Shown here piece after piece: positions 1 to 54,719 of a stretch of DNA of 54,719 nt; position 1 is the first letter of the stretch; the number at the start of each line of letters is the position of its first letter. Where the stretch lies: the NCBI GenBank assembly GCA_045114235.1, contig JBGUKB010000047.1, positions 1 through 54,719 of the forward strand. Direction: 5' to 3'. The notes beneath the pieces are model-generated. The model saw only the letters and a program-made list of their open reading frames with translations, was not told the origin of the DNA and did no database searches. Origin of the DNA: Victivallales bacterium. Its GTDB lineage: Bacteria; Verrucomicrobiota; Lentisphaeria; Victivallales; UBA1829. Made by a program: the position numbers and the translations under genes.

Positions 1-620
1 GGGCTGGTGTCGGGTTCGACCGCGAAAATCTTCACGTTCGGGTTCTTTTCGCGCAGGAATTCGCCCACGCCGGTCAGTGTGCCGCCGGTGCCCACGCCCG
101 CCACGAACGCGTCGACCTTGCCGTCGGCGTCCGCCCAAATTTCCGGGCCCGTGTGCGCCTTGTGGTATGCCGGATTCGAGGGATTCTCGAACTGCTGGGG
201 GATGAACGAGCCGGGATTGGCGTCGCGGAGCTCGAGCGCCTTTGCGATCGCGCCCTTCATGCCCTTCGCACCTTCGGTCAGGACGATTTCAGCGCCGTAT
301 GCCTGCGCGAGCTTGCGACGCTCGATGCTCATGGTCTCCGGCATGGTCAGGATCAGGTGGTAGCCTTTCACGGCCGCGACGAACGCGAGCCCGATGCCGG
401 TGTTGCCGCTGGTCGGCTCGATGATGAGCGCGCCGGGCTTCAGCTTGCCTTCCTGCTCCGCCGCTTCGATCATGGCGAACGCGATACGGTCCTTCACGGA
501 ACTGCCGGGGTTGAACGATTCGACTTTCACGACGACTTCAGCGCCGCCTTTGTTGAGTTTGTTGATGCGGACAAGAGGGGTGCCGCCGATCTTGTCGAGG
601 ATGGTGTTTGCGATGCTCAT
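1..620 (-). CDS. cysK: Cysteine synthase A (O-acetylserine sulfhydrylase); 3' end lies outside the window
   Basis: Manual translation from ATG at 620: [22 protein letters not shown]...[15 protein letters not shown] (PLP lysine), [25 protein letters not shown] upstream. Absent from the ORF track because it is open at the window edge. Confidence 0.95.
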
Positions 621-847
621 GGTATGGTCTCCTTCATATTTATGTTGTATGTCTTCAAAAAAACAACCGTTCTGGTTGCGTATCTAACACAATATACATT
701 ATCGCGGTTTGCATAAAAGTCAAGCGGAAACGGCAAAATTTCTCTACTTTTTTTGTAATCTTTTCAGTTTTCTGCTTGAAAACGCTCGTTTCACAGGGTA
801 TATTAAACGGTAAGAACAATAAAAGAAGACCAAGGAGAAAGTGATTC

Positions 848-1294
848 ATGAAAATCTCGACCAAAGGGCGGTACGGACTGCGGATCCTGATCGATCTTGC
901 CACGCATGACCCGTCTAAGCCCCGCCAGCTCCACGACATCGCGCAGTCGCAGCAGATTTCGGAAAAGTATATCAGCCGTCTGGTGCTCGATTTGAGGAAG
1001 GCGAAGCTGATCCGCTCAACGCGCGGGGTCAACGGCGGCATTCATCTGGTCAAGTCGCCGGAGGAGATCACGCTGCTGGAGATTCTGGAGACGATGGAGG
1101 GGCCGATCTCGCTCGTTGATTGCGTTCATTCCCCGGCGAAATGCAGACGCAACGAACTGTGTCCCACGCGCGACATCTGGGTGCAGTTAAACAACGGCAT
1201 CCGCGAGCTCACGCGTCAGATCACCCTCGAAGACATCCTGAACACCTATCAGCGCCACGATGCCGAAAACGGCATCTTCGACTACTGTATCTGA
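848..1294 (+). CDS. Rrf2-family transcriptional regulator (IscR/CymR-like) with three Fe-S cysteines
   Basis: MKISTKGRYGLR, ISEKYI, STRGVNGG and C-x5-C-x5-C (CVHSPAKCRRNELC). AGGAG RBS. Divergent from cysK. Confidence 0.92.
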   Translation: MKISTKGRYGLRILIDLATHDPSKPRQLHDIAQSQQISEKYISRLVLDLRKAKLIRSTRGVNGGIHLVKSPEEITLLEILETMEGPISLVDCVHSPAKCRRNELCPTRDIWVQLNNGIRELTRQITLEDILNTYQRHDAENGIFDYCI

Positions 1295-1340
1295 CACAAG
1301 CGGCTGATTCCGGGTAATATTCAGGATATTAGCAACTGCG

Positions 1341-1365
1341 TACCGGCTGAGCCGGTAGTTTTTTT
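1341..1365 (+). terminator. Intrinsic terminator after the Rrf2 gene
   Basis: taccggc-tga-gccggta hairpin followed by g and T7. Confidence 0.7.
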
Positions 1366-1380
1366 GACCTGGAGGTGTAT

Positions 1381-1412
1381 AAGAAACCCCGCCGGATCAA
1401 TGCCCGACGGGG
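1381..1412 (-). terminator. Intrinsic terminator after the Gly-rich protein gene
   Basis: On the minus strand, ccccgtcgg...ccggcgggg stem followed by tttctt. Confidence 0.6.
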
Positions 1413-1440
1413 ATAAGGATCAAAACAAAGCGGTTCGTGT

Positions 1441-3174
1441 TTATTTGTTCTGAGAGGATGACGGCGGTGCGCCAAATCCACCGGGACCGCCGCCGAAGCC
1501 GCCTTGCCCGCCGGGAATGCCGCCCATGCCGGGCGCGCCGCCACCGAAGCCACCACCCATGCCGGGCGCGCCGCCGCCGAAGCCACCACCCATGCCGCCG
1601 CCCATACCGGGACCGCCGCCGAAGCCGCCTTGCCCGCCGCGACGCTGATCGCCGCGCTGGCCGTTGTTGTCCCGGCCGCCTCTGCCGCCGTTGCCGCCTC
1701 TGCCACCCTGACGGTCATTGTCAAATTCGGGAAGCCTGCTGCGGGCGCTCTGTTCGTTCTGCTTGCGCAGGACGTCTTCGTAGGTGGGCGCTTTGTCGGG
1801 ATTCAGATAGTCGTCAATCGTGGAATTGATGAAGAGGTCGGCGTTCTTCACGCGTTCCGCGTGTTGTTTCTTCAGGATGTCGAGGCGTTCCTGTGCGGAC
1901 GCGATGACGTCTTCCGTCTCTTTGATCTGGCGTTCCGCGGATTTATTGGAGGTCTGGAACCGCTCGCCGATCAGCTCGTGGAGTTCCTTTTTGATCTTGT
2001 CCTTTTCGGCGCTGCTCGTGGCCTTGAGATACTTCTCGCGAAGCTCCATCGCCGCTTTGTATTCGTTTTCCTGCTGGCCGGAAACAAGGTTGCGAAGCTC
2101 CTTGCGGAATGCCTCGTAATCGGTCCGCATCAGCTGCATGAGGCGTTCGCGTTCCTCGGCCGGGATCGAGTCAATCATGGACATGTTGCGGCGGGAATTG
2201 TCGCCCATGCCGGGGCCGCCGCCGAAGCCGCCGCCCATGCCGCCGGGCGCGCCGCCGAAGCCGCCGCCCATGCCGGGACCGCCGAAACCGCCGCCCATAC
2301 CGGGTCCGCCCATGCCGGGCGCACCGCCTCTGCCGTTGCCCATGCCGGGGCCGCCGCCGAAGCCGCCGCCTCTGCCGTTGCCCATACCCGGCGTGCCGAA
2401 GCCGCCGCCGAAGCCGCCGCCCATACCGGGTGCGCCGTTTCTGCCGTTGCCCATGCCCGGCGTGCCGAAACCGCCGCCGAAGCCGGGCGCACCGCCGAAG
2501 CCGCCGCCCATGCCGGGACCGCCGCCGAAGCCGCCGCCCATACCGGGTCCGCCGCCGAAGCCAAAGGACGGAGAACCCGGAGTATCAAGCCAGGGATTGC
2601 CGGATCCGAAAAGCCCGCCGGAACGGCCTCTGCCGCCGAACGGGGACGAATCGTCTTGTTTATCGTTGTTTTCCCACGGCCGGTCCATGCCGAAGAAACT
2701 GCCGGATCCGCCGAAGAACATCGGGCCGTCATCCCACGGATTGAACCCGAAACCACCGCCGAAGCCGCCGCCCATACCGGGCGCGCCGCCGAAGCCGCCC
2801 TGTCCGCCTGGAATGCCACCTATGCCGGGCGCACCGCCGAAGCTGCCGCCCATGCCGGGCGCGCCGCCGAAGCCGCCGCCGGGCTGTCCCCATGGCGAAC
2901 CCTGCCACGGATTGTCATTTTTCTTTTCGTCGTTCTTCCCGTCGTCTTTTTTCTCATTGCCGCCGGGCTGTCCGCCGAATGTCCAGGGATTCTGCCCCCA
3001 CTGCTGTCCCGGGAACGTGATCATCGGGATCTGCCCGAACTGCACGGGATTTCTCTGCTCCGTCTTCGGTTTTTCCTCGGATTTGGACGCGTCGTCCTTC
3101 GCTTCCTGCGCGGCGAGCGCGGAGGAAACGGCGGTGCAGAACAGGGCAAGCAGGATTTTCCGGGTAGCGGTCAT
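1441..3174 (-). CDS. Secreted Gly/Phe/Met/Pro-rich low-complexity protein with a central helical/coiled-coil domain
   Basis: Signal peptide MTATRKILLALFCTAVSSALA-A, many GGGFGG/PGMGG repeats, and a ~150-aa charged helical block (IPAEERERLMQLMR...). Last gene of the ECF operon. Confidence 0.85.
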   Translation of the reverse strand: MTATRKILLALFCTAVSSALAAQEAKDDASKSEEKPKTEQRNPVQFGQIPMITFPGQQWGQNPWTFGGQPGGNEKKDDGKNDEKKNDNPWQGSPWGQPGGGFGGAPGMGGSFGGAPGIGGIPGGQGGFGGAPGMGGGFGGGFGFNPWDDGPMFFGGSGSFFGMDRPWENNDKQDDSSPFGGRGRSGGLFGSGNPWLDTPGSPSFGFGGGPGMGGGFGGGPGMGGGFGGAPGFGGGFGTPGMGNGRNGAPGMGGGFGGGFGTPGMGNGRGGGFGGGPGMGNGRGGAPGMGGPGMGGGFGGPGMGGGFGGAPGGMGGGFGGGPGMGDNSRRNMSMIDSIPAEERERLMQLMRTDYEAFRKELRNLVSGQQENEYKAAMELREKYLKATSSAEKDKIKKELHELIGERFQTSNKSAERQIKETEDVIASAQERLDILKKQHAERVKNADLFINSTIDDYLNPDKAPTYEDVLRKQNEQSARSRLPEFDNDRQGGRGGNGGRGGRDNNGQRGDQRRGGQGGFGGGPGMGGGMGGGFGGGAPGMGGGFGGGAPGMGGIPGGQGGFGGGPGGFGAPPSSSQNK

Positions 3175-3212
3175 GGCTGTATCTCCGGGGCTTGAGATTA
3201 AGACAGACTAAC

Positions 3213-3881
3213 TCAGTTTTCCGCGTAGGCCGCGAAATCGGCTTCGAGCTGGGCGATCAGGAGATCGGTGTCGGAGAGAGAGAGATCCGTCATGGAGTTC
3301 GTCAGCTCCATGGAGACCTTCGTGAGCTCGCCATCCATGACGGCGCCGGTCCAGTCGGCAGCCGCGGTCGCCTGCGTCGGGACCGCCAGCGGCTGGGGTT
3401 TGGCAACCGGCTCGAAGTAGAAGAGGAAGCAGACCGCGAGAGCCGCCGCGACCGGGATCAGGACGCGGAACGCCTTCTTCACGCGGTTCCTGCGTGCATA
3501 AGCGGAAGCCGTGAAGGCGCCGGCGGCGCGGACGGCGTCGTCGACATGATTCGGCGGCTCGAGATCCGGCAGAACGCTGTGAAGACGGTTTGCGGCCGCG
3601 ACATCCTGCGCAACGGCGCGAATGGCATCGTCGACATGCTTCGGGGGCTCGATATCCGGCAGAGCACTGAGGAAACGGTTCACGTTTGCGGCCTCGGCGC
3701 CGGCGGCGCGGACGGCGTCGTCGACATGCTTCGGGGGCTCGATATCCGGCAGAGCACTGAGGAAACGTTCGAGATCGTCGGCAAACGCTTTGCACTCGGG
3801 ACAAATGCGAAGATGTGCCAAGACGTCGTCATTGATCTCGCCGATCGCGACCTTCTCTTGAATAAATTCACAAATGTTCAT
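3213..3881 (-). CDS. Zinc-binding (ZAS) anti-sigma factor, single TM helix
   Basis: HxxxCxxC (HLRICPEC) near the N-terminus and a TM helix VLIPVAAALAVCFLFYF after a basic cluster. Directly downstream of the ECF sigma. GAGGTG RBS. Confidence 0.85.
   Translation of the reverse strand: MNICEFIQEKVAIGEINDDVLAHLRICPECKAFADDLERFLSALPDIEPPKHVDDAVRAAGAEAANVNRFLSALPDIEPPKHVDDAIRAVAQDVAAANRLHSVLPDLEPPNHVDDAVRAAGAFTASAYARRNRVKKAFRVLIPVAAALAVCFLFYFEPVAKPQPLAVPTQATAAADWTGAVMDGELTKVSMELTNSMTDLSLSDTDLLIAQLEADFAAYAEN
3495..3764 (-). repeat. Three tandem 90-bp (30-aa) repeats inside the anti-sigma gene
   Basis: FLSALPDIEPPKHVDDAVRAA / FLSALPDIEPPKHVDDAIRAV / LHSVLPDLEPPNHVDDAVRAA; the repeat is also near-identical at DNA level. 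Confidence 0.92.
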
Positions 3882-3890
3882 GGTTTCACC

Positions 3891-4475
3891 TCAGGAATTG
3901 TCAGATTCCCAGTCTTTCAGTTTGTTCGTCAGTTGTTTGATGGCGTATCTCATACGGGCGAGGCTCGTATTCACGGAGCAGTTCTGGATCTTCGCGATCT
4001 CCTGGAACGGGATGTTTTCCCGCCGCAGCAGGAAGACCTCGCGCAGTTCGGGCGTCAGCGAGTTCAGTGCCTCGGTGAGCCGTCTGGCGCGTTCGCGTTC
4101 GTCCATGCCGCTGCCGGGCGTTTCGCCGGAGGTGTCCTCCGCGGTGTCTCCGTAAGTCTCGTCCAGTTCGTCCTCGGCTCTCCGTTTCAGGGAGCGGTAA
4201 TAATCGATGATGAGGTTGTGGGCGATCCTCATGAGCCATGCGGAGAATTTCTCCTGATCGCGGTAGGTCGACAGGCTGTCGATCGCGCGCATCCATGTCT
4301 GCTGGAATACGTCGTCCGCCTGGCTGGTGTGCCCCTGCAGCTGCCGGTTCACATAGCCGTATAACGGACGCCTGTATCGTTCGTAAAGAGCATCAAAAGC
4401 CGGACTTGATCCACTTTGGAATTCCCGGATAAGCTCCAGATCTGTTTTATCTGTTTCCATGTCTCGAAATTCCAT
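3891..4475 (-). CDS. ECF (sigma-70 group 4) RNA polymerase sigma factor
   Basis: Region 2 (ADDVFQQTW...FSAWLMRIAHN..ID) and region 4 (LTPELREVFLLR...FQEIAKI...SVNTSLARMRYA). Start set at ATG 4475, which overlaps the tilS TAA (TAATG). Confidence 0.93.
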   Translation of the reverse strand: MEFRDMETDKTDLELIREFQSGSSPAFDALYERYRRPLYGYVNRQLQGHTSQADDVFQQTWMRAIDSLSTYRDQEKFSAWLMRIAHNLIIDYYRSLKRRAEDELDETYGDTAEDTSGETPGSGMDERERARRLTEALNSLTPELREVFLLRRENIPFQEIAKIQNCSVNTSLARMRYAIKQLTNKLKDWESDNS

Positions 4476-6295
4476 TATGGTTGCTTCGATACCCAATTAA
4501 CGCTTTTCCGGCGCATCTTATTGTATATACCGGATATTTTTTCCGATTTTTTTCGGATTTCCTCGGAAACCGGGCGGTCGGCGTCCAGAAAATCCACGGA
4601 ATCAATCGCATCCGGCGTAACCCATTGGAACTCCTGGCGATCCTTTGCCGACGGCGCATCGTCCGAGACCGCCAGAAAAAACGTCACGCGCACATATTTG
4701 ATGCCGTAGTCGTGTTCCATGACCGTCAGGACCGGGCCGACTGCGATCTCCATGCCGAGTTCCTCGCGGATCTCGCGCCGGATGCACGCTTCCGCCGTCT
4801 CGCCGGGTTCGATCTTGCCGCCCGGAAACTCCCATTTCCCCGCCATATGCGTGCCCGCCGGACGCGAACACACCAGAATCCGTCCGTCCGGGCCGCCGAT
4901 CACCGCGGCTGTCACATCCACAAGATGTTCCGAAGAAAACAGCAGGCCACGGAACGGTTTCGACGGATCGACCGGGTGCAGCGCGGACCGCCGGACGCCG
5001 GGGATCCACAGGATTTCTTCGGGAGCATCGGCGTTCCGCACCACGGGACGCAGGGATTGCTCCGGGGCGGAGACATGGGCATCGGTGAACAGCTTTTTGA
5101 GCGAAACGGAATACGTCGCACCGAACGGTGTCATGGCGTCGCCGGGCCGACGCGCCGCGATTTCAAGTTTGTTTGGAAATATCTCGGCATCAAAGAGAAC
5201 GGAATCCAGCCCGGACGGCATTTCGCCGCCGGAGACCTCTCCGCGGAACCGCAGGACGGTCTTCCCGAATCGAACCGCAGGGGTCGCCCGGTAATCCCAC
5301 AGGACCAGAGCGGCGGACTCGGTTTCGGCAGAAGAGTTTTCTTTTTTCAGCAACCCTTTCTCCCACAGGAAGTTGATTCCGCCGTCCACAGTAATTTTTC
5401 CCGATGTAGCGAATACATCAGATGTGTCGAGCAAATCGCGGAGGCGTTCGATGAAATGCCGGTCGGGAATCTGTCCATCGAGCCACAGCCGCAGGACGCG
5501 CGGCAGAAGCGCCGGCGGGAGTTTTTTCAATTCATTCAAATCCAGTCCACCGGGGCGGACCGCCTGCCGGAACGCCTCTTCAGCGGCATCGTCGAGCGCC
5601 GCCGCATCGTCCTCGATGGCATGCAGTGCGGTCAGGATCCCGGCGCGGGCGCGCGGAAACTCCCGGTACAGCGCCGGCAGGACCACGTTGCGGAGTTTGT
5701 TGCGGTCGTAGTCGTTCTGCAAATTGGTGGAGTCAGTGCGGAAAGTTTTGTAGCCGCGTTCGGCAAGATACGCCTCGATGTCGGCGCGGGAAAACTCCAG
5801 CAGCGGACGCAGCCAGACGACGCCGTTGAATTCGCGGACGGCGCGGAGCGCATGAAGCCCGGACATGTTCGAGCCGCGCATCAGGCGCAGGAACAGCGAT
5901 TCGATCCGGTCGTCGGCGTTGTGTCCCAGCGCGACCGCCGCAGGCTGTTGTTCGGTTTCGCGGACGATCTCACGCCACGCCTCCTGCCGGAGACGCCGCG
6001 CGGCGGCCTCCGTGCCTTCGCCGGGCTGGACATGTTCCGGGACGTTCAAAGGAATGATCTGTAGCGGGACACCGAGCTTTTTACAGACTTCCCGGCAGAA
6101 ATCCGCATCGGCAAGACTTTCCGCGCCGCGGATGCCGTGTTCGAAATGCATCGCGCGGAGTTTCCACGGCGCGTCCTTCCTGAGATCGGAAAGACTCACG
6201 AGCAGCGCCAGACTGTCCGCGCCGCCGCTGAAGGAAGCGTAGACGGTGCGAATACCGGACGGGATGCTGGAACCGGAAAAGAGGGAGCCGGGCAT
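4475..6295 (-). CDS. tilS: tRNA(Ile)-lysidine synthetase fused to a C-terminal MutT-like NUDIX hydrolase
   Basis: PP-loop SGGADS, HFEHGIR, GHNADD, LRPLL, DSTN, RNKLR, and TilS_C (RRPGD..LKKLF). Followed in frame by a NUDIX box GKWEFPGGKIEPGETAEACIRREIREELG. Confidence 0.92.
   Translation of the reverse strand: MPGSLFSGSSIPSGIRTVYASFSGGADSLALLVSLSDLRKDAPWKLRAMHFEHGIRGAESLADADFCREVCKKLGVPLQIIPLNVPEHVQPGEGTEAAARRLRQEAWREIVRETEQQPAAVALGHNADDRIESLFLRLMRGSNMSGLHALRAVREFNGVVWLRPLLEFSRADIEAYLAERGYKTFRTDSTNLQNDYDRNKLRNVVLPALYREFPRARAGILTALHAIEDDAAALDDAAEEAFRQAVRPGGLDLNELKKLPPALLPRVLRLWLDGQIPDRHFIERLRDLLDTSDVFATSGKITVDGGINFLWEKGLLKKENSSAETESAALVLWDYRATPAVRFGKTVLRFRGEVSGGEMPSGLDSVLFDAEIFPNKLEIAARRPGDAMTPFGATYSVSLKKLFTDAHVSAPEQSLRPVVRNADAPEEILWIPGVRRSALHPVDPSKPFRGLLFSSEHLVDVTAAVIGGPDGRILVCSRPAGTHMAGKWEFPGGKIEPGETAEACIRREIREELGMEIAVGPVLTVMEHDYGIKYVRVTFFLAVSDDAPSAKDRQEFQWVTPDAIDSVDFLDADRPVSEEIRKKSEKISGIYNKMRRKSVNWVSKQP
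4499..4525 (-). promoter_or_regulatory. Candidate ECF-type autoregulatory promoter in the 3' end of tilS
   Basis: TACAAT-N17-CGTT on the minus strand, ~25 nt upstream of the sigma ATG. CGT -10 cores are typical of ECF promoters. Confidence 0.4.
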
Positions 6296-6351
6296 GGTGA
6301 ACAGACTCTATGCGGACGGCGGGGAAGCCGCGCCGGGTTCGATGAGGCGGG

Positions 6352-6660
6352 TCAGAGCTCGTTGATGGCGTTCAGATACGTCTCTTTGGACTGCGCGCCG
6401 AGGAACTGTTTCACGACCTGGCCGTCCTTCAGGAGCAGCACGGTCGGCAGACTGTGGACGCGGAATTTCGCGGCGAGCATGGGCTGGAGGTCGACATCGA
6501 CGTAGCCGAAGACCAGGTCGGTTTTTTCGGCGGCGATCTCCTCAATGATCGGGGCGATCTTCTTGCAGTAGACGCACCATTCGGCGCCGAAATCGATCAG
6601 CGCGGGCTTCGTGCCGACGATGCTGTCGAAATTGCTCTCGGAAAGGATATTGATGCTCAT
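6352..6660 (-). CDS. Thioredoxin family protein (WCVYC active site)
   Basis: DFGAEWCVYCK, VDVD, SLPT and KDG motifs; 102 aa. Confidence 0.9.
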   Translation of the reverse strand: MSINILSESNFDSIVGTKPALIDFGAEWCVYCKKIAPIIEEIAAEKTDLVFGYVDVDLQPMLAAKFRVHSLPTVLLLKDGQVVKQFLGAQSKETYLNAINEL

Positions 6661-6823
6661 GGTAGTTGTCTCCCGTGTTGTGTGGTTGCATGTCGGAATC
6701 CGCGAGAAAAACTGAAAGGATTCCCGAACATACTCTACTCCGGTTTGCCTTGTTTTTCAAGCCGTTTTGACATCTTTTTCGGGAAAACGCGCGATTTTCA
6801 AATAGAAATGCGCGCCCGAGGGC

Positions 6824-7945
6824 TCAGGCGAGACGGAATCCGAGCTTCAGGAGCGTATCGCGGAATTCGGAGGGAATGGGCTTGTCCGAATGCACGGTGT
6901 AGGCGGGGAACTCGCGGCGGACGCGGTAGGAACCGCGCTGCGCCTCGAAATCCTCCGGCGAGACACGGAGTGCGGCATCGTCCTCGGCGACGTCGTAGGA
7001 CGCAAATACGGCATCCGCGAGCGGATGCGGCGAGGCGGGATCGAGCGTAATGACCGGATCGGACGGCACGGGGACCTCCGCCGGGAAGAAGTTCAGCAGA
7101 GGTTCGATGCCGAAATGCTTCGCGACAGCGCGCACCGCCATGGATGTGCCGTTCGCCTTCCCGTCCGTGGAATACCCGGCAATATGAGGCGTGGCGAGCT
7201 CGGCGAGGGACAGGAGTTCGGCGTCGATGTCGGGCTCGTCGGGCCAGACGTCCAGCACGGCTCCGGCGATCCGGTGCGTGATGATCGCACCCTTGAGGGC
7301 GTTCCCGTCGGTCACATCGCCGCGCGAGGTGTTGAAGAAAAACGGCTGTCTGCGGAGTTTGCGGAAGAAATTCTCGTCCGTCAAATGGAACGTCCGGTGC
7401 GGGCCGGAATGCGTCAGCGGCACGTGGAGCGTGATGAAATCCGCCTCACGCTGAATCGTTTCGAGGTCGACGAAACCCGTCAGCTTCTCGCGCCACTCCT
7501 TCGGCGGGTCGTTCAGGAGCACGTTCATGCCGAGCGCGGCGGCCGCGGCGGCGACCTTCGTGCCGACGTTTCCGCAGCCGACGATCCCGAGCGTCTTTCC
7601 CCCCAAATCCACGTTGTGCCGGAGCGAGACGCGGAGCAGCGCGGAGGTCATGTACTGCGCCACGGACGCGGCGTTGCACCCCGCGGCGTTCGCGCACACT
7701 ATCCCGTGCGTTTTGCACCAGTTTATGTCGATGTGGTCCGTGCCGATGGTGGCGGTGGCGACGATTCCGACGCGGGAATGTTCGAGGAGCGCCGCATTGC
7801 ATTTCGTGCGTGTGCGGATGATGAGGGCGTCGGCGTCGCACACGGTTTCCGGCGTGATCTCGCCGGGATCGAGGTAGCGCACATCGGCGTAGGGCTCGAA
7901 TACGCCGTTCAGGAACGGGATTTTGGAGTCGGCGACGATGAGCAC
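6824..7945 (-). CDS. pdxB: Erythronate-4-phosphate dehydrogenase
   Basis: IVADSKIP, IRTRTK, TATIGTDH, GCGNVG, HVPL, NTSRG, LDVW, TPHIAGYS, R..Y..RRE. Confidence 0.92.
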   Translation of the reverse strand: MLIVADSKIPFLNGVFEPYADVRYLDPGEITPETVCDADALIIRTRTKCNAALLEHSRVGIVATATIGTDHIDINWCKTHGIVCANAAGCNAASVAQYMTSALLRVSLRHNVDLGGKTLGIVGCGNVGTKVAAAAAALGMNVLLNDPPKEWREKLTGFVDLETIQREADFITLHVPLTHSGPHRTFHLTDENFFRKLRRQPFFFNTSRGDVTDGNALKGAIITHRIAGAVLDVWPDEPDIDAELLSLAELATPHIAGYSTDGKANGTSMAVRAVAKHFGIEPLLNFFPAEVPVPSDPVITLDPASPHPLADAVFASYDVAEDDAALRVSPEDFEAQRGSYRVRREFPAYTVHSDKPIPSEFRDTLLKLGFRLA

Positions 7946-7958
7946 GGTCCGGTCCTCC

Positions 7959-8282
7959 TCAGAGGAAATACGGCAGGAGCATGAAATACCGCCAGAGCGC
8001 GGCGGCTCCGACCGTAATACCGATGCAGAGGAGCGCGCGCCGCCAGCTCTTGAAAATGAACGACAGGACCGTCAGCGGGATGCCTGCGGCGACGCAGACC
8101 ACGCTCAGCGTGAGCCCGCTCGCGATCAGGAAATAGGCGGTCGCCTTCGCCGAGTGCATGGCGGATTCCGTGCCGGAGAACCCGCGCGAGACCAGCCAAT
8201 AGCATATACCCGCGGCGACGCCGTCCAGCGCGAGCAGAAAAAGCACGGGAGAGATCAGCAGAGAGATCAGAAACTTGAACAT
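7959..8282 (-). CDS. Small hypothetical membrane protein (3 TM)
   Basis: Three hydrophobic segments; fills the gap between guaB and pdxB on the same strand. Confidence 0.7.
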   Translation of the reverse strand: MFKFLISLLISPVLFLLALDGVAAGICYWLVSRGFSGTESAMHSAKATAYFLIASGLTLSVVCVAAGIPLTVLSFIFKSWRRALLCIGITVGAAALWRYFMLLPYFL

Positions 8283-8330
8283 GATCCGCGATCTTTCCCG
8301 TGTTTGGTGGAAGCCGGAGGAAAAGCCGGC

Positions 8331-9830
8331 TCAGTTTTCCTGCATGTAGTTCGGCGCGTCGCGCGTCATGATGATGTCGTGCGGATGCGCCTCCTTCAGG
8401 GCGGAGGGGCTGACGCGCGTGACCTTGGCGCGGGCGCGGAGCTCGGGGATGGTCTTGGTGCCGCAGTAGCCGAGGGAGTAGCGGAGGCCGCCGATGAACT
8501 GGCAGAGGACTTCGCTGAGGGAGCCGCGGTAGGGGACCATGCCTTCGACGCCCTGCGGGACGATCTGCTTCACGTCGTCGGTGTCCTTCTGGCCGTAGCG
8601 TTCGCGGCTGCCCTTGGATTTCTGCATGGCGACGAGGCTGCCCATGCCGCGGTAGAGCACGTAGCGGCGGCCGTTGCGGAACGTCTTTTCGCCGGGCCCT
8701 TCGAGCGTACCGGCGAGCACGGAGCCCATCATGACGCAGGACGCGCCGACCGCGATGGCCTTCGGCACGTCGCCGGACTGCTTGATGCCGCCGTCCGCGA
8801 TGATCGGGACTTCCTCGCCGATGGCCTTGTACGCCTCGTAGATGGCGGAGACCTGCGGGGTGCCGACGCCCGCGACCACGCGCGTGGTGCAGATGGAGCC
8901 GGGGCCGATGCCGACCTTCACCGCGTCGACGCCCGCGTCGAGCAGCGCCTTCGCGGCTTCGTACGTGGCGATGTTGCCTGCGACGACGTCAATGCCGGCG
9001 TATTTGTCCTTGATGTACTTCACGGTGTCGATCACGCCCTTGCTGTGGCCGTGCGCCGTGTCGATCACGAACGCGTCGACTCCGGCCTGCGCCAGCGCCT
9101 CGATGCGGTCTTCGTTGTACGGGCCGACCGCGGCCGCCACGCGCAGACGGTGCTCGGCGTCGCGGTTGTACGCCGGCTCCATGTTCTCGATGAGCGTGCG
9201 GACGTCGGTGAAGCTGAAGAGGCCGGTGAGCCTGCCGTCCTTGTCGATGGTCGGGAGCTTGCCGACTTTGTTCTTCATCATGAGCTGGAAGGCGTCCTCC
9301 AGCGAGGGCGCGCCGTTGGCGTAGACGACCGGCTTGGTCATCACGTCGCGGATCGGGATGTCGAAGCTAGAGAGGAACTTGATGTCGCGGGCGGTGATGA
9401 TGCCGACGAGCTTGCCTTCGTTGTTCACAATGGGGAACCCGGAGAACGAGAAGTTGTGCGCTTCCTTGTAGTTCAGCATCTCCTGCACGGTCTGGTCCTC
9501 GCGGAACGTGATCGGGGTCTTGATGAAGCCGTTGAGGTAGAATTTGACCTTGCGGACTTCCTCGGCCTGCGTCTGCACGTCGAGGTTCTTGTGGATCACG
9601 CCGATGCCGCCCTGCTTCGCCATGGCGATCGCCATTTCCGCCTCGGTCACGGTGTCCATGGCGGCGCTCACGAAGGGGATGTTCAGCTTGATGTTGCGCG
9701 AAAACTTCGTGGAGATGTCGGTATCCGAGGGCAGGAAATCGGCATACTGGGTCAGGAGGGAGATGTCGTCGAAAGTGAGGCTTTCGAACTTGAAGTTCGC
9801 CATGAAGGCGTCGATGTTTTGATTGCTCAT
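8331..9830 (-). CDS. guaB: IMP dehydrogenase with CBS pair
   Basis: [43 protein letters not shown]. Confidence 0.97.
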
Positions 9831-9967
9831 AAGCTGCTCCGATCATTTGCGCCGGGCCGCGTCAGCACTTGGCAACGGCTGTTTTTATCAATACCATTTG
9901 CCATTATAATATACTATGCTTTTTTGTTTTTGCAATTCGCAAATCAAAGATTTGACTCTTTTTCCCG

Positions 9968-10002
9968 AAAAAAAGCATCCGCCCCCGGATGGAGACGGAT
10001 GC
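9968..10002 (-). terminator. Intrinsic terminator after the 10028-10978 gene
   Basis: gcatccgtctcc-atcc-gggggcggatgc stem plus T7 on the minus strand. Confidence 0.75.
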
Positions 10003-10027
10003 CGGAAAAAACAGAGAGAAACGACGC

Positions 10028-10978
10028 TCAGAGGCCGAAGGGCTTGAGCTGTTCCGCGAGGGCGTCGTCGTCCTTTGACGCCTCGACCTGTTCGATCTGC
10101 CAGGTCTCGATGTGCTCGGCGCAGTCGCCGGGTTCGACCGACTCCTCCGGGCCGAGGGATTCGATCTCGAGCATGCCGGGCTCGGTGTAGAACTCGGCGT
10201 TGCAGCCGTAGTCCGGGTAGTTCGCGCCGGGGAAGAACGCGAAGCGCTTGATGAAGAGCTCGGAGCCGAAGTCGTAGGCCGCCCAGCCGGGCTTGATCAT
10301 GCCGCCGAATTTCTGCTTGGACGGATGCGCGTCGTCCTGGCTCATGCGGATGAAGCGTTTGCCCCAGACGAACCGCGGATCCGCCATGTTCGTGAACTGC
10401 CACAGCACGAGGGCGCGTCCGGCGGCGAAGGACTGGCCTTCGCCGGGGCCGTGCGGTACGAAGGGCTCCTGCGGGACGATGACCGTGCCGCCTGGCGCCA
10501 TGACGGAGAGCGCCCACGGGGCGAACTTGGCCGCCCACGGGCCGCGGTTGTAAATGCGGTGGTCGACCTTCACGAGCGTGCCGGAGTCCGGGAGCTCGAT
10601 CACGATCTCCTTCTGGAGACGGGACGTGGTCTCGGTCTCGCAGGTGAGCGTGAGGCGGGAGCAGGGAATGTTGATGTCGCCGAAATGGATGCGGACGTTC
10701 TCTTCCCATTTGTACTTGACCGGCTGGACGTCCGGGTAATAGGTGCGCGTCCAGACTTCCGGCGCGTGCCACAGGCGGTGTCCGCCGTAGCTCTGCCAGG
10801 TGTCCTGCGAGACGTTCGCCATCTGGTCGTCGAAGTTCTTGAAGAAATTCGCGCCGCCCTTGCGCTTGAAGGACAGGACGCGGGGGCCGAGGCCGACGGA
10901 GACGACGAGTTCGATCTCGCCGTTGTCGAGGAGGAGGCAGTCTTTCCAGCCTTTGTATTCGATGGTTTGCAGGCTCAT
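10028..10978 (-). CDS. Conserved hypothetical protein, probably galactose-mutarotase-like beta-sandwich (DUF4380-like)
   Basis: GPRVLSF, YGGHRLWHAPE, YPDYGCNAEFY, LEIESLGP motifs. GGAGG-free but coding-like composition. Fold assignment is inference. Confidence 0.7.
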   Translation of the reverse strand: MSLQTIEYKGWKDCLLLDNGEIELVVSVGLGPRVLSFKRKGGANFFKNFDDQMANVSQDTWQSYGGHRLWHAPEVWTRTYYPDVQPVKYKWEENVRIHFGDINIPCSRLTLTCETETTSRLQKEIVIELPDSGTLVKVDHRIYNRGPWAAKFAPWALSVMAPGGTVIVPQEPFVPHGPGEGQSFAAGRALVLWQFTNMADPRFVWGKRFIRMSQDDAHPSKQKFGGMIKPGWAAYDFGSELFIKRFAFFPGANYPDYGCNAEFYTEPGMLEIESLGPEESVEPGDCAEHIETWQIEQVEASKDDDALAEQLKPFGL

Positions 10979-11022
10979 GATCGGAGGTTCCTTTCAGGTG
11001 TGATATGTAAGATGGTTTGAGT

Positions 11023-12312
11023 TCAGGATTGAAGATGCTTCAGGGCTTTTTCCGCGATGTCATGGCGGTACTGCATGTTCTCCCAGGAGATCGGGGCCAG
11101 CGCCTCGTAGACGGCGTCGATCGCCGCCTGAATGGTCGGCGCGCTCTTCGACACGACCAGCACGCGGCCGCCCTTGTTCACGAACTTGCCGTCCTGCATG
11201 GCGGTCCCGGCGTGGAACACGACCGCGCCCTTCGACTCGGCCTCTTCGATGCCGCTGATGACATGGCCCTTCACGATGGGCCCCGCGGGGTATTCGCCGG
11301 ACGCCAGCACCACGCAGACGCAGGGATCGGGATTCCAGTCGAGCTTAACCTCGGCGAGCCGTCCGGTCGCGGTCTTGTAGAGGGCGTCGGCGAGGCTGGA
11401 ACGCAGGCGCGGGAGCACGGCCTCGGTCTCGGGGTCTCCGAAACGCACGTTGAACTCGAGCACCTTCGGGCCGTCCTTCGTGACCATGATCCCGGCGTAG
11501 ATGAGGCCACGGTAGTCGAGGTTTTCCGCCTGAATCCCGGCGAGGAAGGGATCAAGCACTTTCTTCTGCACTTCCGCCATCAGGGCGTCGGTCACGACCG
11601 GGGCGGGCGAATACGCGCCCATGCCGCCGGTGTTCGGGCCCTTGTCGCCGTCGAGCTGGCGCTTGTGGTCCTGCGAACTGGCGAGCGCGGTGATCGTCTT
11701 TCCGTCGACGAGCGCGAAGATGGACGCCTCTTCGCCGACGAGGAGCTCCTCCAGCACGACGCGGGCGCCGGCGGCGCCGAACGCCCCGCTGAAACACGCG
11801 TCCACGGCGGCGAGCGCGTCGGCGCGGTCCTTCGACACGATCACGCCCTTGCCCGCGGCGAGGCCGTCCGCCTTCACGACGAGCTCGCGCCCGGCGTCGT
11901 ACTGGGCGTTCACATAGGCGCGGGCGTCCGCGGCGTTGTCGAACGTGGCGAACGCAGCGGTCGGGATGCCGTACTTATCCATGAACTTCTTGGAGAAATC
12001 CTTGCTGCCTTCGAGCTGGGCGGCGGCCTTCGAAGGACCGAAGACCGGGATGCCCTTCGCGCGGATCAGGTCGGCCGCGCCGTCGCACAGGGGCGCTTCC
12101 GGGCCGACGACCACGAAGTCGATGCCGTTCGAGGCGGCCCAGTCGGCGATGGCGGGCCAGTCGGAGCCGGGGACGTCCGCCGGGCATTTGGCGATCTGCG
12201 CGATGCCGGGGCTGCCGGGGATGCACGCCAGGCGTTCCGTTTCCGGGCTGAGCTTCAAACTGCGGCAGATCGCGTGTTCACGGCCGCCGCTTCCGAGCAC
12301 GAGGATATTCAT
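11023..12312 (-). CDS. purD: Phosphoribosylamine--glycine ligase
   Basis: LGSGGREHA, VVGPEAPL, LEGSK, KADGLAAGKGV, QDHKR..DGD.GPNTGGMGAY, EFNVRFGDPE. Confidence 0.97.
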   Translation of the reverse strand: MNILVLGSGGREHAICRSLKLSPETERLACIPGSPGIAQIAKCPADVPGSDWPAIADWAASNGIDFVVVGPEAPLCDGAADLIRAKGIPVFGPSKAAAQLEGSKDFSKKFMDKYGIPTAAFATFDNAADARAYVNAQYDAGRELVVKADGLAAGKGVIVSKDRADALAAVDACFSGAFGAAGARVVLEELLVGEEASIFALVDGKTITALASSQDHKRQLDGDKGPNTGGMGAYSPAPVVTDALMAEVQKKVLDPFLAGIQAENLDYRGLIYAGIMVTKDGPKVLEFNVRFGDPETEAVLPRLRSSLADALYKTATGRLAEVKLDWNPDPCVCVVLASGEYPAGPIVKGHVISGIEEAESKGAVVFHAGTAMQDGKFVNKGGRVLVVSKSAPTIQAAIDAVYEALAPISWENMQYRHDIAEKALKHLQS

Positions 12313-12459
12313 AATCGGGGGGTCTCCTTGCGTAATATGGACGACGGAACGCCGCCGTCATGTTTTTATAAAAAGAAACACGATAATCTACACGCGGAAA
12401 CGGGAAAAGTCAAGGCGGCACGCGCGGGAAACGCCCGAAAAACGGGAAACCGGAAGCCG

Positions 12460-14409
12460 CTATGCTTTTGCCGTCTGCTCCTGGAGCGGGAGGAAGAGCG
12501 AGAACGCCGCGCCGGGGGACTCTTCGGAGGCGGGGTCGAGCTGGAGCCAGCCCTTGTGCGAGATCAGGATGCCGTACGCCATGGAGAGGCCCATGCCGGT
12601 CCCCTGCCCGACCGGCTTCGTGGTGAAGAACGGCTCGAAGATGCGCGCACGCAGGTCGTCCGGCACGCCGGACCCGGAGTCCCTGATGCGGATCACGCAG
12701 TAACGGGCGTCCGGGGTGATGTCGGCGTCCGGCGGCGGGAGCGGATCGACGCCAAGCGCGGCGGGCGTGCCGAGCGAAATGGTGATGCGGCGGTCGTGTT
12801 CCGGGATCTTCCGCACGGCGTCGCGGGCGTTCATGAGCAGGTTCAGGATGACCTGCTGGAGCTGGACGGGGTCGCCGCGGACGACCAGCGGCGCAGCGGT
12901 CCCGTCGTCCGGCCTGCCTTGTTTCGGCAGATCGAGGTTGAAGTCGATCCCCGCGGCGGACGGCAGGAACATGGCGGCGGAGGTGTTCAGGAACGCCGCG
13001 AGGTCGATCTCCGAGGCGGTGAAGTTGCCGCGCCGGGCGAATCCGAGCAGGTCGCGCGTGAGCGTGGCGGCGCGCTCCGTGATGGTGTCGATGACCTCGA
13101 TGTGACGGCGGGCGTTCTCCTCGCGGACGGGGTACATGTACTTGATGAGGTCGAGGTGCCCCTGGATCGCCTGAAGGAAGTTGTTGAAGTCGTGCGCGAT
13201 GCCGCCCGCGAGCTCGCCGATGGACTCGAGGCGCTGCCGGTGGAACGTCTGTTCGCGCCACACCTCGCGTTCGCGTTCGAGCCGCGTCCGTTCGGTCACG
13301 TCGCGCCCGTGGACCAGCACCATCGGGGTCTCGTCGATGACGACGCGGTTGATGGCGAGCTCGAGGATACGGTCGGTGCCGGGCGGCGTGGCGGTGTAGC
13401 GCGCCTCGGGTTCGGTCAGAAGCGCGTCCCACTTTTCCCGTTCGATCCCGGCGAGTTCGAGGAACGATTTATCCTTGAGCTCGTCGGCGGTGGTGCGGAA
13501 CATCGTGGCGGCGGAGTCGTTGACCTCGGAAATGACGCCGTCGGAATCAGTCAGGAAAATGCTCGCGACGGCGTTGCGGAACAGCACGCGGTAGCGTTCC
13601 TCCGTGTCGCGCAGCGTCTTTTCCAGCTCGACGCGCCTGCCGTAGTTGCCGAAGAACGCGATCACGATGTCGAGCGCGCCGCGGCCCTCGCCGGGCAGCT
13701 CGTAGCGGATGCGCGAGATGTAGAACGTGATGATGACGCTGAGCCACAGCACCATGAGCGTCTTGAAGAGGTAGGACGTCTCCAGGTCAAGCCACCAGTC
13801 CGGGCGTCCCCAGCGGTACACGGCGGAAAAGACCAGGGCGTCGCTCAGCTGGACCGCGATGAGCGAAGCTGCCACGCAGAGGAAGAGGTTGATGCGGCGG
13901 TTGCGGAGCCCCTGGTAGAAGATCGGGATCAGGAAGATATCGACCGTGAAGGACAGCACGTTGGCGGCCATCACGCGCAGACTGCTGCGCATCATGGCGG
14001 CGAACGCAACGGGGAGCTGGTCGGAGGCGGTGTCCGGCGGCGGGAGCATTTCCGCCTGGGTCACGGTGAGGTGCGCCAGGTACAGATACAGCGCAAGCGA
14101 GATCATGAGCCCGATGATCACGCGCTGGGCGGACAGCGTGCCGTCGGCGATGTAGATGACCGCGAGAATGCCCAGGAACGGCAGCATGAGCACGCCGGAC
14201 GAAAGCGGGATGTCGAACCCGGAGTACCCGGTGACGATCGTGATGCCGCCCGCGCCCGCGAACTGCGTGAACCCGAAGAGCAGACCCATCGCGACGTAGG
14301 ACGCAGGCGCGCCGAGCTGTTTTTTCAGGCCGTGAAGCAGCAGGAGCGTCACGAAAAGGAAGGTCATTTCGAGAACGGCCAGTGCGATGCTGAAAAACGT
14401 GGTGTCCAT
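12460..14409 (-). CDS. Sensor histidine kinase: VUT/YhhQ-like membrane domain + PAS + HisKA + HATPase, no receiver
   Basis: H-box LAGGIAHDFNN, N-box QVILNLLMNARDA, DSGSG, FEPFFTTK, GTGMGL. PAS-like segment (YRVLFRNA...EVNDSA). Multi-TM N-terminus. Confidence 0.9.
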   Translation of the reverse strand: MDTTFFSIALAVLEMTFLFVTLLLLHGLKKQLGAPASYVAMGLLFGFTQFAGAGGITIVTGYSGFDIPLSSGVLMLPFLGILAVIYIADGTLSAQRVIIGLMISLALYLYLAHLTVTQAEMLPPPDTASDQLPVAFAAMMRSSLRVMAANVLSFTVDIFLIPIFYQGLRNRRINLFLCVAASLIAVQLSDALVFSAVYRWGRPDWWLDLETSYLFKTLMVLWLSVIITFYISRIRYELPGEGRGALDIVIAFFGNYGRRVELEKTLRDTEERYRVLFRNAVASIFLTDSDGVISEVNDSAATMFRTTADELKDKSFLELAGIEREKWDALLTEPEARYTATPPGTDRILELAINRVVIDETPMVLVHGRDVTERTRLEREREVWREQTFHRQRLESIGELAGGIAHDFNNFLQAIQGHLDLIKYMYPVREENARRHIEVIDTITERAATLTRDLLGFARRGNFTASEIDLAAFLNTSAAMFLPSAAGIDFNLDLPKQGRPDDGTAAPLVVRGDPVQLQQVILNLLMNARDAVRKIPEHDRRITISLGTPAALGVDPLPPPDADITPDARYCVIRIRDSGSGVPDDLRARIFEPFFTTKPVGQGTGMGLSMAYGILISHKGWLQLDPASEESPGAAFSLFLPLQEQTAKA

Positions 14410-14475
14410 GTCTGCTCAGGCTGAGGCGGGGTTATGCGGTTCGGCGGGTCCGGTTCGTCTTGTGGTCGGATGCGC

Positions 14476-15570
14476 TCAAGTTTCCGTTTCGTCGCCGGTC
14501 TCGGCGGCAGCCTCCGGGCCGTGAAGGCGTTCGCGGAAACGTTCGGCACGGCATTTGCCGCGTTCCATGGGCGACAGCGCCATGTTCGTGCGGCAGCAGA
14601 GGTGCGCGGGCTGGCATTCGAGGAGAAGTTCCGCCCAGTCCTGCCGCGTGAACTGCCGGAAGACGCCGGAATCCGCGCCGAGCTTCATGATGGAAAGGGC
14701 GTCGAGCGCTTCCGAGGTCGGGATGAGATAGGTGTTGCGGAGCAGCCCGTAGGCGCGGCCGCAGGCGTTCAGGAACAGCAGTTTCTGGCGGCTGATGAGC
14801 TCGGCGCGGGTGCGCTCCTCCTCGCGGGAGATCGCCGTGACGATCTCCGTCATGCGGAGCCCCAGGTCCTCCTCGCGTTCGCCGAGCGTGGTCCGGTTGG
14901 AAATGAGGAAGAGGTTTCCGGCGGGCTTCCCGTCGACCGGGAAATACGGCGCGGCGGTGAGCCCGGCGTCCTCCAGGCGTTCGAGGATGCGTTTGCGGCG
15001 GCCGGAGAGCCCGAGCGCGGGCAGATGGATCAGGAACGTGATCCTGAGGCCGGTCCCGGCGAGCGCGGGCGCACTGGTCAGATAACCGTAGCGCGGATGG
15101 AACGCAAACCGAAGGTGGCGTGCAAGCGCGGACTCGAGCTCGGACATCCGGTCCCAGGTCTCGCGGAACGCCGATCCCGGCGCGGTCATGTGAAGCCAGA
15201 TGTGGTCGTCGCCGTTCAGGAGGACCGAGGTAGACCCGTCCTCGGCGCAGACGAAGACGCGGCAGGCGGCGATGTCCGTCTGCGAACGGTCCATCAGCTC
15301 GCGTTCCACGAGCAGATCGCGGTCGGACGTGGTCAAAAGTTCGTGCTTGATCTGGAACATGCTCGGGAGCAGGCCGTGCACATCCTCGTGGTGCATGGCG
15401 GCGAGCGTGAGCTCGGCGACCGACTCCAGAACGTTCGTGGACGCCGTCGCGGGGAACTGGAACCCCTCGATGTTGCGCGAGAGCGACAGGAACGTGGAGA
15501 GGATGGGGCCCTGTCCGATGAAGACCGGGCCCTTCGCCGCGAGGTGGCGGATGCGCGGATGGAAGATCAT
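14476..15570 (-). CDS. mcsB: McsB-like ATP:guanido phosphotransferase homologue with degenerate catalytic motifs
   Basis: SRN, GYLTS.P..GTGLR, HLPAL and GNLFLISN.TTLG motifs; overlaps mcsA (ATGA). Confidence 0.85.
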   Translation of the reverse strand: MIFHPRIRHLAAKGPVFIGQGPILSTFLSLSRNIEGFQFPATASTNVLESVAELTLAAMHHEDVHGLLPSMFQIKHELLTTSDRDLLVERELMDRSQTDIAACRVFVCAEDGSTSVLLNGDDHIWLHMTAPGSAFRETWDRMSELESALARHLRFAFHPRYGYLTSAPALAGTGLRITFLIHLPALGLSGRRKRILERLEDAGLTAAPYFPVDGKPAGNLFLISNRTTLGEREEDLGLRMTEIVTAISREEERTRAELISRQKLLFLNACGRAYGLLRNTYLIPTSEALDALSIMKLGADSGVFRQFTRQDWAELLLECQPAHLCCRTNMALSPMERGKCRAERFRERLHGPEAAAETGDETET

Positions 15571-16217
15571 GAGCTCTTCCTCCTTCCGCGGGCACGCGTC
15601 TTTTTCGGCGTTTCAGGGGCGGATTCGTCCGGGATGAATTCGGCGGACTTGAGTTCGGTCTCGATCGCGGCGATCTTGTCGCGGATCTCGGCCGCCTGCT
15701 CGAACTCCTCGCGCCGGACGGACTCGTCAAGCCCCTTGCGGAGGCGTTCGAGTTCGCGCCGCAGTCCGATGCGTTCGGAAACCGCCGGATCGTGCCACTG
15801 CTCGACCGTTTCCGGCGGCGTCTTGCCGCAATGCACGCTGCCATGCTGATTGAGCTCGATATCTTCAAGAAGAAGATGATTGAACTGCTCGTAGCAGGCG
15901 GCGCACCCGACCTTGCCGGTTTTCCTGTATGCGTGCCAGCTTGCGCCGCAGGCCTCGCACAGCAGGTCCTGCGCTTCCTCCTCCTGCGGCTTCTTCTGGT
16001 CGAAGAGCTCGGCGAGTTTCAGATCGGCGCTGTTCGCGATCGCCTGCGTGAGACGTTCGAGCATTTCGTGAAAATGCGAATTGGCGGCGTTCCCCTCGGC
16101 CAGGTTGCGTTTCTTCGCGCATTCCGGGCAGATATGGAGGGTGTTTGTCTCGCCGTTGACGATTTCCTGTATGTGAATGGTGGCCGGATTGGCCTTGCAG
16201 ATCTGGCATAACATCAT
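15567..16217 (-). CDS. mcsA: McsA-like protein (CxxC x4 + UVR domain)
   Basis: MMLCQICKANPATIH...HICPECA...CEAC...GKVGCAACY...HCGKTP...EEFEQAAEIRD. Start is 16217; the ORF-track extension to 16475 is spurious. Confidence 0.92.
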   Translation of the reverse strand: MMLCQICKANPATIHIQEIVNGETNTLHICPECAKKRNLAEGNAANSHFHEMLERLTQAIANSADLKLAELFDQKKPQEEEAQDLLCEACGASWHAYRKTGKVGCAACYEQFNHLLLEDIELNQHGSVHCGKTPPETVEQWHDPAVSERIGLRRELERLRKGLDESVRREEFEQAAEIRDKIAAIETELKSAEFIPDESAPETPKKTRARGRRKSS

Positions 16218-16265
16218 AGTTCGCTCCGTGTTCTTTCCGTTCAATTGCTCATGGAGTCCGTAAAA

Positions 16266-16294
16266 CAATGTATCACGCGGGAAAGCGGATTGCA
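16266..16294 (-). promoter_or_regulatory. Sigma70-type promoter for mcsAB
   Basis: TTGCAA-17-TACATT with TGn extended -10 on the minus strand. Confidence 0.55.
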
Positions 16295-16429
16295 AACCGC
16301 GGAACAAAAAAAGTCCGAAAAAGCATCCGCCCTTTCCCTGATGCGCCACATCCGTGCAGGGTTTCATTCTGCCGGCGTCTCCCGTCATCCGGCATCGGGC
16401 GTTTCCGCACCGAAAAACGCGAAAATGAT

Positions 16430-16458
16430 TTGCATTTTCCGCGTGCGCATGGTATAGT
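16430..16458 (+). promoter_or_regulatory. Sigma70 promoter of rnpB
   Basis: TTGCAT-17-TATAGT, ending 6 nt before the RNA 5' end. Confidence 0.75.
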
Positions 16459-16464
16459 AGATGC

Positions 16465-16816
16465 GTGAACTGCAACGGCGGCCGCTTTGCTTTGCAAAGA
16501 GGAAAGTCCGGACTCCACAGGGCAGGAAGTCCTTCTTCAAGAAGGATGCCGCGGGGGCAACCCCGCGGGAAGGAAAGCGCAACAGAGAACAGACCGCCGG
16601 ACGTTTTCGGACGGACGGCAAGGGTGAAACGGCGGTGTAAGAGACCACCGGGCTCCGGAGCGATCCGGGCCGCATGGCAAGCCCCTTCCGGAGCAAGGCC
16701 AAATAGGGAACGATGCCGCTGCCCGCGGCGTTATCAGTTCCGGGTTCTGGCCGCTTAGACAGATGGCCGCCCCCGCGGAAACGCGGAGACAGAATCCGGC
16801 TTATGTTGCAGTTCGC
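16465..16816 (+). ncRNA. rnpB: RNase P RNA (bacterial type A)
   Basis: GAGGAAAGTCCGGACTCC, AGGGTGAAACGG, GGAGCAAGGCCAAATAG and ACAGAATCCGGCTTA conserved regions. P1 helix gtgaactgcaac/gttgcagttcgc. Confidence 0.95.
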
Positions 16817-16837
16817 CTTTTTGGGATCGAAAACGCT

Positions 16838-17947
16838 ATGAAAATCGTATCGCTCATAACAGATCTGGATCCGGCTGGGGCGGAACGCGTCCTGACCGAC
16901 GTGGTGTGCAGCCTCTTCGCACGCGGGCACACGTGCGACGTGCTGTCCCTGATGGCGCCGCCGCAGGACGACTGCCTGGTGGACGCGCTTCAGACTGCCG
17001 GGGCGCGCGTGGCGTTCCTGAACGCGACCAAGCTCGATTTCTTCGTGCTGCCGTTCCTGGTGCGGTACGCGCTTCAGCGCCTGGAGCCGGAGATCGTCCA
17101 CTCGCACATGATGCACGCCAATCTGCTGGCGCGTTTCGCGCTCGCCGGCAGCGGGATCCCGCTCGTGAACACGATCCATATCGCCGACCGCCGCCGCACG
17201 CAGGGGTTCTACTTCATGCTGGACCGCATATCGGTCCGCCACGCGACCGCGCTGACCGCCGTCTCCAAGGCCGCCGCGCGGTTCCATTCCGCCGTCTGCC
17301 GGATCCCGCGCAAACGGTTCCGCGTGGTGTACAACGGCTGCGACCCCGTGGAGCCCGCCACGCCGGAGGAATGCCGCGAATTCCGCAAATGGTGCATGAT
17401 GGAGGGCTGCACGAAAGTGATCGGATCCGTGGGGCGGCTCGACCGCCAGAAGGGATACGACCTGCTCTTCGACCGCATGAAGGCGCTGTCCGACCGCGTG
17501 CCGGAGGGGGAGCGCTGGGGCGTCGTCATCATCGGCGAGGGGCCGGAGCGCGACGACCTGGAGCGGCGCGTGCGGGAAATGAACTTCCCGAACCTCGCGT
17601 TCGCGCTGCCGGGATACCGCTCGGACGCCCGCAGCCTGATGGCGGCGTTCGACGTCATGGTGATCCCGTCCCGCTATGAGGGCTACGGGCTCACACTTGT
17701 CGAGGCCATGACGCTCGGACTCCCCGTGGTCACGTCCACCGCCGATTCCCTTCCCGAACTCTGCGAACAGTACACGGACGGCTTCGCGCAATGCATCGAT
17801 TTCAACCACGACCCGGACGGGATCCGGCTGGCGAAGGCGCTGTACGAGGCGGCCCAGGCGGGCCGGTCCAAGCCCTTCGTGCTGTGCTCCGTCGCACGCA
17901 TGGTCGATGAATACGAACAAATCTACAACGAACTGACAGGCAATTAA
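16838..17947 (+). CDS. Glycosyltransferase family 4
   Basis: MKIVSLITDLDPAGAE, IVHSH, VYNG, VGRLDRQKG, PSRYEGYGLTLVEAM. Start moved to 16838 because the upstream ORF part lies in rnpB. Confidence 0.92.
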   Translation: MKIVSLITDLDPAGAERVLTDVVCSLFARGHTCDVLSLMAPPQDDCLVDALQTAGARVAFLNATKLDFFVLPFLVRYALQRLEPEIVHSHMMHANLLARFALAGSGIPLVNTIHIADRRRTQGFYFMLDRISVRHATALTAVSKAAARFHSAVCRIPRKRFRVVYNGCDPVEPATPEECREFRKWCMMEGCTKVIGSVGRLDRQKGYDLLFDRMKALSDRVPEGERWGVVIIGEGPERDDLERRVREMNFPNLAFALPGYRSDARSLMAAFDVMVIPSRYEGYGLTLVEAMTLGLPVVTSTADSLPELCEQYTDGFAQCIDFNHDPDGIRLAKALYEAAQAGRSKPFVLCSVARMVDEYEQIYNELTGN

Positions 17948-17965
17948 GACAGGAGACACGCTCCC

Positions 17966-18592
17966 ATGCTTCAGATCCTCGCCGCCACCACCAATAAGCA
18001 CAAGATCCAGGAATTCCAGGCCATGCTCAACACTTCGGCCGATTCCGACCGCGTCTGCATCATCTCCCCCGACACGATCAAGGGGTTCCCGGAGATCGTC
18101 GAAAACGGCACGACGTTCGAGGAGAACGCCCGCATCAAGGCGGGCCAGGCGGCGCGCTATGCCGACATGGCGGCGTTCGCGGACGATTCCGGGCTGGAAG
18201 TGCTGGCGCTGGGCGGCGCGCCGGGCATCTATTCCGCCCGCTACGCAGGCGAGAACGCCACGTATCCCGAAAAGATGGCGAAACTCCTCGCCGAGCTGAA
18301 AAACTTCGACGACCGCCGCGCGCGTTTCGTCTGCGTCATCGCGCTCGCCTACCGCGGCGACATCGTGGAGACGTTCCGCGGCGAGGTGACGGGCACGATC
18401 GCGTCCGAACCGCGCGGCACGGAGGGTTTCGGCTACGACCCGATCTTCATCCCGGACGGCTACGACAGGACGTTCGGCGAACTCGGCGAAGCGGTGAAGA
18501 GCAAGCTCAGCCATCGCGCCCGCGCGTTCGCGCTCGCCGCCGAGTTCGTTCACCGCGAACTTCAGACCATGGACGATTTCGAGTTCGTATGA
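17966..18592 (+). CDS. rdgB: Non-canonical purine NTP pyrophosphatase (HAM1/ITPase)
   Basis: ATTNKHK, TFEENA.IKA, ADDSGL, PGIYSARY, GFGYDPIF, SHRARA. Confidence 0.95.
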   Translation: MLQILAATTNKHKIQEFQAMLNTSADSDRVCIISPDTIKGFPEIVENGTTFEENARIKAGQAARYADMAAFADDSGLEVLALGGAPGIYSARYAGENATYPEKMAKLLAELKNFDDRRARFVCVIALAYRGDIVETFRGEVTGTIASEPRGTEGFGYDPIFIPDGYDRTFGELGEAVKSKLSHRARAFALAAEFVHRELQTMDDFEFV

Positions 18593-19596
18593 GAAACAAT
18601 CTCCACACAGCCGTCCTTTTCTGCCGCGCCGCGCTCCTGACGGCGGGGCTCCTCCTGCTTCCCGCGCTCCTCGAAGCGAAGGACGCCAAGGAGGCCGAGC
18701 TGAGGTTCGACGGACGCCCGAAGATCGGCGAGCCGTATGTGATCTCCGTGAACACGCGGCAGGTGCGGACCTACCGGATGAAACTGGTCGGGATCGACAA
18801 CCCGCCGCGCCGCCGTGAGACGCACGAAATCCATGCGGTCGGCGAGCTCGTCTACCAGTCGCTCGACCCGCTCGTGGTCCAGTTCAAGGTCGAGATGCTG
18901 TCGCAGGTCGTCGACGGCGTGAAGACCGACTACGCCCCGCTCGCGGGCATGACCGCCATCGTCCGGTCCTCCGGCGTGAACTTGCGGGACATCCCCCTCG
19001 GCACGGACGAGGACGCTGCGGAATCCGTGCTGGGCGGCGGCTCCGCCGGGACGAACGGCGCGAAGACGAAAAAAGAGATTCGCGAAATGCTCCCCGGCGC
19101 GCGCCGTCTGATCGCGTCCATGTTCGCCGCTCCGCCGGACCGCCCGGAGGAATACCTCGGGAAGTCGCGCAAGGTCGCGCCCGGCGGCAAATGGACGGCG
19201 TCCGCGAAGCCGATGCTGGAGGCGATCAGGGCCAACGGACTGGAGCTCGCCGAAGACAAGGTCACGGCCACGGCGACTTACAACAACGCGACGAAGGACA
19301 ATGCTTCCGGCATCGCCGCGCAGAAAGTCTATTTCCTTGCCGAATCCGCCAATATCCCCGGCTACGATTTCAAGCTCGAAGTCTTCTTCACGTTCCCGGA
19401 CGGCGGCGGCGACGCCCCGCTTCAGATCGACCGTTCCGCCACGGAGGTCGTGAACCGCGCGATCCCGGAGGGCGTGCCCGGATTCTCCGGGGCCGTGATG
19501 GATTGCGTGACGACCGACCAGAGCGAAGTCGTCATGGTGCGGAAATCCCTGCTGAAGGCGAAGAAAAAGAACTGGTTCCTCGACCTGTTCGATTGA
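18589..19596 (+). CDS. Hypothetical exported protein
   Basis: Signal-peptide-like N-terminus (ALLTAGLLLLPALLEA-K); ATGA overlap with rdgB; no family recognised. Confidence 0.75.
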   Translation: MRNNLHTAVLFCRAALLTAGLLLLPALLEAKDAKEAELRFDGRPKIGEPYVISVNTRQVRTYRMKLVGIDNPPRRRETHEIHAVGELVYQSLDPLVVQFKVEMLSQVVDGVKTDYAPLAGMTAIVRSSGVNLRDIPLGTDEDAAESVLGGGSAGTNGAKTKKEIREMLPGARRLIASMFAAPPDRPEEYLGKSRKVAPGGKWTASAKPMLEAIRANGLELAEDKVTATATYNNATKDNASGIAAQKVYFLAESANIPGYDFKLEVFFTFPDGGGDAPLQIDRSATEVVNRAIPEGVPGFSGAVMDCVTTDQSEVVMVRKSLLKAKKKNWFLDLFD

Positions 19597-19659
19597 GGAT
19601 AAGGCAGACGCCGCAAAAACGATGCGGCTCAGCTCGATTTGCGGAAAAAGACACGCCGG

Positions 19660-20313
19660 TCAGTCGTCCTGGCCGGTCTCCGCGCCGTGGCTGCGGCGCT
19701 TCATGGAGAGCAGGGCGAATCCGCCCGCGATGACTTCCCTCTGCACGATCACGTCGTGCGGGACCCGCAGGCACACGTTCGCGAAATTCCAGATCGCCTT
19801 CACGCCGCACTGCACGAGCTCGTCCGCGACCATCTGGGCGGTGGACGACGGCACGCAGATGATCCCGATGTCCGGCGGCGCGGGCGCGAGATACTCGCGC
19901 ATCTTCCGCACGTCCAGCACCTCGTGCGCGTGGATCAGGATGCCGTGCTTGCGGGAATCGGCATCAAACACAAATGTGAACCGCAGGCCGTATTCCGCGA
20001 ACTCCTCGTAACCGAGCAGGGCGCTGCCGAGCGAACCCGCTCCGACGAGGCACGCCGTGGTATGGGCGTCCCAGCCGAGGAACCGCCGCAGCGAGGCGAT
20101 CAGCTCCGCCGTCTTGAAGCCGACGCCGGGCGTCCCCTGGATGCCGGTCAGCTCGAAGTCCTTCCGCACGATGATCGGGTCCAGCCCCATGTAGTCCGCC
20201 AGCTTGGACGTCGACACGAACTCCTCCCCGGCCGCGTGCATGAGCATGAGCTTATGCAGATAGGTCGGGATGCGCCGGATGGCGGGGGTGTTCAGGACTT
20301 TGTGTTTTCCCAT
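19660..20313 (-). CDS. rex: Redox-sensing transcriptional repressor Rex
   Basis: PAIRRIPTY, VSTSKLA, VRKDF, G.PGVGF, VGAGSLGSAL, AIWNFA. Start set at ATG 20313 (MGKHK). Confidence 0.9.
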   Translation of the reverse strand: MGKHKVLNTPAIRRIPTYLHKLMLMHAAGEEFVSTSKLADYMGLDPIIVRKDFELTGIQGTPGVGFKTAELIASLRRFLGWDAHTTACLVGAGSLGSALLGYEEFAEYGLRFTFVFDADSRKHGILIHAHEVLDVRKMREYLAPAPPDIGIICVPSSTAQMVADELVQCGVKAIWNFANVCLRVPHDVIVQREVIAGGFALLSMKRRSHGAETGQDD

Positions 20314-20468
20314 GGCTGGCTCCGTTCGGGGGTTGTCTGATCCACCTACTATACCACGTTTTTGCCCGAAATCAAGTCGTTTCCTCCTTTTATTCGCGAA
20401 AACGGCCTTCCGCTCTTCACTTGCCTGACACACAGTCCCCCGGAGGCTCTGTACTCGGGTGCACGGAC

Positions 20469-20514
20469 AAAAAAAAGAGGCGGCAGGGAGAATGAGGGGG
20501 AACCCTGCCGCCTC
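20469..20514 (-). terminator. Intrinsic terminator of tRNA-Cys
   Basis: gaggcggcaggg...ccctgccgcctc 12-bp stem plus T8 on the minus strand. Confidence 0.8.
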
Positions 20515-20529
20515 AAGGAGGGGGCGAAT

Positions 20530-20605
20530 TGGAGGCGTGAGTGGGAGTTGAACCCACCAGAACCGGTTTTGCAAACCGTTGCCTTAGCCGCTCGACCATC
20601 ACGCC
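20530..20605 (-). tRNA. tRNA-Cys (GCA)
   Basis: GGCGTGA acceptor stem, anticodon loop TTGCAAA, T-arm GTGGG-TTCAACT-CCCAC, U73 and encoded CCA. Promoter TTGATT-17-TATAGT at 20625-20653. Confidence 0.95.
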
Positions 20606-20845
20606 ATTGCAAAGCAATCTCTTTACTATACCCCACATTTCGGGAAAAATCAAGCACGGAACCTTTTTTTTGCGGAAAAAACTTACGTGCGAGGCAGACA
20701 TACCGGGTCGTAAAACAGCCCCGATATTTTGCGGTTCTTTTCCATGCGGCGCGGCTTTTGCGGTTTCCCGCTTGCATTTTTCGAAACCTATGATATGTTT
20801 TCCGTGATACGTATTTCATCGGTTTTCACGGAAGGAGCTTCCTCT

Positions 20846-22306
20846 ATGTCCGCATCGCAGACCCTCGCATCGACCATTGCCGGCTCGTGGTATCCGGGCG
20901 ATTCCGCCAGTCTCAACGCCATGATCGATTCGTTCCTGGCGCCGTGCCCCGTGCCGGAAAAGCCGTGCAATGTGATCGTGGTGCCGCACGCCGGGTATTT
21001 GTATTCCGGGCCGACGGCGGGTTATGCCTATGCCGCGGTCGACCGCAGGAAAGTCCGGCGCGTGATCCTCCTTGCCCCGAGCCACCGCTACGGCATCCGC
21101 GACCTCGCGGTCATGCCGATGGCCGACGCCGTCTCCACGCCGCTCGGGACGATCCCGCTGGACACCGCCATGCGCGGCGCCCTGCTCGGAAACGCGATGT
21201 TCCGCGCGGACGACAGCGTACACAAGCTCGAACACAGTACGCAGATCCAGTATCCGTTCCTTCAGCACTGCCTTGATGATTTCAAACTTCTTCCGTTTGT
21301 TGTCGGCAACCTGAGCATGCACGCCGCCGACGCCCTCGCCGCCGCGCTGAAGCCGTTCCTCGCGGACGATGTGCTGCTGGTCGTCAGTTCGGATTTCATC
21401 CATTACGGCAGCGACTTCGACTATGAACCCTTCCCGCAGGACACCGAGGCGAAGACGCGCGCGCTCAACCTCGACGCGGCGGACGCGATCGCCCGCCGCG
21501 ACACGGCGCGCTTCGAGCGCATCTTGGACGAATCCGGCGCGACCATCTGCGGGCGCGAACCCATCCGCGCCGCGTTGCGGATGCTCCCCGATGGCTGCAC
21601 CGGCTCCGTGCTCCACTATGCCACCAGTTCGGACGAATCCCGCGACTTCTCCCGGTTCGTCTGCTACTGCTCCATCGGATTCCATGCGGAATTCCCGCCC
21701 GCCCCGGAACAGACGGAAGCCGAGACGGATGCGGATTCCGGCGGTCTCTCCGCCGCCGACAGGAGTTTCCTGCTCGACCTCGCACGCCGCGCCATCCAGT
21801 ACGCCCTGAACACGCGCATGGTCCCCATGGCGGACGCGCTCGGCGTGAACCCGGACGTGCTGTCCCCCGCGCTCCGCAAGAACATGGGCGCGTTCGTGAC
21901 GCTCTCGATGAAACAGAACCACCGTCTGCGCGGCTGCATCGGCGAAATCCAGCCCTTCCGCCCGCTTTGGAAAGCCGTTCTCGGCCGCGCCGTCGACGCC
22001 GCCTTCCGCGATCCGAGGTTTCTCCCGCTGACCGCGCAGGAATTCGCGGACGTCGCGATCGAGATCTCCGCCCTCACGCCCGCCGTCCCGGTCGGAAGCT
22101 GGCGCGACATCGTGATCGGCCGCCACGGCATGACCCTGACCAAAAACGGACGGTCCGCGGTCTTCCTGCCGCAGGTCGCGCCGGAACAGGGCTGGGGCAT
22201 CGAAGAGACACTGTCCAACCTCGCGATGAAGGCGGGTCTCCCGCCGGACGCCTGGCGCGAAGGCGCGTCGTTCACCGTGTTCGAAGCTATCGTCTTCCAT
22301 GAATAA
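20846..22306 (+). CDS. AmmeMemoRadiSam protein B (MEMO-like) fused to protein A (AMMECR1 domain)
   Basis: AGSWYP, PHAGYLYSG, PSH, EHS, SSDFIHYG, TICG, then GAFVTL, LRGCIG, DPRF, FLPQV, KAGL. GAAGGAG RBS before ATG 20846. Confidence 0.93.
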   Translation: MSASQTLASTIAGSWYPGDSASLNAMIDSFLAPCPVPEKPCNVIVVPHAGYLYSGPTAGYAYAAVDRRKVRRVILLAPSHRYGIRDLAVMPMADAVSTPLGTIPLDTAMRGALLGNAMFRADDSVHKLEHSTQIQYPFLQHCLDDFKLLPFVVGNLSMHAADALAAALKPFLADDVLLVVSSDFIHYGSDFDYEPFPQDTEAKTRALNLDAADAIARRDTARFERILDESGATICGREPIRAALRMLPDGCTGSVLHYATSSDESRDFSRFVCYCSIGFHAEFPPAPEQTEAETDADSGGLSAADRSFLLDLARRAIQYALNTRMVPMADALGVNPDVLSPALRKNMGAFVTLSMKQNHRLRGCIGEIQPFRPLWKAVLGRAVDAAFRDPRFLPLTAQEFADVAIEISALTPAVPVGSWRDIVIGRHGMTLTKNGRSAVFLPQVAPEQGWGIEETLSNLAMKAGLPPDAWREGASFTVFEAIVFHE

Positions 22307-22349
22307 GTCGCTGTTCCGCATGTGCCCTTCGACAAAAAGGTATTCCTTC

Positions 22350-23108
22350 ATGAGCCCCTTCTTTCTTTTTCTTTCTGTCACGTTCTTTCTCTTTGCCGGC
22401 GCCGGTTATGCCTTTGCGGATGAGTCGGCCGACGAAAACACACTCAGAGAGATCACATATGCCTTTGGCAACCCCGATCCCGCCAAAGGTGAGGATGCCT
22501 TTATCCGATATTTCCATCAAACTGACGAAAAAAATGTTCTGACCATAACGCTATCCAAATACAGCAGCATTGCCGAAACGGAACGGGTATGGAAATCTTT
22601 TTCAACCGACTATAAGAACAGCGGCACGAATGCATCATTCGGCGGTTCTTCCGTTTCTGCCGATGAACAGGCAGCCCAAGCTGCTTCAGAATCACGTTTT
22701 GCGGATGCTGAAACAGGGGGGGCGAACGCAAATCGTACTGACGATGAACTCATGGTCTATAAAATTGATGTTCCCTTCGATAAAAGCGCTGTCGACAAAG
22801 CCGGTATCGCAGGATATGATGACAGAGATACCCTGTTCGTTTTTCCTGAGGTCAAAACAGAGACATCCGAAAGTGTTCAATTGTCGGATGGAGGAACTTA
22901 CTCGATCCTTGTCTTCGAAAAAAAGGCATTTGCCAACAGTCAGAACAGATCAATCATATTATTCGGCGGCTCATATGCCAAGTCTGCCGAAGAGGAAGAT
23001 TATTCCACTTCTCCTTATGCGATTCCGCTTGCGATTCTTTTCCTGGCGATTGGGTGCGGGATCGTTCTGGCGATGTTCACTACGACAGGAGCAAAGATGG
23101 ATGACTGA
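22350..23108 (+). CDS. Exported protein with C-terminal TM anchor; divergent paralogue of 26337-27050
   Basis: Signal peptide (...AGYAFA-DE), shared blocks with the 26337 protein (NVLTITL, VPFD, SILVF) and C-terminal PYAIPLAILFLAIGCGIVLAM. Start is 22350 or 22299. Confidence 0.8.
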   Translation: MSPFFLFLSVTFFLFAGAGYAFADESADENTLREITYAFGNPDPAKGEDAFIRYFHQTDEKNVLTITLSKYSSIAETERVWKSFSTDYKNSGTNASFGGSSVSADEQAAQAASESRFADAETGGANANRTDDELMVYKIDVPFDKSAVDKAGIAGYDDRDTLFVFPEVKTETSESVQLSDGGTYSILVFEKKAFANSQNRSIILFGGSYAKSAEEEDYSTSPYAIPLAILFLAIGCGIVLAMFTTTGAKMDD

Positions 23109-23197
23109 TGTCTCCGATCCGAACAGGAAATGATGCAACGGATCTTCTCCCGAAACAGTCCCGGATTGAAATCCAACGAAGGTAGAAAAAACTGATT

Positions 23198-25492
23198 ATG
23201 AACAGAAAAAAAACCATCTCACTGGCCTTATTCGGACTTGTCCTTGTCGCAGGTCTGCTGGTGTGCGGATATTTCGGCATGAAGATCGTCCGCCGCACCC
23301 GTCTGCGCCGCGCAGCGATGACGGCATACGAGAACAAGGAATACGCGTTGGCGGAACCCCTTTTGCTTCGGCAAGTTCAAAATGACCCGGATGACGAGGC
23401 GGGATTCGTGGCGCTGGCAAACATCTATCACGACTTCGGCAACGTGGGAATGGAAGCGCAGATGTGGCAGACGGCCACGACACTGGACACGCAGAATCCG
23501 GAATATCGTGAAAAAATGCTGGACTGTATGGTGAAATCCGCAAGCTACGCCCTTATGCACGGTGTTCTGGGGCGGAAAGCCCGGGCGGATGAAAAGTTCA
23601 CGGACCAGGAGTTATATTGGTATGTGATCTCTTCCTACCGTTCCGGCTATCCGAAGGACGGAGAAGATGCCTACAACAAGTATGTAAAAAAGCATCCCGA
23701 CGTGTTTCACAAGAACGATTTGGGGCGGATGGCGGAATTCATAGCAGTCTATGAGACGTTGTCCGACAGCGAACGTGATTCTTTCCTGATCGATGCCATG
23801 CAGTCGGAGGATCCGGAGATACGATTCGAGGCGATTTATACCGATTTGCGCCGCCTGGAACAACGCGACGGCGACGATCCCGGGAACGACGAGAAATTCG
23901 AGAGCATGCTGAAGCTGGCTGTGGAAGCGAATTATTTCGCGGGGACGGCGCTTCTGGCGGATTTTTATTTCTCAAGATGCCGGTTCGATGAAGTGATCGG
24001 TGTTTTAAGTCCGTATTTGGAGACCATTGATGATATGGACCTTTATCTGCTGTATGCGGAAAGCTTCGCTTTTACGGGTAAGCTCAACGAAATCAGGGAA
24101 CTGGAAAAGAAACTGCGTCCGAAACCCGGTTTTCTGCCGTATATGGCGGACTATTGCGAAATCCTGATCGCATACCTTGAAAATGACGAGGATAAGCTTG
24201 CCGCGGTCTTCCGTAAACATGGCAAACGCATCGATTCCGCGCTTTCGCGCTTTATCCGGTTGCGCGTGGCGATGGCGAACCAAGCGCCCGGCGAGATCCT
24301 GTCCGTGGCAGAAGACGTATTCTCTCATCCGCCATTTCACGATCTGCATGACCGCGCACTGCTTATCTTCCTGGATTATGTTTCCGCTGAAATGAAGAAG
24401 GAGGAAAATCAGAAGGACCCGTCTCGGATGGCCGCGCTGGCAAAAGTGCTGTCCGACTATCTGCACGGGAACAGGCTCCTCACAGAAATCATCCTCATGG
24501 ACCAGTATCGAAGAAGTGTGGCGGCGGAACCCGACCTGCTCGCGGCTTTGGAGCAGTTTCCCGACGATGCGCAATTCCAGCGGATCACCGCGGAATATTT
24601 GGTCTTCCATGAGAAAGCGGAACAGGCGCTGCCGGTCCTCGAAGAAATACTGGATGCGGAAAAGAACGCGGACCGGAAGCCTGAACGCGGGGTTCAAATC
24701 CTTCTCATGCTGGCGCTGGATCAGCTCGGGCGGCATGACGAAGCGGCCGAGGCCTTCCGGGAACTGGTGGTGCAGTCCGGATTCGACCCGGAGCTTCTGG
24801 AGCAGTATTTCCTGTTCTGTGTGCACAATGGCCGGTCGGCGGATCTGGGATCCATGGCCGACCGTCTCGGCAGCCTGGAGGACGAAACCCGGAAACGTTT
24901 CGGTGTTTTTTTCCGTGCGGCGGCGCTGCTGCAGACGGAAGACGAAGGGAAGAAAAACGAGGCGCTTGATCTGCTCGCCTCGGCTCCGTCCGATGACCCG
25001 GAATATACGTTCTATGCGGCGAACAGCCTGTACAAACACGGCCGGATCGATGATGCCGAAACGAAATACGGGGCGATCCTGAAGACCTATCGCATTCCGT
25101 CCCTGCCTTATGTCAATCTTTCCAACATCTACCACGCGAAAGGAGAAAAAGAAAAAGCACTGGAAGCCGCGGAAGCGGCGTTCGATCTTGAAAAGGAATC
25201 CATGCTTCCGGCGTTTGTCTACGCAAAAAGGCTGGCCGAAGCAGAGCGTTTTGAGGAAGCCGTAACCGTTCTTGATTTCCCGCGCCATGCCGTAAACTAC
25301 CGCAAAGACATCGTGGACCTTTGGCGCGAATGTATGCACCATGCCATTGAAAAAAGCATTGCAGGACGGAAGCTGCTTCAGGCGGAGGAACAATGCAAGC
25401 ATCTTCTGATCGTCGTGCCGGACGATGGTTTCGGAAAAGAATACCTGGAAAAAGTCCGGAAAATGCTCTTCCCGAAGCAGGGCGAGGTATAA
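23198..25492 (+). CDS. Membrane-anchored TPR-repeat protein (copy 1)
   Basis: N-terminal TM helix, RRTRLRR, helical repeats (AGFVALANIYHDFG; YVNLSNIYHAKGEKEKALEAAEAAF). Colinear paralogue of 27331-29646. Confidence 0.88.
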   Translation: MNRKKTISLALFGLVLVAGLLVCGYFGMKIVRRTRLRRAAMTAYENKEYALAEPLLLRQVQNDPDDEAGFVALANIYHDFGNVGMEAQMWQTATTLDTQNPEYREKMLDCMVKSASYALMHGVLGRKARADEKFTDQELYWYVISSYRSGYPKDGEDAYNKYVKKHPDVFHKNDLGRMAEFIAVYETLSDSERDSFLIDAMQSEDPEIRFEAIYTDLRRLEQRDGDDPGNDEKFESMLKLAVEANYFAGTALLADFYFSRCRFDEVIGVLSPYLETIDDMDLYLLYAESFAFTGKLNEIRELEKKLRPKPGFLPYMADYCEILIAYLENDEDKLAAVFRKHGKRIDSALSRFIRLRVAMANQAPGEILSVAEDVFSHPPFHDLHDRALLIFLDYVSAEMKKEENQKDPSRMAALAKVLSDYLHGNRLLTEIILMDQYRRSVAAEPDLLAALEQFPDDAQFQRITAEYLVFHEKAEQALPVLEEILDAEKNADRKPERGVQILLMLALDQLGRHDEAAEAFRELVVQSGFDPELLEQYFLFCVHNGRSADLGSMADRLGSLEDETRKRFGVFFRAAALLQTEDEGKKNEALDLLASAPSDDPEYTFYAANSLYKHGRIDDAETKYGAILKTYRIPSLPYVNLSNIYHAKGEKEKALEAAEAAFDLEKESMLPAFVYAKRLAEAERFEEAVTVLDFPRHAVNYRKDIVDLWRECMHHAIEKSIAGRKLLQAEEQCKHLLIVVPDDGFGKEYLEKVRKMLFPKQGEV

Positions 25493-25599
25493 AACAGCCC
25501 CCTTTCCGGTCTTGTTCCCCCCTCCCTGTTCAGATTTAATTAGCATCTAACGAAATATTATTGTTTTTCAGAAAAATCTAAAAAAAACATAACTTTAAT

Positions 25600-25628
25600 T
25601 TGAAATAAAGCAATTGACGGTATATATT
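25600..25628 (+). promoter_or_regulatory. Sigma70-type promoter in an AT-rich spacer
   Basis: TTGAAA-17-TATATT upstream of the 25668 gene. Confidence 0.5.
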
Positions 25629-25667
25629 TTTCTCCAAATTCTTTAGTAAAATAAGAGTAACGGCTTC

Positions 25668-26141
25668 ATGAAACGGCTTCTGACATTTCTGGTGATGGTC
25701 CTGCTGGCGGCGGGCTTCTCGTTCGAGACGCTTGCTGTGGATGCGTTCGATGTGTCCGCAGCGGGCGAGTATGCTGTGTCCGCGGATGCGGATGTTGCCG
25801 AGGCGGAAGCCGCCGTGTCGGATGAAATCGCCGCTCCGATCTTCCTCTTCACCCGTTCCATCAAGTCCGCCGCTTCGGAATTCCTGCATCAGGAACTCGG
25901 CATCGGCAACGTTCACGGTCAGCCGCTCCCCGGCGTCCTGATCACCCTTCTCCTCGGTGCGGCGTTCGGACTCGCCCGGAAAATCCGAAACGGCCGCCGC
26001 AACGCTCATTCCGAACAAACGGCGGAGGACGTGCTCCTGCTCACGGCGCGTCTCCTCCGCATGCAGATTTCGTATTTGTATCCGCCTGAAACGATTCACA
26101 CCATCTCCCCTGGACCGGATTTATTCTGTCAGAGGGAATGA
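25668..26141 (+). CDS. Small exported protein with GQPLP-TM-basic motif and an extra cytoplasmic tail
   Basis: Signal peptide, acidic Ala-rich stretch, GQPLPGVLITLLLGAAFGLARKIRNGRR. Confidence 0.75.
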   Translation: MKRLLTFLVMVLLAAGFSFETLAVDAFDVSAAGEYAVSADADVAEAEAAVSDEIAAPIFLFTRSIKSAASEFLHQELGIGNVHGQPLPGVLITLLLGAAFGLARKIRNGRRNAHSEQTAEDVLLLTARLLRMQISYLYPPETIHTISPGPDLFCQRE

Positions 26142-26336
26142 GGCGGGATTCCCGGCACGCCGAACGTATTGCGTTGCCGGTGACCTGCGGACGCGGCCCA
26201 CGGGGTGCCGCGGACCGGATTCCTTTTTGATTTGAATGCCCCGAAACCGCTTCCGGATTCTCACAACAAATCTAGAACAAGGACCGGAAGTCCCGGTGAA
26301 AAACGCCGGAACAAACACAAAGAAAGACCTCTTACC

Positions 26337-27050
26337 ATGAAACTTCACAATCTCCTTCTCTCCGCCGCCCTCTTCCTCACCATTGGCGCCGCTTCCGCTC
26401 TTGCGGTCGAGCCGGAAGACGAACAGGCGCTCGCGCAAACCACTTATACGATGTCTACTACGTCCACCGGTGGATATTATTATGCCACCTCCGGGAACAA
26501 CACCCTGACCGTCACCCTGCTCCAGTATGCCGGCACGGCCGATACGACCAGCGGCTGGACCTATTATGCAGTCGGGTATAATGCGGACGGCACCACCAAG
26601 ACATTCGAGCAGTCTCTGACCCTTGACAATTCAAACATCACCGGAAGAGAGCTCACGGAGGCCGAAATTGCGTCTATCCCCCAATATCGCAACTCTGATG
26701 ACCTTCATGCCTATGTGTTCACCGTGCCGTTTGACGCCGAAACCACGGAAATGATCGGCTTTGCGGGACGCAACGGCGATGGCAAAAAGCTTGTTTTTTC
26801 CCCTGTCAATGATCAGGCAACAAACGGCTTTTATTTCTCCGACAAAAAAACCAACTCCATCCTTTTCTTCGGGGATAATCAGTTTAAAAACGGTCAGATC
26901 AAGGCTCAGATCATGTCCGGCGCCGCTTTCGTTGAGAAAGGCGGCCCCATGGGTGCTCCGCTTCCGGCTCCGGTCGTGACGCTCCTCATCGCGCTCGGCT
27001 TCGGCGCCGCGTTCGTGATGTACCGCAACCGCAAGCAGGCAAAGGCCTGA
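26337..27050 (+). CDS. Surface protein with PEP-CTERM-like C-terminal sorting signal (GAPLPAP-TM-RNRK)
   Basis: Signal peptide MKLHNLLLSAALFLTIGAASALA, Thr/Ser/Gly/Tyr-rich body, ends GAPLPAPVVTLLIALGFGAAFVMYRNRKQAKA. Confidence 0.85.
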   Translation: MKLHNLLLSAALFLTIGAASALAVEPEDEQALAQTTYTMSTTSTGGYYYATSGNNTLTVTLLQYAGTADTTSGWTYYAVGYNADGTTKTFEQSLTLDNSNITGRELTEAEIASIPQYRNSDDLHAYVFTVPFDAETTEMIGFAGRNGDGKKLVFSPVNDQATNGFYFSDKKTNSILFFGDNQFKNGQIKAQIMSGAAFVEKGGPMGAPLPAPVVTLLIALGFGAAFVMYRNRKQAKA

Positions 27051-27330
27051 TTTCGGAAACCGTCTCGGGGAGGTCTTCACCGGCCTTCCCCGAAACGGAT
27101 GTGTTTGAAAGATCATGATGCCGGATTCTCCGGAAGGAGGAAAAGGCTTCGAAAGCAGACGGTCCATCCCGCTTTCCCCGGATGGACTGCCTGCTGATTT
27201 TTAATCCGATGTTTTTTTTTTGAACTCGGAACAAAGACGGGGAAGGCAGATGACAGATGGCAGATTCGCGTGCATCCGGCATGCGGATTTCGGAATAAAA
27301 CGGAACAACGGAAGGAAAGACGTAACAACC

Positions 27331-29646
27331 ATGAACCGGAGAATCATTGCGCTGATCGTGCTGGGGTTCGTGCTTATTGCCTGTCTGCTGGCATGCGGAT
27401 ATTTCGGGATGAAGACGGTCCGGCGCACCCGGCTGCGCCGCGCGGCGATGACCGCGTACGAAAAAAAGGAATATGTGTTGGCAGAACGTCTTTTGAACGC
27501 CTATACCCGGCAGGATCCGAACGCCGAAGCGGAATTCGTGGCGCTGGCAAACATTTATCATGAATTCGGCAACACGGGGATGGAGGCACAGATGTGGCAG
27601 ACGGCAAGTTCCCTGAACCCGCTGAACAAAGAATATTACGAAAACATGCTGAACAGCGCGGTGCGTGCCGCGAGCTATACGCTCCTGCACAGCATCCTGG
27701 GACGGAAGGTCAGAGGAAACGAAGAACTGACCGACCAGGAACTGTACCTTTTCGTGATCTCTTCCTATCGCGCCGGCTATCAGAAAGACGGGGACGACGC
27801 CTACCAGAAAGCCGTAAAGGCCGATCCGGAAGCGTTCCACAAGAACGAACTGGGACTGATGGCGGAATTCATGGCAAATTTTCCGAACCTGTCCGAGGGG
27901 GAACGCGACGCTTTCCTGGATCAGGCAATGAAATCGGAAGATCCCGTGATCCAATTCGAAGCGCTTTACATCGCCATCCGCCGCCTGGAACAAGACAACG
28001 GGGATGATGCCGAATATGAAGCAATGCTGAAACAACTCGTGGAAATCAACTATTTCGCCGGAACTCCGCTTCTGGCTGATTACTATTTTTCGATATACCG
28101 GTTCGAAGACATGTTGAACACGGCAGAACCATACCTGAAGACCATCGACGACCTCAATCTTTACTTGACATATGCGGAGTCCTGCGTCTTCGAAGGAAAA
28201 CTGGACGAACTCAAGGCCCTGGAAAAGAAACTGCGACGGAAAACCGGTCCCCTGCCGGTCCTGGCAGACTATACGGAGATCCTGATCGCATTTTTGGAGA
28301 ATAACGAGGAAAAACTCGCCGCCACCGTCCGGAAATCCGGCAAACTTATCGATTCCCCGCTCGCCCGCTTCATACGTCTGCGCGTAGCCCTGGCGAATAA
28401 ATCGTCTAACGAGATTCGGACTGTAGCACAGGAAATCTTCTCCGCGGCGCCGTTCCACGATATTCATACCCGCGCCCTGTTCGTCTGTATGAATTATATC
28501 TCGGAAGAAATGAAAAAGCCGGAAAACCAGAAGGATCCGTCGCAGATGGCCGACCTGGCGAAAATTTTGACCGGGTATCTGCAGGGCGACCCGATGCTCA
28601 CGGAAATTATCCTCGTGGACCAGTATAAAAAAGGTCTGGTGAAGGAAGATGATCTGATGGCCGCTCTGGACCAGTTCCCGAACGACATCCTGCTTCAGCG
28701 GATCACGGCGGAATACCTGATCCTCAACGGGAAAGCGGAACGGGCGCTTGACATCGTCGAACGAATTCTGGCGGCAATGGAAGAGGCAAAACAGGAACCC
28801 GACCGCGGAATCCTGATCCTGCAGATGCTGGCACTGGACCAGATCGGACGATACGATGAGGCAAAGGTCATTTTCCAGGAACTGCTGGAACAGTCCGAGT
28901 TCGATTTGGAACTGCTGGCTCAGTATTTCAAATTCTGCGAAAAGAACAAACGGACGGCGGATCTGACGGCCATGGCGGACATGCTGGACACCGCAAAGGA
29001 CGGCAAACTTGAGCATTACGGAAAGTTCTTCCGCGCCGCTGCCCTGCTCTCAGCAGAGGACGAATCCGGAAAAAAAGAGGCTTTGGAACTGCTGGTTTCG
29101 ACCCCGACCGGCGACCCGGAGTTCACGTTCTACGCAGCGAACTGCCTGTGCAAATATGATTGGTTCGACGAGGCGGAGGCAAAATATAAGGCAATCCTGA
29201 AGACCTACCGCTCACCTTCTCTGCTTTATATCAATCTTTCCATCATCTATCATGCCAAAGGCGATGAACAGAAGGCACTGGAAATGGCGAAGGAGGCGTT
29301 CGATCTCGAAAAGAATTCCATGCTCCCCGCGTTCATCTACGCACAGCGGCTGTCCGAGGCAAAGCGCTACGAGGAAGCAGTGGACGTCCTCAAGTTCCCG
29401 CGTCACGCCGTGAACTACCGCGAGGATATCGTCGCGCTTTGGATCGACTGCATGAAGCACGTCATCGAAAAGGACATAGCCGACGGGAAATACCTTCAGG
29501 CGGAAGAACAGTGCAAGCATCTGCTGGTCATCGCGCCCGACGACGAATTCGGCAAAGAGAACATGGAAAAGGTCCGGGAGATCCTCAAGCCGAAGAAGGA
29601 CGAGGCGAAGAACGCGGAGGCGGAAGCCGCCGATCCCGCCGCCTGA
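27331..29646 (+). CDS. Membrane-anchored TPR-repeat protein (copy 2)
   Basis: MNRRIIALIVLG... start; many segments identical to 23198-25492 (CGYFGMK, MEAQMWQTA, FPRHAVNYR, QAEEQCKHLL). Confidence 0.88.
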   Translation: MNRRIIALIVLGFVLIACLLACGYFGMKTVRRTRLRRAAMTAYEKKEYVLAERLLNAYTRQDPNAEAEFVALANIYHEFGNTGMEAQMWQTASSLNPLNKEYYENMLNSAVRAASYTLLHSILGRKVRGNEELTDQELYLFVISSYRAGYQKDGDDAYQKAVKADPEAFHKNELGLMAEFMANFPNLSEGERDAFLDQAMKSEDPVIQFEALYIAIRRLEQDNGDDAEYEAMLKQLVEINYFAGTPLLADYYFSIYRFEDMLNTAEPYLKTIDDLNLYLTYAESCVFEGKLDELKALEKKLRRKTGPLPVLADYTEILIAFLENNEEKLAATVRKSGKLIDSPLARFIRLRVALANKSSNEIRTVAQEIFSAAPFHDIHTRALFVCMNYISEEMKKPENQKDPSQMADLAKILTGYLQGDPMLTEIILVDQYKKGLVKEDDLMAALDQFPNDILLQRITAEYLILNGKAERALDIVERILAAMEEAKQEPDRGILILQMLALDQIGRYDEAKVIFQELLEQSEFDLELLAQYFKFCEKNKRTADLTAMADMLDTAKDGKLEHYGKFFRAAALLSAEDESGKKEALELLVSTPTGDPEFTFYAANCLCKYDWFDEAEAKYKAILKTYRSPSLLYINLSIIYHAKGDEQKALEMAKEAFDLEKNSMLPAFIYAQRLSEAKRYEEAVDVLKFPRHAVNYREDIVALWIDCMKHVIEKDIADGKYLQAEEQCKHLLVIAPDDEFGKENMEKVREILKPKKDEAKNAEAEAADPAA

Positions 29647-29714
29647 CGCTCGTTTCGACACGAAACAAACCTCGTCCCGGCCTCCTCAAAATAAAGGAAT
29701 CATGGTCGGGACGC

Positions 29715-29758
29715 TTGCTTTTTTTCCTTTTTCATGTATATTATTAGTTTTCAACTAA
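29715..29758 (+). promoter_or_regulatory. Promoter and candidate metalloregulator operator of the znu operon
   Basis: TTGCTT-16-TATATT followed immediately by the inverted repeat TTAGTT-ttc-AACTAA. Confidence 0.5.
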
Positions 29759-29796
29759 CTCAGGCTCCCCCCCCCCAAAAAAAAAGGAGTTAAACC

Positions 29797-30870
29797 ATGA
29801 AATATTTCACAATCGCATTTCTGCTGGCGCTCATCGCGCTGTGCGCCGTACTCTTTGTACTGCCCGGCAAGATCACGTCGGCAGTTCACAATGCGTCCTC
29901 GGAAGGCTACGGCGTCGCCGCGACCACGTATCCGATCTGGGTGCTGACCCGGGAAGTCGTAGACGGAACCGGGATCGAGGTCGAGCTGCTGACCCCGCCG
30001 GACGCCGGCTGCCCCCACGACTACGTCCTGACCGCAAACGACCTCATGAAGGTCTCCGCCGCCCGCAAGCCGCTCCTGCTGTTCAAGAACGGCGCGGGAC
30101 TCGACGAGCACATCTGCAAAGCTGCGTTGTCCGCAGGCAAGGGCATCGTGGTGATCGACACTGGCGCGGGGATTGACGTGATCGGCGGCGACGAAGACGA
30201 CGACCACGACCATGAGACCGGACACGAGCACGACGGAGAAGACGACGATCATGACGAGCACGAGGACCATGACGCCGACCACGAGCATGAACATGAACAC
30301 GAGGCAGACCACGACCACGAGGCGGAAGGCCATCATCACCATCATCATGGCGGCGAGAACGGACATTTCTTCGCCAGTCCGTACGAGGCGAGGAAGATCG
30401 TCGCGACCATCGCCGACGAACTCGAGAAAAGCGACATTCTCCACGCAAACAAGTTCCGCGAGAACGCCGCAAAACTCGACAAACGACTCCAGATCCTCGG
30501 CGACGAATTCAAAGCGCAGCTCGCGCCGTACGCGGACAAACACGTCGCCGCCCAGCACAACGTCTTCGACTACCTCCTGCGCGACTGCGGATTCGAGACG
30601 CCGCTCGCGATTTTCGCCGATCCCGAAACGCCCCCCTCGCCCGCCGAGATCACGGCCATGACGAAGGAATTCAAGGAACACGGCGTGAAAGTCATCTTCA
30701 CCGAGCCGCAGTACCCGGACGAACTCGCCAAGCTCATCGGCAAGGAGACCGGCGCGACCGTCGTGAAGATCGACCCGGTGGCGTCCGGCCCCGCCGAACC
30801 GCCCGCCGGATATTATTTCGACGTGATGCACAACAATCTCGAAATCATGAAGAAAGCACTTGCGGAATGA
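29797..30870 (+). CDS. znuA: Zn/Mn ABC transporter substrate-binding protein with long His/Asp/Glu loop
   Basis: ATTYPI, GCPHDY, NGAGLD, His-rich loop, NGHFF.SP, HNVFDY, IFTEPQ. Confidence 0.88.
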   Translation: MKYFTIAFLLALIALCAVLFVLPGKITSAVHNASSEGYGVAATTYPIWVLTREVVDGTGIEVELLTPPDAGCPHDYVLTANDLMKVSAARKPLLLFKNGAGLDEHICKAALSAGKGIVVIDTGAGIDVIGGDEDDDHDHETGHEHDGEDDDHDEHEDHDADHEHEHEHEADHDHEAEGHHHHHHGGENGHFFASPYEARKIVATIADELEKSDILHANKFRENAAKLDKRLQILGDEFKAQLAPYADKHVAAQHNVFDYLLRDCGFETPLAIFADPETPPSPAEITAMTKEFKEHGVKVIFTEPQYPDELAKLIGKETGATVVKIDPVASGPAEPPAGYYFDVMHNNLEIMKKALAE

Positions 30871-31784
30871 CCTCGCCAGTGGAAACAGCACCTGCATCTA
30901 CCGACGCGGTCCGGTTCGAGCATGTCGGCCTGACCCTCGGCGAAAACCGCATCCTGGACGATGTGTGCGCGCATGTCCCGCGCGGCAAGTTCACGGCCAT
31001 CGTCGGCCCGAACGGCGCGGGCAAGACCACGCTCACGCTCGCGATCCTCGGCCAGATCAAACATACCGGCAGGGTGCTGTTCCCCGGACTGGATGAAGCC
31101 GGACGGCGTCCGCGGTTCGGATTCGTGCCGCAGCGGCTCGTGTTCGACCGCGACATCCCGATGACGGTCATGGACTATCTGCTCTCCGGGCTCCAGCGCA
31201 TGCCGCTTTTCCTGGGGCACTCCAAACGTCACGTGGAACGCATCATGCGCTATCTGGACGAGGTCGAATGCACCGCTCTCGCCGACCATGCGTTCGGCGC
31301 GCTCTCCGGCGGCGAGATCCAGCGCGTCCTGCTCGCGCAGGCGCTGCTGCAGGAGCCCGACATCCTGATCCTGGACGAACCGACGTCCGGGGTCGATTTC
31401 AAGGGCGGACAGATCTGCTGCGAACTCCTGCGGCGCGTCCGCGAAAAACGCGGCTTCACGCAGATCATGATCAGCCACGACCTCGCGACCGTGACCGCGC
31501 ACGCCGACCATGTGATCTGCCTGAACCACAAAGTCTTCGGCGAGGGCGAACCGCGCGTGGCGCTGACCCATCAGGTGCTGTCCGAGACGTTCGGCCTGCA
31601 CCTCGGTCTCCCCGACCTGCACGGCATCCCGCAGGACGTGCGCGAATGCCCCGAGAACTGTCCGCTGCGCAACGAACACCTGCACCTGCACGATCACTGC
31701 CATATCGACGGCGCGGCGCACGGATGTTCCTGCGGCCACGATCATAATCACGACCACGGAACGGAGGCCGGCCATGCTGAATGA
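30867..31784 (+). CDS. znuC: Metal ABC transporter ATP-binding protein with His/Cys-rich tail
   Basis: GPNGAGKTT, VPQ, LSGGEIQR, ILDEPT, SHDL. Confidence 0.9.
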   Translation: MTSPVETAPASTDAVRFEHVGLTLGENRILDDVCAHVPRGKFTAIVGPNGAGKTTLTLAILGQIKHTGRVLFPGLDEAGRRPRFGFVPQRLVFDRDIPMTVMDYLLSGLQRMPLFLGHSKRHVERIMRYLDEVECTALADHAFGALSGGEIQRVLLAQALLQEPDILILDEPTSGVDFKGGQICCELLRRVREKRGFTQIMISHDLATVTAHADHVICLNHKVFGEGEPRVALTHQVLSETFGLHLGLPDLHGIPQDVRECPENCPLRNEHLHLHDHCHIDGAAHGCSCGHDHNHDHGTEAGHAE

Positions 31785-32637
31785 GATCGTTCTGAAGATC
31801 GCCGACCTCGCCGCCATGCTGTTCCCGCTGGATTGCATGGGACCGGAATTCATGCGCCGCGCGATGCTGGGGCTGCTCCTGATCGCCCCGCTCGCCGCGC
31901 TCTCCGGCGTGCAGGTCGTGAACTCGCGCATGTCGTTCTTCTCCGACGCCATCGGGCACTCGGCGTTCGCCGGCGTCGCGCTCGGTCTGATCTGTTCGCT
32001 TCCGGTCGAATTCACGATGCCGGGCCTGGCGCTCGTGATCGGGCTTTTCATCATGTATCTGCGGCGCGGGAGCCGCCTCTCCACGGACACGGTGATCGGC
32101 ATCATCTTCTCCGCCGTGGTGGCGTTCGGGCTCGCGATCGTGAGCCGGAACCGCGAGGCGTCGCGCGGCGTGAACATGTTCCTGTACGGCGACATCCTCA
32201 CGATCGACGACTATGAGATCGCGCTTCTGGCCGGGCTTCTTGTCGCGTTCCTGGCGTTCCAGTTCTTCGCCTGGAACCGGATGCTCCACATCTCCGTGAA
32301 CGAACAGATCGCCGGGGTGCACCGGATCAAGGTATCCGTGTACCAGTACCTTTTCGCCGCGCTGCTGTCGCTGGTGGTGATCCTGTGCGTGCGCGCCGTG
32401 GGCGTCCTGCTGGTGACGGCGATCCTGATCGTCCCGGCGGCGACCGCGCGGAATTTCGCGCGCAACTCGCGCCAGCTGTTCTTCCTGTCGCTTATCTTCA
32501 GCTATATCAGCTGCGCGGGCGGACTGCTGATCTCGGCACAGCCGTGGGCGAACGTGCCCGCGGGCGCCGCGATCGTGCTGCTGGCGTGCGCGATGTTCGC
32601 GATGTCGTTCATCGCCGCGCGGCTCCGGTCGAAATAA
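31774..32637 (+). CDS. znuB: Metal ABC transporter permease (ABC-3)
   Basis: FMRRA, SDAIGHSAFAG, LYGDIL, VGVLLV.A.LIVPAA. Confidence 0.9.
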   Translation: MLNEIVLKIADLAAMLFPLDCMGPEFMRRAMLGLLLIAPLAALSGVQVVNSRMSFFSDAIGHSAFAGVALGLICSLPVEFTMPGLALVIGLFIMYLRRGSRLSTDTVIGIIFSAVVAFGLAIVSRNREASRGVNMFLYGDILTIDDYEIALLAGLLVAFLAFQFFAWNRMLHISVNEQIAGVHRIKVSVYQYLFAALLSLVVILCVRAVGVLLVTAILIVPAATARNFARNSRQLFFLSLIFSYISCAGGLLISAQPWANVPAGAAIVLLACAMFAMSFIAARLRSK

Positions 32638-32768
32638 CGGCGAAAAAACCTGAACTTCCTCCTGAACCATCTTGAAAAAAGGGGGAACGCATGATAGATT
32701 ATTTGATCGATGCGTTCTTTTTGTTTTGAGGACGCGCCCGCCCCCACGAAAAGCATGATGGAGAAACG

Positions 32769-33602
32769 ATGCTGAACACCCTGCGCTATGTCCTGGATTT
32801 CCGGTTGCTGCCGACGATCGCGTTTGCCAACCGGTCCCTGCTGTGGCAGTTCGTGAAACGCAGCGTGTCGGCCCGGTACCGCGGTTCGATGCTGGGGCTG
32901 TTCTGGAGTTTCGCGCAGCCTCTGATGATGCTGTGCGTGTATACGTTCGTCTTCAGCGTGGTGTTCAAGGCGCGCTGGGGCGTGGAAACGGATGGCGGCG
33001 GGCGCGGCGCGTTCGCGATCATCATGTTCTGCGGCCTTGCCCTGTTCAACATCTTCTCCGAGGCGGTGAACCTGAACTGCGGGATCGTGGTCGCGAATAC
33101 AAATCTGGTCAAGAAAGTGATCTTTCCGCTGGAGATCCTGCCGCTGTCGCAGACGATCGCGTCGTTCGCGGTCGGCATGGTCTGGTTCTTCCTGCTGTTC
33201 CTCGGCGCGTTGTTCGTCTTCGGCAAGCTGAGCTTCACGATGCTGCTTCTGCCGCTGATCCTGCTTCCGCTGTTCCTGTTCACGCTGGGCGTCTCGTACT
33301 TCACGGCCTCGCTCGGGGTCTATGTGCGCGATACGCCTTACGTGGTGGGCGTGGCGCTCCAGGTTCTGTTTTTCATGACGCCGATCTTCTACCCGGTTTC
33401 GGCGATCCCGGAACGTTTCCGCTGGCCGATCATGCTGAATCCGCTGACGCTCCTGATCGAGGAGGCGCGGAAGGTGTTCCTGTACGGCGAACTGCCGGAC
33501 TGGCGGTTCCTCGGCGCGGCGTTCCTGATCTCGCTGCTGACGCTTCATCTCGGGTTCCTGTGGTTCCACAAGACGAAGAAAGGGTTCGCCGATGTCCTCT
33601 GA
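32769..33602 (+). CDS. wzm: Polysaccharide ABC exporter permease
   Basis: ARYRGS.LG..WS..QPL, LVKKVIFP, VRD, TPIFYP, LNPL, KKGFADVL. Confidence 0.92.
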   Translation: MLNTLRYVLDFRLLPTIAFANRSLLWQFVKRSVSARYRGSMLGLFWSFAQPLMMLCVYTFVFSVVFKARWGVETDGGGRGAFAIIMFCGLALFNIFSEAVNLNCGIVVANTNLVKKVIFPLEILPLSQTIASFAVGMVWFFLLFLGALFVFGKLSFTMLLLPLILLPLFLFTLGVSYFTASLGVYVRDTPYVVGVALQVLFFMTPIFYPVSAIPERFRWPIMLNPLTLLIEEARKVFLYGELPDWRFLGAAFLISLLTLHLGFLWFHKTKKGFADVL

Positions 33603-34923
33603 CGAAGCGGTTCTGCGCATTCAGCACATCTCGAAGCGGTTCGAGATCTACGACAAGCCCCTCCACCGCCTGCAGCAGATGCTGTTCGGGCGCTGGAAGA
33701 CGTACTACCGCGAATTCCGGGCACTGTCCGACATCGATTTCGAGGTAAGGAAGGGGGAATGCGTCGGCATCGTCGGCCCGAACGGGGCCGGGAAATCCAC
33801 GCTGCTTCAGATCATGACGGGGACGCTCCAGCCGACGGAGGGGACCGTGGAGCGGCACGGCCGGATCGCGGCGCTGCTGGAACTCGGAAGCGGGTTCAAT
33901 CCGGAGTTCACGGGACGGGAAAATGTGTATATGAACGCCGCGATTCTCGGGCTGACCAAAAAGGAAACGGACGGGAAGTACCGGGACATCGTGGATTTCG
34001 CGGACATCGGCGAGTTCATCGACCGGCCGGTCAAGACGTATTCCTCCGGCATGATCGTGCGGCTGGCGTTCGCCGTGAACGCGTTCGTGGATCCCGACGT
34101 CCTGATCGTGGACGAGGCGCTGGCGGTCGGGGACGTTTTTTTCCAGCAGAAGTGCATGCGTTTCATCCGCAAGTTCAAGGAAAACCATACCATCCTGTTC
34201 GTCAGCCACGACACCGCCGCGGTGGTGAACCTCTGCGACCGGGCCGTTCTGCTGGAAAACGGCCGGATGAAGATGATAGGTTCACCCAAGGAGGTTTCCG
34301 AGCAGTATCTGAAAGACCTGTACTCTGACAACCAGGAGGTCGAGGGCAGCCGGCACGAAGAGAATCCCTCGTCGGAACATCCGGAAGGCGAAGGCGAGTA
34401 TTACGACATGCGGAGGTCTTTGATCAACGGGTCCAAATACCGGAACGACATGGAGGTGTTCAAATTCTCGAACCAGTCCTGCTTCGGCGCGGGCGGCGCG
34501 GAGATCGAGAACGTCTTTTTCTCCGACCTGGAAGGAAAACCGCTGTCATGGATCGTCGGCGGAGAGATCGTCAGGCTCACGATCGCGGTGCGGCTTCAGA
34601 AGGACATGAGCAGTCCGATCATCGGCTTTACCGTAAAAGACCATCTGGGACAATGGATCCTGGGGGACAACACGTACATCACCTACCAGAACGCACCGGT
34701 CCGGGCGCATGCCGGACAGCGGCTTGTCGCGGAGTTCGAGTTCTACATGCCGGCGCTTTGTCCGGGGAATTACAGCATCGACTGCGCGGTGGCCGACGGG
34801 ACACAGGACAACCACGTTCAGCAGCAGTGGCTTCACGACGCCGTGGTCTTCGTTTCCCACTCTTCCTATGTTTTTTCACTTTTCGGCGCGGTCATGAGAA
34901 GAATTGACATGCGGATTCAATGA
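33592..34923 (+). CDS. wzt: Polysaccharide ABC exporter ATPase with Wzt_C carbohydrate-binding domain
   Basis: GPNGAGKST, LLELGSGFNPEFTGREN, YSSGM..RLAFA, DEALAVGD, plus a ~170-aa C-terminal domain. Confidence 0.93.
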   Translation: MSSDEAVLRIQHISKRFEIYDKPLHRLQQMLFGRWKTYYREFRALSDIDFEVRKGECVGIVGPNGAGKSTLLQIMTGTLQPTEGTVERHGRIAALLELGSGFNPEFTGRENVYMNAAILGLTKKETDGKYRDIVDFADIGEFIDRPVKTYSSGMIVRLAFAVNAFVDPDVLIVDEALAVGDVFFQQKCMRFIRKFKENHTILFVSHDTAAVVNLCDRAVLLENGRMKMIGSPKEVSEQYLKDLYSDNQEVEGSRHEENPSSEHPEGEGEYYDMRRSLINGSKYRNDMEVFKFSNQSCFGAGGAEIENVFFSDLEGKPLSWIVGGEIVRLTIAVRLQKDMSSPIIGFTVKDHLGQWILGDNTYITYQNAPVRAHAGQRLVAEFEFYMPALCPGNYSIDCAVADGTQDNHVQQQWLHDAVVFVSHSSYVFSLFGAVMRRIDMRIQ

Positions 34924-34939
34924 AACGAGGTTCAGCATT

Positions 34940-37936
34940 ATGAATGATCTGCCCGCAACCGGGGAGCGTTTCATCCCGGAAAAGATGAACGATCCCGCCA
35001 CCATGACGGAACACTATCAGCGGTACAATACGGCATTGTCCCTGGTGAAGGACAAGACCGTCCTGGACATCGCGTCGGGCGCCGGGTACGGGACTCATTT
35101 CTTAGCCTCGGCGGCACGGATGGCATACGGGGTCGAGATCGATCAGGACGCCGTGGATTATTCCAGGGCGCATTATGCCAAAAGCAATCTGAAGTATTTA
35201 CAGGGAAGCGTGGACAGCATCCCCCTGGAAGACCATTCCGTGGACGTCGTCGTCTCGTTCGAGACGATCGAGCATGTGAGCGCCGAACTGCAAATTCGCA
35301 TGATGGAGGAGATCAAACGCGTCCTGAAAGACGACGGGATCCTGTTCATTTCCTCTCCCGAGAAGCATTATTACTCGGAAGAACGCGACTATGTCAATCC
35401 CTATCACGTGCACGAACTGTACGCATCGGAATTCAAGGCGCTTCTGGAGCGCTATTTCAGCCACATCAAATATGCCGGGCAGCGTTTCCTGAACGGCAGT
35501 TTTGCGGTTTGGGATGCGGATGCCCCGGGAAAAATGGTCCTGTATGACGGCCTGACCCAAACGGGATCCACGGAAATGAAAAGGCCGCACTATCTCCTGG
35601 CCATTGCGGGAAACGGGGCGCTCCCGGACATGTCCGACAGCTTCGTCGAAAGCAACCCCGGCTCCGTAGTCTGGCAGGAACAGACGAACATGATCGCCGA
35701 CTTGCAGGATCGACTGGCGGCAACGCAGGGCCAGTTGACGATGGCCCGGAACCAGCTGACGGCGATGCAGCAGCAGCAAATGGAGCTGCTTTCCTCGAAT
35801 TTCTACCGCGCATTCAACAAACTGCACAATGTTTATCTCCGGCTTTTCCCCCGCGAAACGATCCATGGCCGGCTGATGCGGAAACTGGTCGTGTTCGGCG
35901 TGCTGTCCTACAGGGGGCTGAAGCACGGGTTCAGGATCAGCGCAAACACAAACAGGAAATACTGTGTAAAGGATCCGGGGAAACGTTTTTTCAAGTCCTT
36001 CCGGACTAAAAGAGTCGTCGTTCCGTCTTTCGAAAAGCCGAGGGTCAGCATCATCATCCCGGTTTACAACCAGTTCGCATACACGTATTTCTGCATCAAG
36101 TCCATCGTCGAAAACGCCGGAGACGTCCCGTACGAGATCATTGTCGCGGACGACTGCTCCACCGACAGGACAACGAAAATAGCGGACTGCATCTCAAACA
36201 TCAAGGTATGCAGGACCGACCGGAACGTCCGGTTCCTTCTGAACTGCAACCATGCGGCGGAAACGGCGCAGGGCGAATTCATCCTCTTCCTGAACAACGA
36301 CACGTTCGTCCATCCCGGCTGGCTTTCCGCTCTTGTCGAAACGATGGACCGGGATCCCAAGGCCGGCATCGTCGGAGCAAAGCTCGTTTATGCGAACGGA
36401 GCCTTGCAGGAAGCCGGGGGGATCGTGTTCCGCGACGCTTCGGCATGGAATTACGGCAACGGCGAAAACCCGGATGTTTCGGAATACAATTACCGGAAGG
36501 AATGCGACTATACATCGGGCGCATCCCTCATGATCCGGGCGGCCCTGTGGAAAGAGATCGGCGGCTTCGACGAACGTTTCATCCCCGCCTACTACGAGGA
36601 TACAGACCTGTGTTTCGAGGCGCGCCGGCATGGATACAAGGTGGTCTACCAGCCCAAAGCCGTGGTCACCCATTTCGAGGGACGGTCCAACGGAACGGAT
36701 GTTTCCCGCGGCTTGAAAAAATATCAGGCGGACAACCAGAAGAAATTCGCGGACAAGTGGAAGGACGTTCTCGCGGAGCACTGCAACAACGGGGACAATG
36801 TCTTCACCGCCCGGGACCGCACCTCCGCGAAAGAGCACATTTTCATGCTGGACCACTATGTCCCCACGTTCGACCGGGACGCCGGAAGCAGGCAAATGTA
36901 CTGCTATGTCAAGATCCTTCAGGACCTCGGCTACATGATCCATCTTCTCGGCGACAACCGCCTCCATGACGAACCGTACACGTCCGCATTCCAGCAGCTC
37001 GGCGTGGAGGTCCTGTACGGAGGCGAATACGGCCCGAACAATCTGCTGAAATGGTTCCGGGACAACAACGGATTCATCCGCTATGCGTTCCTGAACCGGT
37101 ACCACATCGCGGTCAACTACTTCCCGCTCATCCGGCAGTATCCCGGCATCAAGCTTGTTTATTACGGCCATGACGTGGGGCACATCCGGCTTCAAAGGGC
37201 GTTCGAGGTCAGCGGCGACCAGTCTCTCCTCCCGGAGATCGCTTCGACGAAAAGGCAGGAAATGGCGCTGTATTCCTCCTCGGACGCCAACATGTGCGTC
37301 GGCGATTTCGAATACGAATATCTCAAAAAAGCATTCCCGGACATCCCTTTGTACAATATGCCCATCTTCGTTTACGACCAGTTCGTAGAATCCTGCGAGC
37401 CGTTCGAGAACCGGAAGGACCTGCTCTTCGTCGGCGGGTTCAATCATCCGCCGAACAAAGACGGCGTTTTGTGGTTTGTCAGGGACATCCTGCCCTCGCT
37501 GGTCGAGCAAATCCCGGACATCAAACTCCATATCGTCGGAAGCAATACGCCGAACGAGATCAGGAAACTGGCAGGAGAGCACGTCATTGTCGACGGTTTC
37601 GTTTCCGATGAGGAACTGAATTCGCTCTATCGCTCCTGCAGAGTAGTGGTGGCGCCGCTCCGGTATGGCGCGGGCGTCAAGGGAAAGATCATCGAAGCCC
37701 TTTACAACAGAAGCGCGGTCGTCACCACGTCCATCGGCGCGGAGGGGATCCCGTCCGAAAACAACCCCTTTGCGATAGCCGATACCCCGGAGGATTTCTC
37801 CAAAGCAGTCCTGGCCGCCTATACGGACCGCTCCGTTTGGGACGCGTATCTCAGGAATTCCCTGGAAATGATCAAGTCCGCGTATTCCTACGAAAAAGCG
37901 GTAAAACTGATGACGGAAATCTTTTCAAAAAAATGA
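34940..37936 (+). CDS. Multidomain SAM methyltransferase - coiled coil - GT2 - GT4 glycan synthase
   Basis: TGERFIP..EHYQRY, VLDIASGAGYG, SFETIEH; Gln-rich coiled coil; SIIIPVYN..DDCSTD..FLNNDT; FVGGFNHPPN..PLRYGAGVKGKI.EA. Start ATG 34940. Confidence 0.92.
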   Translation: MNDLPATGERFIPEKMNDPATMTEHYQRYNTALSLVKDKTVLDIASGAGYGTHFLASAARMAYGVEIDQDAVDYSRAHYAKSNLKYLQGSVDSIPLEDHSVDVVVSFETIEHVSAELQIRMMEEIKRVLKDDGILFISSPEKHYYSEERDYVNPYHVHELYASEFKALLERYFSHIKYAGQRFLNGSFAVWDADAPGKMVLYDGLTQTGSTEMKRPHYLLAIAGNGALPDMSDSFVESNPGSVVWQEQTNMIADLQDRLAATQGQLTMARNQLTAMQQQQMELLSSNFYRAFNKLHNVYLRLFPRETIHGRLMRKLVVFGVLSYRGLKHGFRISANTNRKYCVKDPGKRFFKSFRTKRVVVPSFEKPRVSIIIPVYNQFAYTYFCIKSIVENAGDVPYEIIVADDCSTDRTTKIADCISNIKVCRTDRNVRFLLNCNHAAETAQGEFILFLNNDTFVHPGWLSALVETMDRDPKAGIVGAKLVYANGALQEAGGIVFRDASAWNYGNGENPDVSEYNYRKECDYTSGASLMIRAALWKEIGGFDERFIPAYYEDTDLCFEARRHGYKVVYQPKAVVTHFEGRSNGTDVSRGLKKYQADNQKKFADKWKDVLAEHCNNGDNVFTARDRTSAKEHIFMLDHYVPTFDRDAGSRQMYCYVKILQDLGYMIHLLGDNRLHDEPYTSAFQQLGVEVLYGGEYGPNNLLKWFRDNNGFIRYAFLNRYHIAVNYFPLIRQYPGIKLVYYGHDVGHIRLQRAFEVSGDQSLLPEIASTKRQEMALYSSSDANMCVGDFEYEYLKKAFPDIPLYNMPIFVYDQFVESCEPFENRKDLLFVGGFNHPPNKDGVLWFVRDILPSLVEQIPDIKLHIVGSNTPNEIRKLAGEHVIVDGFVSDEELNSLYRSCRVVVAPLRYGAGVKGKIIEALYNRSAVVTTSIGAEGIPSENNPFAIADTPEDFSKAVLAAYTDRSVWDAYLRNSLEMIKSAYSYEKAVKLMTEIFSKK

Positions 37937-37995
37937 GAACCAAACATTCAAGCCGCGGATGAACGGCCTGCGGCTTTCGCTTTGCTCCCGAAACC

Positions 37996-38922
37996 ATGTT
38001 TGACCTGCAGATACTTTTAGCCACCTACAACTCCTCGCGGTTCCTGCGCGAACAGCTGGATTCCATCCTGGCGCAGGACTGCCGGGATTTCGAGCTCCTG
38101 ATCCGGGACGGCGGCTCCACCGACGACACCGTCGGGATCATCGGCGAGTATCAGGATAAATACCCGGAAACGATCCGTTTTTTGGGACAGTTTCCCGCCA
38201 GGGCCCCGGAGAATTTCGCCGCGCTGCTGGCCGCGTCTTCGGCTCCGCTGATCATGTTCAGCGACCATGACGACGTCTGGAAGCCGAACAAAGTCCGGGT
38301 CACCCTGAAGAAATACCGCGAGCTGGAAGCCGAATACGGGAGCGGCATGCCGATCATGGTCTTTACCGACTCCGAAGTGGTCGACTCCGGACTGAACCTG
38401 ATCTCGCCCTCCATGTTCCGTTACCAGAACCTCGACGTGCATGCCATGACCTTGAACCGCCTGATCGTCCAGAACGTCCCGTCCGGCAACACTATGCTCG
38501 TGAATCGGGCGCTCGTCGAACTCGCCTCGCCGGTCCCGGCCGCCGCCGTCATGCACGACCACTGGCTGACCCTCGTCGCCGCGACCATGGGCAAAATCGG
38601 ATTCCTCGCGGAGCCGACCGTGTCCTACCGCCAGCACACGGACAACTTCTACGGCGCCGCAAGTTATTCCATCCCCGCATTTCTGTATAAATTGAGCTTC
38701 GGAAGGGAAAAGATCAGGAGACGGTTCCAGCAGAACATCGACCAGGCGGTCGAGTTCGGCAGACGATATGCCGACTCTCTGAGCAGAAAAGACCGGGAAA
38801 TGCTGGAGGACCTGGCCGCTTTTCAGACGCTCGGCTTCTGGGGACGCAGGAAGGTCCTGTGGAAGCACGGCATGCGGAAGTCGGGGATCCTGCGCAACAT
38901 CGGGACGTTCCTGTTCATCTAA
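37996..38922 (+). CDS. Glycosyltransferase family 2 (rhamnosyltransferase-like)
   Basis: ILLATYN, EQLDSIL.Q, RDGGSTD, FSDHDDVW, MHDHW, YRQH. Confidence 0.9.
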   Translation: MFDLQILLATYNSSRFLREQLDSILAQDCRDFELLIRDGGSTDDTVGIIGEYQDKYPETIRFLGQFPARAPENFAALLAASSAPLIMFSDHDDVWKPNKVRVTLKKYRELEAEYGSGMPIMVFTDSEVVDSGLNLISPSMFRYQNLDVHAMTLNRLIVQNVPSGNTMLVNRALVELASPVPAAAVMHDHWLTLVAATMGKIGFLAEPTVSYRQHTDNFYGAASYSIPAFLYKLSFGREKIRRRFQQNIDQAVEFGRRYADSLSRKDREMLEDLAAFQTLGFWGRRKVLWKHGMRKSGILRNIGTFLFI

Positions 38923-39006
38923 CGGAACGGGAAAGCATTGTTTCCGTTGCCGCCGCGCCGCCCGGTCCCGCCTGCATTTTTCCGCGCAAAAAGCCCTTTC
39001 CCCGAC

Positions 39007-39088
39007 TTGAAATCCGGCGAAGCGGTGCTATTGTATTTAGAAAAAGATACAGTTATTTTCTCTCATTTTGACCTTTTGGTCAAAATGA
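39007..39088 (+). promoter_or_regulatory. Promoter and perfect palindrome upstream of the large surface protein
   Basis: TTGAAA-16-TATTGT with TGn; TCATTTTGACC-tttt-GGTCAAAATGA at 39063-39088; AAGGAG RBS. Confidence 0.55.
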
Positions 39089-39109
39089 TTCAGCACAAGG
39101 AGCCTGATT

Positions 39110-42100
39110 ATGGATACCCTCATTATTTCCAGCGGAGTCGTCTCCTCCGGACTTACCGCCGACAGCACCAGGGATATCATGGTCCTGGGGGGCGGAACGG
39201 TTACCGATTCCATCGCCACGGACAGCGGTATGATCTATACGGATTCCGACTATGAGAATCCGGAAACCAACGTCCACGGCGGCACGCTTCAGAGTATCAC
39301 CGCGAATGGTGGCGAAGTCTGGGTCTTCAACTACGGATCCGCCCTGGACATCACGGCAGTAAACGGCGGATATTTCTATGTCGCCGAGGGAAGCCTGAGC
39401 AAAGGGCTCGCCCATAGCGGCGGAAACGGCCTCGTCTATGCCGACGCGACCGCCGACCAAGTCACCGTGGCGGACGGCGGCAAATTCTACAATCTCGGCG
39501 GAAAAGTCAAGAACACGGTCGTTTCGAGCGGAGGGTCGTTTGTCGTCCAGTTTGCCACGGCGGAAACCTCCGGGACCAATGTCCTCGCGGGTGGCGTCAT
39601 GCGCATCGTCGCAGCGTCCAGCGGGGCGGCCTTCGCAGGCAAAGCGACCGGCACGATTGTAAACGGGGGATTCCTCGAGGTCGAATCCGGCACGGCGGAA
39701 AAGACGGTCATCTCCGCCGGGTCCATGCGCGTGAACAAGTCCAACACGGTCGACAGCGTGACGCTGATCGGCGGCTATCTGGAAGTCAACGAAGCGACGG
39801 CCAACGCGACCGTCATCAGCGGCGGGTCCATGCGCGTGTCCTCCGGCGGCATCGCGCAGGGCACCATCGTGAGCGGCGGCATTTTTGAAATCGGTTCGGC
39901 TTCGGGAAGCGGGACCGTCGTGAACGGCGGCATCATGCGCGTATCTTACGCCGGATCGATCCAGAACACGACGGTGAACGCGGGACAGTTCGAAGTGGTC
40001 TCCGGCGCGGCAGCAAGCACGACGATCCTGACCGGCGCCGCGACGCTCACGGGAGCAACCGTTTCCGACCTCAATCTCGGAAGCGCCGTCACGGCCGCGA
40101 TGGACAGCGCCTCCATCCTCTCCGGCAAGGCGGCGTTCGAAGCAGGCGCCAGCATCACGATCACCGGCGGCACCATCGCGTTCGATACCGCGCTCACGAC
40201 CGCGGAAACCGCCCAGATCACCGGCTTCTCCGCCGTCGCGAACAGCGCGGACGCGGCCTATACGCTGACCGTGGCGGAAGCAGAAGACATCAAGGGTGAC
40301 TACCTGCTCGCGACCGACGCCGCCGGGTTCAATGGCGAAGTCGCGTTCGGCGAATACACGCTGGCGATCGGAAAGAAAGCCGTGCTGGTGGACGGCCTGT
40401 ATTACTCGATTTCCCTGAACGCCGCCAACGGCCTCGTTCTGTCGATCACGGAAGAGCCTCCGGCGCTCCCGACCCTGGTCTATGTGAACAGCGACTGGAT
40501 CGACCTGGCCCCGGGCGACACCGTCACCATCGGGGATGTTACGGCAAAGATCGGCTACGACGCGTTCGCCACGGGTGACGAGGCCGTCGCCTTCATCGGC
40601 GGAGACACGAGCGTTTCCAGAAACCTCACCTTCCTCAGCGACGGAAGCCTGGCGTCCCACCTCGGATTCGACAGCATCACGCTCGACGCGGACAGTTTCG
40701 TCACGCTCGACACGACCTATACCGGCAAGACCATCACGATCGACGCGACCGGCTACGCGGACTTCACGAAGAAAGTCATGGCCGCGGACGGCGGCTACGC
40801 GCCGGAGGTCACGATCTCCGTGGTCGGAGAGGGCTTCGGCTACCAGATCCTCAAGGACGGCGTGACCCTGCTCGTCACCTCCGACCTCGTCGACGACACG
40901 TATGCGAACACCGAATGGACCGAGGAAAGCGTCAAGGGCATGTATATCGGTGACGTCGCCCTCGTCTGGGACAAGAACGCGTTCAATTCCTTCTCGAAGG
41001 CGGCGGCGGCGCTCGGCGAAGACGGCACCCTCTATATCGAAGGCGGCACTTCCTCCGAAGCGGTCGCGCTGACCAGGGAAAACGACGTGGTCATCCGCGG
41101 GAACACGGCCGGGACCGTCGCCGGCAGCTTCGCAGGCTACGGCGGGACCCTCACGGTCGAAAACGACTTCTCCGCGACCGCCATTTCCGGGTTCTCCCTC
41201 CTGACCGTCAACGCGGGCTCCCTGACCGTCTCGGAAAGCATCAGCCTCACGAAAAACGGCATCCTCAACTTCGATCTTACGAATACCGTCGCGGGAAACA
41301 CCAAAGCGCTCGTGAACAACCTTTCTCTCGTCACGAACGATCCGAAGTACACGCTGACCGATCCGGCCGCGGCCGTGGGCACCTACCTGCTCGCCTCCGA
41401 CGCCGCAGTGTTCGACAGCGGCATCGAGTTCGGCATGTACACGCTGAAGGTCGGCGAACCGGTGGTCGTCGACGACGCATTCACCTACACGCTCGCCATT
41501 ACGGACAACAACGACCTGACTCTGACGGTCGCCGTCTATGTCCCGCCGAAACCGGACCTCGCCTACGTGAACAGCGCATGGTCCGACAAGAAAGAAGGGG
41601 ACACCGTCACGGTCAGCGGAAAGACCGCAACCATCGGATTCGACGCGTTCGCGACGCTGACGCCCGCCATCGCGGGCGTCTCGGACAACGGCGCGGTCGA
41701 AGTGGTCGGCGGCACGGTCTCCTTCGCCGACGGCTACAGCAAGACCATCACGGTCGACGCTGACGCCACCGTCATCGGCAAGGGGGCGTTCGTCACCCCC
41801 GTCACCGTCAACGGCACGATCGCGTTCGACACCGTCTTCGTGACGGCGGAATCGCCTCAGTTCACCGGATTCTCCAAGGTCGCCGGGACTGCGAAATACA
41901 CGCTGACCGACGCCGCCGCGAAGGAGGGCGTCTACCTGCTCGCCTCCGACGCCGCGACCTTCAGCAGCGACGTCACGTTCGGGACCTACACGCTGAAGCT
42001 CGGGGAATCCGTGCTCGTCGGCGAGTCCCTCACCTACACGCTCGGCATCACGGACAACAACGACCTCGCGCTGACGGTCGCCGCGTATGTCCCGCCGCCG

Positions 42101-43558
42101 CCGACAACCCCGACGCTCGCCTATGTGAACAGCGCGTGGTCCGACAAGAAAGCGGGCGACATCGTCACGGTCGGCGAAAAGACCGCCACCATCGGGTATG
42201 ACGCGTTCGCAACGCTGGCTCCGGCCATCGCGGGCGTCACGGACGACGGCACGGTCGAAGTGGTCGGCGGCACGGTCTCCTTCGCCGACGGCTACAGCAA
42301 GACCGTCACGGTCGACGCGGGCGCCACAGTCGTCGGCAAAGCCACGTTCGACAAGGCTATCACCGTCAACGGCACCTTCGCGTTCGACACCGCCAGCGCC
42401 ACGGCGGAAGCGGCCCAGTTCGGCGGCTTCTCCAAGGTCGCCGGGACTGCGAAATACACGCTGACCGACGCCGCCGCGAAGGAGGGCGTCTATCTGCTCG
42501 CCTCCGACGCCGCGACCTTCAGCAGCGACGTAACGTTCGGCACCTACACGCTGAAGCTCGGCGAATCCGTGCTTGTCGGCGAGACCCTCACCTACACGCT
42601 CGGCATCACCGGCAACAACGACCTCACGCTGACGGTCGCCGCGTACGTCCCGCCCGCGACGCCCGCGAAGAGCGACATCGACGCGAACGGCGTCTCCGAC
42701 GTGATGTTCCAGTGGACCGGCGGACAGGGCCAGATCGGATTCTGGATGAACGGTACCAGCACGTGGAAGAGCACGAACACTCTCCACCCGGTCGACACAT
42801 GGGAAGTCCTCGGCGCGTACGACATGAACGCCAACGGCAAGGCTGATTCCGTCCTGGTCGGCAACGTGGTGGTCAGCGGCATCAAGGGCGCGTTCATCGG
42901 CTACTACGTCGATTCGGAAGACCTCGACGCCAACTGGATCAACATCAGCTACCTGACGAACAACGAGGGCTATGTCTGGAAGAACAAGGTCGGCAACCTG
43001 ACCGGAAACGAAGGCATGAACTCCATCGTCTGGCATACCACCGACCTCGGCGCGCTCGGCGTCTGGACCGACGGCACGGACAACTGGGTCAGCCTCGGCG
43101 CGGGGTTCGACGCCAACTGGGAAATGATCGGCTGCGGCGACTTCACCGGCTCCGGCAAGGACACCGTCCTGATGTCCTACGCGGGCGGCCAGGTGTTCTA
43201 CACCATCGGCATCGACGGCGCCGCCTCCGAGCTCACGAAGTCCGATCTCGGCTGGGTCGTCCGTGCGATCGGCGACTTCTCCGGCGACGGCAAGGACGAC
43301 ATCGTGGCGTTCCACGCCGAGACCGGCCTGGTCGCGATGTGGGGCGACGGCACCACCGCCAACTGGTCGCTTCTCGGCCAGCTCGACGCCGGAGACTGGT
43401 TCGTGGTCGGCGCGGGCGATTACAACGGCGACAAGCAGGATGACCTGCTGGTCCGCCAGTATTCGACCGGCATGCTCGGCTACTACACCAGCGGCGACAT
43501 GGCGCAGTGGAACGTGCTCGGCTACGGCGTCGACATGAGCTGGACCGTCATCGCATAA
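39110..43558 (+). CDS. Large surface/adhesin-like protein: AIDA-like repeats, internal repeats and C-terminal FG-GAP/VCBS-like propeller
   Basis: N-terminal T-V-x-x-G-G repeats, YVNS.W..GDTVT..IG(Y/F)DAFAT repeats, six DxxGxG.DD-like motifs at the C-terminus. Confidence 0.88.
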   Translation: MDTLIISSGVVSSGLTADSTRDIMVLGGGTVTDSIATDSGMIYTDSDYENPETNVHGGTLQSITANGGEVWVFNYGSALDITAVNGGYFYVAEGSLSKGLAHSGGNGLVYADATADQVTVADGGKFYNLGGKVKNTVVSSGGSFVVQFATAETSGTNVLAGGVMRIVAASSGAAFAGKATGTIVNGGFLEVESGTAEKTVISAGSMRVNKSNTVDSVTLIGGYLEVNEATANATVISGGSMRVSSGGIAQGTIVSGGIFEIGSASGSGTVVNGGIMRVSYAGSIQNTTVNAGQFEVVSGAAASTTILTGAATLTGATVSDLNLGSAVTAAMDSASILSGKAAFEAGASITITGGTIAFDTALTTAETAQITGFSAVANSADAAYTLTVAEAEDIKGDYLLATDAAGFNGEVAFGEYTLAIGKKAVLVDGLYYSISLNAANGLVLSITEEPPALPTLVYVNSDWIDLAPGDTVTIGDVTAKIGYDAFATGDEAVAFIGGDTSVSRNLTFLSDGSLASHLGFDSITLDADSFVTLDTTYTGKTITIDATGYADFTKKVMAADGGYAPEVTISVVGEGFGYQILKDGVTLLVTSDLVDDTYANTEWTEESVKGMYIGDVALVWDKNAFNSFSKAAAALGEDGTLYIEGGTSSEAVALTRENDVVIRGNTAGTVAGSFAGYGGTLTVENDFSATAISGFSLLTVNAGSLTVSESISLTKNGILNFDLTNTVAGNTKALVNNLSLVTNDPKYTLTDPAAAVGTYLLASDAAVFDSGIEFGMYTLKVGEPVVVDDAFTYTLAITDNNDLTLTVAVYVPPKPDLAYVNSAWSDKKEGDTVTVSGKTATIGFDAFATLTPAIAGVSDNGAVEVVGGTVSFADGYSKTITVDADATVIGKGAFVTPVTVNGTIAFDTVFVTAESPQFTGFSKVAGTAKYTLTDAAAKEGVYLLASDAATFSSDVTFGTYTLKLGESVLVGESLTYTLGITDNNDLALTVAAYVPPPPTTPTLAYVNSAWSDKKAGDIVTVGEKTATIGYDAFATLAPAIAGVTDDGTVEVVGGTVSFADGYSKTVTVDAGATVVGKATFDKAITVNGTFAFDTASATAEAAQFGGFSKVAGTAKYTLTDAAAKEGVYLLASDAATFSSDVTFGTYTLKLGESVLVGETLTYTLGITGNNDLTLTVAAYVPPATPAKSDIDANGVSDVMFQWTGGQGQIGFWMNGTSTWKSTNTLHPVDTWEVLGAYDMNANGKADSVLVGNVVVSGIKGAFIGYYVDSEDLDANWINISYLTNNEGYVWKNKVGNLTGNEGMNSIVWHTTDLGALGVWTDGTDNWVSLGAGFDANWEMIGCGDFTGSGKDTVLMSYAGGQVFYTIGIDGAASELTKSDLGWVVRAIGDFSGDGKDDIVAFHAETGLVAMWGDGTTANWSLLGQLDAGDWFVVGAGDYNGDKQDDLLVRQYSTGMLGYYTSGDMAQWNVLGYGVDMSWTVIA
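41561..42660 (+). repeat. Two tandem ~558-bp (186-aa) repeats in the surface-protein gene
   Basis: gcctacgtgaacagcgcatggtccgacaag at 41561 recurs at 42119; long identical stretches (FSKVAGTAKYTLTDAAAKEGVYLLASDAATFSSDVTFGTYTLKLGESVLVGE). Confidence 0.9.
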
Positions 43559-43590
43559 ACTTCGGCGACCAGCCACGAACAAAACACAAT

Positions 43591-43626
43591 GCCTCCTCCG
43601 CAAATTGCGGCGGGGGCTTTTCTTTA
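43591..43626 (+). terminator. Intrinsic terminator after the surface protein
   Basis: gcctcc.ccgca / tgcgg.gggggc stem plus T-rich tail. Confidence 0.65.
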
Positions 43627-43690
43627 TAACAGAATAGCAACAGGCACGGCTCACCGGACTCGTCTATGCCCGGCGAAGCTTTTTGGCGAT

Positions 43691-43732
43691 AAAAAACGCA
43701 GGGCGGGGACCGGGGAAGGTCGCCGCCCTGCG
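43691..43732 (-). terminator. Intrinsic terminator after GH97
   Basis: cgcagggcgg...ccgccctgcg stem plus T6 on the minus strand. Confidence 0.7.
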
Positions 43733-43776
43733 GGCAATCCGAGGAAGCTGTTTCAGCTTACTTCTTTGCGGATCAG

Positions 43777-45822
43777 TTACTTCTTGATGAAGCGGAAGGA
43801 GAAGCCGCCGCGGCCGATCATGCGGACGGTGATGACGTCGCCGGCTTTGGCGGTGCCTTCGACGATGTCCCAGGCGCGCGGATCGTCGGGCTTCACGTCG
43901 CCGTTGACGAAGTAACTGGAATCGACGTCCTTGCCGTCCGCGATCTTGCGGAAGGAATAGGTGTCGCCCGCCTTACCGGGGACGGTGAACTTGACTTCCC
44001 GCGTCTCGTTCTTGCCGTTGATGCCGCCGACGTACCAGGTGTCGCCTTTGCGGCGGCCGAGGATCACGAAGTCGCCCGGTTCACCGCCGAGGTACTTGGT
44101 GTCGTCCCAGGTGGTCGGGAGGCCGGCGATGAAGTCCTTCACCTTTTCCGGGAGGGCGCGGAACGCGGACGGGCGGTCGGCCATGTGCTGGCAGGCGGAT
44201 TCGAAGACGACCGGGAGCGCGAGTTCATGCGCGTGGGAGGTGAGGTGCTTGTGCTGGGAATTGGTGAACGCGGTGGGGGTGTAGTCCATCGGGCCGACGA
44301 CGTTGCGCGTGAAGGGCAGCGTGGTGTTGTGTTCGGCGGCCGGTTCGGTCATCATCGGGTGGTTGTTGTACTGTTCCGCGCCCCAGACGCACTCCATGGA
44401 CATGAGGTTGGGGTAGGTGCGGGACCATCCGCGCGGGAGCGTGGAGCCGTGGAAGTTGACCATGATCTTGTGCGGCGCGGCGTCCTTCAGGATGTCGACG
44501 TAGTACTGCATCATGCTCTGCTTGTCGCTCTCGAAGAAGTCGATCTTCACGCCCTTGACGGTCTTTTCGGTGAGCCAGGCGAATTCCTTTTCGCGGGATT
44601 CATGGGTGTTGAAACGGTCGCGCGGGCCGCCGCCGACGTAGTTGTGCTTTCCGCCGGAGTTGTACCACAGCCACACGCCGACGCCTTTCTCCTTGGCGAG
44701 CTTGAGCGCGTCGTCGATGTTGCCGCCGTTGCCCATCACGTCCCATTCCCAGTCGATCAGGACGTTCGGCCACTTCATTTCGGAGGCGAGCAGGATGTAG
44801 TCCTTCACGATCTGGTAGTCCTTGCTGCCGTGGTTGTACGCCCAGTAGACCCAGGACGCCACGCCGGGGGTGATCCAGGAGACGTCGTCTACCGCGCATT
44901 CGGGCGCGAGGTCGTCGACGAGCGTGGATTCCACGATGTCGGCGAGCGTGCCGATCACGACGCAGCGCCACGGGGATTTCCACGGGAGCGTGGTCGTCGG
45001 GTTGACCGCGCCCTGGTTCGCGCCTTCGCCGGGATCCGGATAATGCGTGGTGAAGCTCACGCCCTTGTCGTCGACGGAGGACACCAGGTAGGTGCCGCAG
45101 TAGGTGCCGTCGAACCACGTCTCGGAGAGGAGGCCCCACGTGGACTTGTCGGCGGAGTTGAAGAGCAGAGGATAGTTCCAGTTCCGGTTCGCGCCGCCGC
45201 GTCCGCCGCGACCGCCGGGACCTCCGGGACCGCGCTGACCGCCCTGGCCGCCCTGCGGACCGCCGCGGAGCTGGTCCGCCGTGTAGGCGATGTAACGGTC
45301 TTCATAGCTGGTCACGCGGCGCTGCATGCGGAATCCGTCGGTCAGCGGGAACACGAACGACGTGGATTCGCCCTGGAATTCGACGTCGCCGGAGCCGCCG
45401 ACGCTGTAGCGGAACGCGAAGGAATCGCTGCCTGCGCGCACGATCACGCCGATCCGGTTCGTGCCTTCGCCGAAGACGAGCGTCTTCTCGTTCATGCGGA
45501 CGGTGCGTTCGGAGCGCTTGCCGTTCACCGCCGTGTACTTCTCGGTCACAGTCGTGACACTGTTGCCGGACGGGATCTGACCCGCGAGCTTCAGCTGCGA
45601 GAAATCGTACTCAGCCTTGTTCGACTTCAGGCCGAGGCGGACCTGGAAGACTTCCGACGCGTTGCGTTCCACGCGGAGCACGTTGCCTTCGTCGAGGTAC
45701 ACGCGGATCGTCTTGTCCGCGTCCGGCGAGGTCAGAAAGGGATCGGCGGCGGAGCAGAGTCCGGCGGCGATGAAGACCGCGGCGCAGGAGAGAGCCGCTT
45801 TCATGGAGAGAGAGAACTTCAT
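43777..45822 (-). CDS. Secreted glycoside hydrolase family 97 (retaining subtype likely)
   Basis: Signal peptide, AFRY, SPWR, SWITPG.ASW, GVKIDF (Asp nucleophile type), NFHG, RTYPN, E.V.G.E, LPFTRN..GPMDYTP. Confidence 0.92.
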   Translation of the reverse strand: MKFSLSMKAALSCAAVFIAAGLCSAADPFLTSPDADKTIRVYLDEGNVLRVERNASEVFQVRLGLKSNKAEYDFSQLKLAGQIPSGNSVTTVTEKYTAVNGKRSERTVRMNEKTLVFGEGTNRIGVIVRAGSDSFAFRYSVGGSGDVEFQGESTSFVFPLTDGFRMQRRVTSYEDRYIAYTADQLRGGPQGGQGGQRGPGGPGGRGGRGGANRNWNYPLLFNSADKSTWGLLSETWFDGTYCGTYLVSSVDDKGVSFTTHYPDPGEGANQGAVNPTTTLPWKSPWRCVVIGTLADIVESTLVDDLAPECAVDDVSWITPGVASWVYWAYNHGSKDYQIVKDYILLASEMKWPNVLIDWEWDVMGNGGNIDDALKLAKEKGVGVWLWYNSGGKHNYVGGGPRDRFNTHESREKEFAWLTEKTVKGVKIDFFESDKQSMMQYYVDILKDAAPHKIMVNFHGSTLPRGWSRTYPNLMSMECVWGAEQYNNHPMMTEPAAEHNTTLPFTRNVVGPMDYTPTAFTNSQHKHLTSHAHELALPVVFESACQHMADRPSAFRALPEKVKDFIAGLPTTWDDTKYLGGEPGDFVILGRRKGDTWYVGGINGKNETREVKFTVPGKAGDTYSFRKIADGKDVDSSYFVNGDVKPDDPRAWDIVEGTAKAGDVITVRMIGRGGFSFRFIKK

Positions 45823-46063
45823 GGTCTGGTTTCCTATGGATGAAGGTTAAAAGTCAGGTCGAAGATTCCGTTTCACTCTAAACATAGCACAAAATGACGG
45901 TTTTTCAACAGGATAAAACGCCTTTTCAACGTTATTTTTACGTTAAAAACGCGTGATGCGCCGCCGTCAGATTGAAACAATAAGCCATGAAAGCAGTCCG
46001 ACAGCCGCTTGCCCGGTTCGGCCGAAGCATGGTTCCGGTCTCCTTGGTGGTGTTTGATTCGGA

Positions 46064-46633
46064 TCAGAAACTGTAATCCGTGTAGGTCTTTTCGTAGCAG
46101 TAATCCCGGAACATCGGATCGTAGCTCCATGCCTTAGAATCGTTTCCACTGGCGATGCCGACGGAACCCTCGCCGCGGACGTACCATCCGGTATAAACAC
46201 TGTGGTTATCGACGCCGTCGCAGGCGACGGGGGACAACGCGGAGCTGCTGCCCTTGAGACCGTCGCACCAGTTGTAGGAAACATGGCCCGGAAGGCTTTG
46301 TCCCATTTTCGCGGCTTTGATGCGTTTGTTGCCGGGGCAGAGATAGTACTCCGGGGGGCACAGCAGGTCCGCTTCGCGGAGGAGTTCGAGACTTCTGCCG
46401 CTTTCGGCATCCAGCCATTTCGGCGCGCTGATTTTGCTGGATGTGGTCGGATACCAGTCGTCATAGCTCAGGGAATACTGAAAAAAAGCCTTGCCGATCT
46501 GGGCAAGATGACTGACGCAGTCCGCCTGTATGGCTTTTCCCGACGGCCTCCCAATGTTGAGCACGGTATGCAGCGTAAATGCGAGCAGGGCGGCGGTCGC
46601 GATCGCGATGAAGAGCTCGTTTCGATTCTTCAT
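46064..46633 (-). CDS. Degenerate prepilin/DUF1559-like (PVC-type) exported protein
   Basis: E-L-F-I-A-I hydrophobic N-terminus, C.SHL.QIG.A..QY...Y.DW.P, LCP, and H-x10-EG (degenerate H-X9-DG). AAGGA RBS. Confidence 0.7.
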   Translation of the reverse strand: MKNRNELFIAIATAALLAFTLHTVLNIGRPSGKAIQADCVSHLAQIGKAFFQYSLSYDDWYPTTSSKISAPKWLDAESGRSLELLREADLLCPPEYYLCPGNKRIKAAKMGQSLPGHVSYNWCDGLKGSSSALSPVACDGVDNHSVYTGWYVRGEGSVGIASGNDSKAWSYDPMFRDYCYEKTYTDYSF

Positions 46634-46972
46634 GAGTGAGTCCTTTCAAGGATGGCGAGGGAAAAGGATATGATGTCGTGATTCGGAAAACATCGGTCAC
46701 GAACACCCTCAACGACAACGAGCGGCATTCGTTCCACCTCTACTTTAGCACCCGTTCCCGGAAAAGTCAAGCCAGGTTCTTACATAATTGAGTCTTTCGC
46801 AACGCAAAACAGGATGTTGTCGGGCAGAGAGGCCCGACCGCCAGTTCACAATGCTGATTTTAAACTGGTCAAAATCGACCGGTTAAAAGAAGTCGAGCTG
46901 TTTATTTGAGTTTGAGACGGTCAGCCTCCGCACTCATCCCCCGGATTGCGGCGTCGGCTTCGTTTTTCCGCG

Positions 46973-47290
46973 TCAGGATTCCGCGTCCTCGTCCATGGTT
47001 TCCAGGAGGAAGCTGACGGGGCGGAATCCGTCGTTGCAGGAGATCATGGCGGATTTCGGATTCTTCATCCAGCCGTCGTAGAAATTTTCGCCGCCGTGCG
47101 CGAGCGCGAGGACGAACGGGGAAACGGTGTCCCAGGCGCTGTCGCAGAAGCCTTCGGGGCGCGCCCAGCCGTTGCAGACGAAGACCTGGCCCAGCTTCAT
47201 GCCGCAGGCGTGTTCGATCGGGTTTTCGTACTGCGCGATCAGGTCGTCGTGACGGACGATCTTCCTGACCGTGATGCGGACTCTTTTCAT
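46973..47290 (-). CDS. Conserved small Cys-containing protein (TIGR04076-like)
   Basis: MKRVRITV, C...GQVF, PEGFCDSAW, ISCNDGFRPVSFLLE. Confidence 0.8.
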   Translation of the reverse strand: MKRVRITVRKIVRHDDLIAQYENPIEHACGMKLGQVFVCNGWARPEGFCDSAWDTVSPFVLALAHGGENFYDGWMKNPKSAMISCNDGFRPVSFLLETMDEDAES

Positions 47291-47296
47291 CCCGGC

Positions 47297-48424
47297 TTAC
47301 GCCTTCACCGTGTCGGCGATGACGCCGCAGATGCGGTCGATGTCCTCGGCTTTCAGGTAGGGGTGCATCGGCAGGGCGAAGATGTCGGCGGCGCACGCCT
47401 CGGAGACGGGCATGTCGCCCTTTTTGTAGCCGAGGTATTCGGTCGCGCCGAGCAGGTGCATCGGGATCGGGTAGTAACGCGCGGTCGGGACGTCGGCGGC
47501 CTTCAGGGCGGCCTGGATCTCGGCGAACTTCGGGGAACGCGGGCAGAACTGTGCGTAGACGGAGACGCAGCCTTCGGGGATGGTCTGGACGGAGACGAGG
47601 CCCTTCAGGCCGGCGCGGTAGCGGTCCGCCACGACCTGACGCATTTCGACTTCGCCGGGGAAGAGTTTGAGCTTGGCGAGGAGGACCGCCGCCTGGATCG
47701 TGTCGCAGCGGGCGTTCAGGCCCAGGCGCACGTTGTTGTAACGGTCCTCGGCGCTGCGGCCGTGGACGAGGATGGAGTACAGCTTGTCGTACAGGTCGTC
47801 GTCGTCCGTGAAGACCGCGCCGCCGTCGCCGTAGCAGCCGAGCGGCTTGGCGGGGAAGAAGCTGGTGCAGCCGATGGTGCCGAGCGAGGGGGCGCGCTTG
47901 CCGCTTGGGTCGACCGCGCCGAACGCCTGGCAGGCGTCCTCGATGATGGCGAGTCCGTGGGCGTCGGCGAGCGGCTTGATCGCCTTGTAGTCGGCGGTGA
48001 GGCCGAAGAGGTCGACGGGGATGATGGCCTTCGGTTTGAGCTTGCCTTCGCGTTCGACCTTCAGGATGGCTTCCTCGAGCTTCACCGGGTCGATGTTGTA
48101 CGTGCCTTCGTCGATGTCCGCGAAGACCGGAGTCGCTCCGACGAGCGCGATCGTCTCGACCGTGGCGAAGAACGTGAACGGCGTGGTGAAAACGGCGTCG
48201 CCGGGGCCGATGCCGAGCGCCATCAGCGCCATCAGCAGGGCATCCGTGCCGCTCGAACACGCCAGCGCATGCTTCACGCCTACGTATTCGGCGAGCTGTT
48301 TTTCCAGCTCGTTGATCTCGGCGCCGAGGATGTAGTGTCCGCTCTCCAGCACGCGGTCGATCCCTGCATGAATTTCGTCGCGGATCAGGCTGTATTGATA
48401 CTTCAGGTCAATGAACGGCAGCAT
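47297..48424 (-). CDS. DegT/DnrJ/EryC1/StrS PLP-dependent sugar aminotransferase (WbpE-like)
   Basis: FIDLK.QY, CSSGTDAL, PFTFFAT, PVDLFG, EDACQAFG, SFFPAKPLGCYGDGG. Start ATG 48424. Confidence 0.93.
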   Translation of the reverse strand: MLPFIDLKYQYSLIRDEIHAGIDRVLESGHYILGAEINELEKQLAEYVGVKHALACSSGTDALLMALMALGIGPGDAVFTTPFTFFATVETIALVGATPVFADIDEGTYNIDPVKLEEAILKVEREGKLKPKAIIPVDLFGLTADYKAIKPLADAHGLAIIEDACQAFGAVDPSGKRAPSLGTIGCTSFFPAKPLGCYGDGGAVFTDDDDLYDKLYSILVHGRSAEDRYNNVRLGLNARCDTIQAAVLLAKLKLFPGEVEMRQVVADRYRAGLKGLVSVQTIPEGCVSVYAQFCPRSPKFAEIQAALKAADVPTARYYPIPMHLLGATEYLGYKKGDMPVSEACAADIFALPMHPYLKAEDIDRICGVIADTVKA

Positions 48425-48736
48425 AGTCGGCACCTCCGGGGTTGAATTGTTCTCTAATAATATACACCCCGAACCCGTGAAAAACAAGCTCCGGCGCAAG
48501 GAAAACGACACACAAGCCGTAGAGATTTTGCCGGCAAGCGACATCAAAAACAAACACACCCCCGAACCGGGAAAAAACGAGAAAAGACCTGCTTTCGACT
48601 TGCTTTCCTGCTTGCGCGGGTATATATTACAAAACAGATTTACCATAACAACCTACCTTCAGCACGACCTCTTTTGAGTGAGACCATCCGTAACGGCAGT
48701 CTCGCATTGCACGCAAAAACAGAAGAATATCACGAC

Positions 48737-49921
48737 ATGAAAATCGCAGTAGCAGGAACAGGATACGTCGGACTTTCCATGGCAGTGCTGCTTTCCCAGC
48801 ACAATACGGTCAAAGCCGTCGACATCATTCAGGAAAAGGTCGACATGATCAATGCCGGGAAATCACCGATCATCGACAAGGAGATCCAGGAGTATCTTTC
48901 CACAAAAAAACTCGACCTGGAAGCCACGACGGACGGAAACAGCGCTTATCAGGATGCGGAATTCGTCATCATTTCGACCCCGACCAATTACGATCCGAAG
49001 CTCAACTACTTCGACACCTCGAGCGTGGAGTCCGTCATTCAGCAGGTCATTTCGGTCAATCCCGACGCCGTCATGATCATCAAAAGCACGGTCCCGGTCG
49101 GCTTCACGGAGAGCGTCCGGGAGAAGTATTGCTGCGACAACATCCTGTTCAGCCCGGAGTTTCTCCGGGAAGGCCGGGCGCTTTACGACAACCTGTATCC
49201 GAGCAGGATCATTGTCGGGACTCCGGTCCGCAACGCCCGTCTGCACAAGGCCGCCGAGACGTTCGCCAATCTCCTGAAGGACGCCGCGCTCAAGGAAAAC
49301 ATCGAGATCCGCATCATGAATCCGACCGAGGCCGAGGCGGTCAAGCTTTTTGCCAATACCTACCTCGCTCTGCGCGTCAGCTTCTTCAATGAGCTTGACA
49401 CGTATGCCGCGGTCCGCGGGCTGGATTCGAGGTCGATCATCGAAGGCGTCTGCCTGGATCCGAGGATCGGGGACCATTACAACAATCCGTCCTACGGCTA
49501 CGGCGGATATTGCCTGCCCAAAGACACGAAACAGCTTCTGGCGAATTACAACAACGTCCCGCAGAACATCATCTCCGCCATCGTCGCCGCGAACAGCACC
49601 AGAAAAGACTTCATCGCGGAACAGATTCTGGACAAGAATCCCAAAGTCGTCGGCATCTACCGCCTGACGATGAAAGCCGGATCCGACAATTTCAGGCAGT
49701 CGTCCATTCAGGGCGTCATGAAGCGCCTGAAAGCCAAAGGAATCGAACTCATCATCTACGAACCGAGCATGAAGGAGGATTTGTTCTTCAACAGCCGCGT
49801 CGTCCGCGATTTGAACGCCTTCAAGGAACAAAGCGACATCATCCTGGCAAACCGCTGGAGCGAAGACCTGAAAGACGTCGCGGAAAAAGTTTATACCCGT
49901 GATCTTTTCAGGGTCGATTGA
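48737..49921 (+). CDS. ugd: UDP-glucose 6-dehydrogenase
   Basis: [52 protein letters not shown]. Start ATG 48737. Confidence 0.96.
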
Positions 49922-49933
49922 GAGGACATACCC

Positions 49934-50935
49934 ATGATCATCCGTGAAAAAGCATATCCGCGCGCCGCGCTCATCGGCAATCCCTCCGACGGGTATTTCG
50001 GCAAGACCATCGCGTTTGTGTTCCGCAACTACAGCGCCGAGGTCACGCTGTATGAGTCGCCCTGCCTCGAGATCCTGCCGTCCGTGCTGGACTACAACAC
50101 CTACGAGAACATGGCCGACCTCGCGGGCAGCATCACGAAGTTCGGCTACTACGGCGGTATCCGCCTGCTCAAAGCCTGCGTGAAGACGTTCTACACCTAC
50201 TGCATGAAGGAACACATCGCGCTTTCCAACGACAATTTCACGCTGCGCTACCAGTCGGACATCCCGAACCGCCTCGGCATGGCGGGATCGTCCGCGATCA
50301 TCACCGCCACCATGCGCGCCATGATCCGCTTCTTCCGGATCGAAATCCCGAAGCCGGTCCTCGCAAACCTCGTGCTGTCCGTCGAGCTCGACGAACTCGG
50401 CATCAAGGCGGGGCTTCAGGATCGCGTGGCGCAGGTCTACGAAACGCCGGTCTACATGGACTTCAACAAAGAGCACATGGAAAAGTTCGGCTACGGCATC
50501 TACGAGCCGATCGACATCCCGGACGACCTGCCGCTTTTCATCGCCTACCGTACCGACCTCGCCGAGGGCTCCGAAATCCTTCACAGCCGCCTCGCACTCG
50601 ACTACGAAGCGGGCGTGCCGGAAGTCCACGCCGCCGTCCGCGAATGGGCAGAGCTGACCGACAAGGTCCGCGATGCGCTCGCCTCGCATCAATACGATCT
50701 CCTACCTGCGCTGCTCGACCGCAATTTCGATCTCCGCTGCGAGGTCTGCGGATCGTCCGTGAGCACGAAAAACCGCCGCATGGTGCAGATCGCCCGCCAG
50801 TTCGGAGCATCCGCAAAGTTCACGGGATCCGGCGGCGCCATCATCGGCACCTGCCGCGCCGACACGTTCGACGACATGCGCCGCGAACTGAAAAAATACG
50901 ATGTCGAGGTCATCAAACCGGAGATCGTGCGGTAA
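49934..50935 (+). CDS. GHMP kinase, plant glucuronokinase-like
   Basis: R..LIGNPSD.YFG.TI, GYYGGIRLL, IP..LGMAGSSAI, ELGI.AGLQDRVAQVY, MDF.KEHM, SAKFTGSGGA. Confidence 0.85.
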   Translation: MIIREKAYPRAALIGNPSDGYFGKTIAFVFRNYSAEVTLYESPCLEILPSVLDYNTYENMADLAGSITKFGYYGGIRLLKACVKTFYTYCMKEHIALSNDNFTLRYQSDIPNRLGMAGSSAIITATMRAMIRFFRIEIPKPVLANLVLSVELDELGIKAGLQDRVAQVYETPVYMDFNKEHMEKFGYGIYEPIDIPDDLPLFIAYRTDLAEGSEILHSRLALDYEAGVPEVHAAVREWAELTDKVRDALASHQYDLLPALLDRNFDLRCEVCGSSVSTKNRRMVQIARQFGASAKFTGSGGAIIGTCRADTFDDMRRELKKYDVEVIKPEIVR

Positions 50936-50979
50936 CGTATCCTTCACGCGCCAACAAAGGAACGAATAGGAGCTTTTAG

Positions 50980-51981
50980 ATGAAAATTCTCGTAACGGGT
51001 ACAGCTGGTTTTATCGGATTTCACACGTTTCTGGCGCTGCGTGCGGCCGGACACGATGTCCTGGGCGTCGACAACCTCAACTCCTACAACGACGTCCGCC
51101 TGAAGTTGGCGCGCCTCAGGCTGAGCGGATTCGACATCGACGAGATCCTGCTGGACCAGGTCATCGAGAGCAAACAGGGCGGCCGCTTTGCGAAATTCGA
51201 CCTCGCCGACCGGGATGAACTCCAGAAGATTTTCGCAAACGAGAAATTCGATGCCGTCTGCCATCTTGCTGCCCAGCCGGGCGTGCGCTACAGCCTCGAA
51301 AATCCATATGCCTACATCGACTCCAACATCGTGGCATTCCTGAACGTGCTGGAATGCTGCCGGCATTACGATGTGCCGCACCTCGTTTACGCATCAAGTT
51401 CGAGCGTGTACGGCAACACGAAGCAGGTGCCGTTCACCACCGACGATCCGGTCAACGAACCGATCAGCCTGTACGCCGCGACCAAAAAGAGCGACGAGCT
51501 GATGGCGTACTGCTACGGGCACCTTTACCATTTCGCCACGACCGGACTGCGCTTCTTCACTGTCTACGGCCCGTGGGGACGCGTCGACATGGCGATGTTC
51601 AAGTTCACAAAGGCGATCCTGGAAGGGAAGCCTATCGACGTATACAACCACGGCAACCTGTCCCGCGACTTCACCTACATCGACGACATCGTCGAGGGCG
51701 TCAAACGCATCGTCACGAAGCCCCCGGAAAAGCCGGAATACCGCCTCTACAATATCGGGCACGGCAGCCCGGTCCAGTTGCTGGATTTCATCCGCGCCAT
51801 CGAAAAAGTCACCGGCAAGAAAGCCATCCTGAACATGAAGGAAATGCAGAAGGGCGACGTCGTGACGACCTGGGCGGACACATCCGCGCTGGAGCGGGAT
51901 TACGGCTACTGCCCGAAAGTCGGCATCGAGGAAGGCGTCGAAAAGTTCGTGAAGTGGTACCGCGAGTTCTATGCCTGCTGA
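50980..51981 (+). CDS. UDP-glucuronate 4-epimerase (extended SDR)
   Basis: VTGTAGFIG, HLAAQPGVRYS, ASSSSVYG, YAATK, LRFFTVYGPWGR.DMA, RDFTYIDD. Confidence 0.92.
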   Translation: MKILVTGTAGFIGFHTFLALRAAGHDVLGVDNLNSYNDVRLKLARLRLSGFDIDEILLDQVIESKQGGRFAKFDLADRDELQKIFANEKFDAVCHLAAQPGVRYSLENPYAYIDSNIVAFLNVLECCRHYDVPHLVYASSSSVYGNTKQVPFTTDDPVNEPISLYAATKKSDELMAYCYGHLYHFATTGLRFFTVYGPWGRVDMAMFKFTKAILEGKPIDVYNHGNLSRDFTYIDDIVEGVKRIVTKPPEKPEYRLYNIGHGSPVQLLDFIRAIEKVTGKKAILNMKEMQKGDVVTTWADTSALERDYGYCPKVGIEEGVEKFVKWYREFYAC

Positions 51982-52107
51982 AAAACGGCCTTGACCAACC
52001 ATTTCTGGCATACTCCCGGCAGCGGCGTTTTTTGAAGACCGGCACGCCGGTTATCAAATAGTCTCTTGTCCGAGCATAACCGCCACGCTCAAATTTTAAA
52101 ATAAAAA

Positions 52108-52183
52108 TGGCATCCCCAATGGGATTCGAACCCATGTTACCAGGATGAGAACCTGATGTCCTAGGCCTCTAGACGATGGGGAC
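52108..52183 (-). tRNA. tRNA-Glu (CTC)
   Basis: GTCCCCATCGTCTAGAGGCCTAGGAC, anticodon loop TTCTCAT, ATGGG-TTCGAAT-CCCAT, G73 and encoded CCA. Promoter TTGCAT-17-TATAGT at 52205-52233. Confidence 0.95.
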
Positions 52184-52597
52184 GCACCGGAAGAAACATC
52201 TTTTACTATACACCGGATATGGAAGAAATGCAAGCGTCCCGGCCACTTTTTTCAAAAAAAAGCCCGGATCCGACGATCGCAAAAGGAAACGCAACGGCAA
52301 AAGGGGGAATCGTGTTGCGTTCAGTCCTAAAAAAAAGAGAACATTTAGCCTTATTTCAACGGTTACGGCTTTCTGCTCGCGTCCGTCGTCCGGCATTGAC
52401 GGCAAACGCTCTTCCTCCTCAAAAACCTAAGCCCTGCGCTTGCTTTTACGATTGATGCGTTTTTCGAGCATGTTTCTCCAAAATCGGATGATTCTTCCGT
52501 TTTCCGCTAAGATTTCGTATCTGTCGAGCGTCTAATTCATAAACGAAACGCTTCCGCAGCCGTTACGGGAGCACGCACTAACAGGAGTTTTCTCTTC

Positions 52598-53125
52598 ATG
52601 AACGATTCAAAAACATGGATGAAAGTCATCCTCATCATCGTACTGCTTCTTATCGTCCTGCCGCTGGCGATCCTCATTCTCGCTCAGTTCGCGCCGCCGG
52701 AGGAAGCTCCGGCCCAGGATGAAACTGTCACAGCTGAGGCGTCAGACGGAAAGACTGCCGCACGCCAGGAACGCCATGCGAGGCGGGAGAACCGTGCAGT
52801 CAGGCAGGAAACAATGAACTCGGAAGCGGAGCAAACTCAAATCTTCGAGGAAGTCGGCGCGATCAGCCCCTATGCAACGAGGTCGAAGCAGGCGACGCCT
52901 TATCCGCCCGGCACGGTCCCCGGAGATTCCGGTGTAGTGGTCCAGTATGCCGGTTCGCCGGACGATATGGCGAGCGGACCTCAGCCGCCTCAGGACGATC
53001 TCTGGGGCGGGAGAACCATGCCGCCGATTCCGCCTGAGAACATGAGGGGGATCGGCGGAGTGAGACGCATTGACCCCAACGATCCGTTCTTTCAGCAGGA
53101 CATTCCGAACCCGTTCGCCGATTGA
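52598..53125 (+). CDS. Hypothetical membrane-anchored Pro-rich protein
   Basis: AGGAG RBS, one N-terminal TM helix, disordered acidic/Pro-rich remainder. Confidence 0.75.
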   Translation: MNDSKTWMKVILIIVLLLIVLPLAILILAQFAPPEEAPAQDETVTAEASDGKTAARQERHARRENRAVRQETMNSEAEQTQIFEEVGAISPYATRSKQATPYPPGTVPGDSGVVVQYAGSPDDMASGPQPPQDDLWGGRTMPPIPPENMRGIGGVRRIDPNDPFFQQDIPNPFAD

Positions 53126-53235
53126 TCGCGACACGGAAAGGCCCGTCGAAGCGCCTGTCAAGGCGTCCGTCAATCTTTTTTCGGTCTTTTTTGAGCTCAG
53201 ACGAAACTTTTTTCGAAAAAATTTTAAAAATCAAT

Positions 53236-53264
53236 TTGACATTACGAATATTTCGGAGTATAGT
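53236..53264 (+). promoter_or_regulatory. Near-consensus sigma70 promoter
   Basis: TTGACA-17-TATAGT with an AT-rich upstream element. Confidence 0.75.
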
Positions 53265-53332
53265 ATTATCAGCAAGTCAAGAACAATCCGTTCCGGACTG
53301 AAAACCAAACCTCTCATCCAGAAGGAGACAGA

Positions 53333-54070
53333 ACTAAGAAGACCATCAATAAGACGATCGTCATCGGCGCCGCTCTCACTGCGGCGGTCATCCTCGCTCC
53401 GGCTACCACCTTCGCTCGGGATCACCACGAACCCCGTCCGGCCAACGGCATCCAGCTTGCGGCCGACATCGTGAACCTGGTCCGCGCGGTCGTCGAGCCG
53501 CGTCCGGCCCCGGTCGTCGTGGAAACGGCGCCGACGGTCGTTGAGAAGACGGTCGTCGTGGAGACCAAGCCGGTCGTCGTCGCCACCACGCAGAAGGTCG
53601 TCACGGCCGCGCCCGGCACGGTCATCGTGACAGGAGCCGAAGAGGTCACCATCCCGGAATACAGCTACATCCTTTACGAGGATGAATACATCCCGCATTA
53701 CGAGGGCTGGCTCTTCTACCGCGACGAATGGCACTGGGTCGGAGCGGAACACCGTCCGGCGGCTCCGCCGAGGTGGACGCCTCCGCCGCGCCATCAGGAC
53801 CACAAGCCGCACAAGGTCATCGTCCTCCCCGAAAAGCATCATGCTCCTGCGCCTGCGGCGGCGCATCGCCATGAAGAACCGCGCCATGCCCCCGCGCCCG
53901 CGGTCCGGCACGAAGACCCCCGCCGCGAACCCGCACACACAATAATCGTCCGTCCGGACAAGAAGGACGCGCCTCGCGGCGAAACGCCGAAGGCCGCCCG
54001 CCCGGACAAGAAGGACGCGGATCACGGCGCCCCCCGGAAACACGATGCTCCGCCCGCCGGGAAACGTTGA
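53333..54070 (+). CDS. Secreted Val/Pro/His-rich protein; expected start codon position reads ACT
   Basis: The frame of the 53471 ORF extends upstream as (ACT)KKTINKTIVIGAALTAAVILAPATTFA-RDHHEPRPANGIQLAADIVNLVR. AAGGAG RBS at 53322-53327. Confidence 0.65.
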   Translation, partial: TKKTINKTIVIGAALTAAVILAPATTFARDHHEPRPANGIQLAADIVNLVRAVVEPRPAPVVVETAPTVVEKTVVVETKPVVVATTQKVVTAAPGTVIVTGAEEVTIPEYSYILYEDEYIPHYEGWLFYRDEWHWVGAEHRPAAPPRWTPPPRHQDHKPHKVIVLPEKHHAPAPAAAHRHEEPRHAPAPAVRHEDPRREPAHTIIVRPDKKDAPRGETPKAARPDKKDADHGAPRKHDAPPAGKR

Positions 54071-54103
54071 CAGCGCAGGCTGATTACCGATAGCACCTCC
54101 AGG

Positions 54104-54149
54104 AAAAGGCCGGCCCCCGAAGCCGTGAAAAGCTCCGGGGGCTGGTTTT
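54104..54149 (+). terminator. Probable (bidirectional) intrinsic terminator
   Basis: aaaa-gg-ccggccccc...gggggctgg-tttt. Confidence 0.6.
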
Positions 54150-54719
54150 ATGATGCGCAGAGGGCGCTTGGAACTTGATCTGCCAGGGATAGACATCAAA
54201 CCTGCGCCCCCGGACGCAAAGCATCCAAATAAAACAAACTTTTCTGCAAGTTTTTTTAATATAGTTTCTGCAAGTAGTTTCAAGATTGTTTCACTTTCAT
54301 TATTCTGCATGGAGGCGTTCATATTGTAGTGCGCGTCCCGCGGTCACCAAAGATCCCTTTCTTCAAAATGCTTTGTCGTTCGCGCCTCACGGCAAACGAA
54401 TCCAATCGAACTTGCAGAAGCAAGTTCACCGAGGCGGCGCAGCCGCCCCCAGCGAAGCGGCCTTTTTTTTACTAAGAAAAACAATCTGGTTTCAAAAAAC
54501 TTAATCAACTCTTTATTAGCGTTTCGCATTTATATGAAGCAATTGCGCGGCTTCATTATCCGCAAAAACATATTTGCCAATATCTTTTTGTGCCTGAGAG
54601 AAACTTTTCTCATCTGTTTCAGGATACTTTTTATGTAACCGCCCAGCCTGGTACATCTTGAAGACGGGATGATCACGTGTTATATTGGTCTCATTTCGAC
54701 CTCAACGGAAAATCGGAAG

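Follow-up and report, generated by a model that had tools for sequence, protein, structure and literature searches.

A duplicated cassette of secreted and TPR proteins in a rumen Victivallales genome and its candidate link to an undescribed exosortase subtype

Exosortase systems are widespread, and their biochemistry is poorly known. We know of no established cut site, acceptor or accessory function (PrsT, EpsI) for most exosortase subtypes, nor, to our knowledge, has a cargo-specificity layer of the TPR type been recognised in any exosortase or sortase system. The window analysed here, a 54,719-nucleotide contig of a GC-rich, 2.66-Mb Victivallales genome from the rumen, carries two consecutive units in which a small secreted protein is followed by a large TPR protein. 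Do these units belong to a C-terminal sorting system, is that system one of those already named, and what do the TPR proteins do in it? A sequence-only reading of the window had proposed a lineage-specific "GxPLP-CTERM" sorting system with dedicated TPR partners. Recurrence of the signal, its co-occurrence with an exosortase and gene order in relatives all support the proposal. The results that the reading had named as fatal to it (a motif that does not recur, a genome devoid of exosortases, tails that belong to an existing model, a TPR family unlinked to tails elsewhere) were all looked for, and none refuted it. We consider it likely (probability about 0.8) that the cassettes belong to an undescribed exosortase subtype, seen chiefly in the order Victivallales, for which they encode cargo together with accessory proteins linked to that cargo.

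The open reading frames agree with the gene order originally proposed (Table 1), and the cassette is indeed duplicated: A and B share 29% identity (E 2e-24), and TPR-1 and TPR-2 share 63% identity over 761 residues. The signal peptides ascribed to the three small proteins, assigned by eye only, consist of a basic start and a hydrophobic run, followed by AFA/D, TLA/V and ALA/V. The permease of the nearby ABC transporter locus passes the Pfam cut-off and is separated from the cassettes by a ZnuA gene. Two further cassettes, each composed of a GxPLP-tail protein and a TPR protein, are present in the genome on contigs C95 and C135.

Table 1. Features of the duplicated cassette and its surroundings (positions in the window)
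Feature	Position	Strand	Description
Protein A	22350-23108	+	ORF, 252 aa; secreted, beta-rich paralogue of B; degenerate tail 23010-23105
TPR-1	23198-25492	+	ORF, 764 aa; one N-terminal membrane helix, all-helical TPR solenoid
Mini protein	25668-26141	+	ORF, 157 aa; a signal peptide precedes an acidic stretch of ~60 aa; GQPLPG, helix and basic cluster at 25917-26000; conserved ~46-aa extension
Protein B	26337-27050	+	ORF, 237 aa; signal peptide, predicted beta-sandwich, GAPLPAP + helix + YRNRK tail 26952-27047
TPR-2	27331-29646	+	ORF, 771 aa; membrane-anchored TPR solenoid; partner of B
ABC-2 permease	32769-33602		passes PF01061

The G-x-P-L-P tail and its carriers

The three C-terminal tails are present as first described, and those of B and the mini protein combine GxPLP with a helix and a basic cluster. 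The tail of protein A had been regarded as a degenerate version of the same signal. It features neither GxPLP nor a basic cluster, it is not found by the tail HMM, and it is better described as a conserved type of its own, whose status is uncertain; proteins with A-like tails precede a TPR gene in three other loci (L006, L009 and L015). The mini protein does carry the tripartite signal attributed to it (residues 84-111). The signal is followed by about 46 more residues, which are kept in 7/7 related genomes. Variation within this extension is concentrated at third codon positions, indicating that it is coding.

Tail searches relied on a hydropathy rule and an HMM, which replaced wide regular-expression P.P scans swamped by spurious ORFs. 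Across the genome, the tail HMM yielded four matches (E 9e-18 to 3.6e-14), namely B (9e-18), mini (1.1e-16) and the C95 and C135 proteins, all within cassettes. Three of these tails are encoded directly upstream of three of the four TPR-family genes; the remaining one, that of mini, is encoded between TPR-1 and B. Recurrence at C-termini, as predicted, extends to the order, in which 47 of 151 genomes have a strong match, with one to seven matches per genome. Among the matches listed, G.PLP occurs within the last 45 residues in 120/120 B homologues. Motif, membrane helix and basic cluster are found together at the C-terminus of B, of the C95 and C135 cargoes and of 37 aligned tails; since this alignment was gathered by the pattern G.PLP, the invariance of the motif within it is by construction. 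An FtsW/RodA-like ORF that fits the pattern (in L013) was left out of the alignment.

The signature, which has no acidic residue and takes the form S-G-Q-P-L-P-G in the ancestral arrangement, is kept exactly at the helix edge across otherwise unrelated families. Approximately 15 database proteins match B over its 33-residue tail only (82-91% identity), and in an RNA library, the matches of 11 contigs begin no earlier than position 26958. Judging from these tail-only alignments, the tail behaves as a module. One metatranscriptome run contained only 7% of the words sampled, and its contigs cover 25/30 bins, mostly at 85-95% likeness; as they stem largely from relatives, they give no reading on transcription level or operon structure, and uncovered bins carry no meaning.

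The tails lie outside the existing models, as the sequence-only reading had supposed. Neither the PEP-CTERM (TIGR02595) nor the VPLPA-CTERM model (TIGR03370) matches them at E up to 10. Genome-wide, no protein passes either model: the best TIGR02595 score, 13.8 bits against a cut-off of 16, falls on another protein, and the best TIGR03370 score, 12.8 against 25.35, falls off the tails. Five tails compared with NCBIfam exceeded no cut-off. Their best, weak matches were to Loki-CTERM (18.2 vs 19.9), PID-CTERM (14.2 vs 26) and LPXTG (13.4 vs 15.9), which have in common with them the helix and the basic end. No sortase was found in the genome, and the only rhomboid is a generic one (42.4 vs 84) of the kind present in every one of the 14 control genomes.

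A single exosortase and the arrangement of its genes in relatives

The window is devoid of exosortase genes, as had been noted. A single exosortase-family gene is present elsewhere in the genome, on contig C30. Its 305-residue product is the only PF09721 match in the genome (~97.8 bits vs 25.7) and also passes TIGR04178 (44.7 vs 23). Residues C189, R234 and H255, which are putatively catalytic, are invariant in 15/15 aligned members; Cys, Arg and His are named as conserved residues of the exosortase family in Haft 2006 (PMC1569441). Four exosortases were tested against the named Xrt subtypes, and none exceeded a cut-off; the best scores were 53.6-65.1 bits for XrtV (cut-off 313), 43-60 for XrtA (208) and 48-58 for XrtD (400). 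NCBI labels a close homologue only as "exosortase/archaeosortase family protein". An EpsI-like gene adjoins the exosortase gene in all loci seen. Its product scores 14.9 against 42.8 in TIGR02914 and has no Pfam match, and its nearest Atlas clusters contain PF11984 in 51-69% of their members, which is a lead only.

Strong GxPLP tail matches and exosortase homologues were counted in the 151 genomes of the order. Both occur in 45 genomes, tails alone in 2, the exosortase alone in 7 (of 52 with a homologue) and neither in 97; as the genomes are kin, the table overstates their independence. In one of the two tail-only genomes (G133) the contig ends right after the TPR gene (L057). The other (G078, 92% complete) has no exosortase match, and no TPR gene occurs in the 11 kb around one of its tail genes (L056). 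Exosortase, TPR and tails are all absent from G073 and G103 (94% and 92% complete), which belong to the genus of the genome analysed here.

Outside the genus, the genes form an operon in which one or more SGQPLPG-tail proteins are followed by the TPR protein, the exosortase, the EpsI-like protein and EPS genes, one of which matches a polyprenyl glycosylphosphotransferase model with 288 bits. A motif-blind scan for a hydrophobic helix with a basic end placed a tail ORF immediately before the TPR gene in 12/20 TPR-exosortase loci, and GQPLPG is found in all 12. A G.PLP tail gene lies within the fetched stretch in 14/20 loci, and a 15th is situated at a contig end. Further loci were drawn from genomes that did not reach the TPR threshold of 1e-30; in 6/6 of them, the exosortase gene is flanked by an EpsI-like gene and a divergent TPR homologue. 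A second family of the phylum has the four-gene operon as well (L068). A generic TPR match in a Promethearchaeota locus (L016; 28% identity over 168 residues) was discarded.

The TPR family is linked to tails in other genomes as well, with 49 of 61 TPR genes preceded by a tail-coding gene within 800 bp on the same strand (29/32 in the genus and 20/29 elsewhere). TPR-1, whose partner A has the degenerate tail, is among the 12 that are not. In 10/10 loci of named relatives, the gene preceding the TPR gene encodes a secreted, C-terminally anchored protein. Genomes of the genus carry two to five TPR copies. No such multiplication affected the exosortase, EpsI-like and glycosyltransferase genes, which remained single on C30. 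In the genus, the TPR gene has multiplied and come to lie beside each cargo gene.

In the mechanism that we propose, A, B, mini and the cargoes of C95 and C135 would be exported by Sec. The short C-terminal helix would anchor each cargo to the inner membrane; the basic cluster would face the cytoplasm, and G-x-P-L-P would sit at the outer face of the helix. The single exosortase (Cys189/Arg234/His255), encoded inside the glycosyltransferase locus, would work with the adjacent EpsI-like membrane protein; it would recognise and cut the signal and probably transfer its substrate to a surface or exopolysaccharide acceptor. The large TPR protein may be a single-pass membrane scaffold within this system. 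Ancestrally, the genes were presumably ordered cargo, TPR, exosortase and EpsI-like, with the TPR gene later duplicated together with each cargo gene in the genus; such duplication argues for a TPR protein whose target is the cargo, which it might adapt, hold or present (as an adaptor, holdase or presenter), and against a role in polysaccharide synthesis. Of all this, gene content, motif conservation, co-occurrence, gene order and the retained catalytic residues are observed, and cleavage, the acceptor, contact between TPR protein and cargo, and TPR topology are inferred.

Possible roles of the TPR proteins

TPR-1 and TPR-2 pass Pfam TPR models (e.g., TPR_14, 49.8 bits vs 23.5). The predicted structure of TPR-2 (pLDDT 90) consists of a helix at residues 2-44, followed by about 40 helices up to residue 752. 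Fold searches gave no functional clue, as they retrieved only generic long TPR scaffolds (IFT-A, Ctr9 and Ski3) with TM-scores of at most 0.37. A complex predicted for mature B and TPR-2 (score 0.02, mark 0.32) counts neither for nor against binding. The two paralogue types point in opposite directions as to topology. In short-N paralogues, about six K/R residues flank the helix on its distal side vs about three before it, which by the positive-inside rule suggests a cytoplasmic TPR domain. An open N-terminal extension of ~100 residues is present in C135-type paralogues and suggests a periplasmic domain. Many members contain LLAC-G inside the hydrophobic helix; the cysteine is not conserved, being missing there in several (e.g., P0003, P0104 and P0110), and a lipoprotein reading was not adopted. 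The likeness to PrsT that had been suggested for these proteins holds at the functional level and fails at the sequence level, since they score 35.4, 35.0 and 24.3 bits in the PrsT model (TIGR02917) against a cut-off of 312, over the last ~110 residues only.

A possible, still tentative, extension of the main reading is that each TPR protein serves as a sorting adaptor for one cargo, which it delivers or holds, with a single exosortase shared among them, and that mini is a substrate from which a conserved cytoplasmic domain is released, reporting sorting or regulating the cassette. If true, the adaptors would constitute a specificity layer. The genus, where TPR was copied with each cargo, represents a natural experiment in which the role of TPR proteins in exosortase sorting is directly testable. 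The system is also compact, having four core genes, one to few cargoes and a sharply defined motif.

In a less likely alternative, exosortase sorting is real and the TPR protein is a regulator or a scaffold for polysaccharide assembly and export, a role that TPR proteins have in other EPS systems, its adjacency to cargo reflecting co-expression only. According to Haft 2006 (PMC1569441), PrsT is tied in Proteobacteria to the regulatory set PrsK/PrsR and not to sorting itself. The ancestral operon runs into EPS genes, and the fold search returned scaffolds only. Against this stand the TPR genes that left the exosortase/EPS locus and multiplied with cargo, and the exosortase, EpsI-like and glycosyltransferase genes, none of which did so. 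Were the TPR protein a polysaccharide scaffold, its genes should have remained beside the EPS genes.

Comparison with known C-terminal sorting systems

The closest parallel to the exosortase subtype favoured here is the PEP-CTERM system (EpsH, XrtA) with EpsI and PrsT, as set out in Haft 2006 (PMC1569441). In both systems, cargoes are exported by Sec and are rich in Ser, Thr and Asn and poor in Cys; the signal is a proline motif with a short helix and a basic cluster; and a multi-pass Cys/Arg/His enzyme encoded in an EPS locus is accompanied by an EpsI-like neighbour and a large TPR protein. The motif is P-E-P there and G-x-P-L-P here, and the enzyme, unlike XrtA, fits no named subtype. One to seven tail matches per genome contrast with a median of eight PEP-CTERM cargoes in Haft 2006. 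The TPR protein differs from PrsT in score and in having a helix anchor with no conserved lipobox, and its gene differs in lying between the cargo and exosortase genes and in being duplicated one-to-one with cargo in one genus. The VPLPA-CTERM/XrtD system (TIGR03370, TIGR04152) shares P-L-P in its signature and a dedicated exosortase subtype; the tails described here do not exceed its tail cut-off, and the exosortase scores far below XrtD and does not have its extra length (305 aa vs a model of 486). Full-text literature searches and two papers by Haft, a scope that takes in neither subscription journals nor unpublished curated models, turned up no account of such a signal, nor of an exosortase system in Lentisphaerae.

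It is improbable that the cargoes are divergent PEP-CTERM or VPLPA-CTERM proteins cut by an ordinary exosortase and set apart by sequence drift only. The shared three-part architecture, in which a proline motif abuts a short helix, and partial exosortase scores of 43-65 bits to the XrtV, XrtD and XrtA models are consistent with drift. In contrast, the tails miss both models even at permissive thresholds, none of the four exosortases reaches a subtype cut-off (at best 65 vs 313 for XrtV), the signature has no acidic residue, and the close homologue is named at the family level only. Equally hard to sustain is the view that the tails are permanent, uncleaved anchors and that cargo and TPR protein form a stable inner-membrane complex, linked to the exosortase indirectly through a shared envelope or EPS programme: A and its relatives kept the anchor and the TPR gene and lost motif and basic cluster, and a conserved domain after the helix, as in mini, would be unusual for a discarded signal, but exact conservation of G-x-P-L-P at the helix edge in families with unrelated remainders, tails that track the exosortase across 151 genomes and a cargo gene within the exosortase operon speak against it.

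With an undescribed subtype as the preferred reading, three models would be of use to annotators, i.e., for the tail, the exosortase clade and the TPR family; they would cover rumen and gut Victivallales proteins now labelled hypothetical. Protein B, a candidate exosortase cargo, is predicted to adopt a beta-sandwich fold (pLDDT 80). Foldseek returned no match in the PDB at E <= 0.001. The likeness to lectin PA-IIL (VIA-align, best Z 6.4, rmsd 3.3, 103 residues aligned) was set aside, as it falls in a range that the tool calls common; for both reasons, no fold family is named beyond the beta-sandwich. The cargo contains 8.8% Ser, 8.9% Thr, 6.5% Asn and 0% Cys (relative to a crude background set), values similar to those given for PEP-CTERM proteins in Haft 2006 (PMC1569441).

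Cassette genes and C-terminal tails in the window

ORF calling between 22.3 and 29.7 kb of the window revealed five ORFs, all on one strand. A is paralogous to B (29% identity, E 2e-24) and TPR-1 to TPR-2 (63% identity), and each of the two TPR proteins passes several Pfam TPR models. The G+C content is approximately 53% in the cassette region (window 22000-30000) vs approximately 62% in both flanks. The cassettes, each consisting of a gene for a tail protein (cargo) and a TPR gene, are preceded by a 525-aa ORF and followed by a ZnuA gene and an ABC-2 permease gene. The ZnuA homologue contains a long His/Asp/Glu-rich insert, and the ORF 3' of it a His-rich C-terminal stretch.

Positions of the cassette genes and of other features mentioned in the text
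Feature	Contig or locus	Position	Strand	Length
525-aa ORF	window	20729-22306		525 aa
A	window	22350-23108	+	252 aa
TPR-1	window	23198-25492	+	764 aa
Mini protein	window	25668-26141	+	157 aa
B	window	26337-27050	+	237 aa
TPR-2	window	27331-29646	+	771 aa
ZnuA homologue (PF01297) and ORF 3' of it	window	29797-31784
ABC-2 permease	window	32769-33602
Tail protein (GGPLPGG, RRRK)	C95			368 aa
Tail protein (GEPLPAP, RNRK)	C135			215 aa
Sel1-repeat protein, after C95 cassette	L002	2868-4316		482 aa
ECF sigma factor (Pfam Sigma70_r2/r4), then ORF without family, 5' of C135 cassette	L003	3450-5008		298 aa (ORF)
Small paralogous ORF	C4	8398-8862
Small paralogous ORF	C87	7160-7531
Small paralogous ORF	C101	2762-3196
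ORF ending in IPALP tail	C89 (L005)	1618-3021		467 aa
Surroundings of a tail gene in G078	C7 (L056)	14000-25000

The tails quoted in the sequence-only reading are present in A, B and the mini protein. In B, the C-terminus reads GAPLPAP, then a stretch of hydrophobic residues, then YRNRK. In the mini protein, GQPLPG precedes a hydrophobic stretch and a cluster of basic residues. The hydrophobic anchor of A lacks the GxPLP motif. None of the NCBIfam sorting-domain models accepts these proteins, either whole or as tails alone; the PEP-CTERM and VPLPA-CTERM models gave no match, and the best tail scores, obtained with Loki-CTERM (18.2 vs 19.9) and PID-CTERM (14.2 vs 26), are below cut-off.

Cassettes and exosortase in the source genome

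The window corresponds to contig C47 of the source genome (2.66 Mb, 161 contigs, 90.8% complete). A motif-blind scan for a C-terminal helix with a basic end, combined with pattern scans, identified two further tail proteins, on contigs C95 and C135. A TPR gene of the same family lies directly 3' of each (765 and 862 aa, respectively); the genome therefore carries four cargo-TPR cassettes, counting the two pairs of the window.

The exosortase, which the sequence-only reading had found missing from the window, is encoded on contig C30. It is the only exosortase-family gene in the genome (PF09721, 97.8 bits; TIGR04178, 44.7 vs 23), and no named Xrt subtype model comes near its cut-off (best XrtV, 53.6 vs 313). 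Two GT4 glycosyltransferase genes and a WecG/TagA transferase gene are located 5' of it. The gene 3' of it encodes a 386-aa membrane protein without a family match; PF11984 (EpsI-related) occurs in 51-69% of the members of its nearest Atlas clusters, which is a lead only. The whole genome features no PEP-CTERM or VPLPA-CTERM match above cut-offs, no sortase and no rhombosortase, the only rhomboid being generic. GxPLP proteins are therefore the only visible candidate cargoes of the only exosortase.

Three paralogous small ORFs (on C4, C87 and C101) have a different C-terminal helix and basic end, the tail beginning with a conserved REIATVGGAMTAL stretch, and may represent another anchored family. 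The C-terminus of a 467-aa ORF on C89 consists of IPALP, a hydrophobic run, RRWRKRR and nine residues, and is not matched by the tail HMM.

Operon order and distribution in relatives

More than 160 metagenome proteins, none of them named, belong to the TPR family. Ten loci were fetched from named genomes (rumen Lentisphaeria and Victivallales MAGs); an eleventh, archaeal and weakly matching, was left out. In all ten, the gene 5' of the TPR gene encodes a secreted protein that has an anchor at its C-terminus (six canonical GxPLP, one variant GIPLS with YRNRK, three of the A type). Four carry the tandem order GxPLPGG cargo, TPR, mini protein, GxPLPAP cargo, TPR. Only a single cassette is present in two that are syntenic with the window. 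In the syntenic relatives L013 and L015, one cassette occupies the same site and has the same neighbours, the 525-aa ORF included.

Outside the genus of the window, the TPR gene lies directly 5' of the exosortase gene, and 20 such loci were fetched. Commonly, one or two genes for small secreted proteins come first, followed by those for TPR (720-790 aa), exosortase (about 290 aa), an EpsI-like protein (about 355 aa) and a polyprenyl glycosylphosphotransferase, and then by other EPS genes. The small proteins end with SGQPLPG, a hydrophobic segment of about 16 residues and KKRKK. This cargo-TPR-exosortase-EpsI-like order is the ancestral operon. By the motif-blind rule, a tail ORF lies directly 5' of the TPR gene in 12/20 loci, with GQPLPG in every one; the GxPLP pattern finds a tail gene in 14/20, and a fifteenth is truncated by the contig end. 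In all six loci from genomes seemingly devoid of the TPR family, a divergent TPR homologue and an EpsI-like gene accompany the exosortase. Genomes of the window's genus carry 2-5 TPR copies, unlinked from the exosortase. A tail match within 800 bp 5' on the same strand is found for 29/32 TPR copies in the genus and 20/29 elsewhere.

All three components were sought in one sample of 151 genomes from the order. Of these, 52 have an exosortase homologue, 35 the TPR family (E 1e-30 or better) and 47 tails (E 1e-6 or better; HMM built from 37 tails). Tails and exosortase coexist in 45 genomes, whereas 2 have tails alone, 7 exosortase alone and 97 neither; because the genomes are kin, no formal test is claimed. 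All but one of the TPR-family genomes (34/35) carry the exosortase, and in the remaining one the contig ends just 3' of the TPR gene (L057). The three components track each other and are patchily present inside many genera; none of the three is present in two genomes from the genus of the window. G078 (92% complete) has GQPLPG-tail genes and no exosortase match, and neither TPR nor exosortase lies within 11 kb of one of its tail genes. Among 301 genomes of the phylum, strong tails occur in 30/83 of the order and 5/218 outside it, where one genome (L068) carries the same four-gene operon.

Signal conservation and the proposed sorting system

These data are best fitted by a new exosortase subtype whose C-terminal signal is of the GxPLP type and whose partners are an EpsI-like protein and a TPR protein linked to the cargo, and they support the earlier proposal of a sorting system with TPR partners. 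The system would work like PEP-CTERM/XrtA, but by curated models falls outside PEP-CTERM, VPLPA-CTERM, PrsT and every named Xrt subtype. NCBI assigns a close homologue of the exosortase the generic family name, and a literature search found no account of a GxPLP system.

Fifteen aligned exosortases of the clade retain AITDACSG with C189, N-x-x-R with R234, and H255 (source-genome numbering); Cys, Arg and His are the putative catalytic residues of the family (PMC1569441; bioRxiv 10.1101/2023.06.07.544157). In aligned tails, G-x-P-L-P abuts the helix. Motif invariance in this alignment is by construction, since tails were picked by pattern; independent credibility comes from the motif-blind operon scan, from G.PLP in 120/120 listed homologues of B, and from about 15 proteins that align to B over its tail alone. 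Ser, Thr and Asn abound in the mature cargo parts and Cys is absent, a composition also described for PEP-CTERM proteins (Haft 2006, PMC1569441).

In the mini protein, a GQPLPG signal of the ancestral type is located in mid-protein. The protein is kept in 7/7 genomes, including about 46 residues past the basic cluster, the last 14 of which are invariant. Of 28 sites per codon position in the tail, 3, 2 and 16 vary at positions 1, 2 and 3, respectively; for the extension, with 46 sites per position, the figures are 16, 8 and 23. Because variation falls mostly at third positions, the extension is coding and under selection. C-terminal sorting signals do not usually have such a conserved extension behind them.

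TPR genes have spread one-to-one with cargo genes, which favours a putative TPR role in cargo handling over one in polysaccharide assembly. In the TPR-2 model (pLDDT 90), a long N-terminal helix (2-44) contains a membrane segment, and about 40 helices come after it, up to residue 752; the model resembles only generic scaffold TPR proteins. Two indications on topology conflict. The basic run that follows the helix points to a cytoplasmic solenoid. The N-terminal extension of C135-type paralogues, an open frame of approximately 100 residues that is conserved in eight other genomes, points to an N-in, solenoid-out arrangement. B is a predicted beta-sandwich (pLDDT 80), for which structure searches with the model returned no convincing relatives. 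Most of the cassette stretch is covered by contigs from a single RNA library, which is no proof of transcription; 11 of the library's contigs align to B only over the end that encodes the tail, a pattern consistent with a shared module.
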